Assembly: GCA_947623735.1 (NCBI GenBank)
Contig: CANQHE010000002.1
Location: 2,611 to 66,610 of the forward strand
Source: an uncultured Bacilli bacterium
Lineage (GTDB): Bacteria > Bacillota_I > Bacilli_A > RF39 > UBA660
Direction of reading: 5' to 3'
DNA: 64,000 nucleotides
In this document: positions 1 to 64,000 of the stretch, piece after piece
Layout of the letters: each line of letters starts with the position of its first letter
How positions within the stretch are numbered: position 1 is the first letter of the stretch
Notes under the pieces: generated by a model
Told to the model about the DNA's origin: nothing
Database searches by the model: none
Seen by the model: only the letters and a program-made list of their open reading frames with translations
Position numbers and translations under genes: made by a program

Positions 1-474
1 ATTAGTCTTTTAGGGATAGTTTCTTTAAAAGAAAATGATATTTTAATTCCTAATAATGCGATTAGATTTAGAGTGATTGCTAATAGTAATAGTTTAGAAG
101 ACCAAAAAAAGAAAATGATAATTAAAGAAGATATTGAAAAAGAAGTTTATGAGTTAATTAATAACGCAAATAATACTAATGAGGTGAGAAATATTATTAA
201 TAATAATTTAGATAGTATTGATAATATTGTTAAAAAGTATGAAGTTCCTTATAATATTAATTTTGGTTATAATTATTTTCCGAAGAAAAATTATAAAGGA
301 GTAATGTATCCAGAAGGGAATTATGAGTCTTTAGTTATTACTCTGGGAGATGGGTTAGGTGATAATTTCTGGTGTGTGCTTTTTCCACCCCTTTGTTTAA
401 TTGATAACACAAGTGAAGATACCGCCGAAGTAGAATATAAATTTTTAGTAAAAGAAATTTTAGATAAGTTCTAA
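1..474 (+). CDS. spoIIR: Stage II sporulation protein R (SpoIIR), N-terminus cut by window edge
   Basis: The frame is open from nt 1 (ISLLGIVSLKENDILIPNNAIRFRVIANSNS...), so the ORF-track start at 73 is internal. RFRVIANSNS-EDQ and FWCVLFPPLC motifs are typical of SpoIIR. Confidence 0.8.
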   Translation: MSLLGIVSLKENDILIPNNAIRFRVIANSNSLEDQKKKMIIKEDIEKEVYELINNANNTNEVRNIINNNLDSIDNIVKKYEVPYNINFGYNYFPKKNYKGVMYPEGNYESLVITLGDGLGDNFWCVLFPPLCLIDNTSEDTAEVEYKFLVKEILDKF

Positions 475-478
475 AATT

Positions 479-515
479 AAAGCCTCGCAAATAATATTTT
501 TTGGGAGGCTTTTTT
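479..515 (+). terminator. Possible intrinsic terminator after spoIIR
   Basis: AAAGCCTC (479-486) pairs with GAGGCTTT (505-512), followed by a T-run. The loop is long (18 nt), and the 3' arm doubles as the SD of the next gene. Confidence 0.4.
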
Positions 516-1049
516 ATGGGAGAAATATTTAGTATTATCTTAATTGGAATTGCTCTTAGTATGGATACTTTTTCGCTTTCTTTGGGACTAGGAATGCAAG
601 ATATTTCTAATGAAAAAGCATTAAAACTTTCTTTAGTGGTAGGATTAATGCACTTTATTATGCCCTTTTTAGGGATGATACTCGGGAGTAAGTTGGTCCA
701 AATATTCGAGGTTAAGGCGGATATTCTGTTAGGAATTATTTTAATTTTTATTGCAATAGAAATGATTATGCAATTAATTAAGGGAGAAGATGAGGCTTTT
801 AATTTAACAATGCTCGGAATATTTTTATTTGCTTTTGGGGTTAGTATTGATAGTTTTTCAGTAGGAATTGGGATTAAAGCCTTAACAAGTAATATTTATA
901 TAGCAATGGGTGTTTTTAGTATTTGTAGTTTTCTTTTTACTTTTATAGGAGTTATGGGAGGAAGATGGGCTAATAAAATACTGGGTGTGTATGCGAATAT
1001 TTTGGGAATAATTATTTTATTTGTTTTGGGTTTGGTTCATTTAATTTAA
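516..1049 (+). CDS. DUF204-family membrane protein (MntP manganese exporter / YtaF-like)
   Basis: ATG 516 is preceded by GGGAGG. The protein is hydrophobic throughout and carries duplicated LSMDTFS / SIDSFSVG motifs characteristic of MntP/YtaF proteins. Confidence 0.65.
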   Translation: MGEIFSIILIGIALSMDTFSLSLGLGMQDISNEKALKLSLVVGLMHFIMPFLGMILGSKLVQIFEVKADILLGIILIFIAIEMIMQLIKGEDEAFNLTMLGIFLFAFGVSIDSFSVGIGIKALTSNIYIAMGVFSICSFLFTFIGVMGGRWANKILGVYANILGIIILFVLGLVHLI

Positions 1050-1076
1050 AAAAAACTTAGAAATTAATCTAAATTT

Positions 1077-2603
1077 TTATTTATTTTCAATACGATTAAA
1101 TAATATCTTTGGTTCATTTAAAGTTAAGTTTTCTTCTAATTCGCCAAAATTACTTATACTAGCATAAGATGTTTTTTTTGTATTTAATTCATCTAAGATG
1201 CTTTTAGAAGTTGTGGGAATAAAAGGACTTAACAGGATAGCACAATGACGAATACTTTCTAATAAGTTATATAGAATGGTTGCAAGACGGTCTTTTTTTG
1301 CTTCGTCTTTAGCAAGGGTCCATGGAGTTGTTTCATCAATATATTTATTACATGAGCGAAGAACTTCCATGATTTCATCTAAGGCTTCATTTACTTTTAA
1401 TTCGTTCATTTTGGTTTCAACAATATCTTTTAGGGCTAAAACACTCTCTATAAGTTTATTATCAATTTCTTCATTTAATTTTGGATTAGAGGTTAAGCCT
1501 TTAAAATATTTATGAGACATACTAATGGTGCGATTTACAAGATTACCTAGAGTATTGGCTAAATCAGAATTAGTGCGGGAAATAAGGGCTTCTTCAGAAA
1601 AATTGCCATCATTACCAAACGGAACTTCTCTTAGAGCATAATATCTTACTGCATCTACACCATAATCTTTAATATATTCCCGAGGGTCTTTATAGTTTCC
1701 AAGACTTTTAGAGATTTTACCCCCATCAATTTTTAACCAACCATGGCCAAAGACTTGTTTTGGAAGGGGTAAATCTAAAGCCATAAGCATACATGGCCAA
1801 ATTATAGTATGAAATCTAACTATTTCTTTGCCAACTAAATGAAGGTCGGCGGGCCAGTATTTTTTAAATAATTCACTATTTTCATCAGGATAACCTAAGG
1901 AAGTGATATAGTTTGATAGAGCATCAACCCAAACATAAACAACATGATTAGGGTCAAAATCAACAGGTATGCCCCATTTAAAGGAAGTACGAGAGACACA
2001 TAAGTCTTCAAGTCCTGGTTTAATAAAATTGTTTAACATCTCATTTTTGCGAGATAATGGTAAAATAAAGTCGGGATGTTCATCATAAAATTGGATTAAT
2101 TTATCTTGATATTTAGAAAGTCTAAAGAAATAGGCTTCTTCACTTACTTCTTTTAATTCACGACCACAGTCAGGACATTTACCATCAATGGCTTGGCTTT
2201 CCGTCCAAAAAGATTCACAGGGAATACAATATAAACCTTTATATTCGCCTTTATAAATATCACCTTTATCATATAGTTTTTTAAATATTTTCTGAACGGC
2301 CTTTTCATGATTTTCGTCGGTTGTTCTGATAAAATAATCGTAAGATATATTAAGGGAAGCCCACAAATCTTTCGCATCAGCAATAATTTTATCAACATAT
2401 TCTTTAGGGGTTACGTTTTGTTCTTTCGCCTTTTTCTCAATTTTTTCGCCATGTTCATCGGTGCCGGTTTGAAAAAAAACATCATAACCAGTCATTCTTT
2501 TGTATCTGGCAATAGCATCCGCGATAATAGTGGTGTAACAGTGGCCAATATGAAAGTTGGCACTAGGATAATAAATAGGAGTTGTAATATAATATTTTTT
2601 CAT
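1077..2603 (-). CDS. metG: Methionine--tRNA ligase (short form)
   Basis: Class I motifs PSANFHIGHCYT and GGKISKSLGN, plus zinc knuckles CIPCESF...CPDCG. Start set at ATG 2603 (MKKYYITTPIYY). A T-box leader lies upstream. Confidence 0.93.
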   Translation of the reverse strand: MKKYYITTPIYYPSANFHIGHCYTTIIADAIARYKRMTGYDVFFQTGTDEHGEKIEKKAKEQNVTPKEYVDKIIADAKDLWASLNISYDYFIRTTDENHEKAVQKIFKKLYDKGDIYKGEYKGLYCIPCESFWTESQAIDGKCPDCGRELKEVSEEAYFFRLSKYQDKLIQFYDEHPDFILPLSRKNEMLNNFIKPGLEDLCVSRTSFKWGIPVDFDPNHVVYVWVDALSNYITSLGYPDENSELFKKYWPADLHLVGKEIVRFHTIIWPCMLMALDLPLPKQVFGHGWLKIDGGKISKSLGNYKDPREYIKDYGVDAVRYYALREVPFGNDGNFSEEALISRTNSDLANTLGNLVNRTISMSHKYFKGLTSNPKLNEEIDNKLIESVLALKDIVETKMNELKVNEALDEIMEVLRSCNKYIDETTPWTLAKDEAKKDRLATILYNLLESIRHCAILLSPFIPTTSKSILDELNTKKTSYASISNFGELEENLTLNEPKILFNRIENK

Positions 2604-2636
2604 AAAAATTTTCCTTTCTAAACAAATAAAAACCAT

Positions 2637-2822
2637 AAATTAAGGACGAGATAGAACCCGCGGTACCACCTTAATTCATGATTTTTTCATGCTCTTTACT
2701 TTTAACGCAAGTTTTACGATTAAACTCCGGAGTCATCTTCCATATTATTTATTATTCGTTTACAGCAACCACGAACTTTCTTTGAATAAATAATATGTAC
2801 TCATTCCTTCAACATTTATGTA
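2637..2822 (-). promoter_or_regulatory. T-box riboswitch leader of metG
   Basis: The minus strand reads AATTAAGGTGGTACCGCGGG (plus-strand 2657-2676), which is the conserved T-box sequence. A candidate AUG (Met) specifier sits at 2741-2743 in AAUAAUAUGGAAG. A T-run precedes the metG SD. Confidence 0.8.
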
Positions 2823-2827
2823 GTTTT

Positions 2828-2856
2828 ATTATATGCGAAGTTTAATTAAATGTCAA
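2828..2856 (-). promoter_or_regulatory. Consensus sigma-A promoter for the metG leader
   Basis: Minus strand: TTGACA (2856-2851), a 17-nt spacer, then TATAAT (2833-2828). The -35 overlaps the 3' end of spoVT. Confidence 0.65.
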
Positions 2857-3364
2857 GTTTCTCATTAAAGATACTGGATATCAGTTTACCTAGGGCTAGT
2901 TCATTTGTTAGTTTTTCTTTATTATACATAATAACTAAACCAATACTATCATTTAAAGATATAATGGGAATAAAAATAAAATTTCCATTTAAAGTTTCAT
3001 TATCAACATTTATTTCATAGTTTTCTTTTATGATTATTTCCCGATTTTCCATGATATTTAAATATTCAGAATTTATTTTTAAATTATTTATAAATTCTGG
3101 CATACCAGATGATGATAAGACTTTTTCTCTATCAGTTATAATAATACTATAATTAAAGGTATTATATATTAAATTACATAGTTTAGTAGCAAGTTCTTGG
3201 GTACTTTCAAGACGATTATATTTTTTTAGAATAATACTTTCATTTTCCATAAATATTTCAATATTTTCACCATCACGAATACCCAGATTTCGACGTATTT
3301 CTTTCGGAATTACTATTCTTCCTAATTCATCTATTCTTCTTATAATACCAGTTGATTTTAGCAA
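2846..3364 (-). CDS. spoVT: Stage V sporulation protein T (AbrB-type N-domain plus GAF-like C-domain)
   Basis: LKSTGIIRRIDELGRIVIPKEIRRNLGIRDGENIEIF matches the SpoVT/AbrB swapped-hairpin domain. Start placed at TTG 3364 (SD GGAG 9 nt upstream); ATG 3379 is the alternative. The ORF-track extension to 3475 runs through an upstream terminator. Confidence 0.85.
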   Translation of the reverse strand: MLKSTGIIRRIDELGRIVIPKEIRRNLGIRDGENIEIFMENESIILKKYNRLESTQELATKLCNLIYNTFNYSIIITDREKVLSSSGMPEFINNLKINSEYLNIMENREIIIKENYEINVDNETLNGNFIFIPIISLNDSIGLVIMYNKEKLTNELALGKLISSIFNEKLDI

Positions 3365-3424
3365 TGTATACAACTCCATTTCTAATATTAATATTGATAA
3401 GATAGAGTTTTTTATACGTGTTTT

Positions 3425-3454
3425 AAATAAAAAATTGAGGAGAATAATCTCCTC
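3425..3454 (-). terminator. Intrinsic terminator of the 3512-4819 gene
   Basis: GAGGAG (3437-3442) pairs with CTCCTC (3449-3454), followed by a T-run on the minus strand. A second hairpin, CTTGCCCATG...CATGAGCAAG, lies at ~3467-3505. Confidence 0.7.
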
Positions 3455-3511
3455 GTGGAATTTCATCTTGCCCATGTATAGATTAATATAAGCAACATGA
3501 GCAAGTTTATA

Positions 3512-4819
3512 TTAATCTGTATTTACAATATATGGATTAGTTGTGGTTCCATTGCCACCTTCTTTAAAGGTAACGTCTGCCTTGAGGTTTATGACAGGAC
3601 GAGCACCATTAATAGTGCCATTTACACCAACATTACTAAGTTTGCCATTATTAGTTACCAGAAACACGATAGCGCCAACACCATTAAAATTATACGGCGA
3701 CATAGTCCAGTAAAATTGGTTTGTATATAACCAGTATCCAGTATTTACTTCACTTGCAAAGCCTCCAGCATAGATTACTTCGTCCATAGTTATTAAGCCG
3801 ACTGGTATTGGTAAGGCATCATTTCCTTTTCCATCTTGAGCTTTTGGACCAGTGTATAAATCTCTTGCTGTATTTTCACATTTAAGCGTTGGATTTTGTT
3901 CTTCTATTTTATAACTATCGCTTCCACTTTGCCATACTTTATCGGCTCCATATACTGTTTTTATATTTCCATATCCTAAATCCCCTGTTCCAAGATAACT
4001 ACTTCCATGATTATTTCTTGTGTAAGTTCTGTCACCACAAAAACCAGTTTCTACATCTATTTTATCTGACAACTCTACTAAATTTGTGCTATTTTCATAC
4101 CAATATTTTATTTCATCTAATATTGTACTTTCTGTTTCTGGTTTATGGGCTTCTTCATAATTTGTACTTGCTTGTTCAGAGTTGCCTCCATACATATACC
4201 CTACATATTTGTTATCATTAAAATTTGTATTGAATATTATTGATTTTATATAACTATTATCTGCTGGAGTTCTTGGTGTTATCATAGTAATATCGCCGAT
4301 TGTTTCGGGAGCTTGAATAACACTATTACTCGTGCCAGCATAGATTAACCTTATTGTATCGTTGCCATTGATTCGAATAATTCGCCACCAGATATACTCA
4401 CTATTTGTTTTATCTGTTCCAAAAACTACCCAGTTATTATCCACTGTTCCTCGATAATAATAACTTGTTCCATAATCATCGTCTGTTTCATATATTCCAT
4501 TTTCAGATAAATTGCACCCACTATCACATGATGTTCCCGTAAATGTACCTTTCTTACTAGTTGTTTGCGCTTTTATTGCTTCATTTAGTAGTGGCAATTC
4601 TTTTTCTTCAAAATATAAATAACATTTAGTATTCTTTTTAGTTAATGTTGAGACACTCAAAGTTTGAGTACCACTATCATATGCTACTCTTCCTGTTAAT
4701 TTATCTTCACTATCTGGTTCAATACAATATGTTTCATCTGTATTTAAAACATAATTACCTTCGGGTATGGCACTTGTTTGATGATACTCGTTATCTTCAC
4801 CTTTTAAATAAATAGCCAT
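3512..4819 (-). CDS. Large secreted/anchored protein of unknown function, paralog 1; body ORF lacks its signal anchor in the current frame
   Basis: Strong similarity to the 43145-44650 product across blocks GTVDNNWVVFG, EYIWWRIIRINGN, NDNKYVGYMYG, IDVETGFCGDRT, PVGLITMDEVIY, GYWLYTNQFYW-MSP and RPVINLKADVTF. There is no SD before ATG 4819. Confidence 0.75.
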   Translation of the reverse strand: MAIYLKGEDNEYHQTSAIPEGNYVLNTDETYCIEPDSEDKLTGRVAYDSGTQTLSVSTLTKKNTKCYLYFEEKELPLLNEAIKAQTTSKKGTFTGTSCDSGCNLSENGIYETDDDYGTSYYYRGTVDNNWVVFGTDKTNSEYIWWRIIRINGNDTIRLIYAGTSNSVIQAPETIGDITMITPRTPADNSYIKSIIFNTNFNDNKYVGYMYGGNSEQASTNYEEAHKPETESTILDEIKYWYENSTNLVELSDKIDVETGFCGDRTYTRNNHGSSYLGTGDLGYGNIKTVYGADKVWQSGSDSYKIEEQNPTLKCENTARDLYTGPKAQDGKGNDALPIPVGLITMDEVIYAGGFASEVNTGYWLYTNQFYWTMSPYNFNGVGAIVFLVTNNGKLSNVGVNGTINGARPVINLKADVTFKEGGNGTTTNPYIVNTD

Positions 4820-4874
4820 ACTATTTTCAATATTTAAAGTTTCATTTGTTAGTTCTTGAGTATTATTTTGGGGT

Positions 4875-4943
4875 TTATTTAGATATAATATACCCCCCCC
4901 CCAATAGGGTTATTGCACTTATTATTGCTATTTTCTTATTCAT
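4875..4943 (-). CDS. Detached 5' segment (signal anchor) of the 3512-4819 gene, out of frame at the G10 tract
   Basis: ATG 4943 has SD AAGGGA 9 nt upstream and reads MNKKIAIISAITLLGGGYIISK, ending at stop 4877-4875. Removing one G fuses it in frame to the body ORF. Confidence 0.65.
   Translation of the reverse strand: MNKKIAIISAITLLGGGYIISK
4893..4902 (-). repeat. Homopolymeric G10 (C10 on the plus strand) tract inside a coding region
   Basis: Ten consecutive C on the plus strand, counted directly. This is the only long G/C homopolymer I saw in this very AT-rich window. Confidence 0.9.
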
Positions 4944-5023
4944 AAATAATCATCCCTTTGTATTATACTTTTCTAACTTATATTTCTAATATACAATATT
5001 ATTGATATTATTTCAAGTATTTT

Positions 5024-8000
5024 TTATAAATAATCATTTTTAATTAATTCTAATAAAGGAACAAAAGAATATAAGAAATGTTTTGCATCTTTCTTTAACA
5101 TGAGGGATATTTTAATACGTTTATTTTGATATTTAAATTTGAAATCAGGATTAATATTATAACTTTCTAAGAATAATTTATCAGCCTTTATATTATTAGA
5201 TAATTCCTCTGGTAATTCTAATTCAATATAATTTTTAGTTTGCGTTACTCTTTTAATATCTAAAGTATTAGCAAGTTTTTCAAACCATTCTTCATACATA
5301 TAAATGATTATTTCTTCGGATACTTTACCAAAACGGTCCTCTAATTCTTGTTTTATTCGCTCCAGAGATTCTTTTGATTCGACTTCGTTTATCTTGTTAT
5401 GAATTTCAATTTTTATTTCATCATCTTTGACATAATCATCACTAATATGGGTTGAAACATTTATTAAAGCGGTTGGAGATGTATCTTGTTTTACTTCTTC
5501 TCCTTTTAAGCGATGCATTTCTTCTTCAATCATTTCCATGTATAAATTAATACCTACCGAATCAACAAAACCGGCTTGTTCACTTCCTAAAATATCCCCG
5601 GCACCACGGATGGCTAAATCACGCATCGCAATACGATAGCCACTTCCAAGTTCGGTAAATTCTTTGATGGCTTCTAGTCTTTTAATCGCGGTTTCATTTA
5701 AGATTTTGCTTTTATCATATAAAAGATAAGCATAAGCAATTTTATTAGAACGACCCACACGACCCCGAATTTGATAGAGCTGAGATAAACCAAAATGGTC
5801 AGCATTATAAATAATTAAAGTATTAGCATTAGGAATATCAATACCAGTTTCTATAATTGTAGTACAAACTAAGATATCATATTTGTAATCAATAAAGTCT
5901 TGCATGATATTTTCAAGTTCCATTTTAGTCATCCGGCCATGGGCTTTAATGATACGGGCATCAGGTGCTAAAGTACTAATTTTATTAATAAGTCTATCTA
6001 AACCATCAATATTATTATATAAGATAAATATTTGACCATTTCGAGATAATTCTTTATAAATAGCATCTTTAACAATTAAATCGTCATTTTCTAAGACATA
6101 AGTTTGGATAGGATATCTATTTACAGGGGCGGTATCAATCACGGATAAATCTCTTAGACCCGACATAGCCATTTTAAGAGTTCTAGGTATAGGAGTCGCG
6201 GATAAAGTTAAAACATTAATATCATTTTTTAGTTCTTTAATCTTTTCTTTATGAGTAACACCAAAACGTTGTTCTTCATCAACAACTAATAAACCTAAAT
6301 TTTTGCATTTAATATCATTACTTAAAAGACGATGGGTGCCAAATAAAATATCTATTTTGCCATTGGTTAAATCATCTAAGATTTTTTTGGTATCTTTAGG
6401 ACTTGTAAAACGATTTAAAAGAGCAATATTAATTGGATAATCTTTAAAACGATTTAGGGCGGAATTATATTGTTGGCGCGATAAAATCGTCGTAGGACAC
6501 AAATATAAGACTTGCATATTATTTAAAATGGTTTTAAACATGGCCCGGAAGGCAACTTCAGTTTTACCAAAACCAACATCGCCACATAAAAGACGGTCCA
6601 TAGGAACAGGACTTTTTAAGTCAATATCGATTTCTTTAATGGCTTTATCTTGGTCTTTAGTGGGTGTATATTTAAAAGAAGAAGCAAATTCATCTTCAAG
6701 AGCATATGATTCATAAGCGGGGCCTTTTAGAGCCATTCTTTCAGCATATAGTTTTAGTAATTCTTCTGAGATATCTTTAATTCTTTTTTGAACACTTCTT
6801 TTAGTTTTAGCCCAAGAAGTAGAGTTTAGTTTATTAATTTTAGGTTTTAAGCCATCCTTACTAGAATATTTTAAAATTGTACTTATTTTTTCTACCGGAA
6901 CATAGACTTTATCATTTCCTTCATAGAGTATTTCTAAATAATCTTTTTCAAAACCATTTTGGGTTAAGGTTTTTATGCCATTATAAATACCAATACCATG
7001 GGCGAGATGGACAACATAATCACCTAAATTAAGAGAGTTTAAATCTTTTATTTTACGGCCAATTTTATAAGTGTTTTTATATTTTATTTCGGTTCTCGTA
7101 ATATTTTCAATATCATATTCTGTTATAACGACATATTTATCAAAGATAAAACCTTTAGTTAGAGGAACATCAATGACTTTAAAGGGTACTTCAAGCGTTT
7201 CTTTTAAGAGTTTAACTTGATTTTTTTTAGATAAACTAAAAATTATTTCATAACCTTTTTTATGCCATAGGGTTGTCATTTCTTTTAGACGAGTGAAATC
7301 AGAATTAAAATTAGTGATATTACTACTACTGAAGTTAAGAGCCTTTTTAGTGTCTATTTTATTATCTATGAGATTTAAATAAAGGTTATATTTAGGATTA
7401 ATTTCATCTAAACTAAACATAAATCTAGTATCAGAGTCAAGATTTTGGGCAACTTTATATTCAAACATTTCTTCTTCTAATTTTTTATAACTAGCTTTTA
7501 TACGATTATAATCGATATTTACGACGATAGCATCTTTTAGATAATCATATAAACTGGATTTAGTGTTGGTTTTTATTTCGCCATTGGGGATTAAATTAAT
7601 AGTGGAAATTTCTTCAATAGACATTTGACTTTCTTCATCAAAATAGCGAATTGATTCAATAGTATTCCCAAAAAACTCCAGGCGTATCGGATGTTCACTT
7701 AAGGTAACAAAAATATCAATAACAAAACCTCTTACCGCATATTCGCCGGTGGAAGTAACGATAGATTCTTTTTTATAATCAAGTTCATTTAATAAATCAA
7801 TTAATTTATCCCGGTTTATTTCCATATTTTTTTTAAGAGTGATATTTAATTTGGCTTGAAGTTTACTATCGGTTAGATATTTTAAGTAACCCATTAAATT
7901 AGTGATTACAATGCCTTTATCTTTTTTGATGGCTTCTAAAGTTTCAATACGATTATTTTTTAGTTCGGGAGATATAGCTAGAGCAACACTCGCGAGAAAG

Positions 8001-8209
8001 TCATCCATTGGAAAAAGATAAGTGTTATTAGTTAAGTTTTTAAGACCACGATAAAATTCATTAGCTTCATATAAAGTAGAAGTTAAAACTAAAATGTTTT
8101 TATTAGTTTTTTGATATAATTTATGCACGTAAATATGGGCTAACACATTAGTTAGTCCGGTTATTGTTAAATCATTATCATATTTAAAGTAATTATCTAA
8201 AAAATCCAT
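5024..8209 (-). CDS. mfd: Transcription-repair coupling factor
   Basis: 1060-aa protein with a CarD-like region, the helicase motifs LLCGDVGFGKTEVA and DEEQRFG, and a TRCF C-domain. Start set at ATG 8209 (SD GGAG; immediately after the pth stop). ATG 8233 is the alternative. Confidence 0.93.
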   Translation of the reverse strand: MDFLDNYFKYDNDLTITGLTNVLAHIYVHKLYQKTNKNILVLTSTLYEANEFYRGLKNLTNNTYLFPMDDFLASVALAISPELKNNRIETLEAIKKDKGIVITNLMGYLKYLTDSKLQAKLNITLKKNMEINRDKLIDLLNELDYKKESIVTSTGEYAVRGFVIDIFVTLSEHPIRLEFFGNTIESIRYFDEESQMSIEEISTINLIPNGEIKTNTKSSLYDYLKDAIVVNIDYNRIKASYKKLEEEMFEYKVAQNLDSDTRFMFSLDEINPKYNLYLNLIDNKIDTKKALNFSSSNITNFNSDFTRLKEMTTLWHKKGYEIIFSLSKKNQVKLLKETLEVPFKVIDVPLTKGFIFDKYVVITEYDIENITRTEIKYKNTYKIGRKIKDLNSLNLGDYVVHLAHGIGIYNGIKTLTQNGFEKDYLEILYEGNDKVYVPVEKISTILKYSSKDGLKPKINKLNSTSWAKTKRSVQKRIKDISEELLKLYAERMALKGPAYESYALEDEFASSFKYTPTKDQDKAIKEIDIDLKSPVPMDRLLCGDVGFGKTEVAFRAMFKTILNNMQVLYLCPTTILSRQQYNSALNRFKDYPINIALLNRFTSPKDTKKILDDLTNGKIDILFGTHRLLSNDIKCKNLGLLVVDEEQRFGVTHKEKIKELKNDINVLTLSATPIPRTLKMAMSGLRDLSVIDTAPVNRYPIQTYVLENDDLIVKDAIYKELSRNGQIFILYNNIDGLDRLINKISTLAPDARIIKAHGRMTKMELENIMQDFIDYKYDILVCTTIIETGIDIPNANTLIIYNADHFGLSQLYQIRGRVGRSNKIAYAYLLYDKSKILNETAIKRLEAIKEFTELGSGYRIAMRDLAIRGAGDILGSEQAGFVDSVGINLYMEMIEEEMHRLKGEEVKQDTSPTALINVSTHISDDYVKDDEIKIEIHNKINEVESKESLERIKQELEDRFGKVSEEIIIYMYEEWFEKLANTLDIKRVTQTKNYIELELPEELSNNIKADKLFLESYNINPDFKFKYQNKRIKISLMLKKDAKHFLYSFVPLLELIKNDYL

Positions 8210-8210
8210 T

Positions 8211-8765
8211 TTATTTGGCTCCATTATAATCATTCATAAGTTTATTTATATCATGAATTAAAAAGTCATTAATTATGCGATTAAAGGTGGGATATAAATT
8301 AGTAATTGTATTAAGTTCATCAGGAGTGAATTTGCCTAAGACATAATCTTTAGTGGCAATATCTTTATTTTTGGAAACACCGATTTTAAGACGCGCGAAA
8401 GCATTGGTATTAAGAGCATTAATGATGGATTTAATACCATTATGACCACCACTGGAACTATTTATTTTAAGGCGATAGGTACCAAGTGGTAAATCTAAAT
8501 CGTCGTGGATAACAAGAATATTTTCGGATGATATTTTATAAAAGTTTGCAAACTGGACAACAGAGGTACCCGATAAATTCATATAGGTCTCTGGTTTTAC
8601 AAATATAACTAATTCATTTGATATTTTAAGTTCCGTATATGATGCTTGAAATTTAGAGTGCCAAGTAGCATTTTCTAAATAATTATCAAGAACCATAAAG
8701 CCAATATTATGACGAGTATTCGTATATTCTTTCCCGGGATTACCGAGGCCAACAATTAATTTCAT
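8211..8765 (-). CDS. pth: Peptidyl-tRNA hydrolase
   Basis: MKLIVGLGNPGKEYTNTRHNIGF and GGHNGIKS motifs. Confidence 0.93.
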   Translation of the reverse strand: MKLIVGLGNPGKEYTNTRHNIGFMVLDNYLENATWHSKFQASYTELKISNELVIFVKPETYMNLSGTSVVQFANFYKISSENILVIHDDLDLPLGTYRLKINSSSGGHNGIKSIINALNTNAFARLKIGVSKNKDIATKDYVLGKFTPDELNTITNLYPTFNRIINDFLIHDINKLMNDYNGAK

Positions 8766-9481
8766 TTTGTCACATCCTTTTTAAAGATATTTTGATATGT
8801 TTTGGTATCACGATTAATAATTTTACTATAAACTTTGGTACCGGGACGAGCATTTTTAACAAATTTCATCAGAACCATTATAGCATCTTTTTCGAGGTTT
8901 GAGTAAATAAATGTTATATTTTTGACAGTTAATTTATATTTTTGAGCGAGGGTGATTATTTCGGCTAAGCGAGTGGGACGATGAACTAAATAAAAGGCAC
9001 CGTAATCTTTTAAAAGATAGTTTACAGTTTGAAAAATTTCTTCTAAAGTAATTGATATTTCATGGCGAGCCATGGCTTTGGATGGTGAAGCATTTATAAG
9101 GGAGGTTTTTTCATATTTAAAAAATGGGGGGTTACAGGTTATAATGTCAAAATTATTTCCCGGGAAATAATTGTTAGTATCTTTCGCGTTAATGTTTAAC
9201 ATTGTAATTTGATTTTCGAGATGGTTATAGAGAATACTTTTGGTTGCTAAACGACAAATATCCGGATTTATTTCAACTCCGGTTATTTTTAAGTTAGAGT
9301 GGTTGGCTAAAATTAAAGGAAGGGGCGCATTACCACTACATAAATCGAGTAAATTTTGAGCTTTAGGTGGAATTTCAACAAATTCGCTTAATAAAAGGGA
9401 GTCGAGAGAAAATTTGAAACTACTCGCATCTTGGTAGATTTTTAAATTATAGTCGTATAAATCATTTAATTGGGCATTCAT
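8762..9481 (-). CDS. SAM-dependent N6-adenine methyltransferase (YabB / tRNA1(Val) m6A37 TrmN6-like)
   Basis: SAM motif LLDLCSGNAP and catalytic CNPPFF. Start set at ATG 9481 (MNAQLND..., SD GGTGA). Confidence 0.75.
   Translation of the reverse strand: MNAQLNDLYDYNLKIYQDASSFKFSLDSLLLSEFVEIPPKAQNLLDLCSGNAPLPLILANHSNLKITGVEINPDICRLATKSILYNHLENQITMLNINAKDTNNYFPGNNFDIITCNPPFFKYEKTSLINASPSKAMARHEISITLEEIFQTVNYLLKDYGAFYLVHRPTRLAEIITLAQKYKLTVKNITFIYSNLEKDAIMVLMKFVKNARPGTKVYSKIINRDTKTYQNIFKKDVTK
9155..9168. promoter_or_regulatory. Noc-binding-site-like palindrome ATTTCCCGGGAAAT
   Basis: Perfect 14-bp match to the B. subtilis NBS consensus. It extends to TTATTTCCCGGGAAATAA and lies inside the methyltransferase gene. 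Confidence 0.7.
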
Positions 9482-10265
9482 AATTATCACCAAGAGAAAC
9501 ATCTATTTTTTCATTATCAATTAAAACTTTGTAGGAACGAGTTAGTGTGTCTTTACTAACAACCGGACCAGTACCATTTGGAGTAGTTACAATATCACCA
9601 ATTTCTGGCATTCCTACACTACATCTTAAATATTCATCATCTTCATATGTAAGACAACATAAAAGGCGGCCACATAAACCATTGATTTTAGAAGGATTAA
9701 GGGCTAACCCTTGATTTTTAGCCATATTCATAGAGACAGCATCAATGTGAGTTAAGAAACTAGAGCAACAAAGTTTTTTGCCACAAGGACCAACGCCACC
9801 GATTTCCCGAGCTTTATCACGAGCCCCGATTTGGCGAAGTTCAATTCTTGTGCGATAAATAGCGGCTAGTTTGCGAGCAAGTTCGCGAAAGTCAATCCGT
9901 TCATCAGCGAGAAAATTAAAGATTAATTGTTTGCGGTCAAAAGTGAAAGTGGCATTGATTACTTTCATGTCTAAGTTTAATTCTTTGGCTATTTCCCGAC
10001 AATCTTTTAAAGCCCGGTCAGCATCACGGAGATTTTTTAAGTATTGGTCATAATCACTTTTAGTAGAAATCCGGATAATATCTTTTAATTCATCGATATT
10101 TTTAATGTTAGTATCTTCTAAGTAACTAACAACTTTGCCAAATTGTTCTCCTTTTTCAGTTTCAGTTATGACGGTTACATTAATAGGACACTTAAAGGTA
10201 CTCTTAAAATTATATACTTTACCATTATCTTTAAAATTAACTCCATATATGTAATATTTATTCAT
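9462..10265 (-). CDS. ricT: PSP1-domain protein (RicT/YaaT, stage 0 sporulation protein)
   Basis: The cysteine-rich PSP1 motif GVGPCGKKLCCSSFL...GLCGRLLCCLTYE, and conserved synteny next to holB. Confidence 0.85.
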   Translation of the reverse strand: MNKYYIYGVNFKDNGKVYNFKSTFKCPINVTVITETEKGEQFGKVVSYLEDTNIKNIDELKDIIRISTKSDYDQYLKNLRDADRALKDCREIAKELNLDMKVINATFTFDRKQLIFNFLADERIDFRELARKLAAIYRTRIELRQIGARDKAREIGGVGPCGKKLCCSSFLTHIDAVSMNMAKNQGLALNPSKINGLCGRLLCCLTYEDDEYLRCSVGMPEIGDIVTTPNGTGPVVSKDTLTRSYKVLIDNEKIDVSLGDNYECPIK

Positions 10266-11121
10266 GGCTACCTCGCATTTCTATAACAAATTTGTCTAAT
10301 ATTAGTTCGATACTTACATTATAACTCATATTGGTTAAAATTTGACTAATTATTTGCATTTTTTCTTGAATTTTTTCTTTATCTTCGGGAAGAGAGTAAA
10401 TAGATACTATTTCTTCATTATATTTTAAGTTATTTAGTTTTAAAAAAGTTTGATAATAAATAGCTAGGATAATTTTGAAAATGTTTTCGATATCTTCGCG
10501 ATTCGGAAATTCGTTAAGCAAGAAAGTCTTATGATTAATAAATTCTTGATTATAAATGGCTGCTAAATATAGTTTTATTTTGGAGATGTAAGTAGAAATT
10601 ATTTCCCGGGAAATATTTAGAGTGGATTCTAGAGAAGAATCATCGTATTTTAAAGTGTAAATTTGACAACGACTTTTGATAGTGTCGATCATAATATCTT
10701 TGTTAGTAGTTAGGAAAAAGCCTAAAATACCAGGAGTTGGTTCTTCAAGGAATTTTAACATTGCATTGGCACTACTGGCGTTTAGTTTTTCTGCATTTTT
10801 GATAATATAAATGTTATACTTACTATAAATAGGTTTGGTGCTGAAAGAAACTTTTAAATCTTCGATTTCTTTTTTTTTGATATTAGCGCCGTCAGGTTCA
10901 ATTATTTTTAGACTGGGTAGATTTTCCAGATTAATTAGATTGCATAAATTACAATTACAACATTTTTCTTGGTAATTTTCGGGACAATTAAGATTTTTGA
11001 TTAATAGTTTTATATCATTTAAGGCGAGATTTAAATTGTTTGTCTCAAGCAAATAAGCATGAGAGAGCTTGTTCTCATGATACTTTTGTAAAATTTCATT
11101 TAGGACTTCAGTTTGAGACAT
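10258..11121 (-). CDS. holB: DNA polymerase III delta' subunit
   Basis: LSHAYLLE motif, zinc module CPENYQEKCCNCNLCN, SANAMLKFLEEP and SRCQ motifs. Confidence 0.85.
   Translation of the reverse strand: MSQTEVLNEILQKYHENKLSHAYLLETNNLNLALNDIKLLIKNLNCPENYQEKCCNCNLCNLINLENLPSLKIIEPDGANIKKKEIEDLKVSFSTKPIYSKYNIYIIKNAEKLNASSANAMLKFLEEPTPGILGFFLTTNKDIMIDTIKSRCQIYTLKYDDSSLESTLNISREIISTYISKIKLYLAAIYNQEFINHKTFLLNEFPNREDIENIFKIILAIYYQTFLKLNNLKYNEEIVSIYSLPEDKEKIQEKMQIISQILTNMSYNVSIELILDKFVIEMRGSHE
10601..10614. promoter_or_regulatory. Noc-binding-site-like palindrome ATTTCCCGGGAAAT
   Basis: Perfect 14-bp palindrome inside holB. It encodes NISREII. Confidence 0.7.
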
Positions 11122-11135
11122 ATTTTAATCACCTG

Positions 11136-11321
11136 CTATATTAAGAAGAAAATTAAGACTAAACCTAAGATACTGGGTACTCCTAAAAAGGTTACTAAAC
11201 ATAAAGTTATAATATTTATAGGGATAAATATGTCCATAGCATCTAGTACAATATTTAATCCATACAGCATTATAAAGGCTAGACATAATTTTTTTACTAA
11301 TTTTACGATATAGTTTGCCAT
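11136..11321 (-). CDS. bofA: Pro-sigma-K processing inhibitor BofA
   Basis: 61-aa two-helix membrane protein with IPINIITLCLVTFLGVPSILGL, resembling the BofA C-terminal motif. It occupies the recR-bofA syntenic position. Confidence 0.7.
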   Translation of the reverse strand: MANYIVKLVKKLCLAFIMLYGLNIVLDAMDIFIPINIITLCLVTFLGVPSILGLVLIFFLI

Positions 11322-11359
11322 ATTTCATCACACTTATATATATGATATATGGTTGTTTA

Positions 11360-11962
11360 TTATTCCGAGATTTTTTTACGGTCCTCTAAGGCTTTTTCTA
11401 AAGTAACATTATCTAAATAATCAATTTCAGCACCAATGGGAATACCATAAGCAAGACGAGAAATAGTAACATTCTTATTTTCTAAAATCTTTTTAATATA
11501 AAGAGTTGTTGCTTCGCCTTCAATGGTTGGTTTTAAGGCTAATATAAGTTCGGGATTAGTAAGCGAAGATAGACGAGTTATTAAAGAACTTAAGTTTATA
11601 TCCTCAGGGCCAATATCATCAACGGGAGAAATTAAGCCATTTAAAACGTGATAAGTACCCATAAATTTACCAGATTTTTCAAAAGCCGCGATGTTTTTAA
11701 AGTCTTCGATTACACAAATAGTGTTTTGGTCACGAGTGGTATTACTACATATAGAGCATACTTCTTTATCAGTGATATTGCCACATATAGTGCATCGACT
11801 TAAATTTTTTTTGGCATTTAGAAGAGTCGCACTAAATTCAGATATTTCTTCATCACTAAATTCAATGGTGGCAAAAGCCAAACGTTCCGCACTTTTTTCG
11901 CCGATACCTGGTAATTTTTGATAGTAACTAATTAATTTTTCTAAATCAGAGGGATAAGGCAT
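11360..11962 (-). CDS. recR: Recombination protein RecR
   Basis: LPGIGEKSAERLAF helix-hairpin-helix, a C4 zinc finger CTICGN...CSICS, and a Toprim region. Confidence 0.93.
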   Translation of the reverse strand: MPYPSDLEKLISYYQKLPGIGEKSAERLAFATIEFSDEEISEFSATLLNAKKNLSRCTICGNITDKEVCSICSNTTRDQNTICVIEDFKNIAAFEKSGKFMGTYHVLNGLISPVDDIGPEDINLSSLITRLSSLTNPELILALKPTIEGEATTLYIKKILENKNVTISRLAYGIPIGAEIDYLDNVTLEKALEDRKKISE

Positions 11963-12258
11963 TAGAACATCCCACCTAGTGAACCAAGAGAACCCATTTT
12001 TGTTTCGTATTCTTTATCAATTTTAGCTACGGCTTCATTTAAAGCAATTTTTAGCATATCTTCTAAGGCTTCTTTATCATCTTCTTCTAAAGTACCGGTA
12101 TAAGTAAATTTTATTTCTTTTACTTCTTTTTTACCATTTAGGGTTACATTTACCCATTCAGATGAGCCAGTAAACTCACTATTTTCGATTTCTTCTTTCT
12201 TTTTAGTCAAGTCTCTTTGCATTTTTTGAGCTTGAGCCATTAGGTTTTGCATATTCAT
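11962..12258 (-). CDS. ybaB: Nucleoid-associated protein YbaB/EbfC
   Basis: 98-aa protein starting MNMQNLMAQAQKMQ, located between dnaX and recR. Confidence 0.88.
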   Translation of the reverse strand: MNMQNLMAQAQKMQRDLTKKKEEIENSEFTGSSEWVNVTLNGKKEVKEIKFTYTGTLEEDDKEALEDMLKIALNEAVAKIDKEYETKMGSLGSLGGMF

Positions 12259-12276
12259 ATTTTTTTCCTTCTTTCT

Positions 12277-13980
12277 TTATTCTATTTCTATTTTATCTTT
12301 ATCAAATATGTTAAAAGCAACTTCTTCAATTCCATCTATTTTGGGAGGGTCAGCGGCCTTTTTGATAATTGGTTCACTTTCATAAGTATAGGGAATTTTA
12401 TTTTTTAAATTACTAATATAAGTGGCTTTTTCATCATTCCAGGCGTTTTCATTTAAGGCAACGAATTTGTAGTCTAAGTTAGTTATTTTGTTAAAAGTAG
12501 CACTGATATTATCTAAATTATTATTGATTAAGGGTACTGTGCTATCTATTTTATTTGTTAATATAGCGATGGTATCACTAGCGGCGACAATATTACAATC
12601 GATAATTAAGTTTAGTAAAGTTTTATCCGATAGTTTAGATATATATTCGGGCCATTTGCTTTTTATTTCTTGTAAATTATTTTTGGTTGCACTTACAAAG
12701 CAATTATTAATACGAACTTTTATTAAGGCGGATAACTCACTATTTTCCAGATTAGTGGAAGGCTTGGCGGTTACATTTGCCTCTTCTTTTGGAGCTGATG
12801 CCATTGGTTTTGAACTTTCATCAGATGCTGGCGTTATATTTTGTGAGGAATTTTCGATAATTTCCTTAGGCGCCGGTGATTTTTTTACAGTGTTTATGGA
12901 AACTTTAGATTCATTTATTAATTTTTGCTCCTCTTTTATTGGAGTGTTATCTAATTTATTATGGAAATATTTTAACAAAGTTATTTCAATTAATAAATAA
13001 GGATCGATATTAATATTTACATAGTTAGAGATAGAGGCAAGTTCAAAAGCCATAGTTTTTAAATTTTCATATGATAAGCCTTGATAATTAGGATTTTTTT
13101 TGTTTTGAATGGCTTCATATTCAATTTTTTCAAGCAATTTCTTGATTAAAAGTTTATAATCAATGGCTAATTTTTTAAAATTTTGCATCATTTCTTCAAA
13201 ATGAGCGACATCATTTTTAACAATGCAATTATATAAGTCTGTTATTTGTTTTTTAGATGCCGAACCAAAGTGGGAAATAACATCATTAATCGTTATTTTA
13301 TTAGTATTACTGGATAATTGGTCTAAAATGCTTAAAGCATCGCGCATTCCACCATCACTTATGTAGGCAATTTCTTCTAAGGCTTCATCATCAATCGCGA
13401 TATTTTCTTCATGGACGACGAAATTTAAACGTTTTAAAATGTCATCTAACGAAATTTTATGAAAATCAAATCTTTGACAACGAGATAGGATGGTAATTGG
13501 AACGGCTTCGATGTTGGTTGTAGCAAGAATAAATACGACGTGTTTTGGTGGCTCTTCTAAAGTTAATAGTAAGGCATTAAAGGCACTCGTACTTAGCATA
13601 TGAACCTCATCGATAATATAAACTTTATATTTAGAATAGGCCGGAGCGAGTTTAATGTTATTTATGATTTCTCTTATTTCATCAACACCATTATTAGAGG
13701 CGGCATCGATTTCAATTATATCAGCATTTTCTTTAAAACTTAGGCAACTGGGACATTTATTACAAGGCCCGTTTTCAGTTGGATTTAGACAGTTAATGGC
13801 CTTAGCAAATACTTTGGCGGTGCTAGTTTTCCCAGTACCACGAGGTCCAGAAAAAATGTAAGCATGAGAAATTTTATCTTTTTTGATAGCGTTCTTTAAA
13901 ATGGATACCATGTAATCTTGGCCGATAATGCTGGAAAAATCACTAGGACGGTATTTACGATATAGCACTTTGTAATCCAT
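12277..13980 (-). CDS. dnaX: DNA polymerase III subunit tau/gamma
   Basis: Walker A GPRGTGKTS, zinc module CNKCPSC, DEVHMLS and SRCQRF motifs. Confidence 0.93.
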   Translation of the reverse strand: MDYKVLYRKYRPSDFSSIIGQDYMVSILKNAIKKDKISHAYIFSGPRGTGKTSTAKVFAKAINCLNPTENGPCNKCPSCLSFKENADIIEIDAASNNGVDEIREIINNIKLAPAYSKYKVYIIDEVHMLSTSAFNALLLTLEEPPKHVVFILATTNIEAVPITILSRCQRFDFHKISLDDILKRLNFVVHEENIAIDDEALEEIAYISDGGMRDALSILDQLSSNTNKITINDVISHFGSASKKQITDLYNCIVKNDVAHFEEMMQNFKKLAIDYKLLIKKLLEKIEYEAIQNKKNPNYQGLSYENLKTMAFELASISNYVNINIDPYLLIEITLLKYFHNKLDNTPIKEEQKLINESKVSINTVKKSPAPKEIIENSSQNITPASDESSKPMASAPKEEANVTAKPSTNLENSELSALIKVRINNCFVSATKNNLQEIKSKWPEYISKLSDKTLLNLIIDCNIVAASDTIAILTNKIDSTVPLINNNLDNISATFNKITNLDYKFVALNENAWNDEKATYISNLKNKIPYTYESEPIIKKAADPPKIDGIEEVAFNIFDKDKIEIE

Positions 13981-14010
13981 TTTTAATCACCCATCATCAT
14001 TATACCATAG

Positions 14011-14439
14011 TTATTGGTTTTTGTCCCTTTTCTTTTGAAAAAAGTCACTTAAATATTGAGCATAGGTTTGTTCTTGCGTACGTATGTTTGCTTTGGTAAA
14101 TTTAGTTTTATTATATTCTTTTTTAGAAGATGGTTTTTCTAGCAAGTAATACACATTATTAATTCGGGCTTGTTTAATGGCTGATTCACACATTGGGCAT
14201 GGTTTTAAAGTTACATATAAATCGCAATCTTGAAGTCGCCAATCTTTTAATTTTCTACTAGCTTTTTTAATTACTAACATTTCCGCATGGTTACACACAT
14301 TTTTTTTAGAAACGCGGGTATTATAGGCCTTAGCTATAACCTTATTATTGTAGGTAATAAGTGCACTTACAGGAACTTCATCTTTCTTGGCGGCTTTTTG
14401 TGCTAGTTTCAATAATATATCAAAATATTTTTCTTCCAT
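14011..14439 (-). CDS. tadA: tRNA-specific adenosine deaminase
   Basis: CDA motifs HAEM and PCPMC. Start set at ATG 14439 (SD GGAGGA); the longer ORF-track start would overlap the SRP RNA. Confidence 0.88.
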   Translation of the reverse strand: MEEKYFDILLKLAQKAAKKDEVPVSALITYNNKVIAKAYNTRVSKKNVCNHAEMLVIKKASRKLKDWRLQDCDLYVTLKPCPMCESAIKQARINNVYYLLEKPSSKKEYNKTKFTKANIRTQEQTYAQYLSDFFQKKRDKNQ

Positions 14440-14451
14440 TTTATCCTCCAT

Positions 14452-14529
14452 AAAAAAAGTGCACACAAATAGGGATTGATGTGGCTGCTACTTTCCAGTT
14501 CTGACCAGGTTACAATATATTTGTTGCAC
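14452..14529 (-). ncRNA. ffs: Small (4.5S-type) signal recognition particle RNA
   Basis: The minus strand reads GUGCAACAAAUA...CCUGGUCAGAACUGGAAAGUAGCAGCCACAUC...UAUUUGUGUGCAC plus a U-run. The domain IV motif GGUCAG..GGAA..AGCAGCC and a closing helix are present. Confidence 0.8.
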
Positions 14530-14570
14530 GATATAAATGTATCACATTTTTTTAGTTTTGGCAAGAGGAA

Positions 14571-14586
14571 TGTTTCACGTGAAACA
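14571..14586. promoter_or_regulatory. parS site 1 (TGTTTCACGTGAAACA)
   Basis: Perfect 16-bp palindrome matching the ParB/Spo0J parS consensus tGTTnCACGTGAAACa. Confidence 0.85.
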
Positions 14587-14645
14587 TATTTTTTTGTTTT
14601 TTTGACATTTTTTAAAAATTTTATAAGTTTTTTCATTTGAGACAA

Positions 14646-14661
14646 TGTTTCACGTGAAACA
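14646..14661. promoter_or_regulatory. parS site 2 (TGTTTCACGTGAAACA)
   Basis: Perfect 16-mer. The palindrome extends to 22 bp (14643-14664). Confidence 0.85.
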
Positions 14662-14782
14662 TTGTTTATAACTTTTTAATAATTTATTTTTTAATTTAAA
14701 TAAAAATAGTATTTGTTGGTTATTTTATTGGTGGTTTTAATTTTATTTATATTTTTTTGTTTGAAAATGTTTTTTGGAACAA

Positions 14783-14798
14783 TGTTTCACGTGAAACA
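14783..14798. promoter_or_regulatory. parS site 3 (TGTTTCACGTGAAACA)
   Basis: Perfect 16-mer. The palindrome extends to 24 bp (14779-14802). Confidence 0.85.
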
Positions 14799-14940
14799 TT
14801 GTTAGTAAATTTTGAATTATAAGAAAAATTATTCAAGTTTTAGTTTTTAGTTAAAACAATTATCATTTAATTATTAAACATTAATTATTTTATGAAATTT
14901 CAATTCATTAATTATAAATTAGTTTATTTTAAGTTGATAA

Positions 14941-14956
14941 GGTTTCACGTGAAACA
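14941..14956. promoter_or_regulatory. parS site 4 (GGTTTCACGTGAAACA)
   Basis: One terminal mismatch to the 16-mer. Confidence 0.75.
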
Positions 14957-15019
14957 TATGTTGATAATTTATTGCTTTTAATTCCAGTGTTATTCCATTG
15001 ATTACTTTTTGTGATTCAA

Positions 15020-15035
15020 TGTTTCACGTGAAACC
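15020..15035. promoter_or_regulatory. parS site 5 (TGTTTCACGTGAAACC)
   Basis: One terminal mismatch to the 16-mer. Confidence 0.75.
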
Positions 15036-15063
15036 TTTTATAATTTTCCATATGTTTTATTAG

Positions 15064-15072
15064 TTATCCACA
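15064..15072 (+). promoter_or_regulatory. Isolated perfect DnaA box TTATCCACA
   Basis: Exact 9-mer, 29 bp from parS site 5 and 50 bp from the gyrA stop. Confidence 0.5.
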
Positions 15073-15121
15073 TTATTTTTTTGATTTATCTATTTATAAA
15101 AAAGGACATAAAAAAACTGCT

Positions 15122-17560
15122 CTAAGCAGTTTCTTCAGTTATTTCTGGTTCTTCTGGTTGTTTATCAACTAAGCTTATGGTTGTAACGAACTGATTCTCT
15201 TTAAGATTTATTAATCTAACACCTTGGGTAACACGTCCTAAAGTATTAATTTGTTCTAAGGACATTCTCATAGTAGTACCAGTATTAGTCATAATTACTA
15301 ACTCTTTATTTTCTAAAGCTACTTTAACACTGGCGATATTACCATTCTTTTCCGTTAGATTAAGGGCTTTTACACCTTTACTACCACGGCTTGTTTCTCT
15401 AAATTCTTTTACTAATGTTTTTTTACCATAACCTTTTTCAGTTACTAACAATATTTTATCATCTTCGGTTACTACTTCAGCACAGACACATTTGCCACCA
15501 TCAAGATTGATTCCTTTAACACCAGAAGCTGTACGACCCATAGCGCGGATATTCTTTTCATTGAATTTAACCATACGACCTTTTTCACTACCTAGTAACA
15601 CATAGTTTTCACCAGATGTTTTCTTGACGGCTAGTAGTTCATCGTTTGATTTAAGGCTAATACATATTTTGCCAGACGTACGTATGTTTGTAAACTCGTT
15701 AATTGATGTCTTTTTAACGAGGCCATTTTTGGTTACAAATAACAAATATTTAGTTTCTTCATTTGGTGAAATACTAAGCATTGTGTTTATTGTTTCGTCT
15801 TTATCTATCTGTAACAAGTTTATAATTGGAAGGCCTTTAGATTGACGATTGAATTCAGGAATTTCGTATCCTTTTAAGCGATATACTTTACCTTTATTAG
15901 TGAAGAAGAGCAAATAATCATGACTTGAGAGATTAATTATTTGTTCGACGAAATCTTCTTCATTTGTTGTCATGCCTTTGATACCCATGCCTCCACGTTT
16001 TTGAGCTTTAAAAGTATCTGATGTAGTACGTTTAATATAACCTTTATTAGTTAAAGCAATAAGAATATCTTCTTCAGGAATTAGCGATTCATCTTCGATA
16101 TATTCAATTGCACTCATATCGATATCAGTACGACGTTTATCACCATATTTTTCTTTTATTTCTAATAGTTCATCTTTAATTATAGCAAGAACTTTTTCTT
16201 CGGATGCTAAAATACTTCTTAATTCATCGATTAGAGCTAAAAGTTCTTTTAATTCAGCTTCAATTTTATCTCTTTCTAAACCGGTTAATCTTCTTAGACG
16301 CATTTCTAAGATGGCTTCTGATTGAGCTTCGGATAGGTTAAATTTGGTCATTAAACCTTCTTTAGCTTCTTCATCAGACTGGGATGCACGAATAAGTTTA
16401 ATTACCTCATCAATGTGGTCTAAAGCTATTTTTAAACCCTCTAAAATATGAACACGTTTTTCAGCTTTATCTAAATCGAATTTAGTACGACGAATTATTA
16501 CTTCTTTTTGATGGTCAATATATTTAGAGATAATGTCTTTTAGACCTAAAGTTTTAGGAACACCATTATCAAGCATTAAGAAAATAATTCCATATGTTGT
16601 TTGAAAAGCGGTATGTTTATACAATTTATTTAAAATAACACTGGCATTGGCATCTTTTCTTAAAGATATAGTAATTTTAACTCCGTCTTTTAAGTCGACG
16701 TGATAATCAGTTATACCATCTAAAACTTTATTATGGACAAGTTCGGCCACTTTATTTTTTAGTTCAAGAGTATTTACACCATAAGGGACTTCGTTTACCA
16801 CGATGTATTCGCGGCCATTTTTTTCTTCAATAGTAGCCCGAGAACGAATAGTGATACTACCACGACCGGTTTCGTAGGCTTTTTTAATGCCACTGTTGCC
16901 TAAAATAATGGCGCCCGTTGGAAAGTCCGGACCTTTAATGTATTCCATTAAGCCAGCGGTATCAATATCGGGGTTATCGATATAAGCAATACAACCATCG
17001 ATTACTTCGCCTAAATTATGAGGAGGAATATTAGTTGCCATACCTACAGCAATACCCATCGTACCATTTACTAAAATATTAGGAAATCTTGAAGGCAAGA
17101 CGGCGGGTTCTTTAGTGGTTTCATCATAGTTGGGAGTAAAATCAACTGTATCTTTATTGATATCTCTTAGTAATTCCATGGAAATCTTAGCAAGTTTCGC
17201 CTCAGTATAACGATAAGCGGCCGCGCCATAACCTTCGATGTTACCAAAGTTTCCATGACCATCTACTAACATATAACGATAGTTGAAGTCTTGGGCCATA
17301 CGAACCATCGCTTCATAAATACTAGAGTCACCATGAGGGTGATATTTACCCATAACGTCACCAACTATAGTGGCACTTTTTCGGTATTGTTTATCGGGAG
17401 TTAGACCATTTTGAAGCATATCGTATAAAATACGACGATGGACTGGTTTTAGACCATCTCGTAAATCGGGTAAAGCACGAGAGACTATAACACTCATGGA
17501 ATACTCTAAAAATGATTTACTTATTTCATCTACTATATTATTTTTTTCAAATTTATCCAT
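15122..17560 (-). CDS. gyrA: DNA gyrase subunit A
   Basis: The active-site region [11 protein letters not shown], the QRDR-like [18 protein letters not shown], and a C-terminal beta-pinwheel. Confidence 0.96.
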
Positions 17561-17570
17561 TTAAAACCTC

Positions 17571-20575
<3,005 letters not shown>

Positions 20576-20664
20576 TTTTGGCCTCTTCTTGGATGTTTTT
20601 TTAAAATACTGGTATTTGATGTACTCCTATACCTAGATTAATTATATCATAAAATATAAGGATT

Positions 20665-21117
20665 TTAAAGGTATTTTTTATTATTTCGACCTCTTAAAGC
20701 AGATTCTAAACGAGTTGCCCGAAGGACTTGATGGTCAAAAATAGAATAAGTGATATTTAAAGTTATTTTTTGATTATTTTTAAACTCAATTAAGACTTTT
20801 TTATTGGGATGTGGATAATAATTTAAGATATTATTTAAGGTTATCCAAGCACATTTAGTATTCCTAATAGAATGAGTGGGTATTAAGATTAATTTAGTAG
20901 CATCATTTAAGATAATTGGGGGTTTATAATTAGAACCAATTAAATAGGAACTTCCTTTTTGACGACCTTCAAGACTGGAGCCATGAATGTAGCAATTACG
21001 TGTTATTATCTCACTCGTTTTTTCGGAAACAACAAAGTTACTCGTCATTTCGATAATATGACTTTTTTTACCTTTCGGAATAATTGCATTCGTTTTTTCA
21101 TTTATTATATAGGGCAT
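20665..21117 (-). CDS. comK: ComK-family competence transcription factor homolog
   Basis: NCYIHGSSLEGRQKGSSYLIGSNYKPPIILND...LIPTHSIRNTKCAWITLNNI aligns well with the B. subtilis ComK core (RFFGSSYAGRKAG...HKPPIMVDP...FPT...C-WI). Confidence 0.75.
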   Translation of the reverse strand: MPYIINEKTNAIIPKGKKSHIIEMTSNFVVSEKTSEIITRNCYIHGSSLEGRQKGSSYLIGSNYKPPIILNDATKLILIPTHSIRNTKCAWITLNNILNYYPHPNKKVLIEFKNNQKITLNITYSIFDHQVLRATRLESALRGRNNKKYL

Positions 21118-21164
21118 AAAAATGCCTCCTTTCGTAAAAATAACTATGTTATATCACAAATAGG

Positions 21165-21191
21165 AGGCGAAATTTGTCGAATTTTGGCGAG
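21165..21191 (+). promoter_or_regulatory. Three 10-bp-phased Spo0A-box-like repeats upstream of the comK-like gene
   Basis: AGGCGAA (21165), TGTCGAA (21175) and TGGCGAG (21185). The centre box is a perfect TGNCGAA 0A box within TTTGTCGAA. Confidence 0.55.
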
Positions 21192-21243
21192 AACATTAAA
21201 TTTTTTTAAAAATTTCGTGATTTTGGGGTAAATTTAGGCTTTT

Positions 21244-22368
21244 TTAGTAAGTTTTGATAGGTAATATTAGTTGAATTAGAGATTCATCAGTTAAAGATTT
21301 GATGATTAATGGTTTAACATCACTATTTAAGAGAAGTAAAATTTCATCTTCTTGCATGGTTTTGATGGCCTCTAACATATATTTAGAAGAGAAGGATATT
21401 TCTAGTTTTTCTTTATTATTAGTTTCGACATTTAATTGTTCTTCTACTTTACCAATTTCAGAAGCATAAGAATTGATAATCATTTTAGTGTTATCTAAAG
21501 ACATTTTAACAATGTTTTTATCTTTCCCTTGAGTAAGGAGAGCCGCCCGGTCGATAGCATCGTTAAAATCCCGTTTATCTACTTTAATTATATAGGCAAA
21601 TTCACTAGGAATTAAGTTAGAAGTATTAGGATAACTACCACTTAAGAGATTGGTTTGAAAATTAATATTTTTATATTTAAATAAGGCTTTATTATTAAAA
21701 ATATGCATTTCAATATCGGAATCATCAGTAATAATTCGTTCTAGTTCCATAATATTTTTACCAGGAATTACTATTTCTAAATCTTTTTCAACTGGAGAAG
21801 ATAATTTGATGTTTTTCTTAGCAAGACGATAAGAGTCTGTTGCGACTGTTTCTAAGACATCTTTAGTAAATTTAAAATTAACACCAGTTAAAATTGGGCG
21901 AAGTTCTTGATTTGATATTGCAAAAACAGTTTGATTAATGATAGTTTTAAAGATATCGCCTTTAATAGTGATAGGTTCTTTACTTAATTCAAGTTTAACA
22001 TCGGGATAATCATTAATATCTAAGCAATTTAAGTTATATTGATTATTATCGGTGTAGATTTTGATTTTTAGGCCGTCAATAACTTCAAAGTTAATAACAT
22101 CACTAGGCATCTTACGAACGATATCTAAGATGTATTTACTTTGAATTATTATACCTCCTAGGTTAGTGATTTGTTTAATGTCTTTTTCTTCGATTAAAAC
22201 TTTAATTGTTAATTCAGAATCACTTGCGGTTAAATAAAGACCTTCACTTTTTAATTCGAATTTAATACCGTTTAAGACTGGTATTACGTTTTTAGTAGAT
22301 ATAGCTCTTATAACATTGTTTAATCCTTCTAAAATTATATTTTTGTCTATTGAAAATTTCATATTCAT
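21244..22368 (-). CDS. dnaN: DNA polymerase III beta sliding clamp
   Basis: ~370-aa three-domain clamp immediately downstream of dnaA. ATG 22362 (MKFSIDKN) is an equally plausible start. Confidence 0.93.
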   Translation of the reverse strand: MNMKFSIDKNIILEGLNNVIRAISTKNVIPVLNGIKFELKSEGLYLTASDSELTIKVLIEEKDIKQITNLGGIIIQSKYILDIVRKMPSDVINFEVIDGLKIKIYTDNNQYNLNCLDINDYPDVKLELSKEPITIKGDIFKTIINQTVFAISNQELRPILTGVNFKFTKDVLETVATDSYRLAKKNIKLSSPVEKDLEIVIPGKNIMELERIITDDSDIEMHIFNNKALFKYKNINFQTNLLSGSYPNTSNLIPSEFAYIIKVDKRDFNDAIDRAALLTQGKDKNIVKMSLDNTKMIINSYASEIGKVEEQLNVETNNKEKLEISFSSKYMLEAIKTMQEDEILLLLNSDVKPLIIKSLTDESLIQLILPIKTY

Positions 22369-22508
22369 TCCTTCTTTCTTAAAATATATTAGTATTTATT
22401 ATACTGTTAGTAATGTTTGTAAGTTGTTTTTTAGCCGTTATTAAAGGCTAGTTTAAATTTTTAATTGTTAGTAAGAGGTCTTTTATTAACATTAATTTCA
22501 TCTTTTAT

Positions 22509-23849
22509 CTACAATTTTGATTTTATCTCCTTAATAGTTGTTTCTAATTCTTTGTTAGTCATGAGCTCTTTTTCGATTTTATCACAGGCAAATATGACCG
22601 TAGAATGGTCGCGACCTCCAAATTCTAAACCAATTCTGGGAAATGTTTCATCTGTTTCCAACCGGCATAAATACATGGCTAATTGTCTAGGATGGGCTAC
22701 TTTATTGCTCCTTTTTTTGCCTTTTAAATCGTCAATTGTAATGTTATAATGGTCGGCGACGGCTTTTTGGATTTTGGTAATATTATTGTTTGAATAGATG
22801 TTTTTATTAACAAAATCTTTTAAGGCTTCACAAGTAAATTCTAAATCAATTGATTTGGGAACAATCATCGCGGTGTAAGCCATGAGTCTATTTACGGCAC
22901 CTTCTAAAAATCTAACATCATTTTGACAAGCATTCGCGATATATTCAATGCTTTCTTCTTTAATTAAGTTAGCAATGCTGGTGTTTTCAAGTTTTTTTCT
23001 TATTATCCGGCATCTTAAATCAAAATCGGGAGGATAAATATCGACTGGAAGACCCCACATAAATCGTGAACGAAGGCGTTCCTCTAAAATTTTTAAATCA
23101 TCGGGGGAACGGTCACTACTGATAATTATCTGTTTGTTGGATTGATGAAGATAATTGAAGGTGTTAAAAAATTCTTGCTGGGTTTTTTCAGCCCCGACGA
23201 GATACTGGATATCATCTATTATTAAAACATCAATATTACGATATTTATTTTTAAATTCGGTAGCATATTCTAAAGTGTTTTTAGCATTGTCAGGATTAGC
23301 AATGTTAGTATATTCGGTCATAAATTCATCACAGGTGCAATAAAGAACCCGCCGGTTAGAACTTTTAGTAATATAATTTCCTATCGCATGCATTAGATGA
23401 GTTTTTCCTAAACCACTTTTGCCATATATAAATAAAGGATTATGAATACGGCCTGGAGCTTCAGCGACAGCCATCGCGGCGACTTTAGCAAGACGATTAG
23501 TATCCCCGACGACAAAATTATCAAAGTTTAAGTTAGGGTTTAGATTGCTATTATAATTATTGTTGGTAATTTCTTCTTTATCAACAGTGGGAGGAGGGAT
23601 ATTGGTAATTTCCTCTTCTAATATGAATTCAATATCATAATTGATGTTCGTTATTTTATAGAGAGTTTGTTCAATTAAAGAATAGTAATTATCACCGAGC
23701 ATTTTTTTATGGATTTCCATGGGAACTTGGAAAGTTATTTTGGTGTCGGTTAGATTAATTATTTTTAAGTCATTAAACCAGGCATGGAAAGAAGCTGGAT
23801 TTATTTCTTTATATATGTTGTCTAAAAATTTTTTTAATAAGTCTTCCAT
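22509..23849 (-). CDS. dnaA: Chromosomal replication initiator DnaA
   Basis: Walker A GKSGLGKTHL, box VII/sensor motifs, and the C-terminal DNA-binding HSTV region (GGRDHSTVIFA). Start set at ATG 23849 (MEDLLKKF). The ORF-track N-terminal extension is low-complexity intergenic read-through. Confidence 0.95.
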   Translation of the reverse strand: MEDLLKKFLDNIYKEINPASFHAWFNDLKIINLTDTKITFQVPMEIHKKMLGDNYYSLIEQTLYKITNINYDIEFILEEEITNIPPPTVDKEEITNNNYNSNLNPNLNFDNFVVGDTNRLAKVAAMAVAEAPGRIHNPLFIYGKSGLGKTHLMHAIGNYITKSSNRRVLYCTCDEFMTEYTNIANPDNAKNTLEYATEFKNKYRNIDVLIIDDIQYLVGAEKTQQEFFNTFNYLHQSNKQIIISSDRSPDDLKILEERLRSRFMWGLPVDIYPPDFDLRCRIIRKKLENTSIANLIKEESIEYIANACQNDVRFLEGAVNRLMAYTAMIVPKSIDLEFTCEALKDFVNKNIYSNNNITKIQKAVADHYNITIDDLKGKKRSNKVAHPRQLAMYLCRLETDETFPRIGLEFGGRDHSTVIFACDKIEKELMTNKELETTIKEIKSKL

Positions 23850-24035
23850 CTTATAACCACACCCCGCAGTCTTAACATTTACATGATAATTGTATCGCAA
23901 AAATTTAAGAAAGAAAAGAGTAAAAATGAAATTGTTAGTAAGTAGGTAGTTATAAACATGGTTTTCAATAGTAAAAAAAGGAAGTTTAGGACTTATGCAC
24001 ACTATCAACAAAATATAAAATAGCTTAATTAACAA

Positions 24036-24425
24036 TTAACAGTTAATAAAAATGGAGGAAAAGTTAATTATGTTGATAGTTTAAAGAAATTAGCTATTTT
24101 TGATAGGTATAATAAGGGATAGTTAAAAATCAGGAATTTGTTTATAAGTTATAGTTTATAAACAATTTAAGGGAAAAAGAGAGTTGACAAGATATGCGAG
24201 GAAGAGTTTTTAGAAAATTATAGTTGTTTATAAGTTGTTTACGAAAAAAATTATCCACATTATCCACAATTTAGTGTTGATAACTTGTAAAGATTTGACA
24301 AGTTTTGTTAAATATTTTTTAAATAGTTTAGAATTTTTAAAATGAATTATGGGGTTTAAAGATATTTTAAATTGAAGATATATTGAAGTTTCTCTTTTGA
24401 TTAGACGATAAAAGCTTTAAAAAAC
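24036..24425. promoter_or_regulatory. oriC segment (dnaA-rpmH intergenic) with DnaA boxes
   Basis: Two abutting perfect TTATCCACA boxes at 24251-24259 and 24260-24268, a one-mismatch box (TGTTGATAA) at 24275-24283, and several TTATAAACA-type degenerate boxes at 24139-24240. Confidence 0.8.
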
Positions 24426-24454
24426 TTGACTATTTGGTCATAAAATATTATAAT
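24426..24454 (+). promoter_or_regulatory. Sigma-A promoter of rpmH
   Basis: TTGACT (24426-24431), a 17-nt spacer, TATAAT (24449-24454). SD AAGGAGG follows. Confidence 0.7.
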
Positions 24455-24489
24455 TAAAATACTTGAAATTTTTTAAGGAGGTGGAACTC

Positions 24490-24612
24490 ATGAAGAGAAC
24501 TTATCAACCTAATAATCGTAAGAAAGCTAAAAAGCATGGTTTTTTTGCTCGTAAAGAGTCTAATGTACTTAATAGTAGACGTAAGAAAGGACGTAAAGTT
24601 TTAGCTAGATAA
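24490..24612 (+). CDS. rpmH: 50S ribosomal protein L34
   Basis: [40 protein letters not shown], 40 aa. It is not in the ORF track because it is under 60 aa. SD AAGGAGGTGG. Confidence 0.93.
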
Positions 24613-24640
24613 CCACTTTTTTATAGTGGTATTTTTTTTA
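24612..24640 (+). terminator. Hairpin plus T-run between rpmH and rnpA
   Basis: ACCACT (24612-24617) pairs with AGTGGT (24625-24630), followed by a T8 run. Confidence 0.55.
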
Positions 24641-24655
24641 ATTAGTTTAAAAGGT

Positions 24656-25030
24656 ATGGGATTACAATTGAAAAAATATGAAATTATTAAAAAGAATAGC
24701 GACTTTAATGAGATAATTAATACTGGTTTAGTGTTAAAGAATCACTATTATAATATATATTATAAGGATAGAAATGAGTCTTTAAAAGAAAATATAGATG
24801 ATAATTTACCTAAGTTTGGGCTTGCTGTTAGTAAAAAATGTGGTAATGCGGTGGAACGGAATAAAATTAAGAGAAGACTTAGAATGATTATTGATAATAA
24901 TAAAAAAATGTTTAAAAAAAGAACTAATTATATTATAATGGTAAAGAAGGACATTGTTTTAATTACTTATCAAGAAATGAATGATAGTCTTGTTAAGTTG
25001 ATGAAAGGACATATAGATGAAAAAATTTAA
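24656..25030 (+). CDS. rnpA: Ribonuclease P protein component
   Basis: Basic protein with KKNSDFNEI and AVERNKIKRRLR motifs, in the rpmH-rnpA-yidC order. Start is uncertain (ATG 24656 or TTG 24668). The GTG 24626 of the ORF track lies inside the hairpin. Confidence 0.85.
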   Translation: MGLQLKKYEIIKKNSDFNEIINTGLVLKNHYYNIYYKDRNESLKENIDDNLPKFGLAVSKKCGNAVERNKIKRRLRMIIDNNKKMFKKRTNYIIMVKKDIVLITYQEMNDSLVKLMKGHIDEKI

Positions 25031-26042
25031 AATAAGTATTTTAGTAGTTTTAATAATGTTTATGCTTACGGGATGTGGAAATAGTAATTATATTATGGAT
25101 AATAAGAAGCCCGTTGAGAATGAAGCAACCGGTCAGATTTTACAGAAAGATATTTTATGTAAGCCGGAAGATAAAGAGTTAGATGAACTTTATACAAAGT
25201 ATAAGAAGCAATTAAAAAATAATTATGATAAATTGCCTAAATGTGTTGATTTTAAAGTAAATAGTACGAAAAGTTCTGGTTTATGGGAAGGAGTATTTGT
25301 TAAACCTTTAGCATTTATAATATTAAAGTTAGGTTATTTAATTAATAATTTTGGTTTAGCAGTTATACTTGTAGGGTTAGCGATAAGACTTATATTAATG
25401 CCAATATCAAGAAAGACCATGAAACAATCTAATAATATGAAGAAGGCACAGCCAGAACTGGCGCGAATTGAAAAGAAATATGCGAATAGAACTGATAATG
25501 AAGCAATGATGGCGAAATCACAAGAGATGATGATGGTTTATAAAAAATATAATATTAGTCCATTTGGTAGTTGTTTACTCGCGTTTATTCAACTTCCTTT
25601 GTTCTTTGCTTTCTTACAAGCGATTAATAGAACACCGGCGATATTCGAGGATAAGTTTTTAGGACTTACTTTAGGAAAAACACCAATTGTGGGATTATTT
25701 GAATATCATGAATGGTTATATATTGTCATAATTCTTTTAACTATTTTAACAACTTATTTGACTTTTAGAAATTCAATGGGTTCAAGTAGTACCGGTAATG
25801 AAGAAATGGAAAGACAAATGCAATTCATGTTTAAGTTTATGGTTGTTATGATATCTGTTGCTTCCCTTTATTTATCAACTGCGATTGCCCTTTACTGGAT
25901 TGCCACAAATGCTTTCGTTGTAATTCAAAATTATGTATTTAAAAAGTTGGATGAAAAAGATGAAAAGAAAGATATGATAATTAAACCTAGTAAATATGAT
26001 AAAAAGAAGGATAAAAAAGGTCAAAAGAAAAGAGGTAAGTAG
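25017..26042 (+). CDS. yidC: Membrane protein insertase YidC/SpoIIIJ (lipoprotein type)
   Basis: Lipobox MLTGC, the conserved 60-kDa IMP region (PISRKTMKQSNNMKKAQPEL...YKKYNISPFGSCL), and a basic C-tail. Confidence 0.9.
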   Translation: MKKFKISILVVLIMFMLTGCGNSNYIMDNKKPVENEATGQILQKDILCKPEDKELDELYTKYKKQLKNNYDKLPKCVDFKVNSTKSSGLWEGVFVKPLAFIILKLGYLINNFGLAVILVGLAIRLILMPISRKTMKQSNNMKKAQPELARIEKKYANRTDNEAMMAKSQEMMMVYKKYNISPFGSCLLAFIQLPLFFAFLQAINRTPAIFEDKFLGLTLGKTPIVGLFEYHEWLYIVIILLTILTTYLTFRNSMGSSSTGNEEMERQMQFMFKFMVVMISVASLYLSTAIALYWIATNAFVVIQNYVFKKLDEKDEKKDMIIKPSKYDKKKDKKGQKKRGK

Positions 26043-26045
26043 TTT

Positions 26046-26657
26046 ATGAATGTAGTTAGTGGAGTTGCTAAAACTAAGGATGAGGCTTTAAAAGAAGTAC
26101 TTTTAAAATTAAATGCTCAAGAAAGTGAAATAGTTTATAGTTTTTTAGAAAATAAAGGTGGTTTATTTAAAGGAACTACTTATGAATGTAAAGGTTTTTT
26201 AAAGGTAGATATTCTTAATGATGCGGAAGAGTTTTTGAAAAACGTTATTAAAGGAATGGGAATTGAAGCATCATATGAGGTTAGTACAAAAGAAAATGTT
26301 ACAACTATAAAAATATTTTCTTCAAATAATCCAATTATTATTGGAAGAAATGGCCAAAATTTAGAGGCCTTAACTACAATCGTGAGACAATTTGTCAAAA
26401 CTTTGGCGCCTGTTGGGGGTCCGAGAATAATTTTAGATGTTGAAGATTATAAGGATAGACAAATTAAGAGAATAGAGAGACTGGCAAAAAATTTGGCACG
26501 AGAGGTTCTTAAAACAAAACAAGATGTGGAAATGGATAATATGAATTCTTATGAGAGAAGAGCAGTTCATAATGTTTTAACTAATTTTAAAAATATTAAG
26601 ACTGAAAGTGTGGGAGAAGAACCTAATAGACATGTGGTTATTAAATATGTAGATTAA
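26046..26657 (+). CDS. jag: RNA-binding protein Jag/KhpB (KH plus R3H domains)
   Basis: IIGRNGQNLEALT (KH-like) and the R3H region YERRAVHNVL. Sits downstream of yidC. Confidence 0.88.
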   Translation: MNVVSGVAKTKDEALKEVLLKLNAQESEIVYSFLENKGGLFKGTTYECKGFLKVDILNDAEEFLKNVIKGMGIEASYEVSTKENVTTIKIFSSNNPIIIGRNGQNLEALTTIVRQFVKTLAPVGGPRIILDVEDYKDRQIKRIERLAKNLAREVLKTKQDVEMDNMNSYERRAVHNVLTNFKNIKTESVGEEPNRHVVIKYVD

Positions 26658-26701
26658 GTACTTAATTAGTACTTTTCTTTTTATTTTGAAGGTGGAAGAA
26701 T

Positions 26702-27595
26702 ATGAGTGAAGAAGAATATCGTAATATTTTAGATGAGTGGTATAGTAAAGAAGAAGTTGATAAAATAATTTTAGGAGAAAAAGAAAAGAGATTAGTATCA
26801 CTTCGAATTAATAGGTTAAAAGCGAATCAAGAAGAAATTATGAATGTTTTAGATAACCACTTTATAGAATATCAAAGAGTTAGTTGGTATCCTGATGCTT
26901 TAATTATTTTAAATAAAAAAGAAGCTGATATAGAAAAATTAGATATATATAAAGATGGAAAGATATATTTACAGAGTTTATCATCGATGATTCCGCCTTT
27001 AGTTTTGGGGGCAAAGCCTTTAGAAAGTGTGTTAGATATGACATCAGCACCAGGAGGAAAGACGAGTGAAATAGCCGCCCTTCAGAATAATCAGGTACTT
27101 ATTACAGCAGTAGAAAAAAATAAGATAAGAGCAGAGAGACTTAAATATAATTTAGAAAAACTGGGAGTTAAAAAAACAACAGTAGTCGTTAAGGATGCTA
27201 GGGAATTAGATAATAATTTTAAATTTGATAAGATTCTTCTTGATGCTCCATGTAGTGGAAGTGGGACTTTAAGAATAATTGATGGAAAAATAATTGATAA
27301 TTTTAGTTTTGAATTAATAAAAAAAGTAGAAAATTGGCAAATAGAGTTACTTAGAAAGGCAATTTCTTTGGTAAATATAGGGGGAATTATTGTTTATTCA
27401 ACGTGTTCAATTTTAAATAGGGAAAATGAGGATATTGTTAAAGAGTTTATTAATGAAGGATTAGTGGAAGTATTAGATATAGAAGAATTCAATGAGGATT
27501 TATTTAGAAATTCTACTATAAATGGGGCTTTAAAAATATTACCAGATAAGTTTTATGAGGGATTCTTTGTTGTTAAATTAAAAAGAATTAAATAG
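26702..27595 (+). CDS. NOL1/NOP2/Sun-family RNA m5C methyltransferase (RsmB/RsmF-like)
   Basis: DMTSAPGGKTSEIA, LLDAPCSGSGTLR and YSTCS motifs. Confidence 0.8.
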   Translation: MSEEEYRNILDEWYSKEEVDKIILGEKEKRLVSLRINRLKANQEEIMNVLDNHFIEYQRVSWYPDALIILNKKEADIEKLDIYKDGKIYLQSLSSMIPPLVLGAKPLESVLDMTSAPGGKTSEIAALQNNQVLITAVEKNKIRAERLKYNLEKLGVKKTTVVVKDARELDNNFKFDKILLDAPCSGSGTLRIIDGKIIDNFSFELIKKVENWQIELLRKAISLVNIGGIIVYSTCSILNRENEDIVKEFINEGLVEVLDIEEFNEDLFRNSTINGALKILPDKFYEGFFVVKLKRIK

Positions 27596-27679
27596 TAAAG
27601 ATAACTACTAAATATTGTTTTTAAGTTGTTAAAAGGATATAATATAAGAGAACTATGATAATAGAGAAAGGAGAAATTT

Positions 27680-27871
27680 ATGGGTTTATTCAGTTTTTTA
27701 TTAGATGATGATAAGAAAAAAGATAATGATGATTTGATAGATGTTGAAGGGAAGGCTCTTGGACTTACTAAAGAAGAAATAGAAGAGTGTAAAAGAGATA
27801 AAATAACCCCTCAAGAATGGCTTAAAGAAAATGATATAGAAAATTATCATGATCAAGATTTAGATGATTAA
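27680..27871 (+). CDS. Small acidic hypothetical protein
   Basis: 63-aa ORF with SD AAAGGAGAA and an upstream TTGTTT-17-TATAAT promoter-like sequence. No recognisable family. Confidence 0.5.
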   Translation: MGLFSFLLDDDKKKDNDDLIDVEGKALGLTKEEIEECKRDKITPQEWLKENDIENYHDQDLDD

Positions 27872-27877
27872 AAAAAT

Positions 27878-29065
27878 CTAAATAAGACCATATTTAGATT
27901 TTAAAGTTAAGATTTTAGTAACTGAAGAATTAATTTGTTCTTCGGTTATTTTATTTTCGGCGATTAATTCTTTTATTAAATCAATTACATTATCTTTGTT
28001 ATTAGGCATTAAAAGAAGGTCTACTCCGGCATTAATAGCTAATTCATAAACTTCTTTATCTGAGTAGTTTTTGGTAATAGCTTGCATATTTAAGGCATCG
28101 GTTATGACGAGGTTTTGATAGCCTAATTCATTTTTTAATAAATCGGTTATTAAAGTTTTGGAAAGAGAGGCGGGAGTATTATCATTGGTGATGCTCGGAA
28201 TGGCTAAATGACCGATCATGATTACGTCAGCACCTTTATTTATGGCTTCCATAAAAGGAATAAGTTCAAGTTCTTTTAATTCTTCTTTAGTTTTAGTAAT
28301 TACAGGTAAATCATAATGTGAATCTGTTGCTGTGTCACCATGGCCGGGGAAGTGTTTATATATGGGAATGATATTGTTATCTTTGAGACCATTTTGAAGG
28401 GCAATACCCATTTTGGCAACTAAATAAGGGTTACTTCCAAAACTACGATTACCTATAACAGTATTGTTTATATTAGAATAAACATCAATTACAGGAGCAA
28501 AGTCCATATTGATATTGAAATCTTTTAGGATTTCAGCTATTTTAACACCGGTATTATAAGCAATATTCTCATCATTTGTAGCACCTATTTCACTCATAGG
28601 GGGGATTTTTTCATAAGGATAGTTTAAAGTATTTTCAATTCTATCAACTCTTCCTCCTTCTTCATCAATACCCATAAACATCGGGATATTAGATAAAGAA
28701 TTAATAGATTCAATAAAATTTAGGGAGGAATTATATTCTTGTAAGTTTTCTTTAAAAAGAATGAAACCACCAGGTTTTAGAGTGTTGAGGTAATTTGTTA
28801 ATTTTTCATCAACATTAGGGTAACGATATTCGATAATTAACATTTGGCCTATTTTTTCTTCAAGTGTTAAACTATTTAGAAGATTATTTATTTTTTGCTC
28901 TTCTTTCTTTTTTTCAAGTTCGTCAGTATTAATAGCTGGAATATCAAATTCGGGTAGTTCTTTTTTGGGGACACTGGCAATTTTGCTTTCTGATAGAAGG
29001 AAAACTCCTATAGCTATACTAAATATAATAATAATCGTAATTAATAATAAATATTTTTTACTCAT
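27878..29065 (-). CDS. Glycoside hydrolase family 3 beta-N-acetylhexosaminidase (NagZ/YbbD-like), membrane-anchored
   Basis: GQMLIIEY, GIDEEGGRVDR and KHFPGHGDTATDSH motifs, plus an N-terminal TM helix. Confidence 0.85.
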   Translation of the reverse strand: MSKKYLLLITIIIIFSIAIGVFLLSESKIASVPKKELPEFDIPAINTDELEKKKEEQKINNLLNSLTLEEKIGQMLIIEYRYPNVDEKLTNYLNTLKPGGFILFKENLQEYNSSLNFIESINSLSNIPMFMGIDEEGGRVDRIENTLNYPYEKIPPMSEIGATNDENIAYNTGVKIAEILKDFNINMDFAPVIDVYSNINNTVIGNRSFGSNPYLVAKMGIALQNGLKDNNIIPIYKHFPGHGDTATDSHYDLPVITKTKEELKELELIPFMEAINKGADVIMIGHLAIPSITNDNTPASLSKTLITDLLKNELGYQNLVITDALNMQAITKNYSDKEVYELAINAGVDLLLMPNNKDNVIDLIKELIAENKITEEQINSSVTKILTLKSKYGLI

Positions 29066-29185
29066 AATAATACCTCTATATTTGTTATTCCCTGAATTTA
29101 TATTTTTATTATACTATTATTCTAAAAAATTCGCTAGAGATTTTGGAAACTTAAAAATAATTTGCAAATAGGATGATAATTTTTG

Positions 29186-29219
29186 AAAATAAAAAAACTT
29201 GCTATTTGGTAACAAGTTT
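29186..29219 (-). terminator. Intrinsic terminator of htrA
   Basis: Minus strand: AAACTTG-ttaccaaatag-CAAGTTT, followed by T7. The stem includes the last codons of htrA. Confidence 0.65.
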
Positions 29220-30308
29220 TACATTAATTTCAGTTTCATGATTATTTCTGATAATAGTTAAGGTCATTGTGTCGCCGGCTTTATGTTTATATAAATAATA
29301 TCTTAAGTAAGCTGATGAAGAAATATCTTTGCCATCAACTTTAGTGATAATATCTTCTTCCTTAAGTCCGGCAAGAGCAGCGGAACTGTGATCTTCAACA
29401 AGAGTTATAACGACACCACTCGTAATATTGGCACTTTTAATTAAGTTATAGTAATCTCTTGTGTAATAAGCTTCGGCAACATCAAGCATTCCAATGCCTA
29501 AATATGGTCTTTTTACTTCTTCGCCATTAATTAATTGTTCAGCAATATCTAAAGCATTTTCGATTGGAATTGCAAAGCCCATACCTTCGATGGCTTCGCT
29601 TGCTAGTTTAATAGATGTTATTCCAACTACTTCCCCATTAGAGTTAGCAAGAGGTCCACCAGAGTTACCACTGTTGATAGCCGCATCAGTTTGGAGAGTA
29701 TTTACAACCATAGGGGTAGATGTATTACCACTAGTTAATTCGACTTCGACTTCGCGGTCTTTGCCAGAAACAATACCACGGGTAACACTCCAAGAATAAG
29801 CATTATCAATAGGGGCACCAATCGCAAAAACTGTATCTCCTAAGCGTATACTTTCACTAGTACCTAATTCGGCAACGGTAAGAATATTTTTCTTAGGTAC
29901 TGATAAGACAGCGATATCAGAATAGACATCACTACCGACGATTTCAGTTTTAACATTGGTATCATCAGTAAATGTCGCGGTTACAGTATCGGCATTATTG
30001 ATAACATGGTTATTAGTTAGAATATAAGCCGTATCACCATCAGTTCGAAAGACAAAACCAGTCCCGGAAGCATAAGGTTTATTATTTATGTAGGTATTTA
30101 CGACGACAACCGCATCATAAACTTTTTCAACCGCATCCGCAATACCGGTGTCAGTGATAGTTACATCTTTTTCTAACTTAGTTTTAGTTGTTTCGGTAAT
30201 AATTGGGAAGAAATAAATTAGGGCATACATACCTCCCATACCAATAAATATGGCAATTAATATAACTATGATGTTTTTGATATTATTTTTGTTTTTTGTT
30301 TCGTTCAT
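29202..30308 (-). CDS. htrA: HtrA/DegP-family serine protease with PDZ domain
   Basis: N-terminal TM helix, catalytic GNSGGPL, the TNNHV histidine region, and a C-terminal PDZ domain. Confidence 0.9.
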   Translation of the reverse strand: MNETKNKNNIKNIIVILIAIFIGMGGMYALIYFFPIITETTKTKLEKDVTITDTGIADAVEKVYDAVVVVNTYINNKPYASGTGFVFRTDGDTAYILTNNHVINNADTVTATFTDDTNVKTEIVGSDVYSDIAVLSVPKKNILTVAELGTSESIRLGDTVFAIGAPIDNAYSWSVTRGIVSGKDREVEVELTSGNTSTPMVVNTLQTDAAINSGNSGGPLANSNGEVVGITSIKLASEAIEGMGFAIPIENALDIAEQLINGEEVKRPYLGIGMLDVAEAYYTRDYYNLIKSANITSGVVITLVEDHSSAALAGLKEEDIITKVDGKDISSSAYLRYYLYKHKAGDTMTLTIIRNNHETEINVKLVTK

Positions 30309-30309
30309 T

Positions 30310-31239
30310 TTAATCCATCCTTACTATTTCTTTGTAATTTTCAGGGAACCCCATTCTATCTAAAACTTTATTAATATTTATGGTATGTAAGCGACCTGAT
30401 AGATAATCAATTTCATAAGATATTTCATTTAACATCATGTGGAAATCATCTTTGCGAAGTAATCTTTTTAAAATAATTATGAGGGAAAATAAATCGTTAA
30501 TACCATAGATATATTCCCCGTTGGTTTTAGGAATATTTAATAATTGATGATATTTAGTGATAGGTATTTCTTTTTGGGTTTTGTGTTCGTAACAGATATC
30601 TTCATGAGCACAGAGATTGCGATAATTAGCAATTATAGGAAGATATACAAGTAAACTATCAATATCGACGTTAAAGATATTGGCAATACTTTCTTGGTCT
30701 TCTTTTTTTAAAATGGTGTATAACTCACCGACGATACCAAAAGATAAGACTTTAACAACTATCCAAGGAGGTAAATAGCCATAGTTAGTTTGGTAATGTC
30801 TGGTGGCTGCGTGTTCTTTACCATTAATGATAATTTGCCTTTTAACTTTTTTTAAAAGGTCATTTACTTGGCGACTTTTTTTAGGGTCCCGCGTAAAGTT
30901 GCTTGGATTTAAATATTTCTTTTCTTTAAAACCGTATTTTTTTGATAGTTCATAGGATAAAATACTTTTTATGTTGTTTTCTAATATTAAGATGTTTTTG
31001 AAGAGAATGTTTCTTAATTGGCGGTCAAAATAGAATAAAGCATATATTTCACGAAAGTTGGCGCCATCTAAGTAAGTTCTTTCAGTTAGAGATTTCATAA
31101 AAAGATAACGATATCCATTAATGAAGAAATAGTTCTCCCGAAGAAGAATGTCTTTCACATATTCTTCATCATCAATAATGAGGTTTTTATTTCTTAATAT
31201 GGTAATCTGTTCTTCTAGGGTTTTAAATATTTTTTCCAT
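30310..31239 (-). CDS. Abi_2 (AbiD/AbiF-like) abortive-infection family protein
   Basis: LRENYFFINGYRYLF and YALFYFDRQLRNILFKNILILENNIKS resemble the Abi_2 family. Start set at ATG 31239 (SD AGGTGA). The stop lies 1 nt before the htrA ATG. Confidence 0.7.
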   Translation of the reverse strand: MEKIFKTLEEQITILRNKNLIIDDEEYVKDILLRENYFFINGYRYLFMKSLTERTYLDGANFREIYALFYFDRQLRNILFKNILILENNIKSILSYELSKKYGFKEKKYLNPSNFTRDPKKSRQVNDLLKKVKRQIIINGKEHAATRHYQTNYGYLPPWIVVKVLSFGIVGELYTILKKEDQESIANIFNVDIDSLLVYLPIIANYRNLCAHEDICYEHKTQKEIPITKYHQLLNIPKTNGEYIYGINDLFSLIIILKRLLRKDDFHMMLNEISYEIDYLSGRLHTININKVLDRMGFPENYKEIVRMD

Positions 31240-31385
31240 TTGCTTCACCTATTATTACATTATACCACAAAGAACGATTATATTGTATAAAAATAAGTTG
31301 ATTTATATGTTAATTTTATGTGAAAATTTAGTGAAATTCGCTTTTTTGGAAGAATTGTGGTATAATTAGATTCGAGGTGGGATAT

Positions 31386-32339
31386 ATGCCAGCTTGTTAT
31401 ACGCATCATGTTTTTACAAAAGATGTTTATAAAGTTATTGATGATAAGATTAAAGAAAAGATGGTAAATGCTCAAGATTTATTTAATTTGTTTGGTAAAA
31501 GTTTTGATGTTTTATTCTTTTCTAGAGCTAAGTTAGGACATTTTGCTCATAATAATAATGTTAATTTGTATTTTCAAAATATTATTAAATATATAAGAGA
31601 TAATAATTTACAGGATAATGGAGATGTTTTAGCATATTTATATGGTTCAATATGTCATTATGTGCTTGATTCGACGTGTCATCCTTATATTTATTATAAA
31701 ACGGGAAAATATAATAAAAAAGATAAAAAAACATGGAAGTATAAAGGACTTCATAATTATTATGAATATATGATAGATGCCATCATTTATCAAGATAGAA
31801 ATTTAAAAAATATTAAAAAAGCTAAACTTAGTAAAGAGTGTTTTCCAAGTGTTACTTTTAGTTTAGAACTTAAAAGTGCGATAGAATATGCTTATGCGAA
31901 TACTTTTTGTGCAATAAAGGCTAGTAGTGCGGTTTATACAGGATATTATAATTATCGTTTTATTATGAAGCATGGATTTGAGTCGCATTTTGGAATTAAA
32001 AGGGGGCTTTATAAAATTATTGATAAAACTAATTTAGTAAAGGCTTTAAATTTTAGTCCTCTTTGTTATAATAAAAAAGAACTTGATAAAAGTGTGCTTA
32101 ATTTAGAACATAATAAATGGTATTATCCGGTTGATAGAAAGATTAATTATCATTATTCTTTTTATGATCTTTATGATTTAAGTATTGAAAAAGCAAGAAA
32201 ATTAATTAATATGATAGATGAAGCTTTAGATAAAGATGATACTAGTATAAATAAAGTTTTAAAAGAAATAGGAGACAATAGTTATTGTACAGGTAAAAAA
32301 GCCGGGAAAAAATATAAAAATCAAATATATGAATTTTAA
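31386..32339 (+). CDS. Zinc-dependent phospholipase C family-like protein
   Basis: N-terminal MPACYTHHVF and the His-rich HFAHNNN / CHYVLDSTCHPY motifs are reminiscent of that family. ATG 31386 is preceded by GAGGTGG. Confidence 0.5.
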   Translation: MPACYTHHVFTKDVYKVIDDKIKEKMVNAQDLFNLFGKSFDVLFFSRAKLGHFAHNNNVNLYFQNIIKYIRDNNLQDNGDVLAYLYGSICHYVLDSTCHPYIYYKTGKYNKKDKKTWKYKGLHNYYEYMIDAIIYQDRNLKNIKKAKLSKECFPSVTFSLELKSAIEYAYANTFCAIKASSAVYTGYYNYRFIMKHGFESHFGIKRGLYKIIDKTNLVKALNFSPLCYNKKELDKSVLNLEHNKWYYPVDRKINYHYSFYDLYDLSIEKARKLINMIDEALDKDDTSINKVLKEIGDNSYCTGKKAGKKYKNQIYEF

Positions 32340-32986
32340 TAGTAATTTATGATAGCATCAGCGATAGCCTGGGCTATTTTTTGCTGGTAAGAACTTGATT
32401 CTAGTTTGTTTTTTTCAGTATAGTTAGATAAAAAGCCGCATTCAATTAAAACTCCGGGAATAGTTAGTTTATCATACATATAGGTTTTAGAAGGTATTTT
32501 TTTAATTTGGCGATTACCATTTAAGACTTTATTTAATGTTTCTTGGAAAACCATGGCGATTTCTTTATTTTCATCATTATTATAAAATACTTGAGGGCCA
32601 GAATAGGAAGAATCATTTAAATAGTTTAAATGAATAGAAACATACATATCTCCTTTACTTTCATTAATTAGTTTAATCCGGTTATCAAAGTCACTTTTTT
32701 TGCGATAGGTGGCATTGGGACTACTTAAATCATAATCATTATCTCTTGTTAATATTACTTCCGCGCCCATTTTTACAAGTTCAAGTTCTAAGTATTTACT
32801 AATTTTTAAATTAATATCTTTTTCATAAGTGGTGCCACTTGATGTTCCTGGGTCAGCTCCACCATGACCAGCATCGACAATTATTAATTTACCACTTAAG
32901 GGCAACATGGCACTTACTTTTGCACTAATAAAGATAGTACTTAAAAAGATAAGCGTAATAATAATTATTTTTATTTTTGGTTTCAT
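32336..32986 (-). CDS. cwlD: N-acetylmuramoyl-L-alanine amidase (Amidase_3; CwlD-like germination amidase)
   Basis: Signal peptide, IIVDAGHGGADPGT, SIHLN and ECGFLSN motifs. Size and sporulation context fit CwlD. Confidence 0.7.
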   Translation of the reverse strand: MKPKIKIIIITLIFLSTIFISAKVSAMLPLSGKLIIVDAGHGGADPGTSSGTTYEKDINLKISKYLELELVKMGAEVILTRDNDYDLSSPNATYRKKSDFDNRIKLINESKGDMYVSIHLNYLNDSSYSGPQVFYNNDENKEIAMVFQETLNKVLNGNRQIKKIPSKTYMYDKLTIPGVLIECGFLSNYTEKNKLESSSYQQKIAQAIADAIINYY

Positions 32987-33033
32987 GGTAATATATATGA
33001 ATAATTAATTAAAATAATTACGTATAAAGAAGT

Positions 33034-33726
33034 TTATTTCTTTAAAGATTTTTTACCATAATGTTTTAGAATTATTTCAGTTTCAATTTCTAAAGGGTCG
33101 ATAAAATTATCCGGTAATTTAAGTGCCTTTTTTAGAATAGATAATTCTGTACAGCCGAGAATGAAATAGTTACAATTACTGTTATTTATGATATTATTCC
33201 AGATATCTAAGTCAATATCTTGACCTTTTTTGACATTTTCAAAAATTATATGCATTATTCCTTCTTGGTCTTTGTCATTTAATATTTGATAAGATATGTC
33301 ATATTTTTTACAGGCATCTTGATAGAGATGGGATTCTATAGTTCCAGTAGTAGCAAGAATTAAAACATTATCCATATTATTATTTTTTAAATATTTAACT
33401 GTTTCTTCAATTAAATTTAAAATAGGAATATTTACTTCTTGTTGTAAATCTTTCCAGAAATAGCAAGCTGTATTACAGGGAATAGCAATTAAATCAGCAC
33501 CCATTTTTTCAAGAGTTTTAACATCATTTTTAAGGTCAGGATAGGGATTATCTTTACTTTTACCGAGAATATAGGCGGTTCTATCAGCGATAGTAGCATG
33601 ACTTAGTAAAACCATATTTATGTGGTCTTGGTCTTTGGTGGCTTCAGTATTTGTAGTTATTAATTCATAAAAGTATGAACTAGCAAGAGGACCTAAGCCT
33701 CCGACGATTCCTAAAAAATTTTTCAT
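33034..33726 (-). CDS. Aspartate/glutamate racemase family protein
   Basis: GIVGGLGPLASSYFY, IPCNTA and LGCTELS motifs. Confidence 0.85.
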   Translation of the reverse strand: MKNFLGIVGGLGPLASSYFYELITTNTEATKDQDHINMVLLSHATIADRTAYILGKSKDNPYPDLKNDVKTLEKMGADLIAIPCNTACYFWKDLQQEVNIPILNLIEETVKYLKNNNMDNVLILATTGTIESHLYQDACKKYDISYQILNDKDQEGIMHIIFENVKKGQDIDLDIWNNIINNSNCNYFILGCTELSILKKALKLPDNFIDPLEIETEIILKHYGKKSLKK

Positions 33727-33734
33727 AATATTAC

Positions 33735-34301
33735 CTACTTTCTATTTTTATTAAAATTTTTAATGAAATAATAAGTTATACAAGCAAGAGAACTAGTGAA
33801 GAAAATTAATGATAGCATTAAATATAAAATATTGTTTTTGGAATCTATTACATCAAGATAGATACTTCCAAAATAATTATTGAAATCAGCTTCAGTTATA
33901 GTATTTCCCATTTGACTATCGTTATAGACTTTAATGGCTAAATTTTTTACAGTTTCATTCGTGGGTTTAGTTACACCATAAATGGTTTTAGTGTTGGTAG
34001 TACTGGCATCGGCTAATTTATGATAAACATTATCAGACATATAAGCGATATAAAAATATGAATTATCATAAACAATATAATAACCTTTATTTTCTTCCCC
34101 AGTTACTTTGGCAAAAGAATAGGGTGGGTTAACAATTTTTAAATTAGCATATATATCAGTAGTATTATCATTTTTAATCGCATCATTTAAGTATATACTA
34201 TTAAAGGGAGCGTTAAGATAAATATATAAAACTAAAATAATTATACCAATGATAAAAAGGGGAATACTTATAAATAATAAATTATAATTTTTCTTTTTCA
34301 T
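33735..34301 (-). CDS. Hypothetical membrane protein (N- and C-terminal TM helices)
   Basis: 188-aa ORF with two hydrophobic segments flanking a polar domain. No family recognised. Confidence 0.5.
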   Translation of the reverse strand: MKKKNYNLLFISIPLFIIGIIILVLYIYLNAPFNSIYLNDAIKNDNTTDIYANLKIVNPPYSFAKVTGEENKGYYIVYDNSYFYIAYMSDNVYHKLADASTTNTKTIYGVTKPTNETVKNLAIKVYNDSQMGNTITEADFNNYFGSIYLDVIDSKNNILYLMLSLIFFTSSLACITYYFIKNFNKNRK

Positions 34302-34380
34302 TTAAAACACCTAATAGTATTATAGCATATTTAGTAGTTTTTTTTAAGATTTTATTTAATTTAGAAATTTATATGATAAA

Positions 34381-34424
34381 TTTACAATTTGTAAATTGTT
34401 TCTATTAGAAATATATGCTATAAT
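34381..34424 (+). promoter_or_regulatory. Promoter with palindromic operator upstream of the XRE gene
   Basis: Palindrome TTTACAATTTGTAAA (34381-34395) abuts TTGTTT (34396-34401), then a 17-nt spacer and TATAAT (34419-34424). Confidence 0.45.
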
Positions 34425-34494
34425 TATAAAGGATATAATTATATTATATATGGCTATACTCCTAAATTTAAATATGTGAAAGGATTTAGGATAT

Positions 34495-34761
34495 ATGTTA
34501 TATGTAAAAGAATCGAGAGGTGATATCTTCAAAATAATTGGCGCTAATGTGAGGTATTATCGAGGATTATATAATATAAATCATCCTGATAAAAGAATTA
34601 GTCAGGCAAAAATGGCCGAAATGTGTAATGTTTCGACAGGTCTTATTGGTTCTTTAGAAACAGGTAAAGTACTTGGAATAAGTATACCCGTATTATATAA
34701 TATTTCTCAGATATTAAATGTTAGTATTGATAAGTTTTTTGAAGATAGAACTAAACGATAA
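34495..34761 (+). CDS. XRE-family helix-turn-helix transcriptional regulator
   Basis: HTH_3-like ISQAKMAEMCNVSTGLIGSLETGK. Confidence 0.75.
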   Translation: MLYVKESRGDIFKIIGANVRYYRGLYNINHPDKRISQAKMAEMCNVSTGLIGSLETGKVLGISIPVLYNISQILNVSIDKFFEDRTKR

Positions 34762-34772
34762 AAAAACAGGTA

Positions 34773-35108
34773 TTAGTCAGATGTACCTGTTTTTCTTATA
34801 ATTATTTCATTTGGTCTTGTATATAAATATTTTTCTTTAGCATAACGTTCCATGTATTCGGGGTTTTTTAGTTTTTGAACTTCCGCTTTTAAGGCTTCTT
34901 CATTATTTAATAGTTCTTCATAATTGCTTTCTAAAAGGGCTATTTCTTTGTTATTAGCCATAATTTTTAACCAGTCAGGAAAGATATTAATGCACATAAA
35001 AGTTACAATAAATATGAAGATTATAACAAAAAGTGTCATACGTCTTCGTGCTTGTTTCGTAATTTTTTTTGGCATCATATCACCCCTATTTTGTTTTAAG
35101 TATAACAT
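34773..35108 (-). CDS. divIC: Septum formation initiator DivIC/FtsB family
   Basis: Basic N-terminus, one TM helix, and a coiled coil (LESNYEELLNNEEALKAEVQKLKNPEY). Follows yabP-yabQ as in Bacillus. Alternative starts at ATG 35078/35075. Confidence 0.8.
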   Translation of the reverse strand: MLYLKQNRGDMMPKKITKQARRRMTLFVIIFIFIVTFMCINIFPDWLKIMANNKEIALLESNYEELLNNEEALKAEVQKLKNPEYMERYAKEKYLYTRPNEIIIRKTGTSD

Positions 35109-35419
35109 TACTTTTTTAATTTGGCAAGAAACTTCTTAAAAATTGGCAAATTTAACATTTTACTTGACATTTTTAGACTAGTTATAAAACCGAGAATTAT
35201 CATTATGAGAAAATAAATATGAAATTTACCATTATTTAATTTATATAAACATATTAAATAAATAAGAGTTATATTATACATAAAAAGAATAGTTATAAGA
35301 GAACGATATATTTTGCTTTTATTTTTAATAATACTTATATTTAAGTGATTTAAAAAATAGAAAAATAAGCCAAAAAAGTAGGAAAATATTAAGACTATTA
35401 TTTGTATTTTAGCAGTCAT
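35108..35419 (-). CDS. yabQ: Spore cortex biosynthesis membrane protein YabQ
   Basis: 103-aa polytopic membrane protein, translationally coupled (TAATG) to yabP. Confidence 0.7.
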   Translation of the reverse strand: MTAKIQIIVLIFSYFFGLFFYFLNHLNISIIKNKSKIYRSLITILFMYNITLIYLICLYKLNNGKFHIYFLIMIILGFITSLKMSSKMLNLPIFKKFLAKLKK

Positions 35420-35709
35420 TATTTAAAGAGTTTAGATAAAAGACTTTCTTCTTTGGGTTTTTCTTTGTTATCTAGGTAGGTGAAGCTATTTATTTTTCCT
35501 TTAATTTTTACATTGCCATCATGAGTATCAAGTTTCATTATTTCTAAGTTACTACCTTTTATTAAAACTAATCCCATTATGCTTTCCAGTAAAAATTCTT
35601 CACTATCAAAGCTAGTTATTTTTTTGATGCCTGTTAGAGCTATTTCTCTTCGGTCTATTAGTTTTAATTCATGAGAACCATAAGTTATTATTTCTTGTCT
35701 ATTATCCAT
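35419..35709 (-). CDS. yabP: Sporulation protein YabP
   Basis: HELKLIDRREIALTGIKKITSFDSEEFLLES...IKGSNLEI is typical of the YabP/YqfC fold. Confidence 0.85.
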   Translation of the reverse strand: MDNRQEIITYGSHELKLIDRREIALTGIKKITSFDSEEFLLESIMGLVLIKGSNLEIMKLDTHDGNVKIKGKINSFTYLDNKEKPKEESLLSKLFK

Positions 35710-35762
35710 TAAATATTTCTCCTTTTATAAAATAATATGCTTTTAATGGTAAATTATGCCAA

Positions 35763-35785
35763 GAAAAAAACTTGCACTGGCAAGT
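35763..35785 (-). terminator. Intrinsic terminator of spoVG
   Basis: Minus strand: ACTTGC-cagt-GCAAGT followed by T7. Confidence 0.75.
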
Positions 35786-35786
35786 C

Positions 35787-36044
35787 TTATTCAGCTTTTT
35801 CGTATTGTTCTAGAATAGCGTCTTCAAACATTTTACGTACATCTGGATTAATTGGATGAGCTATATCTCTATATCCACCAGTAGCAGTTTTTCTACTAGG
35901 CATAGCGATAAATAATCCATTATCTCCTTCAATAATACGAATGTCATGAATAGCGAATGAATCATCAATTAATACTGATGCTATTCCTTTCATTCTTGAA
36001 CCTTCTTTTTCAATTTTACGTACGCTTACTGATGTAATTTGCAT
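35787..36044 (-). CDS. spoVG: Septation/regulatory protein SpoVG
   Basis: [11 protein letters not shown]...[22 protein letters not shown]...RDIAHPIN is highly similar to SpoVG. Confidence 0.93.
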
Positions 36045-36132
36045 AAATATTCTTATTTCCCTTCTAAAGTTCTTAAAACTTAATTATATTGTATAGCAAA
36101 ATAGTAAAAATAGCAAGAGTTTACTTAAATTT

Positions 36133-36153
36133 CCTAAAATAAATTTGAAAATT
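36133..36153 (+). repeat. 21-nt direct repeat, copy 1 (CCTAAAATAAATTTGAAAATT)
   Basis: Identical 21-mer recurs at 37909-37929. An AGTTTAC motif precedes both copies. Confidence 0.8.
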
Positions 36154-36211
36154 CCCACATATTAAGAAAGGGGAAATAAGTTATTAACATTATTAAATGT
36201 TTATCATAAAG

Positions 36212-36853
36212 TTATTTATTTTTCTTCAAACGATAAGCCATGATATAACCAAATATGGCACTTACTAAAAATATTAGAAAATCATAACTTAGATTTTGTT
36301 TTAAAATTATTTCTATAATTGATATAATTGCAATTAAGAAAAAGATAGTATTAATAATTAATAAAGATTTAAAACATTTTTTAAGATATAATATGTAATT
36401 TAAGATAATTAATAAAACATAATATATAAAGAATTCTATAGTACTAATTAAAAAATATTTATAAGCATTATGGGATGCTATAATAATATCATTATTATTT
36501 ATAACTTCGGCAGTAAGTGATGAGATAGAAACATATCCCGCATACATAAAATATACTATAGGAACTATAAATATAATACTTAAATAAATAATTTTTAAAA
36601 TATTATTTTTAAGATTATTTTTTTGATATATTTTTTTTACTTCATTATTATTATCTTCTTTTAAATTTAATATATCATTAATACTAGTATCTAACACTTT
36701 ACTAAGTAATATTAATATTTCTATATTAGGTATACTTCTATTAGTTTCATAACTACTAATAGTTTTAGGTGAAACATTTATTAATTTAGCTAATTCTTCT
36801 TGTGTTAAATTCTTTTCTTTACGCAAGTTAGAAATATTAAGACCAATATTCAT
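36212..36853 (-). CDS. Membrane-anchored XRE-family HTH regulator
   Basis: N-terminal HTH (LTQEELAKLINVSPKTISSYETNR) followed by about four hydrophobic helices. Confidence 0.75.
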   Translation of the reverse strand: MNIGLNISNLRKEKNLTQEELAKLINVSPKTISSYETNRSIPNIEILILLSKVLDTSINDILNLKEDNNNEVKKIYQKNNLKNNILKIIYLSIIFIVPIVYFMYAGYVSISSLTAEVINNNDIIIASHNAYKYFLISTIEFFIYYVLLIILNYILYLKKCFKSLLIINTIFFLIAIISIIEIILKQNLSYDFLIFLVSAIFGYIMAYRLKKNK

Positions 36854-37025
36854 TTGTAATCCTCCTCCTATATTAGGATAACATACTTTTTTAAATATTG
36901 CACTCTAATTATTGTAGACTTTTTTTAAAATATCTTTCCTATAGATTATAAGGCATTAAAAAAGAGGCTTAATTCAAAAACACTTAATTCTTCAATTACC
37001 TCTTATAAATTTTTTGTTGAAAATA

Positions 37026-37816
37026 TTACTCAACTAACTCTATATATTTTGCATTCAACGCTGGTAATGTTATTAATTCCCCAAATATTGACTCATATTC
37101 ATATAATCCAACAAGTTTTCCATAAACAGTCACAATATCATCTTCTAATATACGCCCTTTTATAGAGTTAGAAGGAATTAAAACAAAAATTGTATCATCA
37201 TACCAACCATCTTCATATGTTACATTAATTCTTAATGAATAATTCCCATTTTCTTCTAAAACTTGTATTACTTCACCAGTAAATTTTGCATATTTGCCCT
37301 CATAATCATCAGAATACCTAAATATTTTTTCATAATATAAGTATTACATTTTGAAATATATTCATTTTTTAATCTTGTAAGAGCTGTTTCATATTTTTCA
37401 GTTATCGTGTTTTTTGAACTATCTAAAGCCTTTACTTCATTAACATAATTCTTCATATTAATATTTGATATATCATCTACTTCAACATATGAATTTACTT
37501 CTTCGTTTTCATTTGTTTTACAAGCATAATATATTTTTTTTAATTTTATATCTTCTTTTAAATTGTTCTTTAACAATTCTGAGAACTGTTCACTGCCATT
37601 AACGCATGAAACCCAGTCATCAACATTATATAAAGCAATTGTTGTAGTATAATCGTCATCAATTAAAAGTTTCTTATCATCATAGGTCCAATTTCCTGAA
37701 ATAGTATCTTTAACATAATTTTTAATTTCTTCTTTATTTGCTTCAATATCTTTTTTGGATTCACACCCAGTTAAGACTAATACCATTATTCCTAATATTA
37801 ACATTGTTTTTTTCAT
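37026..37816 (-). pseudogene. Lipoprotein gene disrupted by a frameshift in an A6 run
   Basis: The ORF 37268-37816 starts with lipobox LVLTGC. A second frame stays open to stop 37026-37028 (YSDDYEGKYAKFTGEVIQVLEE...YIELVE). Adding one A to the run at 37325-37330 joins the two frames. Confidence 0.65.
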
Positions 37817-37908
37817 AAATACAACTCCTTCACACTTAATAAAAAATATTACTACTTATAATTAATTATAACATAATCAAATTTCTTTTACAATGAATGA
37901 ATAGTTTA

Positions 37909-37929
37909 CCTAAAATAAATTTGAAAATT
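37909..37929 (+). repeat. 21-nt direct repeat, copy 2
   Basis: Identical to 36133-36153. It abuts the inferred left end of the IS30-family element. Confidence 0.8.
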
Positions 37930-38034
37930 GTAATTAAAAAAAAGAAGTGCACAATTAAGGTGCAATAAAATTTAGAAACAGTTATAATACTTTATAAGCA
38001 ATTTATTTGTCATATAAAAGGAGGTATATATACT

Positions 38035-39255
38035 ATGACAAATTATTGTCATTTATCTTATGAAGATAGAAAAAATATTGAAGATGGATTAAACGATAAT
38101 AAATCTATTAATCAGATAGCTAAGGAAATTAATAGATCTCATTCTTCTGTTTTAAGAGAAATTGATCGTAATAAAGTTTTTACTAAACCAAGTAATTGGA
38201 ATTGTGGTAATAGATATGAAAATCCTAATTATAACCCTTATTGTGATAAGTTAGATTCTTCCCCTTATGTTTGTAATGGTTGTAATTCAAGAAGTGGTTG
38301 TAGAAAAGAAAGATATACTTATTATGCCAGAAAAGCTGATGATATTTATAAAGAAGTTAAAAGTGAAGCTAGAAAAGGTATTAATTTAACTCCAGAAGAA
38401 GTATTTCAAATTAATAAAGTTCTTACTCCTCTTATAAAAAAAGGCCAAACTATAAATCACTTATATATTAATCACCCTGATTTATTAGATTTTTCTAAAC
38501 CATCTTTTTATAATTATGTAAATAATGGTGTATTTGAATTTGGACCTTTAGATTTCCCTAGAATTGTTAAATATAAAAAAAGGAAAAAGAAGCATAATAG
38601 AAGAACTCGAAAAGAAAGAGAGATTTTAATTAATAGAAAATATTCTGACTTCTTAGATTATACATCTAAAAATCCCTATTTAAACATTGTTGAAATGGAT
38701 ACAGTTGAAGGTTTACAAAATGAAGCTGATTGCTTTCTTACTCTTTTTTGGAGAAAATCTCATTTTATGCTTATATTTAAATTAAAATCTCAAACTACTG
38801 AAGAAGTAACTAGAATATTTGAAATTCTTCAAACTTTTATACCTGTAGAAGATTATAAAAGACTATTTCAAGTTATTCTTACTAATAATGGTCATGAATT
38901 TTTTGATGTTAATAATATTGAATGTATTCATGAAACTGGAGAATATGCTACCCATCTTTTCTTTTGTGATCCTTCTGCTTCTTGGCAAAAAGGTGGCATA
39001 GAGAAAAACCATGAATTTATTCGTTATATTTTACCTAAAGAATCCTCATTTAAAAACTTAACTGTAGAAGAAGTAAAACAGATAGAAGATAATATTAATA
39101 ATATTCCTAGAGATATTTTTGGTGGTAAAACTCCTTATCTTTTAACTAATGAATTATACCCTGAATTGGTAGAATTATTAAATTCAAAATATATAGCACC
39201 TGATGATGTAACTTTAAATCCTTTAGATATATTTGGTGATAAAAATGAAAAATAA
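38035..39255 (+). CDS. IS30-family transposase
   Basis: N-terminal HTH (LSYEDRKNIEDGL...INQIAKEINRSHSSVLREIDRN) and a DDE integrase core (VEMDTVEG...LTNNGHEF...WQKGGIEKNHEFIR). Confidence 0.85.
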   Translation: MTNYCHLSYEDRKNIEDGLNDNKSINQIAKEINRSHSSVLREIDRNKVFTKPSNWNCGNRYENPNYNPYCDKLDSSPYVCNGCNSRSGCRKERYTYYARKADDIYKEVKSEARKGINLTPEEVFQINKVLTPLIKKGQTINHLYINHPDLLDFSKPSFYNYVNNGVFEFGPLDFPRIVKYKKRKKKHNRRTRKEREILINRKYSDFLDYTSKNPYLNIVEMDTVEGLQNEADCFLTLFWRKSHFMLIFKLKSQTTEEVTRIFEILQTFIPVEDYKRLFQVILTNNGHEFFDVNNIECIHETGEYATHLFFCDPSASWQKGGIEKNHEFIRYILPKESSFKNLTVEEVKQIEDNINNIPRDIFGGKTPYLLTNELYPELVELLNSKYIAPDDVTLNPLDIFGDKNEK

Positions 39256-39469
39256 ATATATAGATTATAATCCAGTAAAAGGATTTATTACTTTTAATGA
39301 CTTAATTGGAGACCTTAAAGAAATTCTACAAAATTATAAAGATTTAGAAGATATAGTTATTAATATATTAAAAAATTTACAAGTTGATAATGAAACAATT
39401 ACTTCATTATTTGTATGTAATATTGCTAATAACTTAGAAGATATAATTAATGTTTTACAAAGATTGTAA
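39245..39469 (+). CDS. Small hypothetical protein carried inside the IS
   Basis: 74-aa ORF whose ATG overlaps the transposase stop (SD GGTGA). Helical and acidic; no family recognised. Confidence 0.4.
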   Translation: MKNKYIDYNPVKGFITFNDLIGDLKEILQNYKDLEDIVINILKNLQVDNETITSLFVCNIANNLEDIINVLQRL

Positions 39470-39725
39470 AAAAGAAGTAGTATTAAATACTCCTTCTTTA
39501 CTGGCAAACAAGCCATTTTCTCTTCAAAAAAACAATAATGTACGGGAACCTAGTCGTGAAAAAGATTATTTTCGTACACTTTTTCACGTGCTATAAATTC
39601 CAACGTAAACGATATTCTAACATATTTTTTCTAAATTTACCACTTTTTTTACTCGTTTATGAGCACTTTTTTATTTACATATTTTGAATTATGTTAGATG
39701 GGAACTTATTTTTTAATTCTCCCGT

Positions 39726-39938
39726 TTACTTAAATTTTATTGAAATATCACCAGTTATGACGTCAGCGTAAGTAAAACTTTTTTCATTACCATTACTAGA
39801 AATTGTAAAAATATTGGGATATATAGCATTTATTCTTCCTTCATAAGTACTAGTTTTGTTGCGCATACCAAATACTTTAATGATTACTTCTTGATTTATT
39901 TTTTGTTTTAATTCTTCACGAATATAATCTGTATTCAA
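39726..39938 (-). CDS. veg: Veg protein (biofilm/sporulation-associated small protein)
   Basis: 70 aa with the YPNIFTI...SFTYADVITG pattern, like B. subtilis Veg. Sits downstream of yabG. Confidence 0.85.
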   Translation of the reverse strand: MNTDYIREELKQKINQEVIIKVFGMRNKTSTYEGRINAIYPNIFTISSNGNEKSFTYADVITGDISIKFK

Positions 39939-39947
39939 AATTCCTCC

Positions 39948-40721
39948 TTATCTGGGATAGCCTACATACATAAGGCCATTACATTTAATACCACCCATGC
40001 CATCAGCGCCATATTTGGTTTCGTCTAAAAGTTTAATAAGATTAATTTCTTTGTTTCTTTCAGTTAAGGCAAGAGTGCTCGCGATTATCGCGGGATCTAA
40101 AGCATGAATATTAGTTCTTTTGGGGGATGAGGCAAAATTGGCTCCAGCCTTAATTAATTCTTCATAATTAGATTGACAGGCGCCAGCAATTATAACAAGT
40201 TTTTCAGGAGATTTTTCATAGGAACGAGCAACTTTAACAGCTTTTACAAAATTTTTAGTATTACGATAATTATTGATATCGGTGATATCACCTTTTTTCT
40301 TGTAGTAAGCATCATGACCAGTTATAATAACAATATCAGGTTTATATTCTTTTAAAAGGGGAAGAATGGCTTCGAAGATATGATTTTCGTTGATACTTTT
40401 GCCTATAGCATACACTCCTTTTTTTTTATAATATTCAATACATTTATTTAAGTAATCTTTGTCACCATCGATATGTAAGATACGGGCGGGTAAATAAAAG
40501 TATTCATTACGATTTAAAGGAATAGCACGTTCTTCTATTTCTTTTAGTTCGATTTTTTCTTCGGGAATGTATTTCATTAAATCATCTTCTAAAGCATCGG
40601 CATAAAGTCTAACTTCAACTCCTTTTAAATAGTAAATATTGTTTTTGATATTGGTAATTTTAAAGACGGTGTCATGGTTGTAGCTAGTTCGGGTTACTAA
40701 GTCGCCTCTTTTTAGTTCCAT
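39948..40721 (-). CDS. yabG: Sporulation-specific protease YabG
   Basis: ILHIDGDKDYL, IVIITGHDAY and AGACQSNYE motifs are typical of peptidase U57 YabG. Confidence 0.88.
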   Translation of the reverse strand: MELKRGDLVTRTSYNHDTVFKITNIKNNIYYLKGVEVRLYADALEDDLMKYIPEEKIELKEIEERAIPLNRNEYFYLPARILHIDGDKDYLNKCIEYYKKKGVYAIGKSINENHIFEAILPLLKEYKPDIVIITGHDAYYKKKGDITDINNYRNTKNFVKAVKVARSYEKSPEKLVIIAGACQSNYEELIKAGANFASSPKRTNIHALDPAIIASTLALTERNKEINLIKLLDETKYGADGMGGIKCNGLMYVGYPR

Positions 40722-40831
40722 TATTAATCACCATTTAAGTATATGTTTTTTAGATTTTTTTAGAAGGAAAATATAGGAGGAATTTGTAGATTTTTGGAAG
40801 TTTTTATGGTATTATGTATTTATAATAGGAA

Positions 40832-42655
40832 GTGATGTTTTTGAAAAAAGGTTTAATTAGTGTGGCATTACTTACTTCTTTTTTGGCTATTAGTCCGGCT
40901 CAGGCTTTAGAAGATTATTCTTTATGTCAGTATTCAGAGGAATATATTAAATGGTCAAATTTATCCGAAGAAGAAAAAGAAAATACAATTATGCCAGATA
41001 TGTGTGATGCTAAAACAAGTTTAAATTTGATTACAACTAATAATAATTTTACTTTAAATAAATATCGAATACCTAGTAAATATTTAACTGATGTTAGATA
41101 TCAACAAACTGATTCTTGTTGGGCTTATGGAACACTCGCGGCGATAGAGTCAAATATGCTTTTGAATGGTATTCCTAATAAATATTTAAGTGTTGCTCAT
41201 TTAGAGTTTGCAACTCAAGATAGTTTGTTTGTGCCTTATAAGAAAAATTTTAGAAGAGATTTTAATAGTGGAGGATGGCCACAGCTTACAGATGCTTATG
41301 TTTTAAATCATTGGGGACCAATTTATGAAGATAGTATGCCTGAGAATGTTTTAATAAAAGCAGCTTTGAATAAAGGAAATCCAACTATTGGAGATGTCGA
41401 AAAACAAAAGGCTGTAGTGGATGTAAATAATATTATAAAACTTAAAAATGGTCAGGGAGTTTGTTCTAGTGATGCTATTTCTAATATAAAGAAGTACATT
41501 ACTCGCTATGGAGCAATTGGAGCATCTTATTTCTTTGATGGTTCGTTTGAAGGTTTAGCTCTTACACCAGTAGAAGATAAGTATAATATTAATACGAAAT
41601 ATTTGAGTGGACCATATTATTATTATAATGGAGATAAAGTTGCTTTAAGTGGAGAAGCGGAAACAGAAAATCATTTAGCTAACCATTTATCAGTAATCGT
41701 TGGTTGGGATGATACAATATCAAAGGATAAATTTGCCACTAAACCTTCAAGAGATGGAGCTTGGATAGTTAAAAATTCTTATGGTAAAACTATTAAACTT
41801 AGTAATGGTAACGTTGTTAATATTGGAGATAATGGATATTTTTATGTTTCTTATGATGATATAAATATTTGTAGTAATTTAGTTGGTTATTATGATGTTG
41901 ATAATACAGTTTCAGATTATGCTTATTATTATGATTATTTAGGAAAGAATGCTTATGTTGTAAAAAGTGATGCGGTTTATTTAGCAAATGTGTTTAAAAA
42001 GAAAGATAAAAAAGCAGAAAAATTAGATAAAATATCTTTTGCAGTAGAAGATGCGGGTTATAAATATACAGTTTATTATGCTAGTAATGCTACGTTGAAA
42101 AATTATGTAGAAATTGGTAAAGGAACAACAGAACATGCAGGATATATTAGTGTTGATGTTAATAAAAGTATATATGTATCTAGTTCATTTTCGGTAATTG
42201 TTAAATTGGAGGCTCCAACAATTAATGTTGCTGTTGCAATAAAACCTTCGGTTAAAAATGATATGTATTTAAATTTTGAACCTACAAGTGATGTTTCTTA
42301 TGTTTCTAGTGATGGGGTTAATTGGTCAAGTTTTACGACGGGAAATAAAGTAATTCAAAATAGTATTAGAGCTTATACAACTGTGAAAAAGACAGAAACA
42401 ACTCCAGAGGTTAGTGATAAAGGAAAAGTTGAGGATAAAGGAAGCGTGGTAGTAAAAGACCCTAATAATAAGAATAATGATACTGATAAGTTAAGTAGTG
42501 GAAGTAATGTAGAAGAACAAGAATATTATGATAGTAGTCTTCCTAGAAGTCCTCAAACTGGGGTTAAAGATGTTACAATTATTGCTGTAGTATTAATTGG
42601 ATTTATATTTATTATTAGAAGATTCACAAAGAATAAAATATATAAAATTAAATAA
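40832..42655 (+). CDS. Secreted papain-like (C1 family) cysteine peptidase with C-terminal cell-wall sorting signal
   Basis: Signal peptide (probable TTG start at 40841, MKKGLISVALL...AQA), catalytic QQTDSCWAYG, and a His region NHLSVIVGWD. The C-terminus is SPQTG (42548-42562), a hydrophobic helix, then RRFTKNK. Confidence 0.8.
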   Translation: MMFLKKGLISVALLTSFLAISPAQALEDYSLCQYSEEYIKWSNLSEEEKENTIMPDMCDAKTSLNLITTNNNFTLNKYRIPSKYLTDVRYQQTDSCWAYGTLAAIESNMLLNGIPNKYLSVAHLEFATQDSLFVPYKKNFRRDFNSGGWPQLTDAYVLNHWGPIYEDSMPENVLIKAALNKGNPTIGDVEKQKAVVDVNNIIKLKNGQGVCSSDAISNIKKYITRYGAIGASYFFDGSFEGLALTPVEDKYNINTKYLSGPYYYYNGDKVALSGEAETENHLANHLSVIVGWDDTISKDKFATKPSRDGAWIVKNSYGKTIKLSNGNVVNIGDNGYFYVSYDDINICSNLVGYYDVDNTVSDYAYYYDYLGKNAYVVKSDAVYLANVFKKKDKKAEKLDKISFAVEDAGYKYTVYYASNATLKNYVEIGKGTTEHAGYISVDVNKSIYVSSSFSVIVKLEAPTINVAVAIKPSVKNDMYLNFEPTSDVSYVSSDGVNWSSFTTGNKVIQNSIRAYTTVKKTETTPEVSDKGKVEDKGSVVVKDPNNKNNDTDKLSSGSNVEEQEYYDSSLPRSPQTGVKDVTIIAVVLIGFIFIIRRFTKNKIYKIK

Positions 42656-42685
42656 AATCTTTTGATTTATTTCAAAAGATTTTTT
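42654..42685 (+). terminator. Intrinsic terminator of the C1 peptidase gene
   Basis: AAAATCTTTTGA (42654-42665) pairs with TCAAAAGATTTT (42672-42683), followed by a T-run. Confidence 0.8.
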
Positions 42686-42693
42686 ACTGGATT

Positions 42694-42710
42694 TGTCGAA
42701 TTTTGTCGGA
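42694..42710 (+). promoter_or_regulatory. Two Spo0A boxes 10 bp apart
   Basis: TGTCGAA (42694-42700) and TGTCGGA (42704-42710), just upstream of a consensus promoter. Confidence 0.55.
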
Positions 42711-42719
42711 CGATTTTTC

Positions 42720-42748
42720 TTTACATATATAGATTTAGTATTTATAAT
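42720..42748 (+). promoter_or_regulatory. Near-consensus sigma-A promoter
   Basis: TTTACA (42720-42725), a 17-nt spacer, TATAAT (42743-42748). Confidence 0.6.
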
Positions 42749-42838
42749 AAATAATCGAACATTTAAGGCGGGTGTCTACCTCTTTAGTGTTCTTCTTTTC
42801 ATAACTTTCTCCTTTACTTATTTAAGGGGGTTTGGCTT

Positions 42839-42970
42839 ATGGTAAAGGAGGTACTAGTGGCCATGGTAAAAGTGATTTTATCCGTGATATTATTGTTTAT
42901 AACAATTAAAAAGACACTTGTTTTTATCAATGTTAAAATTGATATCAACGTAAGTGTCTTTAAAAAATAG
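42839..42970 (+). CDS. Candidate small hydrophobic peptide (43 aa; 35 aa from the internal ATG 42863)
   Basis: MVKEVLVAMVKVILSVILLFITIKKTLVFINVKIDINVSVFKK. SD AAGGGGG precedes ATG 42839 and AAGGAGG precedes ATG 42863. It overlaps a long hairpin, so it could be non-coding. Confidence 0.3.
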   Translation: MVKEVLVAMVKVILSVILLFITIKKTLVFINVKIDINVSVFKK

Positions 42971-43044
42971 TATATTTTTTGTAGGCATTTAGTCCTTAAA
43001 TGTTCTACAATTTAATATTAACATAGTTTTATCATAAATACAAC
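42860..43044 (+). repeat. ~186-bp direct repeat, copy A
   Basis: Roughly 90% identical by eye to 45269-45455. Contains the long interrupted hairpin AAAGACACTT...AAGTGTCTTT (42910-42961). Confidence 0.85.
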
Positions 43045-43086
43045 CATTATTTTAAAAGAAATAGAGTGTTTAAAATTACACTCTAT
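43045..43086 (-). terminator. Intrinsic terminator of paralog 2
   Basis: ATAGAGTGT (43061-43069) pairs with ACACTCTAT (43078-43086), followed by a T-rich tract on the minus strand. A second hairpin CTTGCCTA...TAGGCAAG lies at 43101-43138. Confidence 0.65.
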
Positions 43087-43144
43087 CATGGAATTTCATT
43101 CTTGCCTACTTATAAAAATTGAAAGCAAAATAGGCAAGTGATTA

Positions 43145-44650
43145 TTAATTTGTTTGAACTATATATGGATTTGTTGGTGTACCGTTTCCACCAGATTCGA
43201 AAGTAACATCGGCTTTTAAGTTTATTACAGGACGCACACCATTGATATTGTTGTTCACGTATTCGCCGGAGAGGAGGCCATTAGGCGCTACATGGAAAAT
43301 ATTAGCACGTCCTTCGTAAAAGTCACACGGAGACATTATCCAATAAAATTGATTTGTATATAACCAGTATCCATTATTTGTTTTTCCTCCAAAACCTCCT
43401 GAATATATTACTTCATCCATTGTGATTAATCCTACTGGCACTGATAAGGCATTATTTCCTTCTACATTTCCATCAATTCCTTTTGTTTCTCCTGTTGCGC
43501 TTGGACCTGTATATAAATCTCTAACTGTATTTGCGCATTTTAATGTTGGTGTTTGCTCATCTGTTCTATAATTTGTACTATTTTGTTGTTTTACTCTATC
43601 TAATGAGACGTATTCTGATTGTTCTTTTCCATAGCCTGGGCCTGAAGCTCTATGATTTTCTGTTGCCAAAGTTCTATCTCCACAAAAGCCTGTTTCAACA
43701 TCTATGTACTCTGATAAACTACCTAAATCTGTATTATTTGTATACCAATTTTCTACTTCTTTTAATATCGTACTTTTAGTTTCTGGTTTATGTGCTGTTT
43801 CATAATTTGTGCTTGCTTCTCCTTCTTTTTCGCCATACATATATCCTACGTATTTGTTATCATTATATTGTTCATTAAATTTTACAGCCATTTTATATTG
43901 TTCATTACTATTTATTTGCTTTTGTGGTGTTATCATTGTTCCATTTCCTGTTCTATCTGGAGCTTCTGTTGTGTTACTACTTGTTCCGGCATACATCAAT
44001 CTTAAAGTGCCATTGCCATTTATTCTGATTATCCTCCACCAGATATATTCATTACTATTTTTAGTATCTTTGCCAAATACTACCCAGTTATTATCTACCG
44101 TTCCTCTATATACGTAACTATCTCCAAAATCGTCTTCTCCATAATATAAACCATTCTCTTTTAATGTACAATCACCTTCACAACTAGTTCCTGTAAATGT
44201 AGGTGTTCCTTTTACTGTTTGATTTAGTTTATTTAATGTTTCATTTGCTAATGTGTTTTTCATAAACCATACATAACATTTATCATTTTTCTTTAAATCA
44301 CTAAATGTATGTTTTCCATTTATTGTTTCTAACTTATCATATACTTTTTCTTTATTATCATTAGTACAATAACTTTTGGCTTTATTGATAATATATTTAC
44401 TTCCATCCGGTACTATATCAAGTGTTTTTTCATTACCATTATCTTCTAATTCATATAAAGCCATAATTTTAAAATCATAACCTGTAGTAGTTATAGTACC
44501 TCTTGCTATAGGTATACTTTCAGTTAGTTTATACTTTGCCTTTGTTAAAAACAAATTCATTATTATCATGATTATTGTACATACTATAAACCCGTAGATA
44601 AACATTTTGCTTCCTTTACTTTTACTATAATTTAATTTTTCAAACTTCAA
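43145..44650 (-). CDS. Large secreted/anchored protein of unknown function, paralog 2 (intact)
   Basis: TTG start with SD GAAGGGAAG. Basic N-terminus plus TM helix (MFIYGFIVCTIIMIIMNLFL). Shares conserved blocks with the 3512-4819 product through the C-terminus (GGNGTPTNPYIVQTN). Confidence 0.8.
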   Translation of the reverse strand: MKFEKLNYSKSKGSKMFIYGFIVCTIIMIIMNLFLTKAKYKLTESIPIARGTITTTGYDFKIMALYELEDNGNEKTLDIVPDGSKYIINKAKSYCTNDNKEKVYDKLETINGKHTFSDLKKNDKCYVWFMKNTLANETLNKLNQTVKGTPTFTGTSCEGDCTLKENGLYYGEDDFGDSYVYRGTVDNNWVVFGKDTKNSNEYIWWRIIRINGNGTLRLMYAGTSSNTTEAPDRTGNGTMITPQKQINSNEQYKMAVKFNEQYNDNKYVGYMYGEKEGEASTNYETAHKPETKSTILKEVENWYTNNTDLGSLSEYIDVETGFCGDRTLATENHRASGPGYGKEQSEYVSLDRVKQQNSTNYRTDEQTPTLKCANTVRDLYTGPSATGETKGIDGNVEGNNALSVPVGLITMDEVIYSGGFGGKTNNGYWLYTNQFYWIMSPCDFYEGRANIFHVAPNGLLSGEYVNNNINGVRPVINLKADVTFESGGNGTPTNPYIVQTN

Positions 44651-44815
44651 TATTCTACTTCCCTTCTATAATTAATTATCAATTATATTAGAAATTTCTA
44701 ACTTACATATTTATTATAATCTTGGATATACTAAAAGTCAAGAAAAATGTTTAAAATTACCAGACAATTATGAAAATTGTAAGCTTTTTATGTAATTATA
44801 TTTATGGTGATATGA

Positions 44816-45262
44816 GTGAATATTGAAAAACTAAAAAATATAAGAGAAAGTAAGGATTTAACTATGCAGGATGTAGCATCAGCAATAAATGTTGCTAAGA
44901 GTAGTTATAGTTTGTGGGAAGAGGGAATAGAGAGGATACCTTTAAATCGTCTTATCGATATATGTGATTATTTTAATGTTAGTGTTGACTATTTATTGGA
45001 TTTAACAAATCAAAAAAATTATTCTAATAATCATAAGTCATATATAAAAAATGTTTTGGCTAAAAATTTAAAGAGTATTCGCAAAGAACAAAAGATTACT
45101 CAGGAGAAATTGGCTAAAAGGTTAAGTTTAACTAGAACAACAATTATTAATTATGAAAAAGGAATTACTACTCCTCTTTTAGACTATATATTATATTTTT
45201 GTAGAACTTATAATATATCTGCGGATTATTTACTGGGAAGAATTGATAAAAAGCCTTTTTAG
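44816..45262 (+). CDS. Tandem-HTH XRE-family regulator
   Basis: Two HTH_3 modules (LTMQDVASAINVAKSSYSLWEEG; ITQEKLAKRLSLTRTTIINYEKG), each followed by a DYLLG-type motif. GTG start with SD GGTGA. Divergent from paralog 2. Confidence 0.8.
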   Translation: MNIEKLKNIRESKDLTMQDVASAINVAKSSYSLWEEGIERIPLNRLIDICDYFNVSVDYLLDLTNQKNYSNNHKSYIKNVLAKNLKSIRKEQKITQEKLAKRLSLTRTTIINYEKGITTPLLDYILYFCRTYNISADYLLGRIDKKPF

Positions 45263-45268
45263 GTTTAG

Positions 45269-45455
45269 ATGGTCATGATAAAAGTGATTTTATCCGTGAT
45301 ATTATTATTTACAGTAATAAAAAAGACACTTGTTTTTATCAATGTAAAAATTGATATCAACATAAGTGTCTATAAAAAAAATTAACTTTTTGTAGGCATT
45401 TAGTCCTTAAATGTTCTACAATTTAATATTAGCATAGTTTTATCATAAATACAAC
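45269..45455 (+). repeat. ~186-bp direct repeat, copy B
   Basis: Matches 42860-43044. Ends exactly at the rsmA stop codon and starts 7 nt after the XRE stop. Confidence 0.85.
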
Positions 45456-46228
45456 TATAAAATATTCGCAATAGCAATAAATATTTCTAAAGGTATTTGT
45501 TCGGCGCGAACATTTTCTTTAAAATTATTTTGGATTAGAATAGTATTTATTTTATTCCAATCATATGATTTTAAATTATTTTTTAAGGTTTTTCTTTTCA
45601 TTTTAAAAGCATCTTCGATAAGTTTAAAAAATATTTTTTCATTAGTTTTGATCTTTTGTTCTTTTTTAGTGAAATTAACTACAGCACTATCAACTTTAGG
45701 AATAGGGTCAAATGAAGTATTTTTAACATCAAATAAATATTTTATGTCAAAGTAATAGTTTAAATAAACAGTAAGGCTTCCATAATCTTTAGAATTTGGT
45801 TTAGCAGAAAAACGTTTGGCAACTTCTTTTTGGACAAGTAAAGTCATACTTTTTAAATTATCTAAATTAATAATATGTTTAATTATAGGTGTGGTAATGT
45901 AATAGGGGATATTTGCGATTATATAGATATTATTATGCGGGAAAGAATTTATATCAGTAGTTATATTTGCTTTTAAAAAATCTTTAAATATTATTTTGGT
46001 TTTGGAATTATTTAAGGGTTCTAGAATATTTTTTAAACGTTCATCTATTTCATAACAGATAAGATAACTGTTTTTATTTATTAAATATTTAGTTAAAGCT
46101 CCTTTTCCAGGACCAATTTCAATTATTAAATCATTATCTTTGGTTGGTATAGAGTTAGCAATATTAAATAATACTTGTTCATCTTTTAAAAAGTTTTGTC
46201 CAAGGCTTTTTTTGGCGGGTATATTCAT
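45455..46228 (-). CDS. rsmA: 16S rRNA (adenine1518/1519-N6)-dimethyltransferase
   Basis: KKSLGQNFL, EIGPGKGALT and ANIPYYITTPI motifs. Confidence 0.93.
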   Translation of the reverse strand: MNIPAKKSLGQNFLKDEQVLFNIANSIPTKDNDLIIEIGPGKGALTKYLINKNSYLICYEIDERLKNILEPLNNSKTKIIFKDFLKANITTDINSFPHNNIYIIANIPYYITTPIIKHIINLDNLKSMTLLVQKEVAKRFSAKPNSKDYGSLTVYLNYYFDIKYLFDVKNTSFDPIPKVDSAVVNFTKKEQKIKTNEKIFFKLIEDAFKMKRKTLKNNLKSYDWNKINTILIQNNFKENVRAEQIPLEIFIAIANIL

Positions 46229-46257
46229 ATTATTTCCTTTCTATTTTAAAAGCTGGG

Positions 46258-46824
46258 TTATTTTTCCCAGCCTATTCTTAAGACATCATATGTTATTTTA
46301 CTACGGCCAATATATTTTAAAGCATATTCTTCAGAGGGAGCTAGAAAGTCAATATCATTTCCTAAAACACCACGGTCAAGAACAATGGCAATAATAGGTT
46401 GGTCACTTATTTTTTTGTTGTTAAAACGGATAATAGAACCACAGGGAAGATTAGAGGAAGAAGCAACTATATTTACTTCACCATATGTTTTATCTTCATA
46501 AGTATTTTGACCATTACTTAAGTCTAAATTCCCCATACAAGCAAGTTTGCCAGTACATAAAGGACAATAAGCATTGTAACCGGTTAAATCGCCAGTATAA
46601 CTATCCAATGAACCCCAGAGATAAGTTTGAAGGGCTTCTTCATTGGCTTTCTTTTCTTCTTCTTTATTTATATATATAGCCATGGTTGATAAATCAACGC
46701 TTTTATTAACGTTTTCATTAGAACTTGTTCTTTCCATTTTATAAGTAGATGAGTTAATACTTATTATTATGGCTAAAATAAAACTTACTTTTATTGTATT
46801 AGTAAAGTATTTTAATACTTTCAT
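46258..46824 (-). CDS. 3D-domain (MltA-like) cell-wall-associated protein, YabE-like
   Basis: Signal/TM segment, then GYNAYCPLCTGKLAC...VASSSNLPCGSIIRF...IAIVLDRG, typical of the 3D domain. Positioned between tatD and rsmA, as yabE is in Bacillus. Confidence 0.65.
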   Translation of the reverse strand: MKVLKYFTNTIKVSFILAIIISINSSTYKMERTSSNENVNKSVDLSTMAIYINKEEEKKANEEALQTYLWGSLDSYTGDLTGYNAYCPLCTGKLACMGNLDLSNGQNTYEDKTYGEVNIVASSSNLPCGSIIRFNNKKISDQPIIAIVLDRGVLGNDIDFLAPSEEYALKYIGRSKITYDVLRIGWEK

Positions 46825-46868
46825 ATATTCACCTCGAATTGGTTATTTTAATTTTATCATAAACTTGG

Positions 46869-47618
46869 TTAAATGTCAAAAATTCGTTTAACATTTTCAT
46901 TGGTAATTTTTGATAGGTCTTCAAGACTTATTTCTTTTAAGTTGGCAATATATTTGGCAATATCTAATATTCTTGCGGGTTCATTTTTAGTTCCGCGATA
47001 TGGTTCGGGAGTAAGATAGGGACTATCTGTTTCTAAAACGAGGTTAGTTAAAGGTATTTTTTTAATTACTTCTTTTAATTTAGAATTTTTAAAAGTTATA
47101 ACGCCATTGATACCGAGAGAAAAGCCCATTTTAATGTATATTTGAGCGGTCTCTAGAGAACCTGAAAAAGAATGGATAACACCTGTTACGGGATATTTTT
47201 TTAAAATATTAATAGTATCTTCAGTAGCATCACGACTATGAATAATAACTGGTAAATTAAAACTCGTGGCAATTTTTAGATTTTTTTCAAAAAGTTTTAT
47301 TTGTTCCGCTTTATTTTCTTTAGTATAATGATAATCCAAACCAATTTCCCCAATAGCAATTATTTTGGGATGCGATAAATGGGAAGTAATAAAGTTTAAG
47401 TCTTCTTCTTTATAAGTATCAACACTTTCGGGGTGAATACCTATTGCTCCATACATATTTTCATATTTATCAATTAGAGTTAAGACCTCTTTATTTGAAC
47501 TTTTATCACAACCATTATTTATAAATTTAGTAATACCATTATTTTTAGCATTATTTAATATTTCATTTATATCTTCATAATATTCTTTAAAAATATGACA
47601 ATGAGTATCAATAAACAT
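46869..47618 (-). CDS. tatD: TatD-family metal-dependent hydrolase
   Basis: MFIDTHCHI, GEIGLDYHY, IIHSRDA and ETDSPYL motifs. Confidence 0.9.
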   Translation of the reverse strand: MFIDTHCHIFKEYYEDINEILNNAKNNGITKFINNGCDKSSNKEVLTLIDKYENMYGAIGIHPESVDTYKEEDLNFITSHLSHPKIIAIGEIGLDYHYTKENKAEQIKLFEKNLKIATSFNLPVIIHSRDATEDTINILKKYPVTGVIHSFSGSLETAQIYIKMGFSLGINGVITFKNSKLKEVIKKIPLTNLVLETDSPYLTPEPYRGTKNEPARILDIAKYIANLKEISLEDLSKITNENVKRIFDI

Positions 47619-47677
47619 ATTATCACCTATTTAATTATAATTAAAAAATCATAAGAGGTCAATTTCTTATGATTAAT

Positions 47678-48310
47678 TTATTTTCTTAAACGATAAATAC
47701 TATTTTTATTTATACCATCTAACGTAGTACTAATTAGGTATGTTTCATTTTCATTAAAGATATTACTTAAGTTATTTAAAATATTTAATTTATCTATAAT
47801 ATTACTTAGTGTTAATGATTCATCAGTAATTTTTAAAGCATAATCTTTTAAGATAGTATTTTTGATGATGAGGAGTAAATTATCAAAGTCTTCTAAGTTT
47901 TTAGGAGTATTTGTGATAAGCATACTTTTGATAGTTCTTTTTAAGCCTTTGCGACTGATAAAAGTTATTTTTAGAATGCCTTTAGTATTTAATTCATAAG
48001 TAATTCTTATAGTACCATTAATTTTAGAAGTAGAATTTTTATAAGTTGCAATATCTAAGATAACTCTAGTGGGTGTAGCATTCTCATTAAAGGTGATGAT
48101 GCCAGTTCTAGAACTTTTAGTGTCTTTTTCTTTAAAACTTACTTTTTTATTTTGAGTTTGATGGTCTTTTTCGACAATAATAAGATGCTTTTGATTATTT
48201 TGGGATTTCTTTAAACTTAAAGTAGAATATTTATCATCATTTACGATTTTAATATTTATAATATTTCCTTGTTCATCTTTCATAATTTTAGCAAAACAAT
48301 AATTTTCCAT
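47678..48310 (-). CDS. Hypothetical protein
   Basis: 210-aa ORF with a plausible intergenic context. No motif recognised. Confidence 0.45.
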   Translation of the reverse strand: MENYCFAKIMKDEQGNIINIKIVNDDKYSTLSLKKSQNNQKHLIIVEKDHQTQNKKVSFKEKDTKSSRTGIITFNENATPTRVILDIATYKNSTSKINGTIRITYELNTKGILKITFISRKGLKRTIKSMLITNTPKNLEDFDNLLLIIKNTILKDYALKITDESLTLSNIIDKLNILNNLSNIFNENETYLISTTLDGINKNSIYRLRK

Positions 48311-48437
48311 GAATAAGCCTCCAAAAAACGGTCTTTATTATATCATATGCATAAAAAGAAGTAAAGTTTAAGTATAATTAAGAGTTTTTATTTGCTTTTA
48401 AAGTCTTTTTTTTGTAAAATTAAAAGGGGAGGAATGT

Positions 48438-48893
48438 ATGAAAATATATATTGGTTGTGACCATAGAGGTGTAGATTTAAAACTTAAGCTAGCCAAATAT
48501 TTAGAGGATAATGGTTTGGTTGTTGAAGATATTGGACTTCCTAATAGTCTACTTGATGATTATCCGGAGTTTGCTTTTAAATTAGGAGAAATGGTCCGTG
48601 ATAATATTGGAAGTCTTGGAATACTTATATGTGGTTCCGGAGTTGGCATGAGTATTGCGGCGAATAAAGTTAAAGGAATTAGATGCGTTAGAGCTGTTAG
48701 TGTTGATGATGCCTTTAAAGGAAAAAATCATAATGGTTGTAATGTAATTGCAATTGGTAGTGAAGTTACGCCCGATTTGAATTTAGTTAAAGAAATAATT
48801 GATACTTTTATTAATACGAAAAGTGCTAGTGAAGAGAGGCATTTAAAAAGAGTTAATGCCATAAAAGATTATGAGGAAAAAAATGAGTGTTAA
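48438..48893 (+). CDS. rpiB: Ribose-5-phosphate isomerase B (RpiB/LacA/LacB family)
   Basis: MKIYIGCDHRG and ICGSGVGMSIAANK motifs. Confidence 0.9.
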   Translation: MKIYIGCDHRGVDLKLKLAKYLEDNGLVVEDIGLPNSLLDDYPEFAFKLGEMVRDNIGSLGILICGSGVGMSIAANKVKGIRCVRAVSVDDAFKGKNHNGCNVIAIGSEVTPDLNLVKEIIDTFINTKSASEERHLKRVNAIKDYEEKNEC

Positions 48894-49065
48894 AGTATAC
48901 TTATATATATTTTTTACTTTTATGGGAATATTTATTTTTAATGGAGTAAATTTTAATGGAATTATGAAAAAGGGAAAAGTTTTAGAGGCTAAAATGTTAG
49001 TTTTAAGTCTTAGTTTTGCCCTTAGTTATCTTCTCACTAATTTTGTATTAGATTTTATATCATAA
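48883..49065 (+). CDS. Small hypothetical membrane protein
   Basis: 60 aa with two hydrophobic segments. ATG 48883 is preceded by GAGGAAAAAA. Confidence 0.35.
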   Translation: MSVKVYLYIFFTFMGIFIFNGVNFNGIMKKGKVLEAKMLVLSLSFALSYLLTNFVLDFIS

Positions 49066-49073
49066 TAAAAGAT

Positions 49074-49817
49074 TTATGTTTCAATAAACATAAACCGGTC
49101 ATAATTATTAAAGTCTTGATAAGTAGTAATAATTGCTTTAGGATATATTTTTAAAGCAATTTTTTTAATGGCTTCTTTTTGGGTAGCACCAATTTCAAAA
49201 ATAATACTTCCGTGCTCATTTAAAATATATCTAGAAATGGTAAGAATACGGTCATAAAATTCTAAGCCATCATTTTTAGCATATAAAGCAATTTGAGGCT
49301 CATATCTAGTTTCGGGACTGACTATTTCTGTTTCAGTAACATAAGGGGGATTAGAAATTAGACAATCATACTTTTTAGGGGGTATTTCATTTAAAATATC
49401 CAGCTTATAAAAATTAATTGAAGTATTATTTTCGTAAGCATTAGTTTTAGCAAGAGCAAGAGATGCTTCACTTACATCAAGAGCATCAATTAAAAGATTA
49501 GTGTTCTTTTTTAGAACAATCGCAATCGCCCCACTTCCCGTGCCAATATCAAGTAAGGTTTGATAGTTTTTAGTTTTTAAAAATTTAAGAGTTTTTTCAA
49601 TTAAAAGTTCGGTTTCAAAGCGTGGGATTAAAACATCCGCATTTACCTTAATTTTAGTATCGTAAAAATCAACATAACCAATTAAATATTGAACGGGGTA
49701 GTTTTCTTCTAATTTTTGATATACGTAACTGATGTTATCTTTGTAGATTTTTTGCAATAGCTCCAAATTTTTTTGACCAATTTTATTAATTAAGTTATTC
49801 AAAATTAACTCCCGCAA
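49074..49817 (-). CDS. prmC: Release factor glutamine N5-methyltransferase
   Basis: DIGTGSGAIA and the catalytic SNPPYV. Overlaps prfA as in the prfA-prmC operon. Confidence 0.88.
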   Translation of the reverse strand: MRELILNNLINKIGQKNLELLQKIYKDNISYVYQKLEENYPVQYLIGYVDFYDTKIKVNADVLIPRFETELLIEKTLKFLKTKNYQTLLDIGTGSGAIAIVLKKNTNLLIDALDVSEASLALAKTNAYENNTSINFYKLDILNEIPPKKYDCLISNPPYVTETEIVSPETRYEPQIALYAKNDGLEFYDRILTISRYILNEHGSIIFEIGATQKEAIKKIALKIYPKAIITTYQDFNNYDRFMFIET

Positions 49818-50859
49818 GTTTAAGACGCATATCTTCCGTGATTAAAGCTTCAATAATAGGGTCTAATTCCCCATCCATAACGCGGTCTAAACTCATGATA
49901 GAAAAATTAATCCGATGGTCAGTAACACGATTTTGAGGATAGTTATAGGTACGGATTTTTTCACTTCGGTCACCAGTACCAATTTTATTTTTTCTGGTAG
50001 CTCCGAGTTTTTGTTCTTCCGCACTTCGCATGGCTTCGTTTATTTTAATTTTAAGTAAGTTCATCGCGCGGTCGCGATTTTTAAGTTGGCTACGTTCAGT
50101 TTGACAAGTAACAACAACACCGGTCGGAATATGAGTTAGACGAACCGCGGAGTTAGAAGTATTAACTGATTGCCCACCGGCACCACTGGAATGATAAACA
50201 TCCATTTTGATATCACTTTCTTTTACTTCAATGTTTGAGGTTTCAACTTCCGGCATAACTAAAACAGTCGCGGTAGAAGTATGAACACGTCCTTGAGTTT
50301 CAGTTACCGGAACTCTTTGAACGCGATGTGAACCACTTTCATATTTTAATTTTTTATAAACGTCATTACCTTTAATAATAATTTCTACTTGTGAATAACC
50401 ACCACTGGTGCCTTCAATAGAATGGATTTCTTCAATTTTCCAATTATTCTTTTCAGCATAATAAGTATACATCCGGTATAGGTCGCCCGCGAAAATATTG
50501 GCTTCATCTCCTCCGGCGGCTCCTCTTATTTCCATAATAACATTTTTACCATCGTATTCATCTTTGGGAATAAGTAATAATTCTAGTTCTTTAGTTAAAT
50601 TTTCAAGTTTGGTATTTAATTCTTCATATTCGAGTTTCGCCATATCTTTTAATTCGTCATCTTTCATGAGTTCTTTTGCTTCTTCAATATTTTTTAAAGT
50701 AGCATTATATTCATGATATTTATTAACGGTTTCTTCTAAATCACTCGCTTCTTTAGATAATTCTTTTATTTTATTAAAATCATTCATTACTTCAGGGTTT
50801 CTTAAGCTGGCTTGTAATTCATTATATTTTTCTTCGATAGCTTTTAATCGTTCAAACAT
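49795..50859 (-). CDS. prfA: Peptide chain release factor 1
   Basis: The PVT tripeptide region (RVPVTETQGRVHTS) and the GGQ motif SGAGGQSVN. Confidence 0.95.
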   Translation of the reverse strand: MFERLKAIEEKYNELQASLRNPEVMNDFNKIKELSKEASDLEETVNKYHEYNATLKNIEEAKELMKDDELKDMAKLEYEELNTKLENLTKELELLLIPKDEYDGKNVIMEIRGAAGGDEANIFAGDLYRMYTYYAEKNNWKIEEIHSIEGTSGGYSQVEIIIKGNDVYKKLKYESGSHRVQRVPVTETQGRVHTSTATVLVMPEVETSNIEVKESDIKMDVYHSSGAGGQSVNTSNSAVRLTHIPTGVVVTCQTERSQLKNRDRAMNLLKIKINEAMRSAEEQKLGATRKNKIGTGDRSEKIRTYNYPQNRVTDHRINFSIMSLDRVMDGELDPIIEALITEDMRLKLAGVNFE

Positions 50860-50917
50860 AGTAAAGCTCCTTTCTTTGTATTTATATTATATCAAAACAG
50901 TCTTAAAAAAACAAACA

Positions 50918-51364
50918 TTAACTGTTTGCTTCTTCATCATCGACATCAATAACGACAAAATCGTCTAAATCGTCATCAGGAATATCATCGTCACTATCAG
51001 CATCATAGAAGATATCTTCTTCATTTTCTTCATCTTCTAAATCAAGATTTTCGTCGTCTTCTTCACTTTGTAAGATACTTTCATCGTCTTCTTCATCATC
51101 AACGATTACTTTTGGGTTATGTAATTCTTTTAAATCCCAAGAACCATCTTCAAGCATTATAAATCTTTTATCAGTCGTTAGTAATTCAAAGAAGTCAGCG
51201 ATTCTATTTTCAAATTCAGCTTCATTTAAGTTTAGAGCATCACAGACTTTTTGAAATAAAACATTTATTTTCATTTTAGTTTTTTCTTCATTTAAAATTA
51301 TATAAGCAATATCATCATAATTCATTGTTTCTAGCTCTTCTTTTGATATATCATTTAATTTCAT
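50918..51364 (-). CDS. rpoE: RNA polymerase delta subunit
   Basis: N-terminal HARE-HTH-like domain (MNYDDIAYIIL...FFELLTTDKRF) and a long poly-acidic C-tail. Confidence 0.85.
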   Translation of the reverse strand: MKLNDISKEELETMNYDDIAYIILNEEKTKMKINVLFQKVCDALNLNEAEFENRIADFFELLTTDKRFIMLEDGSWDLKELHNPKVIVDDEEDDESILQSEEDDENLDLEDEENEEDIFYDADSDDDIPDDDLDDFVVIDVDDEEANS

Positions 51365-51478
51365 AAAAATAATCTCCTTTTATTGCTAAAACATTATATG
51401 TTAGATGGTTAGATTTGTCAACTGTATTTCTAACTTTTGTAATTGTAATATTAAAATATATATTTGTCAATTATATTA

Positions 51479-53221
51479 TTACATTTTTTCAGGAATATTT
51501 ATACCTAAGATGTTTAATAGTTTACAGTTATTATCGTAAATGATTTTAGTTAGAGTTAATCTTGAGGTTTGGATTTCTTTATTTTCTTCAGTTAAGATAT
51601 GATTATCGGCATAAAAATTGTTGTAGTAACTAGTTATTTTATATAAGTATTCACATATTTCATTTAAAGAACAATTTTCATAACTACGTTTAATTATCCG
51701 TTTTAAATCGAGCATTGCTAATATTATTTTACGTTCAATATCGGTGTTGATAGTGGTTAGATTATATTCTTTAATATTTAATTCTTGACTTTTATTTAAA
51801 AGAGACTTCATACGGATAGTAGAATATAATAAATAAGTACCAGTTTTACCATTTAAGTCTGTAAATTTTTCAATATCAAAGTTATAATCAGTAGTTCTAT
51901 AGGGAAGAAGGTCAGCATATTTAATCGCCGCGATAGCAATGTCTTTAGCAATTTTTTCCCTATTTTCAGTGATGTTTTCATTTAATCTTTTTAAACATTC
52001 TTGGGTTACCATGGAAACTAAATTTTTAAGAGGCATAGTGCCACCATCTCTAGTTTTAAATGGTTTACCATCGGGACCATTCATAGTGCCAAAACCATTA
52101 AACACAAGTTTTAAATCCGGGTTGGTAATGCCACTTTTGGTAGATGCGCGAAATACTTGGGTAAAATGAAGAACTTGTCTTTTGTCAGTCATATACCATA
52201 TTTCATCAGGATTATATTTATGAGTTCGCTCCCATAATGCGGCTAAATCTGTTGCTTCATAAGATACCGCCCCATTACTTTTAACGAGAATTAGAGGAGG
52301 TATTTCAATTTTATCATTTTCTTCTCTTACCGTGATTACTTTGGCACCTTCGCTTTCTTCAATTATATTTTTAGAGTAAAGGTAATCAAACATTTCGTCC
52401 ATATATTGAAAGTTATCGCTTTCGCCTTCCCACAGGTCAAAAGAAACATTTAAATCTTCATATATTTCTTTTATTTCTTTTAAGCTTGCTTCAACAATTT
52501 TTTGCCATAAAGCATAATAGCCTGGATGCTTATTTTGAAGTTCATAATTGATTTGGCGAGCTTCTTCCATGATTTTTGCATCTTCTTTAGCTTTAGTAGT
52601 AGCAATGGGGTATAACTCTAATAAATCGTCATTGGTGAGATTAAAAGCGACTTCTTCCCCATGATAGTTATCTTTAAAATATGGTAAATCAGGATATCTC
52701 GTTTTAATTTCTAAAATAACCATGCCCATAGGGCGACCCCAATCTCCTAGATGAACATCAGAAATAGTAGTACATCCAATCGTCTCGCATAATCTTTTTA
52801 AAGCTTCACCAATATTCGCGGAACGAAGGTGGCCAACATGAAGAATTTTAGCAACATTTGGACCTCCATAATCTAAAAAGATAGTTTTGTTAATATCTTG
52901 ATTATAATTAATATTAATATCTTTATTACTTTCATTCATGAAATCAATTAAAAAGGCATCACTAAATTTTAAGTTGATAAAACCGGGACCAGCAACATTT
53001 GATTCAGAAATTTCCGGATATTCATTTATTAAACTTACTAAAGAATTTGCAAGTTCAATAGGGTTTTGTTGGTATTTTTTAGCAAGAGGCATAATGCCAT
53101 TATACTGGTAATCGCCAAGTTCCGGACGACTTGAAGGATTAATCGTTACACTTGGGGTATCATAACCTAAAGATGCAAGACTTTCTTTTATTTTATTTTC
53201 AAGATATGCTATTTTATACAT
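51479..53221 (-). CDS. argS: Arginine--tRNA ligase
   Basis: GGPNVAKILHVGHLRS (HIGH-type), the anticodon-binding C-domain, and the terminal IPEKM. Start set at ATG 53221 (SD GGAGAGGAAG) rather than TTG 53239. Confidence 0.93.
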   Translation of the reverse strand: MYKIAYLENKIKESLASLGYDTPSVTINPSSRPELGDYQYNGIMPLAKKYQQNPIELANSLVSLINEYPEISESNVAGPGFINLKFSDAFLIDFMNESNKDININYNQDINKTIFLDYGGPNVAKILHVGHLRSANIGEALKRLCETIGCTTISDVHLGDWGRPMGMVILEIKTRYPDLPYFKDNYHGEEVAFNLTNDDLLELYPIATTKAKEDAKIMEEARQINYELQNKHPGYYALWQKIVEASLKEIKEIYEDLNVSFDLWEGESDNFQYMDEMFDYLYSKNIIEESEGAKVITVREENDKIEIPPLILVKSNGAVSYEATDLAALWERTHKYNPDEIWYMTDKRQVLHFTQVFRASTKSGITNPDLKLVFNGFGTMNGPDGKPFKTRDGGTMPLKNLVSMVTQECLKRLNENITENREKIAKDIAIAAIKYADLLPYRTTDYNFDIEKFTDLNGKTGTYLLYSTIRMKSLLNKSQELNIKEYNLTTINTDIERKIILAMLDLKRIIKRSYENCSLNEICEYLYKITSYYNNFYADNHILTEENKEIQTSRLTLTKIIYDNNCKLLNILGINIPEKM

Positions 53222-53579
53222 CGTATACTTCCTCTCCAATTGTTATATTTAAAGTTAAGGGTTCTTCTTGACTTATTAATTTGTAGGTAAGTTCAATATT
53301 ATTATTGCAATAATTGTAATTTATATAATCTAAGGGAATAGTTAGAGTGTTATTTAATTCTTTTAGAGTTAAAGAAGCACTATCGGTTGTTAATATGAAT
53401 ATAGATTCATTATTTTCTTTCGTAAATTTAAAATTTTTGGTGTTTATTTTTAAAAAGTCATTATCGGTATGAAAAGTAAGAATGTTATCTTCATATTTAC
53501 CAGTAGTCGTAAGACCACTTAAAAGATTGTTGTTTTCATAGGTGTTAAGTGTGATGTTATAATACATATTATCCCTCAT
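53214..53579 (-). CDS. DUF1934 (YwiB-like) beta-barrel protein
   Basis: Small protein directly upstream of and overlapping argS, the arrangement typical of DUF1934 in Firmicutes. Alternative start at ATG 53567. Confidence 0.6.
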   Translation of the reverse strand: MRDNMYYNITLNTYENNNLLSGLTTTGKYEDNILTFHTDNDFLKINTKNFKFTKENNESIFILTTDSASLTLKELNNTLTIPLDYINYNYCNNNIELTYKLISQEEPLTLNITIGEEVYDV

Positions 53580-53590
53580 TTACAAGTTAA

Positions 53591-53619
53591 ATTATACTAA
53601 ATATATAAATTATTTACAA
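53591..53619 (-). promoter_or_regulatory. Sigma-A promoter of the DUF1934-argS operon
   Basis: Minus strand: TTGTAA (53619-53614), a 17-nt spacer, TATAAT (53596-53591), preceded by a T-tract. Confidence 0.5.
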
Positions 53620-53725
53620 GAAAAAAAGAATTATTAGTTTTTAATTTAGATGATTTAAGTTTTTTAAATAGTTGATACTTATATTTTTAGTTTTTTTCTC
53701 CATATTAAATATTGGGTGGTAGACT

Positions 53726-55678
53726 TTGAAAGTATTAAGATTTGTAATTAAGTCAGGAATATTTTTATTTGTATCATTTATTATTGTAATTATGGGTTTA
53801 TATACTTATGCTTTTTTAAGCCCTAAATTAGAACTTAGAACCGCGGGACAGTATCATATATATGATAATAAAGATGAACTTTTATATCAAGGGTCTAGTA
53901 CTAGTTCTTGGGTTTCTTTAGATGATATTAATTATAATTTAATAAATGCGGTAATTAGTGTGGAAGATAAAAATTTTTATAATCATCATGGGTTTGATTA
54001 TTTAAGAATTGCAAAAGCAATGTATCTTAATATTAAAAATAAGAAAATAACTCAGGGGGCATCGACGATTTCCCAACAGTATGTAAAAAATATCTATTTA
54101 GATTTTGATTCAACGTGGGAAAGAAAGATAGAAGAGGCTTTTCTTACTTTAGAACTTGAAGTGCATTATTCTAAAGATGAAATATTAGAGGGGTATTTAA
54201 ATACTATTAATTATGGTCAGGGTAATTATGGAATTGCCAATGCGAGTAGATATTATTTTAATAAAGAACCAATTGATTTAACACTTGAAGAATCCTTAAT
54301 TCTAGCGGGTATTCCTAATAGTCCGGGATATTTTAATCCGGTTGCCGATTATGATGTTTCAATTAAAAGAGCCAAGATGGTTGGACAAAGTATGGTTAAT
54401 AATGGCTATTTGAAGCAAGAAGAATTAGATAAGCTATTTAAAAAAGAAATTCCGATTTATGGGAAGGCGCATGAAGAAAATTTGGATATGCTCATGTATT
54501 ATCAAGATGCGGTATTACAGGAACTTAGAAATATTAAAACTATTCCTGATACGCTAATTCAGTCGGGAGGACTTAAAATATATACTTATTTAGATGTTGA
54601 TGCTCAGGAAATACTGGAGAAAAATACTTTGAAATATTTGGAAAATGATGAACTAGAAACCGCAAGTGTTGTTATTGACCCCAAAACTGGAGGAGTTATT
54701 GCTCTTACAGGGGGAGCAAATTATGCGAAAAGTCAGTATAATAGGGCAACACAAGCGGTAAGACAAGTAGGTTCAACAATGAAACCATTTTTGTATTATG
54801 GAGCACTGGAAGAAGGAATGACTTCAGCATCAACTTTTAATAGTCAATATACAACTTTTTCTTTGAGTAATGGTTCGGTTTATTCACCTAAAAATTATGG
54901 TTCAGTATATGCTAATAAGCCAATTACCATGGCGGAAGCTATCGCGGTTTCAGATAATGTGTATGCGGTTAAAACGAATATGTTTTTAGGACCGGAAAAA
55001 CTAGTAGAGACAGCGAAAAGAGTAGGAATGAAGGCGGAACTAACAGCAATACCTTCTTTAGCCTTAGGAACAGGGGAAATATCAGTTTTAGATTTAGCAA
55101 GAGGTTATAATACCTTTGCAACCGGTGGGTATAAAGAGGATATTGGTTTAATTAGACGAGTTGAAGATAAAGAGGGGAATGTTTTATATGAAAAGGACGA
55201 TAAAAAAGATCTAGTTTTAAATGAGAATTATACCTATATTTTAAATGAAATGCTTACAAGTTCTGTGAATAGTCAGTATATGGATTATGCTTATCCAACA
55301 GCTTTAGTGATTGCTTCGAAGTTGTCAAGAAAGTATGCGATAAAAACAGGAACAACGGATGCGGATTTTTGGACAGTTGGTTATAATCCTGATATTTTAA
55401 TGGTATCTTGGGTTGGTTATGATGATAATCGAGATATTGAAGCTCAATATTCAGGAATAACTAAGCAAATATGGGCGGATACAGTTGAAGAGATATTGAA
55501 GGAAAAAGAGGCTAGTTGGTATGAAACACCAAGTAATGTAGTAGGTGTGGTTTTGGATGCGGCGAGTGGAAAGCCCACGAATGATACTAGTAAGGCAACT
55601 TTGTTTTATTTTGTTAAGGGAACAGAAAATTTAGTTAGTGATGTAGAGACAGTATTTAAGGAAGAACAAGAAGAATAA
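53726..55678 (+). CDS. Class A penicillin-binding protein (glycosyltransferase 51 plus transpeptidase)
   Basis: N-terminal TM helix, GT51 motifs EDKNFYNHHGFD and GASTISQQ, and the transpeptidase motifs STMKP and KTGTT. Confidence 0.9.
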   Translation: MKVLRFVIKSGIFLFVSFIIVIMGLYTYAFLSPKLELRTAGQYHIYDNKDELLYQGSSTSSWVSLDDINYNLINAVISVEDKNFYNHHGFDYLRIAKAMYLNIKNKKITQGASTISQQYVKNIYLDFDSTWERKIEEAFLTLELEVHYSKDEILEGYLNTINYGQGNYGIANASRYYFNKEPIDLTLEESLILAGIPNSPGYFNPVADYDVSIKRAKMVGQSMVNNGYLKQEELDKLFKKEIPIYGKAHEENLDMLMYYQDAVLQELRNIKTIPDTLIQSGGLKIYTYLDVDAQEILEKNTLKYLENDELETASVVIDPKTGGVIALTGGANYAKSQYNRATQAVRQVGSTMKPFLYYGALEEGMTSASTFNSQYTTFSLSNGSVYSPKNYGSVYANKPITMAEAIAVSDNVYAVKTNMFLGPEKLVETAKRVGMKAELTAIPSLALGTGEISVLDLARGYNTFATGGYKEDIGLIRRVEDKEGNVLYEKDDKKDLVLNENYTYILNEMLTSSVNSQYMDYAYPTALVIASKLSRKYAIKTGTTDADFWTVGYNPDILMVSWVGYDDNRDIEAQYSGITKQIWADTVEEILKEKEASWYETPSNVVGVVLDAASGKPTNDTSKATLFYFVKGTENLVSDVETVFKEEQEE

Positions 55679-55744
55679 AAAATTTGTAAAGTAAGTCCTT
55701 CTTATGGTAATATAGAGATATACCAAAAGGAAGGATTTTTTTAA

Positions 55745-56203
55745 ATGACTAAAAAGTTTAATTATGAGTTAAATACTGACAGATTAAAACAAGTAAGAAT
55801 AAGTAAAGGAATAAGTCAAAAAGATATGGCGAGTCATTTGGGTTTAAAAGCTTCTAATTTGTCGAAGTATGAAAATTTAAAAGAAACTATTCCGATTGAA
55901 AATTTTAATAATATATGCAATTATTTAGAAATATCTTTTGATTATGCTTTAAGACTAGAAAATACTAATACTTTTAATGGAAATAAGAGTCTTTTAGATA
56001 AAAATTTAGTGGGTAGAAGGCTTAAAGAAATACGAAATAATAATAATTTATATCAAGAGACACTGGCGATGGATGTTGGGACTTCGAAGTCTTTAATAAG
56101 TGAATATGAGCATGGAAAGAAATTGGTTTCTTTAAATTATGGGTATGCGATATGTAAAAAGTATAAAGTTTCGATGGATTATTTATATGGAAAAAAGGAA
56201 TAA
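55745..56203 (+). CDS. Tandem-HTH XRE-family regulator (paralog of 44816-45262)
   Basis: Two HTH_3 modules (ISQKDMASHLGLKASNLSKYEN; LYQETLAMDVGTSKSLISEYEHG) with the same architecture and length as the 44816 gene. Confidence 0.8.
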   Translation: MTKKFNYELNTDRLKQVRISKGISQKDMASHLGLKASNLSKYENLKETIPIENFNNICNYLEISFDYALRLENTNTFNGNKSLLDKNLVGRRLKEIRNNNNLYQETLAMDVGTSKSLISEYEHGKKLVSLNYGYAICKKYKVSMDYLYGKKE

Positions 56204-56207
56204 AAAA

Positions 56208-56237
56208 GTTAGTAACTTGGTAATTACTAACAGATTT
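56208..56237. terminator. Hairpin between convergent genes (XRE / gpmI)
   Basis: GTTAGTAA (56208-56215) pairs with TTACTAAC (56224-56231), with T/A-rich flanks. Confidence 0.5.
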
Positions 56238-57731
56238 TTAAATGATTAAGCTTGGAGTGTTTGCCATTTCTTCAGGTAGAGCAATATCCATGTATTCTAA
56301 AATGGTGGGGGCAACATTAGTTAAGTCACCACTTTTTTTGAGGTTTATTGTCGGGTCGGTTATGATAAAAGGTACTTTACTGGTGGTATGTGTAGTTACA
56401 GGATTATTGAATTCGTCTAACATGATATCGGCATTGCCATGGTCGGCTAGAATAACCATTGTGTAAAAATTATCTTTTGCAACTTCATATAATCTTCCAA
56501 GACATATATCAACAGTAGCACAGGCTTTCATGGTCGCTTCTAGATTACCAGTATGACCAACCATGTCGGGATTAGCAAAATTAATAAAGATAAAATCAGT
56601 GTCTTTTTCCATCGCGGAAATAGTTTTTTTAGTTATATCAGTAGCGCTCATTTCGGGCATTTTATCATAGGTTTCAACTTTAGGAGAAGGAATTAAGATT
56701 TTATCACATTTTTCAATTTTACCATTATACATTCCATCAAAGAAATAAGTTACATGGGCATATTTTTCAGTTTCGGCAATACGGGCTTGAGTAAGGCCTA
56801 AAGTACTTAAGTATCTTCCGAGAGGATTAGTAACATTGATATCTTCTAAAAAGTTTAGAGTAGGGATATCTTTATCTAGAGGGAAGAAAGAATAGACTTT
56901 TAAATCATTATATTTAGTCACAGGAAATTCCTCAAAATCCGTAGTGAATGTTCTTATAATTTGTTTACCGCGGTCACTTCTAAAGTTCATCCATAAGATA
57001 ATATCACCATCTTTTATTGTACCATTTTCATTAATGATTAGGGGATAGATAAATTCGTCAGTGACATTTTTTTTGTAGAGACTTAAAAGACCATCAGTCG
57101 CGGTTTTAGCTTTCATACCAATACCTTTAGTTATGAGGTCATAATACATTTTAGTACGGTCATAATTGGTATCTCTATCCATCGCATAATAACGGCCACA
57201 TAAACTAGAAATATCGGCATTTTCATCATCTTTTAGCCTTTCTTCTAAATCTTTGATAAAGTTTATACCCGCGTTTACTTTGGTATCTCTACCATCGGTT
57301 ATTAAGTGAAAATGAATATTTTTAGCTTTATTTTCTTTTAAAATATTATATACTGTTAAGAAATGTTCAAGATTAGAGTGAACTTTACCATCACTATATA
57401 AACCTATGATATGGACAGTTTTGGTTTGAGCCTCAGTAATAAAATCATTAAATAAAGTATTATCAGTGTTTATTTGTTTTAAAAATTCACTAATCCTTGG
57501 GCCATGTTGTTTAATTAATCTTCCGGCACCAATTGTCATGTGTCCAATTTCACTATTGCCGAATTCTCCAGGATTTAAGCCAACATATTCTTCGGAAGCA
57601 TATAAAGTAGAATGAGGGAAAGTATCCCAAAGACGGTCAAAGTTTTTAGTATCAGATAGTTTGATAGCATTCCCGTATTCTTCTTCACGATAACCAAAAC
57701 CATCTAAAATAACTGTTAAGATTTTTCGCAT
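56238..57731 (-). CDS. gpmI: 2,3-bisphosphoglycerate-independent phosphoglycerate mutase
   Basis: ILDGFGYRE, GNSEIGHMTIGAGR and ADHGNAD motifs. Confidence 0.93.
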   Translation of the reverse strand: MRKILTVILDGFGYREEEYGNAIKLSDTKNFDRLWDTFPHSTLYASEEYVGLNPGEFGNSEIGHMTIGAGRLIKQHGPRISEFLKQINTDNTLFNDFITEAQTKTVHIIGLYSDGKVHSNLEHFLTVYNILKENKAKNIHFHLITDGRDTKVNAGINFIKDLEERLKDDENADISSLCGRYYAMDRDTNYDRTKMYYDLITKGIGMKAKTATDGLLSLYKKNVTDEFIYPLIINENGTIKDGDIILWMNFRSDRGKQIIRTFTTDFEEFPVTKYNDLKVYSFFPLDKDIPTLNFLEDINVTNPLGRYLSTLGLTQARIAETEKYAHVTYFFDGMYNGKIEKCDKILIPSPKVETYDKMPEMSATDITKKTISAMEKDTDFIFINFANPDMVGHTGNLEATMKACATVDICLGRLYEVAKDNFYTMVILADHGNADIMLDEFNNPVTTHTTSKVPFIITDPTINLKKSGDLTNVAPTILEYMDIALPEEMANTPSLII

Positions 57732-57823
57732 AAGCTCACCTTCTTAATAATATAATGATATCATATTTTTTTAGAAAATACAAACATCCTAGGGTAAGTA
57801 TAAAAACTTGGGTTATAAAAATA

Positions 57824-57850
57824 ATAAAAAAAGCCAAAGAATAAGGCTTT
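57824..57850 (-). terminator. Intrinsic terminator of spo0A
   Basis: Minus strand: AAAGCC-ttattcttt-GGCTTT followed by T7. The stem starts at the spo0A stop codon. Confidence 0.7.
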
Positions 57851-58622
57851 AGATATGTAATAGTTTTTTATCAAAACGAAGTCTATCAGCGATGGTAGCA
57901 ATAAATTCCGAATTAGTTGGTTTAGCCCGGTCAAAAGCAACACTGTTACCAAATATTTCTTCCATTAAATCATAATCGCCTCTAGTCCAACTAACTTCAA
58001 TCGCGTGTCTGATAGCTCTTTCAACCCTAGATGCTGTAGTTGAGAAACGAAGAGCAACTTCGGGATATATTTCTTTGGTAATGCCACTGTAGGAATCACT
58101 GTTGGTATAGAATAAGAAGACACTTTCTCTTATGTAGGCATAACCTTTAATGTGACTTGGTATTCCTAATTGATGTAATAATTTACTTATTGCGACATGA
58201 ACTTCGCGTTCATTTTCATTTAATTCCGATTTTTTAATTAGTTCATTGTTTGCTATTTCTAAAATTCTAGTTTCTAAGGCTAGCATACTAAAGGGTTTTA
58301 ACATATAATAGCTAACACCAAAGTTATTAGTCATATTAACCGTATATTCTTTTTTATAACTGGTTATAACGATGACTTTTTTCTTTATATTTTGTTCTTT
58401 CATCTTACTTAAGATAGTTAAGCCATCTACTCCTGGTAAGATTAAGTCCATAATGAGACAGTCGAACTCGTTTTTAGATTTAAGTATGTAATCTAAAGCT
58501 TCCTCGCCATTATTTAATGTTTTTACTACTTTGATTACTGCGTGACTACTAAATTGTTCTTTGATTTTAGAAGTGATTTTTTCATTATTATCAACGACTA
58601 AAACTCTTATTTCGTTTTCCAT
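57849..58622 (-). CDS. spo0A: Sporulation master regulator Spo0A
   Basis: Receiver domain (VLVVDNN...DCLIMDLILPGVDG), then the Spo0A-specific C-domain (HQLGIPSHIKGYAYIRE...TKEIYPEVA...TASRVERAIRHAIEVSWTRG). Confidence 0.93.
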   Translation of the reverse strand: MENEIRVLVVDNNEKITSKIKEQFSSHAVIKVVKTLNNGEEALDYILKSKNEFDCLIMDLILPGVDGLTILSKMKEQNIKKKVIVITSYKKEYTVNMTNNFGVSYYMLKPFSMLALETRILEIANNELIKKSELNENEREVHVAISKLLHQLGIPSHIKGYAYIRESVFLFYTNSDSYSGITKEIYPEVALRFSTTASRVERAIRHAIEVSWTRGDYDLMEEIFGNSVAFDRAKPTNSEFIATIADRLRFDKKLLHI

Positions 58623-58706
58623 TTTTTTCTCCTTACATTTAGTTATTTATTTACTACACGCAAGAATATTGTAGCATATACAATGTATATTATCAAGTAA
58701 ATCTTT

Positions 58707-58763
58707 TGACAAGTTTTGTCTAGTTTTGTCTAGTTGTGACGAATTTTGTCGAAAAAAGGCGAG
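58707..58763 (+). promoter_or_regulatory. Array of six 10-bp-phased 0A-box-like repeats upstream of spo0A
   Basis: TGACAAG (58707), TGTCTAG (58717), TGTCTAG (58727), TGACGAA (58737), TGTCGAA (58747) and AGGCGAG (58757). The boxes at 58737 and 58747 fit TGNCGAA exactly. Confidence 0.6.
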
Positions 58764-58773
58764 TTTTTCTTTT

Positions 58774-59508
58774 TTAAGTCATATATTCCATGATTTTTTG
58801 GAGATTTGCTAGGTCAAGACATGAGGAACCGATGATAAAACCATCAAGATTTTTAATGTTCATAAAATCTTTAATATTATCAGGATTGATATTACCCCCA
58901 AAAACGACATCAATATGGGTTCCATAATAATTAGTAATGAGATTTTTAATGAAAGTGATGGTTGTGGCTATTTTTTTAATATCACCAGTTATATTACTAC
59001 CAATTAAATAAGCGGGTTCATAAGCTATAATAATATCTTGATGTTTTTCAATAGGGATATTGTTAAGTATACGAGCAATTTGTTTTTCAAGTGTTAAGTA
59101 TTCGACTTTGCGGTCTAATTCTTCTTTAGTTTCGCCGATGCAATATATTATTTTGATATTATGTTTTAGGGCATTTTTAATTTTTTTTAAGATATCTTCT
59201 TCGGTTTCATGATAGTATTTTCGCCGGTCATAATGGCCAATTAGGGTATACTTTATATCAAGACTTAAGAGTTGCTCAATACTGATATCGCCGGTTAAGT
59301 TTAAGTTTTCATTAAGGGCAATATCTTGACAACATAGATTTAGGCTTTCATTTTTAAAAAGGGGTAAATAAATGTTGGTGGGAGCAATGATAAGATTTAA
59401 GTTATTCTTATTTATATTTCTTAGATTATCACGATAGATAAGCATTTCATAATAGGTTTTATTCGCTTTTAAATTACAAATCAAGTGTTTCAATTTTATC
59501 TTCCTCAC
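58774..59508 (-). CDS. tpiA: Triosephosphate isomerase (divergent)
   Basis: TIM-barrel length, position between pgk and gpmI, and catalytic Lys/His/Glu retained (CNLKAN, IGHYDRR, AYEPAY). Several near-invariant neighbouring residues differ. Confidence 0.8.
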   Translation of the reverse strand: MRKIKLKHLICNLKANKTYYEMLIYRDNLRNINKNNLNLIIAPTNIYLPLFKNESLNLCCQDIALNENLNLTGDISIEQLLSLDIKYTLIGHYDRRKYYHETEEDILKKIKNALKHNIKIIYCIGETKEELDRKVEYLTLEKQIARILNNIPIEKHQDIIIAYEPAYLIGSNITGDIKKIATTITFIKNLITNYYGTHIDVVFGGNINPDNIKDFMNIKNLDGFIIGSSCLDLANLQKIMEYMT

Positions 59509-60682
59509 TTATTGCTTCGATGCCAGGGAGAGTATTTTTGGCAATATATTCGAGAGTTGCTCCGCCACCACTGGAAATATTAGTGAAGGTATTTTTAAAG
59601 CCAAGATTATTTAAAGCGGAAATAGTGTCGCCTCCACCAATAACAGTGCTTTCTTCTTTGTTTTTTAAAATATTAAAAATTTCAGTAGTGCCATTACGGT
59701 AAGCTTTTTCTTCATAAACTCCCATTGTACCATTGATAAATATCGTGTTGCTCGAATTGATTATGTCTTGATATTTTTGAATAGTTTTAGAACCAATATC
59801 TTTGATGATGTCATTAGAGTCGATTTTATTAATTGATTTTAAAGCTGGAGTTTTATTATAAGTACTTTCCACGATAGCATCAAGAGGGAAAGCAAATTTA
59901 GGTTTATATTCGAGCATAATGTTTTTAAGTTCCGCGATAATGTTTTCGTCGGTTGCTTTTAGACTGGCTCCAACATTTAGGCCTAGAGCATATAAAAAGG
60001 AATTTGCAATACCACCACTTACTAAAAGATGGTCACATTTAGGTAAAAGACTTTTAATAAGAGGGATTTTGTCATCAACTTTAGCACCACCCATGATAAC
60101 GGTAAAAGGATGCTCAGGATTTAAAATAGTTCTATTTAACATATCTAGTTCTTGTTCCATTAATAGGCCAATACAATTAGGTAAATATTTAGGAATGCCA
60201 ACAACAGAAGTGTGGCTTCGATGGGAAGAGGCAAAAGCATCTAAGACAAATATTTCTCCGAGGCTTGCCAAACTTTTAGCAACATTATCATTAAGGGTAC
60301 TTTCTAGTTTTTCGGGAACATCTAAAAACCTAGTATTTTCAAGAAGAAGGATTTCACCAGATTTAAGATTTAAAGCCATATTTTTAGTTTCTTCCGATAA
60401 AATATCTTTTGCAAATTTTATTTCTTTATTTAAGTATTTTTCTAAGATGGCTTTGACTGGTTCTAAAGTGTTTTTAGCTTTATCTTCTTCGGTTTTTACA
60501 CGGCCTAAGTGACTCATGATAATTATCTTGCAATTTTCTTTTAGAAGAAAGTTAATAGTTTCAAGACTTTTTACGATTTTAGTGTCATCAATAACATTAC
60601 CATTTATAATGGGAACATTTAAATCGAGTCTAAGAAGAACTCTTTTATCTTTAATATACATATTTTTTAGGGTTTGTTTCAT
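59474..60682 (-). CDS. pgk: Phosphoglycerate kinase
   Basis: RLDLNVP, SHLGRV and GGGDT motifs, about 400 aa. Confidence 0.93.
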   Translation of the reverse strand: MKQTLKNMYIKDKRVLLRLDLNVPIINGNVIDDTKIVKSLETINFLLKENCKIIIMSHLGRVKTEEDKAKNTLEPVKAILEKYLNKEIKFAKDILSEETKNMALNLKSGEILLLENTRFLDVPEKLESTLNDNVAKSLASLGEIFVLDAFASSHRSHTSVVGIPKYLPNCIGLLMEQELDMLNRTILNPEHPFTVIMGGAKVDDKIPLIKSLLPKCDHLLVSGGIANSFLYALGLNVGASLKATDENIIAELKNIMLEYKPKFAFPLDAIVESTYNKTPALKSINKIDSNDIIKDIGSKTIQKYQDIINSSNTIFINGTMGVYEEKAYRNGTTEIFNILKNKEESTVIGGGDTISALNNLGFKNTFTNISSGGGATLEYIAKNTLPGIEAISEEDKIETLDL

Positions 60683-60708
60683 ATTGATACCTCTTTTATT
60701 CTTTATAT

Positions 60709-60738
60709 ATTATAACTTAAAATATTAATAATTTACAA
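60709..60738 (-). promoter_or_regulatory. Sigma-A promoter of pgk
   Basis: Minus strand: TTGTAA (60738-60733), an 18-nt spacer, TATAAT (60714-60709), preceded by a T-tract. Confidence 0.45.
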
Positions 60739-60767
60739 GAAAAAAAGACTATTTTTTTTAATCTTTA

Positions 60768-61076
60768 TTATTTTATTAAACGTTCTCTTTCTTTTATAAT
60801 AGTTTCTGGTAATTTAATATCTATAGAATTTAAATTATTTATTAAAATTTGATAATTACTATCGATTTCATTTAAATTATCTTTAATATTGTTTATTTTA
60901 TTTTCAAAACCATTTAAAGTATTTTTTAGCATGGTTAAGTAAGAACGATAAGTAAAATCATAAGGCACATTTAAATAAGCGTTATTTTGGGCATTTCTTA
61001 AGTTGTGAGAGGCATTTTCTAAATCGTTTAATATATAGTTTTTAATCATATCTGGTGGAAGTTTAAGTTTGCTCAT
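60768..61076 (-). CDS. Small helical protein, last gene of the T7SS-associated operon
   Basis: 102 aa. ATG directly follows the upstream stop; SD AAGAGGAAA. No WXG motif. Confidence 0.6.
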   Translation of the reverse strand: MSKLKLPPDMIKNYILNDLENASHNLRNAQNNAYLNVPYDFTYRSYLTMLKNTLNGFENKINNIKDNLNEIDSNYQILINNLNSIDIKLPETIIKERERLIK

Positions 61077-61376
61077 TTAATTTCCTCTTTCTATATTAAG
61101 ATTTTTGGTTATTGTTTCTTCAATTAAAGAAGCATCATTTTTAATTTTTGCACTATATGTGGCAAGAAGCATTCCAAAATTTAGAAACTCGGCTTTATCA
61201 AGTTCAATGGTTCTAAAATAATATTCAGCAGTGTTACCAACCCATTCATTAGTTTCATAAGGTACTTTAGCTAGTCTAATAAAAAGGCTATTAATAAGAC
61301 TGTTATATTCATTTATTAAAATATTTAATCGGGATGCAATTTCTTTCATTTCGGTAGTATTGGCATATGAAAGCAT
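61077..61376 (-). CDS. WXG100-like small protein
   Basis: 99 aa with a central NEWVGNTAEYYF (W-x-G). Start set at ATG 61376 (SD AAAGGAGGA), 1 nt after the upstream stop. Confidence 0.65.
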   Translation of the reverse strand: MLSYANTTEMKEIASRLNILINEYNSLINSLFIRLAKVPYETNEWVGNTAEYYFRTIELDKAEFLNFGMLLATYSAKIKNDASLIEETITKNLNIERGN

Positions 61377-61377
61377 A

Positions 61378-61668
61378 TTAAAGTCCTCCTTTTTCATTTT
61401 CTAAATCATTTGTAAGCTTTCTTATTGTATTATTGATAGAAGGGATAATAGTATTTTTTAGATAATTAGAAGTTTCACTTATTTTGTTTTTTACTTTTTC
61501 AACATTTGATACAATTGGGGTTATATCTTCGTTTATGTTGTAAATATTTTTTAAATTTGGTCTAATATTTTCTAAATCATTCACAGTATTATTAAGGTTA
61601 ATAATAATAGTGTTAATATCACTTTTTAAGATTTCATATTTGTGAATTTTATTTAAAATATCAGCCAT
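61378..61668 (-). CDS. Small helical protein (T7SS-associated operon)
   Basis: 96 aa from ATG 61668 (SD AAAGGAGGAG). Asn/Ile-rich predicted helices. The ORF-track start at 61743 would overlap the upstream gene. Confidence 0.6.
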   Translation of the reverse strand: MADILNKIHKYEILKSDINTIIINLNNTVNDLENIRPNLKNIYNINEDITPIVSNVEKVKNKISETSNYLKNTIIPSINNTIRKLTNDLENEKGGL

Positions 61669-61696
61669 AAGTGAAGCTCCTCCTTTACTTAAAAAA

Positions 61697-62182
61697 TTAA
61701 TCGAGATTAATATCGCCAGCACTATTACGTACTGAAGCCGCATTTGTATTAACTTCTTCAGCTACGTTACCTACTTGACTAGCAATGTTTCTAGCACTGT
61801 CTTGATAGTTTTGAACAGCTTGCCAAAATTCGTCAACATTTTTTTTAATCATGGCAACATAAGCCGTTAAAAGAAGTTTCATTGATTTTAGAAATTCTTG
61901 AGCTTGAATTTGAACGTCTCCTTTAAATGTCATTTCAAGATTAGCATTTTCATTGAATCCCATGATAATTTCTTTAGCATTTTCATAATATTTTTGGAAT
62001 GCACTTTGTACTTGGATTGCATTAGCATTGTCAAGACCCGCGAAACCACCTTTATAGACACCTTCAGAACTTGGGGTTGAGCCAATTAAAGTATTGATTT
62101 CCTCAGTGAAACGTCCTAAGATGGAAGATGGAGATTCGCCAGGATTTCTAGAAATACTTGATACAGCACTTTGTAAAGCCAT
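61697..62182 (-). CDS. 161-aa protein of unknown function in the T7SS-associated operon
   Basis: SD AAAGGAGAC. Start is coupled (TAATG) to the upstream WXG gene. The N-terminal third is Ser/Gly/Pro-rich and the rest is helical. Confidence 0.6.
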   Translation of the reverse strand: MALQSAVSSISRNPGESPSSILGRFTEEINTLIGSTPSSEGVYKGGFAGLDNANAIQVQSAFQKYYENAKEIIMGFNENANLEMTFKGDVQIQAQEFLKSMKLLLTAYVAMIKKNVDEFWQAVQNYQDSARNIASQVGNVAEEVNTNAASVRNSAGDINLD

Positions 62183-62499
62183 TATGGTTGTCTCCTTTCT
62201 ACTAAGTTATTGTCAACTTCTGCCATGCCCGTAATAATTTGGTTAAATTGACTTGTTAGAGCGTAATAAGCGCTTTGTAATGCCATTTGGATTTTAGATA
62301 CATCATTTTCTAAATTTTTTTTAAAGTTATCGGCTGATTGTCCAACCCATACTTCATCAATTGCACTTTCAAGTTCACTGATGTTAGTATCTAAAGCGTC
62401 ACAAGTCTTTTGGATAACTTCAGTTTGAATTTCCTTTAGGGCATTATGCAATTCATTTTGGTCGTAACCAATCGTTGCTTTATTAATGTTTAATGCCAA
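62182..62499 (-). CDS. WXG100-family (EsxA-like) protein
   Basis: 105 aa from TTG 62499 (SD TAGGAGGTG). Central DEVWVGQSADNF gives the W-x-G motif between two helices. Confidence 0.7.
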   Translation of the reverse strand: MALNINKATIGYDQNELHNALKEIQTEVIQKTCDALDTNISELESAIDEVWVGQSADNFKKNLENDVSKIQMALQSAYYALTSQFNQIITGMAEVDNNLVERRQP

Positions 62500-62511
62500 A
62501 ATAAACACCTC

Positions 62512-62847
62512 CTATAAATTTTTCATATTATTATTAGCATTTGTTTCTAAAGAAAGATTAGTGAAGAGGCTAGCAAAATATTTTTCATTATCTTTGCTGT
62601 GAGTGAGTAGGGAATTTAAATCATCTGAATATGAAATTATATTTTCTTTAATAGTTTGGTAATTTTTACGAAAACCATCATAAGCTTCTATAATTTTATT
62701 GCTGCTTGTGCCTTTGTAATAATTTGTTAGACTGAAAATTTCAGAATCTATTTTTTCAAATATCTCACTTACTTTATCGGCATAGTCTAGAATTTCTATG
62801 GATAAAGTTCCTAAATCAGGTTCATTTATTCCACTTAGCTGATTCAT
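62512..62847 (-). CDS. Small helical protein, first gene of the T7SS-associated operon (WXG100-like with YKG in place of WXG)
   Basis: 111 aa, SD AAGGGAGGAAAA. A promoter-like TTGACA lies upstream in the 62848-62961 gap. Confidence 0.6.
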   Translation of the reverse strand: MNQLSGINEPDLGTLSIEILDYADKVSEIFEKIDSEIFSLTNYYKGTSSNKIIEAYDGFRKNYQTIKENIISYSDDLNSLLTHSKDNEKYFASLFTNLSLETNANNNMKNL

Positions 62848-62961
62848 TATTTTCCTCCCTTTTGAAACTAAACATTAGAATATAGCTCTATATTCTTATA
62901 GTAAGTATAACTTAAAATATGACAACTTGCAAGACACTTGTCAAAAATTTTACATTAATTA

Positions 62962-63216
62962 TTAATAAATTATAAGTTCGGTGCCATTACGGATATTAGT
63001 ATTTCTTATAAGTTCTTCATATTTATATAATTCGCCAGTGCGATGATTACATAAATGAATTATATTTTTTTGAGGATAAGCATCTTTAGAAATATCTTTT
63101 ACGATTAAGTTTAATAGATTGCATACTTGATAGACAGTTTTATTGATTGGTATATATAGTTCATAAACTTGTTCAATTTCAGGAACAAATAATTTTATTA
63201 GTATTTTATAATCCAT
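62962..63216 (-). CDS. esaB: YukD/EsaB-like ubiquitin-fold protein of type VIIb secretion systems
   Basis: 84 aa. IKLFVPEIEQVYELYIPINKTVYQV...NGTELIIY resembles the YukD beta-grasp. TAATG-coupled to the EssC stop. Confidence 0.65.
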   Translation of the reverse strand: MDYKILIKLFVPEIEQVYELYIPINKTVYQVCNLLNLIVKDISKDAYPQKNIIHLCNHRTGELYKYEELIRNTNIRNGTELIIY

Positions 63217-64000
63217 TATTCATCACCATCCATCATAGTTTTTATTACGCGATATTTAGCATCTTCGATAATATAAGCTAAACCTTCAAAATTATATTTA
63301 GTATCTTCAGTGGTTAGGTCATTTGTTATAAATAGACTTTGATTTTGAAGCCCTGGACCTAGCCAGATGCCAGTAGATGTATCAACATAACTAAACCATG
63401 GTTCTAATTTTAAAGTTCGTAATTTATCATAATTATCTACTAGTATAGTTATTACTTTTTTTGATGATATTATACTTTCAAACATACTGCTTGCTATTTC
63501 AATACCGGCTTTTGATAATTTCTTTTTAAATTGGCCGGCGCCAATAATAATGTTAATTCCAAAATCTTGGCTTTCAGTTCGAGTTTTTACATCTTTTTCT
63601 AAAGCAGCGAAGACAACATCTAAATTAGTGTTGAAAAGTTTTATATCTAATATAGGCTGTTCAAAATATTCTAATAAATCAATTACTCTAATTTTAGTGT
63701 TAGGGATTTTGCTTAAAATATTTGCTAGAGCATAAATGAATTTCATATTATTTTTTAAATCTTTACTAGTTATTAAATGAATTTTATTTTTAAGAAAATC
63801 GTATTTAGCAATATCTTTTTCATAGAAATTATAACCTATTGGAGTAATAGATAAATCAGTAATATATTTGATTAAATCATTACTTGTGACATTATCAGGA
63901 ATAGTTGCGAGTTGTTTAGCTTTAGTGTTATAGTATGCGATTAGTTTATTAGTGGCTTCTTTTATATAACCGATTAAATCTTTATCAGGAACAATAAAGG
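63216..64000 (-). CDS. essC: EssC/YukB-type FtsK/SpoIIIE ATPase, C-terminal part (runs off the window)
   Basis: The frame is open from 63216 to nt 64000 (I translated ...PIGYNFYEKDIAKYDFLKNKIHLITSKDL...). Degenerate P-loop region and IIIGAGQF / ITILVDNYD motifs fit the last ATPase domain of EssC. Confidence 0.65.
   Translation of the reverse strand, partial: FIVPDKDLIGYIKEATNKLIAYYNTKAKQLATIPDNVTSNDLIKYITDLSITPIGYNFYEKDIAKYDFLKNKIHLITSKDLKNNMKFIYALANILSKIPNTKIRVIDLLEYFEQPILDIKLFNTNLDVVFAALEKDVKTRTESQDFGINIIIGAGQFKKKLSKAGIEIASSMFESIISSKKVITILVDNYDKLRTLKLEPWFSYVDTSTGIWLGPGLQNQSLFITNDLTTEDTKYNFEGLAYIIEDAKYRVIKTMMDGDE

Follow-up and report, generated by a model that had tools for sequence, protein, structure and literature searches.

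Most known repeat-based switches belong to pathogens (for example Neisseria, Campylobacter, Helicobacter and Mycoplasma), and it is chiefly through the invertible promoters of Bacteroides that gut commensals are known to undergo phase variation. In the pilC genes of Neisseria gonorrhoeae and N. meningitidis, a poly-G tract lies among the codons of the signal peptide, and slippage by a single base switches expression ON or OFF; this placement of the pilC tract was reportedly described by Jonsson and colleagues in 1991. Helicobacter pylori oipA and Neisseria opa, which encode outer-membrane proteins, carry CT dinucleotide or CTCTT pentamer repeats. In Mycoplasma, the vlp, vaa and vmm genes are switched by homopolymers or other simple sequence repeats, which lie within the ORF in the case of Vaa and between the promoter hexamers in those of Vlp and Vmm.

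The gene described here lies in the window, by which we mean the whole 64-kb stretch of DNA that was analysed. It resembles pilC in that a G homopolymer occupies the signal-peptide part of a candidate surface-protein gene, and in that paralogues share the 5' arrangement. It differs from pilC in its protein and in its host, both unrelated to those of that Gram-negative pathogen, in that an uncleaved anchor is predicted rather than a cleaved signal peptide, and in being known from sequence alone. With oipA and opa it shares a repeat within signal-peptide codons, so placed that production of the mature protein depends on the reading frame, but the repeat is a homopolymer and not a CT or CTCTT array. 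As with the Mycoplasma systems, the presumed surface proteins form a large paralogous family, their lineage is reduced, AT-rich and related to Bacillota, and a conserved 5' module is joined to divergent bodies. Unlike them, it has a G tract and no lipobox cysteine, whereas the Mycoplasma genes have A/T-based repeats and encode lipoproteins, and the two sets of proteins have no sequence relationship.

The poly-G tracts of Campylobacter jejuni, 8 to 11 nucleotides long, have a modal length of 9, with G8 favouring insertions and G11 deletions (Bayliss et al. 2012, PMC3401435). Here too the genome is AT-rich (about 30% G+C), G/C runs of 8 to 11 nucleotides go far beyond background, the genes are putatively surface-related, and natural populations contain a modal tract length together with neighbouring lengths. 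The modal length is 10 here instead of 9, however, and the genes belong to an anchored, DUF6273-like family instead of encoding glycosyltransferases, capsule functions or flagellar modification. What is new here is the host group and the gene family, the mechanism being a classical one. In a limited literature search, we found nothing specific on repeat-based phase variation in gut MAGs or RF39, and no paper describing it in the uncultured gut Bacilli concerned or in the DUF6273-like family.

The G10 tract and its reading frames

On the minus strand, the tract is found in the context ...ACCCTATT-G10-TATATT... (more widely, ...ATGAATAAGAAAATAGCAATAATAAGTGCAATAACCCTATT-G10-TATATTATATCTAAATAAACC...), downstream of a leader whose residues 1 to 17 form the n-region and the hydrophobic core of a signal anchor. 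An earlier note on this DNA had proposed the tract, the start codon and the Shine-Dalgarno sequence 9 nucleotides before it exactly as they are listed in Table 1, and reading of the sequence agrees with it on all three. Translation likewise agrees with its further claims, that the G10 frame stops after 22 codons, that G9 or G12 would join the leader to a 435-aa ORF, and that the tract lies inside the anchor codons of a candidate surface-protein gene. In the G10 state, the stop codon is the TAA at 4877-4875. In silico, G9 and G12 read as ...LLGGG(G)ILYLNKPQNNTQELTNETLNIENSMAIYLKGE... into the ORF 3512-4819, to give proteins of 476 and 477 aa, respectively; the tract itself supplies the codons of a Gly-Gly-Gly that falls midway along the hydrophobic helix. 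With G8, G10 or G11 the frame is lost, and translation terminates within 21 to 22 codons. As in known contingency loci, the repeat is located within an ORF, and the gain or loss of units toggles the frame.

Table 1. Coordinates of the gene, its candidate signals and its paralogue in the window
Feature	Position	Strand	Basis or remark
Sigma-70-type promoter candidate, TTGAAA, 17 nt, TATATT	4988..5016	-	10/12 consensus positions
Shine-Dalgarno AAGGGA, 9 nt 5' of ATG 4943-4941	4953..4958	-	read directly
OFF-state (G10) leader frame, MNKKIAIISAITLLGGGYIISK then stop	4875..4943	-	translation
Four clustered SNPs (4935, 4925, 4918, 4917), two anchor alleles	4917..4935	-	assembly comparison
G10 homopolymer (plus-strand C10), proposed hypermutable switch	4893..4902	-	read directly
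Gene body, ON frame (ILYLNKPQ...IVNTD, stop)	3512..4892	-	translation and model
Intrinsic-terminator-like stem-loop GAGGAGATTATTCTCCTC and T run, 58 nt past stop codon	3437..3454	-	sequence
Paralogue, 501 aa from TTG, MKFEKLNYS-type N-terminus and anchor	43145..44650	-	homology

The 435-aa ORF call is nothing other than the gene body taken from its first internal ATG. The stretch just before this ATG (4819), AATATTGAAAATAGT, does not constitute a Shine-Dalgarno sequence, as the earlier note had also remarked. The body as a whole comprises 460 codons free of stops and of any second frameshift. Upstream, in the intergenic region between mfd and the gene, a predicted promoter with the hexamers TTGAAA and TATATT is conserved within a 5' cassette that is common to a paralogue at another locus (L002, see below). 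With its candidate promoter, Shine-Dalgarno sequence, ATG, tract, 460 open codons and terminator-like stem-loop, the gene has the make-up of an independent transcription unit.

All the G tracts that we found, whether coding or upstream of genes, directly precede a TAT(A/T/C)(A/T)T motif (window 4887-4902; L004 3000-3015; L013, L052, L069 and L093). The codon phase of the G9-TATATT string differs between the window and L004. The association may be due to chance, given AT-rich hydrophobic codons in one case and -10 boxes in the other, or it may reflect a preference at the DNA level. We also considered whether G10-TATATT might form part of an internal promoter for the 435-aa ORF. Since neither the window nor L004 has an acceptable -35 hexamer at a distance of 16 to 18 nucleotides, this possibility was discarded as far as the coding cassettes are concerned.

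The gene is flanked by mfd and a spoVT-like gene. The window contains dnaA-, dnaN-, recF-, gyrB- and gyrA-sized ORFs and represents an origin-proximal Bacillota region; downstream of these ORFs come holB, ricT, a methyltransferase gene, pth and mfd, followed by the gene itself, the spoVT-like gene and metG. A T-box leader precedes metG (2639-2821, minus strand, 114.6 bits), and a small SRP RNA is found at 14450-14535 (minus strand, 54.1 bits). The 209-aa ORF call of the spoVT-like gene (2846-3475, minus strand) begins upstream of the neighbouring gene's terminator. Its true start is probably near 3358, because the SpoVT and AbrB models match the ORF only from about residue 40. An exact look-up of the spoVT-like product of the window in protein records returned no entry, and the contigs of the entries P0003 and P0018 likewise had no record.

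The question arises as to how unusual a G10 tract is in DNA of 28.9% G+C. The window contains 403 G/C runs of length 3, 66 of length 4, 16 of length 5, 2 of length 6 and 1 of length 10, the latter being the single run longer than 6 in the whole 64 kb, and none of 100 dinucleotide-preserving shuffles of the window gave a G10. Runs of 6, 7, 8, 9 and 10 number 3, 0, 1, 1 and 5 in 470 kb of related genome loci (including L001 and L002), and 9, 0, 0, 0 and 3 in 283 kb of metagenome loci. The distribution in related loci is bimodal, with no run at 7 and a rise at 8 to 10. Shuffles and run counts therefore agree with the view, expressed in the earlier note, that G10 is strikingly unusual in such AT-rich DNA; G/C repeats of at least 7 to 8 are over-represented relative to composition, as is the rule for contingency loci.

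Homopolymers are also error-prone, and the true tract might be a G9 in an intact gene, the tenth G being a miscall or an assembly error. Within the window, long ORFs such as mfd (1069 aa) and gyrA (812 aa) are nevertheless intact despite A/T runs of up to 9, which makes a technology prone to homopolymer errors unlikely.

Tract length in sister assemblies, paralogues and other species

The mfd-gene-spoVT region is present in four ENA metagenome assemblies of the same strain, at 99.9% identity or more to the window. The tract is a G10 in three of them (L083, L084 and L085) and a G9, in frame, in the fourth (L001). The former were retrieved by means of the OFF-state 435-aa ORF, which biases the count of G10, and L001 through a homology match. 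L001 is a 3.4x assembly in which a 1-bp deletion (one A) at window position 4048 breaks the gene again. The sister assemblies have a coverage of about 3x as well; L083 lacks 3 bp (window 1131-1133), and L085 lacks 4 bp of metG (window 1507-1510), which breaks this gene. These indels fall outside long homopolymers. Single indels in contigs of such coverage may be assembly errors, and this includes the G9 of L001, so that the lone G9 is suggestive but not proof. The comparison of tract length among related strains, which the earlier note had called for, did bring out a G9 against G10, but the sole variant comes from a 3.4x assembly with an unrelated indel. L001 excepted, every tract of the window species is seen in the OFF state. 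The exact in-frame, full-length product of the window gene was looked up among about 15 billion proteins as nine exact variants, covering two anchor alleles, G6, G9 and G12, and two choices of start, and none was found. Exact searches with the cassette pattern GCAATAACCCTATT-N5-15-TATATTATATC gave no hit, either among the GTDB representative genomes or in the metagenomes collected by JGI; therefore the species, or its cassette, is absent from these two sets.

Four SNPs clustered within 19 bp of the anchor codons (Table 1) are the only substitutions in 6 to 7 kb among the five assemblies. They define two alleles, v1 (MNKKIAIISAIT; window and L085) and v2 (MNKKIALIMAIT; L001, L083 and L084), which encode ...IAIISAIT... 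and ...IALIMAIT..., respectively. One change is synonymous and the others replace I by L and S by M; both alleles keep the frame and the hydrophobicity, and both are good anchors. Allele v2 is identical to the cassette of L002, a family member of 62% identity located downstream of serS in sample ERZ27249187, from which L084 also comes. This cassette of about 240 bp includes the promoter candidate, the Shine-Dalgarno sequence, the v2 anchor, a G10 tract and some 40 codons. Between L002 (5221-5470) and the window (4790-5033, minus strand) it is 97 to 98% identical, whereas the rest of the two genes is 50 to 80% identical.

A similar mosaic is observed between L004 and L015, and between L093 and L092, where the 5' modules are 97 to 100% identical and the bodies 50 to 85%. 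In each case the module is made of the promoter, the Shine-Dalgarno sequence, the anchor and the G tract, together with the first tens to hundreds of codons. This pattern suggests that 5' modules undergo gene conversion or recombination within the family, a process that would also explain why the SNPs of the window locus are clustered.

A G tract at the anchor position is found in family members of two further species, which brings the design to three species in total. In the Lapin-030__bin11 paralogues L004 and L015, a G10 occurs in ...LILLGGG|YILARN, which is in frame at G9 or G12, and the protein P0137 is a recorded G9 product of the L015 type. In a human-gut species of the 'Mycoplasma sp. 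CAG:776' type, the tract lies in ...LLIVVGGG|YLKL, in a gene located between recU and divIVA. DNA of this locus has G8 in L171, G9 in L169 and G10 in L170, L092, L093 and L095, where L169, L170 and L171 each provide the DNA of one contig per product class. The G8 contig, L171, has a coverage of 18.9x and is seen in 11 samples.

Exact-sequence look-ups of the proteins, which draw on many independent metagenomes, gave contig counts for each state of the human-gut locus. The G9 state is represented by 408-aa forms, together with a 407-aa variant that lacks a residue elsewhere (39, 9, 2 and 1 contigs), and the G12 state, inferred from protein P0124, by a 409-aa form with four glycines (1 contig). 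To G10 correspond products of 393 aa whose 'MGGGYLK' start is a TTG followed by nine G (81, 19, 6, 2, 2 and 2 contigs), and to other out-of-frame states products of 326 aa (4 and 5 contigs). In total, about 52 contigs have the in-frame forms of 407 to 409 aa, about 112 the 393-aa form and 9 the 326-aa form. On this count, tract length varies naturally at the homologous human-gut locus and ON and OFF frames are both common; such polymorphism of repeat number at homologous loci of the same design is again what characterizes contingency loci. G8, G9 and G12 at this locus also led us to reject a uniform G10, whether taken as a technical cap or as a sign of programmed recoding.

These observations bear on the artefact. 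The comparison assemblies are of about 3x coverage and contain other indels, which is compatible with a miscall. However, the window, three independently assembled copies of the locus and the paralogue all show G10, and the human-gut G8, G9 and G10 are each backed by many contigs, one of them at 19x. We consider a wrongly read G9 extremely improbable.

The window gene might also be a plain pseudogene, with one base inserted into a G9 tract that is not unusually mutable, a permanent loss of function and a decaying locus. This would fit with G10 in the window and in three other assemblies, with the absence of an in-frame product of the window gene on record, and with the second frameshift of the sole G9 assembly; ordinary N-terminal frameshifts and deletions do occur in the family (L087 and L088). 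Yet 460 codons have remained open where about 8% of random codons are stops, and the codons 5' of the tract still specify a good anchor in both alleles. Moreover, three species share this lesion, which affects at least four different genes that are intact in all other respects, and the homologous tract varies in length and is often in frame. Permanent loss is, in our opinion, very unlikely.

Finally, G10 itself might be the functional state, read either by +1 frameshifting on rare GGG codons or after slippage of the RNA polymerase. G10, one base above the in-frame length, is the commonest state in all three coding cassettes; the frame would be recovered if tRNA-Gly slipped by +1 on GGG-GGG, and GGG is presumably a rare codon type in 29%-GC DNA. 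That all three cassettes are out of frame at their modal length is not significant, since with random frames the chance is about 0.3. Against such recoding, the in-frame G9 accounts for about one-third of contigs at the homologous locus, and G8 and G12 are found there too. The codon that follows the tract also differs among the cassettes (TAT in the window, GTA in L004/L015 and in L092/L093/L095), and they share neither a stop or hungry codon nor a conserved downstream element; in the relatives, the out-of-frame state and a stimulatory element, both of which programmed frameshifting calls for, are not conserved. We give programmed recoding a very slim chance, and retain slipped-strand switching as the best explanation of the window locus.

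Not all the tracts are coding. About 130 bp before a family member, L052 (2732-2765) has a TTGACA and a TATAAT, both perfect, on either side of a 19-nt spacer that includes a G10 (TTGACA-AGTTGGTTC-G10-TATAAT). This tract looks like a promoter-spacer phase switch, because G8 would give the optimal 17-nt spacer. In L013 (5617-5652), TTGACG-C-G8-TATATTA-TATAAT has a 16-nt spacer and lies upstream of a different signal-peptide gene (MKKKNLLLGALAAFGLSG...), and L069 (2768-2777) has a G10 some 100 bp 5' of yet another family member, where the assignment of a promoter is not clear. Conversely, some split genes of the family are, by their sequences, not G-tract switches: L087 (about 2440-2480; P0073) has an N-terminal frameshift at a C4 run, and L088 (about 190-290; P0105), a 2x contig, has an out-of-frame deletion, neither of them with a long tract.

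The encoded protein and its family

Pfam and NCBIfam scans of the in-frame protein returned no family. For PF19789 (DUF6273) in particular, the window protein had no match even at E <= 1 and did not reach the gathering score, whereas 14 of 37 aligned family members do match this model, the best with an E value of 3.2e-9. More than 7,500 homologues are present in a large protein collection. Among the 120 homologues listed, nearly all open with M-K/N-K-K and a hydrophobic stretch, and since this N-terminal design is family-wide, the anchor should be part of the functional protein. The first cysteine of the in-frame protein is residue 73, outside any lipobox, so that it is not expected to be a lipoprotein.

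An AlphaFold model built from 37 family members (mean pLDDT 86, pTM 0.81) has low confidence over residues 1 to 38, an Ig-like sandwich at about 41 to 113 and a large globular domain at about 149 to 476. As the earlier note had proposed, repair of the frame restores an anchor followed by a large ectodomain, here a protein of 476 or 477 aa in silico with predicted Ig-like and globular parts. The fold matches of the model are weak (E 7e-3, TM about 0.2), the best one in the PDB being the IgA peptidase of Thomasclavelia ramosa (9qa6), and DUF6273 proteins of gut phages are several of the better viral matches. The N-terminal domain of this IgA peptidase is a DUF6273 (PMC12402451), but the window protein has no peptidase domain. 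DUF6273 is also present in the DGR-targeted receptor-binding proteins of phages, or 'tentaclins', where its fold is called C-type-lectin-like (PMC10743442), and we take such a fold as a sign of ligand binding. The resemblance of the globular domain to DUF6273 is weak, and the two would be remote relatives at best. From its predicted architecture, the product may be an anchored, ligand-binding surface protein, or 'surface adhesin'.

Within the GTDB representative genomes, the family is found above all in uncultured gut Bacilli. Among these are rabbit 'Lapin' MAGs, 'uncultured Tenericutes UMGS1172', 'Mycoplasma sp. CAG:776' and Ca. Caccenecus, and other relatives are labelled 'uncultured Bacilli'. 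Paralogues are numerous within a genome: a single MAG contributes at least 12 of the 80 best loci. The window itself contains a second member (Table 1), 54% identical over residues 42 to 476, whose 5' region is not the same and in which the G tract is absent. The earlier note had pointed to it as an intact paralogue with an N-terminal anchor, and its hydrophobic anchor is indeed undamaged. Its start is probably the TTG at 44650, because homologues begin with MKFEKLNYS and GAAGGGAAG is found upstream; the entry P0010 places the start at an internal ATG instead (window 44606-44650).

Probable slipped-strand switching and its possible reach

We propose, with a probability of about 0.8, that the window gene is a slipped-strand translational ON/OFF switch and that the copy in the window is OFF. 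The gene would encode a membrane-anchored, surface-exposed protein belonging to a very large multigene family of AT-rich uncultured gut Bacilli, whose expression would be turned ON or OFF by slipped-strand mispairing in the poly-G tract of its signal-anchor codons. With G9 or G12, translation from ATG 4943 would yield the full protein of 476 or 477 aa. With G10, ribosomes would stop after 22 codons, and the body, having neither its own ribosome-binding site nor an anchor, would not be made. One G gained or lost at replication would then reverse the state. The candidate switch put forward in the earlier note gains support from the G9 and G10 of the sister assemblies, from the cassette of L002 and from the polymorphic human-gut tract. 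A fixed pseudogene, an artefact and an obligatory programmed frameshift all agree poorly with natural length variation and an intact body.

The tract would presumably be hypermutable and its switching reversible, and exposure at the surface and binding of a ligand by the ectodomain would be expected from the predicted architecture. The predominance of G10 could be the counterpart of the modal tract length of C. jejuni, which is ascribed to the opposite biases at G8 and G11, or could result from selection for the OFF state. This state may, besides, be leaky, owing to +1 or transcriptional slippage. As for the selective agent, it would presumably be host immunity, such as IgA, or phage.

More tentatively, and with less than even odds in our estimation, the window gene may belong to a lineage-wide contingency system, in which members of the DUF6273-like family would exchange or homogenise portable 5' cassettes by gene conversion, some would be controlled by promoter-spacer tracts, and combinatorial variation would result. 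It would extend across uncultured gut Bacilli with reduced genomes that live in rabbits, in humans and in further hosts, each genome having at least a dozen paralogues.

For annotation, the consequence is that 'split' genes of this kind should not be taken for simple pseudogenes. The proteins of the G-tract family are probable targets of host immunity or phages, and their ON and OFF states can be read in existing metagenome assemblies, which gives access to the population dynamics of an uncultured commensal. If the lineage-wide reading were true, commensals for which metagenomes are the sole source would vary their antigens or receptors, and public assemblies would show the states directly.

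Follow-up and report, generated by a model that had tools for sequence, protein, structure and literature searches.

The window analysed here is a stretch of 64 kb with a G+C content of ~29%. It encodes the sporulation proteins Spo0A, SpoIIR, YabG and YabQ and an SpoVT-like protein, and its organism is an uncultured, probably spore-forming, low-GC member of the Bacilli. The only exact matches to its GyrA come from two short low-coverage metagenome contigs, and neither its MetG nor its last ORF has an exact match on record. Along one strand, the gene order is dnaA, dnaN, a ComK-family gene, recF, gyrB and gyrA, followed by an array of five short palindromes and then by the SRP RNA gene, tadA, dnaX, ybaB, recR, holB and ricT. 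The array and its landmarks are listed below.

14450..14535, minus strand: ffs, the small SRP RNA gene (Rfam RF00169, 54.1 bits with a gathering threshold of 40), bounding the array on the side away from the origin
14536..14564, minus strand: ffs promoter-like site (TTGCCA, 17 nt, TACATT, with an upstream TG), a consensus match only
14536..15121, no strand: non-coding gap from the gyrA stop to the SRP RNA gene, 586 bp, containing the whole array
14571..14586, no strand: parS-1, perfect TGTTTCACGTGAAACA, in an 18-bp palindrome (14570-14587)
14646..14661, no strand: parS-2, perfect, inside a 24-bp perfect palindrome (14642-14665)
14783..14798, no strand: parS-3, perfect, inside a 26-bp perfect palindrome (14778-14803)
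14941..14956, no strand: parS-4, GGTTTCACGTGAAACA, the sole mismatch being at the outermost position
15020..15035, no strand: parS-5, TGTTTCACGTGAAACC, with C for the outermost G in one half-site
15109..15137, minus strand: gyrA intrinsic-terminator-like hairpin, bounding the array on the origin side
15122..17560, minus strand: gyrA (NCBIfam NF004043, 1151 bits), the landmark preceding the array throughout the lineage
22509-24035, same strand as gyrA: dnaA
24251..24283, no strand: DnaA-box cluster, with boxes at 24251, 24260 and 24275, two of the three perfect and one with a single mismatch

An earlier, sequence-only reading of this DNA had described a non-coding gyrA-ffs gap of ~590 bp with the gyrA stop at 15122, in agreement with the 586 bp measured. 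Apart from ffs, the Rfam search of the gap returned only sub-threshold chance matches to eukaryotic snoRNA and miRNA families; the small ORFs present there are of low complexity and none of them is credible. The array lies 7.5 kb from dnaA, close to the ~8 kb first estimated, and 9.2 kb from the DnaA-box cluster upstream of dnaA, which is likely to be oriC. These distances place it in the origin-proximal position expected of a parS centromere. A DnaA box at 15064-15072, to which the same reading had drawn attention, does exist, but the significance given to it does not hold: it stands alone, and boxes with up to one mismatch are not enriched in the window, where 23 were found against 20 expected by chance. 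Its membership of a box cluster was therefore rejected.

A scan of the 64 kb with TGTTTCACGTGAAACA, allowing up to two mismatches, found five matches only, all of them in 14571-15035. In 100 dinucleotide-preserving shuffles the mean was 0.02 matches, and none of the 100 reached five. The positions, the division into three perfect sites and two that deviate only in their outermost base and the spacings of 75, 137, 158 and 79 bp were all as first read; the array spans 465 bp. The extended palindromes around parS-2 and parS-3, reported earlier as 22 and 24 bp, are longer and measure 24 and 26 bp. parS-4 and parS-5 are exact reverse complements over 19 nt including their flanks (inverted repeat I7). 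The 48-nt surroundings of parS-2 and parS-3 are 85% identical, which indicates local duplication.

The proposed identity of the 16-mer with the parS consensus was confirmed by an exact match to TGTTNCACGTGAAACA (Table 1 of PMC7022226): three sites agree with it at 16/16 positions and two at 15/16, the mismatch falling only on the outermost base. The 7-bp half-sites of the array read GTTTCAC, in which position 1 is G and position 6 is A, save for the outermost base in one half of parS-5. Noc, a CTP-dependent clamp paralogous to ParB, binds sites (NBS) in which two positions of each half-site depart from parS (PMC7383237, PMC8429893), position 1 being A and position 6 being C. As the half-sites of the array are of the parS type (G..A) and none of the five conforms to the NBS sequence ATTTCCCGGGAAAT, they are not Noc sites.

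The sequence-only reading had called for a comparison of the spacer behind gyrA in related genomes. We used 80 related loci on metagenome contigs anchored on the DnaA of the window (DnaA identity 47-90%), with a G+C content mostly of 24-31% and two outliers at 34% and 44%. Because the loci were picked by DnaA alone, this sample is blind to parS. parS was found after gyrA in 33/33 loci that reach at least 300 bp past the gyrA 3' end, with two or more sites in 32 of the 33. Each of the 28 complete gyrA-tadA gaps carries an array of 2-13 sites, with a median of 5 (individual counts 2, 2, 2, 2, 3, 3, 3, 3, 4, 4, 4, 5, 5, 5, 5, 5, 6, 7, 7, 7, 7, 8, 8, 8, 9, 9, 10 and 13). Outside the arrays, no parS site with up to one mismatch occurs in 1,022,738 bp of origin-proximal DNA from the relatives. 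The same arrangement is seen in eight species-representative low-GC genomes (MAGs labelled 'Bacilli', 'Bacillota' or 'Mycoplasmatota'), whose GyrA is 63-85% identical; among these representatives the array lies between gyrA and tadA or, in some, in the tadA-dnaX gap, with two sites placed within dnaX itself (L115, L003 and L012 for these shifts). That every relative in this parS-blind sample has an array in the corresponding gap strongly supports the earlier suggestion of a compact chromosomal centromere.

A logo drawn from 188 distinct sites gives the 18-bp palindrome ATGTTTCACGTGAAACAT, and the bases bordering it on the outside have background composition. Common variation within the 16-mer is limited to position 5 (T/C), where the classical consensus has N, and to its mirror, position 12 (A/G). 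The spacers between sites are not conserved in the relatives, in which ATGTTTCACGTGAAACAT is the sole conserved part. In one relative (L163) the array consists of an 84-bp unit repeated 8.3 times with 89% identity, and in a contig from a 99.5% identical strain (L001) a 60-bp deletion removes parS-2, leaving four copies instead of five. Together with the duplicated surroundings of parS-2 and parS-3, these cases show that the arrays expand and contract through local duplication and deletion. Thus, in the window and in the origin-proximal DNA of the relatives, the orthologous position is kept while the flanks diverge and the motif has not dispersed. A fixed position and a conserved motif within diverging flanks argue for selection on a protein-binding motif and not on the surrounding DNA; neither chance nor a dispersed repeat nor a relic can explain this pattern.

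These observations bear directly on the notion that the palindromes are REP- or MITE-like dispersed hairpin repeats, or bidirectional terminators, with no role in segregation. Two of the five sites do score as terminator-like, with a hairpin followed by a T-run. However, T-runs are ubiquitous in such an AT-rich spacer, and gyrA has a terminator of its own. Hairpin-forming elements would also be expected to show compensatory changes, but it is the base sequence itself that is conserved, without covariation, and not a single copy lies outside the array in the 64-kb window or outside the arrays in the 1.02 Mb from the relatives. The array sites thus have the properties neither of REP-like repeats nor of terminators, and we regard this explanation as barely credible.

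Another reading is that the palindromes are transcription-factor operators for ffs-tadA-dnaX or for gyrA read-through, their likeness to parS being coincidental. parS-1 lies upstream of the promoter-like site of ffs, 7 bp from its -35-like hexamer, and every site falls within a gap that contains a promoter, as would suit such a role. One promoter, however, does not need 5-13 copies of an operator over 0.5-1.7 kb, and the arrays of relatives move between the gyrA-tadA and tadA-dnaX intervals, with two sites inside dnaX. Moreover, the motif equals the pan-bacterial parS at all 14 specified positions and stands beside parAB in 56 unrelated genomes among the matches listed in a survey described below. 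An operator function is consequently very unlikely.

A parS array raises the question of its cognate ParB. Neither a motif scan nor Pfam and NCBIfam searches covering essentially every ORF of 100 aa or more revealed a ParB-family gene in the 64-kb window. The mnmE-mnmG-rsmG-noc-parA-parB block does not follow jag in the window, as had been noticed from the sequence; the neighbouring mnmE-mnmG-rsmG-noc block has been lost, and a block comprising a penicillin-binding protein gene and argS-prfA-prmC has been kept (49.1-55.7 kb). The three closest relatives (L125, L128 and L139) likewise have no ParB-family gene within 10 kb of dnaA. A tblastn search of the relatives with B. subtilis Spo0J matched a ParB-like gene located 3' of jag-mnmE-mnmG-rsmG. 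The product of this post-rsmG gene scores 286-290 bits with TIGR04285, the Noc model (cut-off 315), and 183-191 bits with the general ParB model. Its helix-turn-helix region is of the Noc type, SQSTIANKLRLL(N/T)L...KISERHARAL, corresponding to Q173, K179 and R201, a combination that specifies NBS and not parS (Jalal et al., PMC7383237). The best score on the Noc model, together with these three residues, led us to reject the ParB-like gene beyond jag as the cognate ParB. By these sequence criteria, the only ParB-family gene near the origin in the closer relatives is a Noc-type paralogue.

In the closer relatives, the next gene after noc is a convergent penicillin-binding protein gene, beyond which lie argS-prfA-prmC; parA-parB are missing there. 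Together with the lack of a ParB-family gene in the window, this counts against the parS reading. The most distant relative, which serves as an outgroup (L197), carries noc-parA-parB and a gyrA-adjacent pair of parS sites on one contig. Its ParB of 297 aa is canonical, with the helix-turn-helix SRSHITN...SMGHARVL, R173 and G201, and its occurrence on a contig with parS beside gyrA speaks for the parS reading. With the exception of this outgroup, no canonical ParB was found in the 1.02 Mb of origin-proximal DNA from the clade. Sister genera abundant in the human gut have the order noc-parA-parB-DUF951-ychF-rpsF-ssb-rpsR, and no parS was detected within 10 kb of parAB in loci L203-L208 and L212-L219. 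A clean deletion of parA-parB from between noc and the DUF951 gene was considered and rejected: in one locus (L209), the ORF of 61 aa that follows noc is unrelated to DUF951 and looks like a split-off C-terminus of Noc.

A canonical, putative ParB of this genome is presumably encoded outside the window. A search of cluster representatives, followed by a homologue search, identified a candidate, the P0243 family: a diverse family of canonical ParB proteins (296 aa) labelled '[Bacilli bacterium]' and 52% identical to the ParB of the outgroup. On contigs of 28-31% G+C, the parA-parB operon of this family is flanked by tilS-ftsH and by mscS-DUF951-ychF and is separate from noc. An overlap search found no contig shared by this family and the array loci of the window or the clade. 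A detached parAB is the arrangement that might be expected of genomes whose noc has lost its parAB neighbours, and the family is proposed as a candidate in this sense. It complements the noc genes of the clade that have no parAB downstream, which we count in favour of the parS reading.

NBS are themselves present at this locus. Perfect copies of ATTTCCCGGGAAAT start at 9155, 10601 and 19836 in the window, where 0.35 would be expected even with up to two mismatches, and they flank the array at 4-5 kb on either side. In the relatives, 1.02 Mb contain 55 perfect NBS, where base composition predicts 0.002, and 31 of the 55 are inside gyrA-tadA gaps, which make up 2.8% of this DNA. The resulting density is 1.09 per kb in the gaps versus 0.024 per kb, a 45-fold excess. 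NBS are found in 17/28 complete gaps, arranged for example as N-S...S-N or S...S-N-N (N, NBS; S, parS), and occur at the edges of the arrays. No NBS was found in 844 kb of unrelated loci carrying parS pairs. Sites of the general form NTT(T/C)CNCGNG(A/G)AAN in the clade comprise 207 of pure parS type and 64 of pure NBS type, with essentially no hybrids. Two pure classes of sites are the pattern expected of two separate specific readers, ParB and Noc (PMC7383237); they support the existence of a separate ParB and fit poorly with a single promiscuous reader.

The latter point is relevant to the possibility that the canonical ParB was lost and that another protein, either a Noc-like paralogue with dual specificity for parS and NBS or an unrelated helix-turn-helix protein, reads the palindromes, which would then form an origin-organising or membrane-tethering site without ParABS. 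The lack of parA-parB after noc in all closer relatives examined would agree with this, as would the absence of a canonical ParB from the clade's origin-proximal DNA outside L197; one dual-use protein might also account for NBS and parS standing side by side in over half of the complete gaps. However, the Noc-like proteins carry the residues Q173, K179 and R201 that specify NBS (PMC7383237), and they are alike whether or not a ParB is encoded next to them, as a comparison of L197 with the closer relatives indicates. A promiscuous reader would tolerate hybrid half-sites (G..C or A..A), which are essentially absent, and low-GC Bacilli MAGs do contain canonical ParBs encoded in detached parAB operons. 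We consider the replacement of ParB by another reader improbable.

It is highly probable, in our view, that the five palindromes are chromosomal parS sites, that is, the loading sites of a canonical ParB, and that they act together as one origin-proximal centromere. Their sequence is identical to parS, they are near the origin, they are conserved in the lineage while copy number and spacers turn over, and they are absent elsewhere near the origin. The binding of ParB, its CTP-dependent loading and the recruitment of SMC at the array are proposed by analogy with characterised systems. Dimers of ParB, a CTPase clamp of the Spo0J type, would close around DNA at each palindrome in a CTP-dependent manner and then slide onto the flanks. 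Five adjacent loading sites would raise the rate of loading at one address, so that one ParB complex might cover the origin region. This complex would recruit SMC-ScpAB, which would align the chromosome arms, and in the presence of ParA it could also be the cargo that is moved when origins segregate. Loading within one compact zone may have the further effect of avoiding collisions between SMC complexes loaded at distant sites, such as those described for B. subtilis (bioRxiv 10.1101/2020.12.04.411900). The placement between the gyrA terminator and the ffs promoter would keep the sites untranscribed.

The parS and NBS sites may also belong together. As a tentative proposal, possible but well short of probable, the centromere of this lineage could have become separated from parAB and re-formed behind gyrA as a composite zone for the loading of two paralogous CTP clamps, in which an expandable parS array would load ParB while the NBS bracketing the array would allow Noc to tether the centromere to the membrane or to bound the ParB domain. 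To our knowledge, a composite parS and NBS zone has not been described for the model Firmicutes, in which NBS are scattered around the chromosome. The recurrent pairing of parS arrays with Noc sites offers a testable lead on crosstalk between paralogous clamps.

In B. subtilis, parS sites lie mostly inside genes, one of them within spo0J. Ten sites are known, eight of which are in the origin domain, over about 0.75 Mb (PMC7022226; bioRxiv 10.1101/2020.12.04.411900). The present system resembles that of B. subtilis (parS, Spo0J and SMC) in belonging to the class Bacilli, in its 16-bp consensus TGTTNCACGTGAAACA, in the origin-proximal position of its sites and in the sporulation genes of its organism, but differs in that all detectable sites of the origin region are gathered in one intergenic gap, 75-158 bp apart and away from parAB. 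The scattered layout of Bacillus is therefore not general for the class Bacilli. S. pneumoniae, another member of the low-GC Bacilli, likewise has a handful of origin-proximal parS sites and a ParB-parS system without ParA. The main role of its parS sites is reportedly SMC recruitment. These four sites, 4/4 in the origin domain (PMC7022226), are dispersed and not in tandem, unlike those described here, and the candidate ParB family of our lineage is encoded together with ParA.

Clusters linked to parAB, such as parS1-4 of P. aeruginosa and those of Caulobacter, Corynebacterium glutamicum, Streptomyces and many MAGs, resemble the array in that nearby parS sites nucleate one partition complex near oriC and copy number varies between species. 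The four-parS cluster of P. aeruginosa is located near oriC (PMC7022226, PMC4368675), and the clusters described in the literature range in extent from kilobases to tens of kilobases (PMC4368675, PMC7083940, PMC5815017). Unlike these parAB-linked clusters, the array comes after gyrA, so that oriC lies between it and the usual parAB slot. A literature search for gyrA-linked parS arrays found nothing specific. An uncultured, gut-associated branch of the Bacilli gains a clearly defined single centromere, and the clade represents a natural series in which one locus carries from 2 to 13 identical ParB loading sites.

Plasmid centromeres such as sopC of F and parS of P1 are made of iterated, plasmid-specific repeats next to their own parAB operon. 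The array shares with them a tandem, intergenic, multi-copy organisation that evolves by duplication of a unit (84 bp in L163). It differs in its universal chromosomal parS motif and in its core-chromosomal context, flanked by gyrA and ffs-tadA-dnaX and without an adjacent par operon, as no par genes are present in the 64 kb; the array of a plasmid-type centromere would stand beside its own parA-parB on a mobile replicon. The view expressed at first, that a tandem array is plasmid-like and exceptional, has to be abandoned, since tight clusters were found in many phyla, at 120 or more loci. Close clustering of parS is indeed presented as the rule and the scattering in Bacillus as the exception in bioRxiv 10.1101/2020.12.04.411900, which cites Livny 2007. 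A tight intergenic parS array is therefore not very unusual. The lineage-specific features are its address after gyrA, across oriC from the usual parAB slot, and its separation from parAB, beside which tight clusters usually lie.

The survey of tight clusters was based on one genome per species and on two parS sites 40-70 bp apart; its counts leave out the contigs of this species itself (L001 and L002), and L003 was taken as having four sites from its coordinates. Among the matches listed (120 loci), the maximum number of parS sites within 600 bp is two in 58, three in 40, four in 13, five in seven, six in one and eight in one, so that at least three sites are present in 62, at least four in 22 and at least five in nine. 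Of these 120 listed matches, 61 have a ParB gene within their 8-kb piece, and parS is within 2 kb of parB in 56. In the multi-site loci among the matches listed, the array is directly upstream of parA.

Three perfect copies of ATTTCCCGGGAAAT, a Noc-binding site (NBS), were found in a search of the window, against 0.35 expected at up to 2 mismatches. They bracket the parS array, lying 4-5 kb off on both sides.

Perfect NBS in the window (sequence match)
9155-9168, in a trmN-like gene
10601-10614, in holB
19836-19849, in recF

The association recurs in the relatives. By sequence match, the gyrA-tadA gap carries perfect NBS within the parS array or at its edges in 17 of 28 relatives. Of all 55 NBS in the relatives, 31 fall in such gaps; the gaps account for 2.8% of the sequence, and the enrichment is 45-fold. 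No NBS occurs in 844 kb of unrelated parS-pair loci.

NBS with a parS array in relatives
L143:11609-12706
L146:18809-20417
L149:18749-19429
L151:12452-13114
Further loci: L159-L176 and L003:2962-3224

The Noc-like proteins of the clade are 320-500 aa long, with a long acidic Asn-rich linker between the HTH and a small C-terminal domain; at L209, a separate 61-aa ORF looks like the Noc C-terminal domain.

Genes for Noc-like proteins
L133:7504-8964
L188:2031-3506
L137:2122-3351
L204:7694-9091

The membrane-targeting helix of Bacillus subtilis Noc involves K2, F5, S6, R7 and F9 (PMC4331003), and the clade proteins, unlike B. subtilis Noc, have no N-terminal helix resembling it. Their conserved internal motif PNKFFNFLED, however, is similar to this helix.

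No noc gene is present within the 64-kb window, and mnmE-mnmG-rsmG-noc was not found after jag there. The genes 3' of jag code instead for an rsmB-like methyltransferase, GH3, HtrA-like and Abi_2 proteins, XRE regulators and an HTH_38 (IS30-like) protein. The PBP-argS-prfA-prmC block, a direct neighbour of noc in relatives, is located at 49-55.7 kb in the window, and spoIIR-mntP, next after prmC in relatives, is found at the opposite end. The window shows a rearrangement of the origin-flanking region.

Rearranged origin-flanking segments (gene order compared with relatives)
26702-39255
49074-55678
73-1049

A ComK-family gene (20665-21117, minus strand; PF06338, E = 4e-33) lies between dnaN and recF, a slot that in Bacillus is occupied by a small S4-like gene. 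Most relatives have it at the same position, with 23-58% identity.

One parS site of B. subtilis lies within spo0J. In contrast, in the sister genera and in the detached parAB family (L203-L208 and L212-L219), no parS was found inside parB or within 10 kb of parA-parB.

The number of sites appears to vary within the species. L001, a contig of 99.5% identity that comes from a different sample, is missing 60 bp including parS-2 (deletion point L001:10026-10027, corresponding to window 14630-14689) and has four sites versus five in the window. As the coverage of L001 is only ~3.7-fold, the missing segment may alternatively be an assembly error. The largest array (L163:19187-19885), with 13 parS sites, arose by recent tandem amplification of an 84-bp unit, now present in 8.3 copies with 89% identity, and is followed by two NBS.

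Next to the array, the longest tadA ORF begins with a GTG at 14466 and shares 17 nt (14450-14466) with the SRP RNA gene, at the 3' end of the latter. The true start is probably downstream, since tadA as called on L001 starts later (146 aa). Elsewhere in the window, a T-box leader (2639-2821, minus strand; RF00230, 115 bits) precedes metG, and six small abutting ORFs (60768-62847, minus strand), with weak WXG100 and DUF5344 matches among them, may represent a type VII secretion-related cassette.
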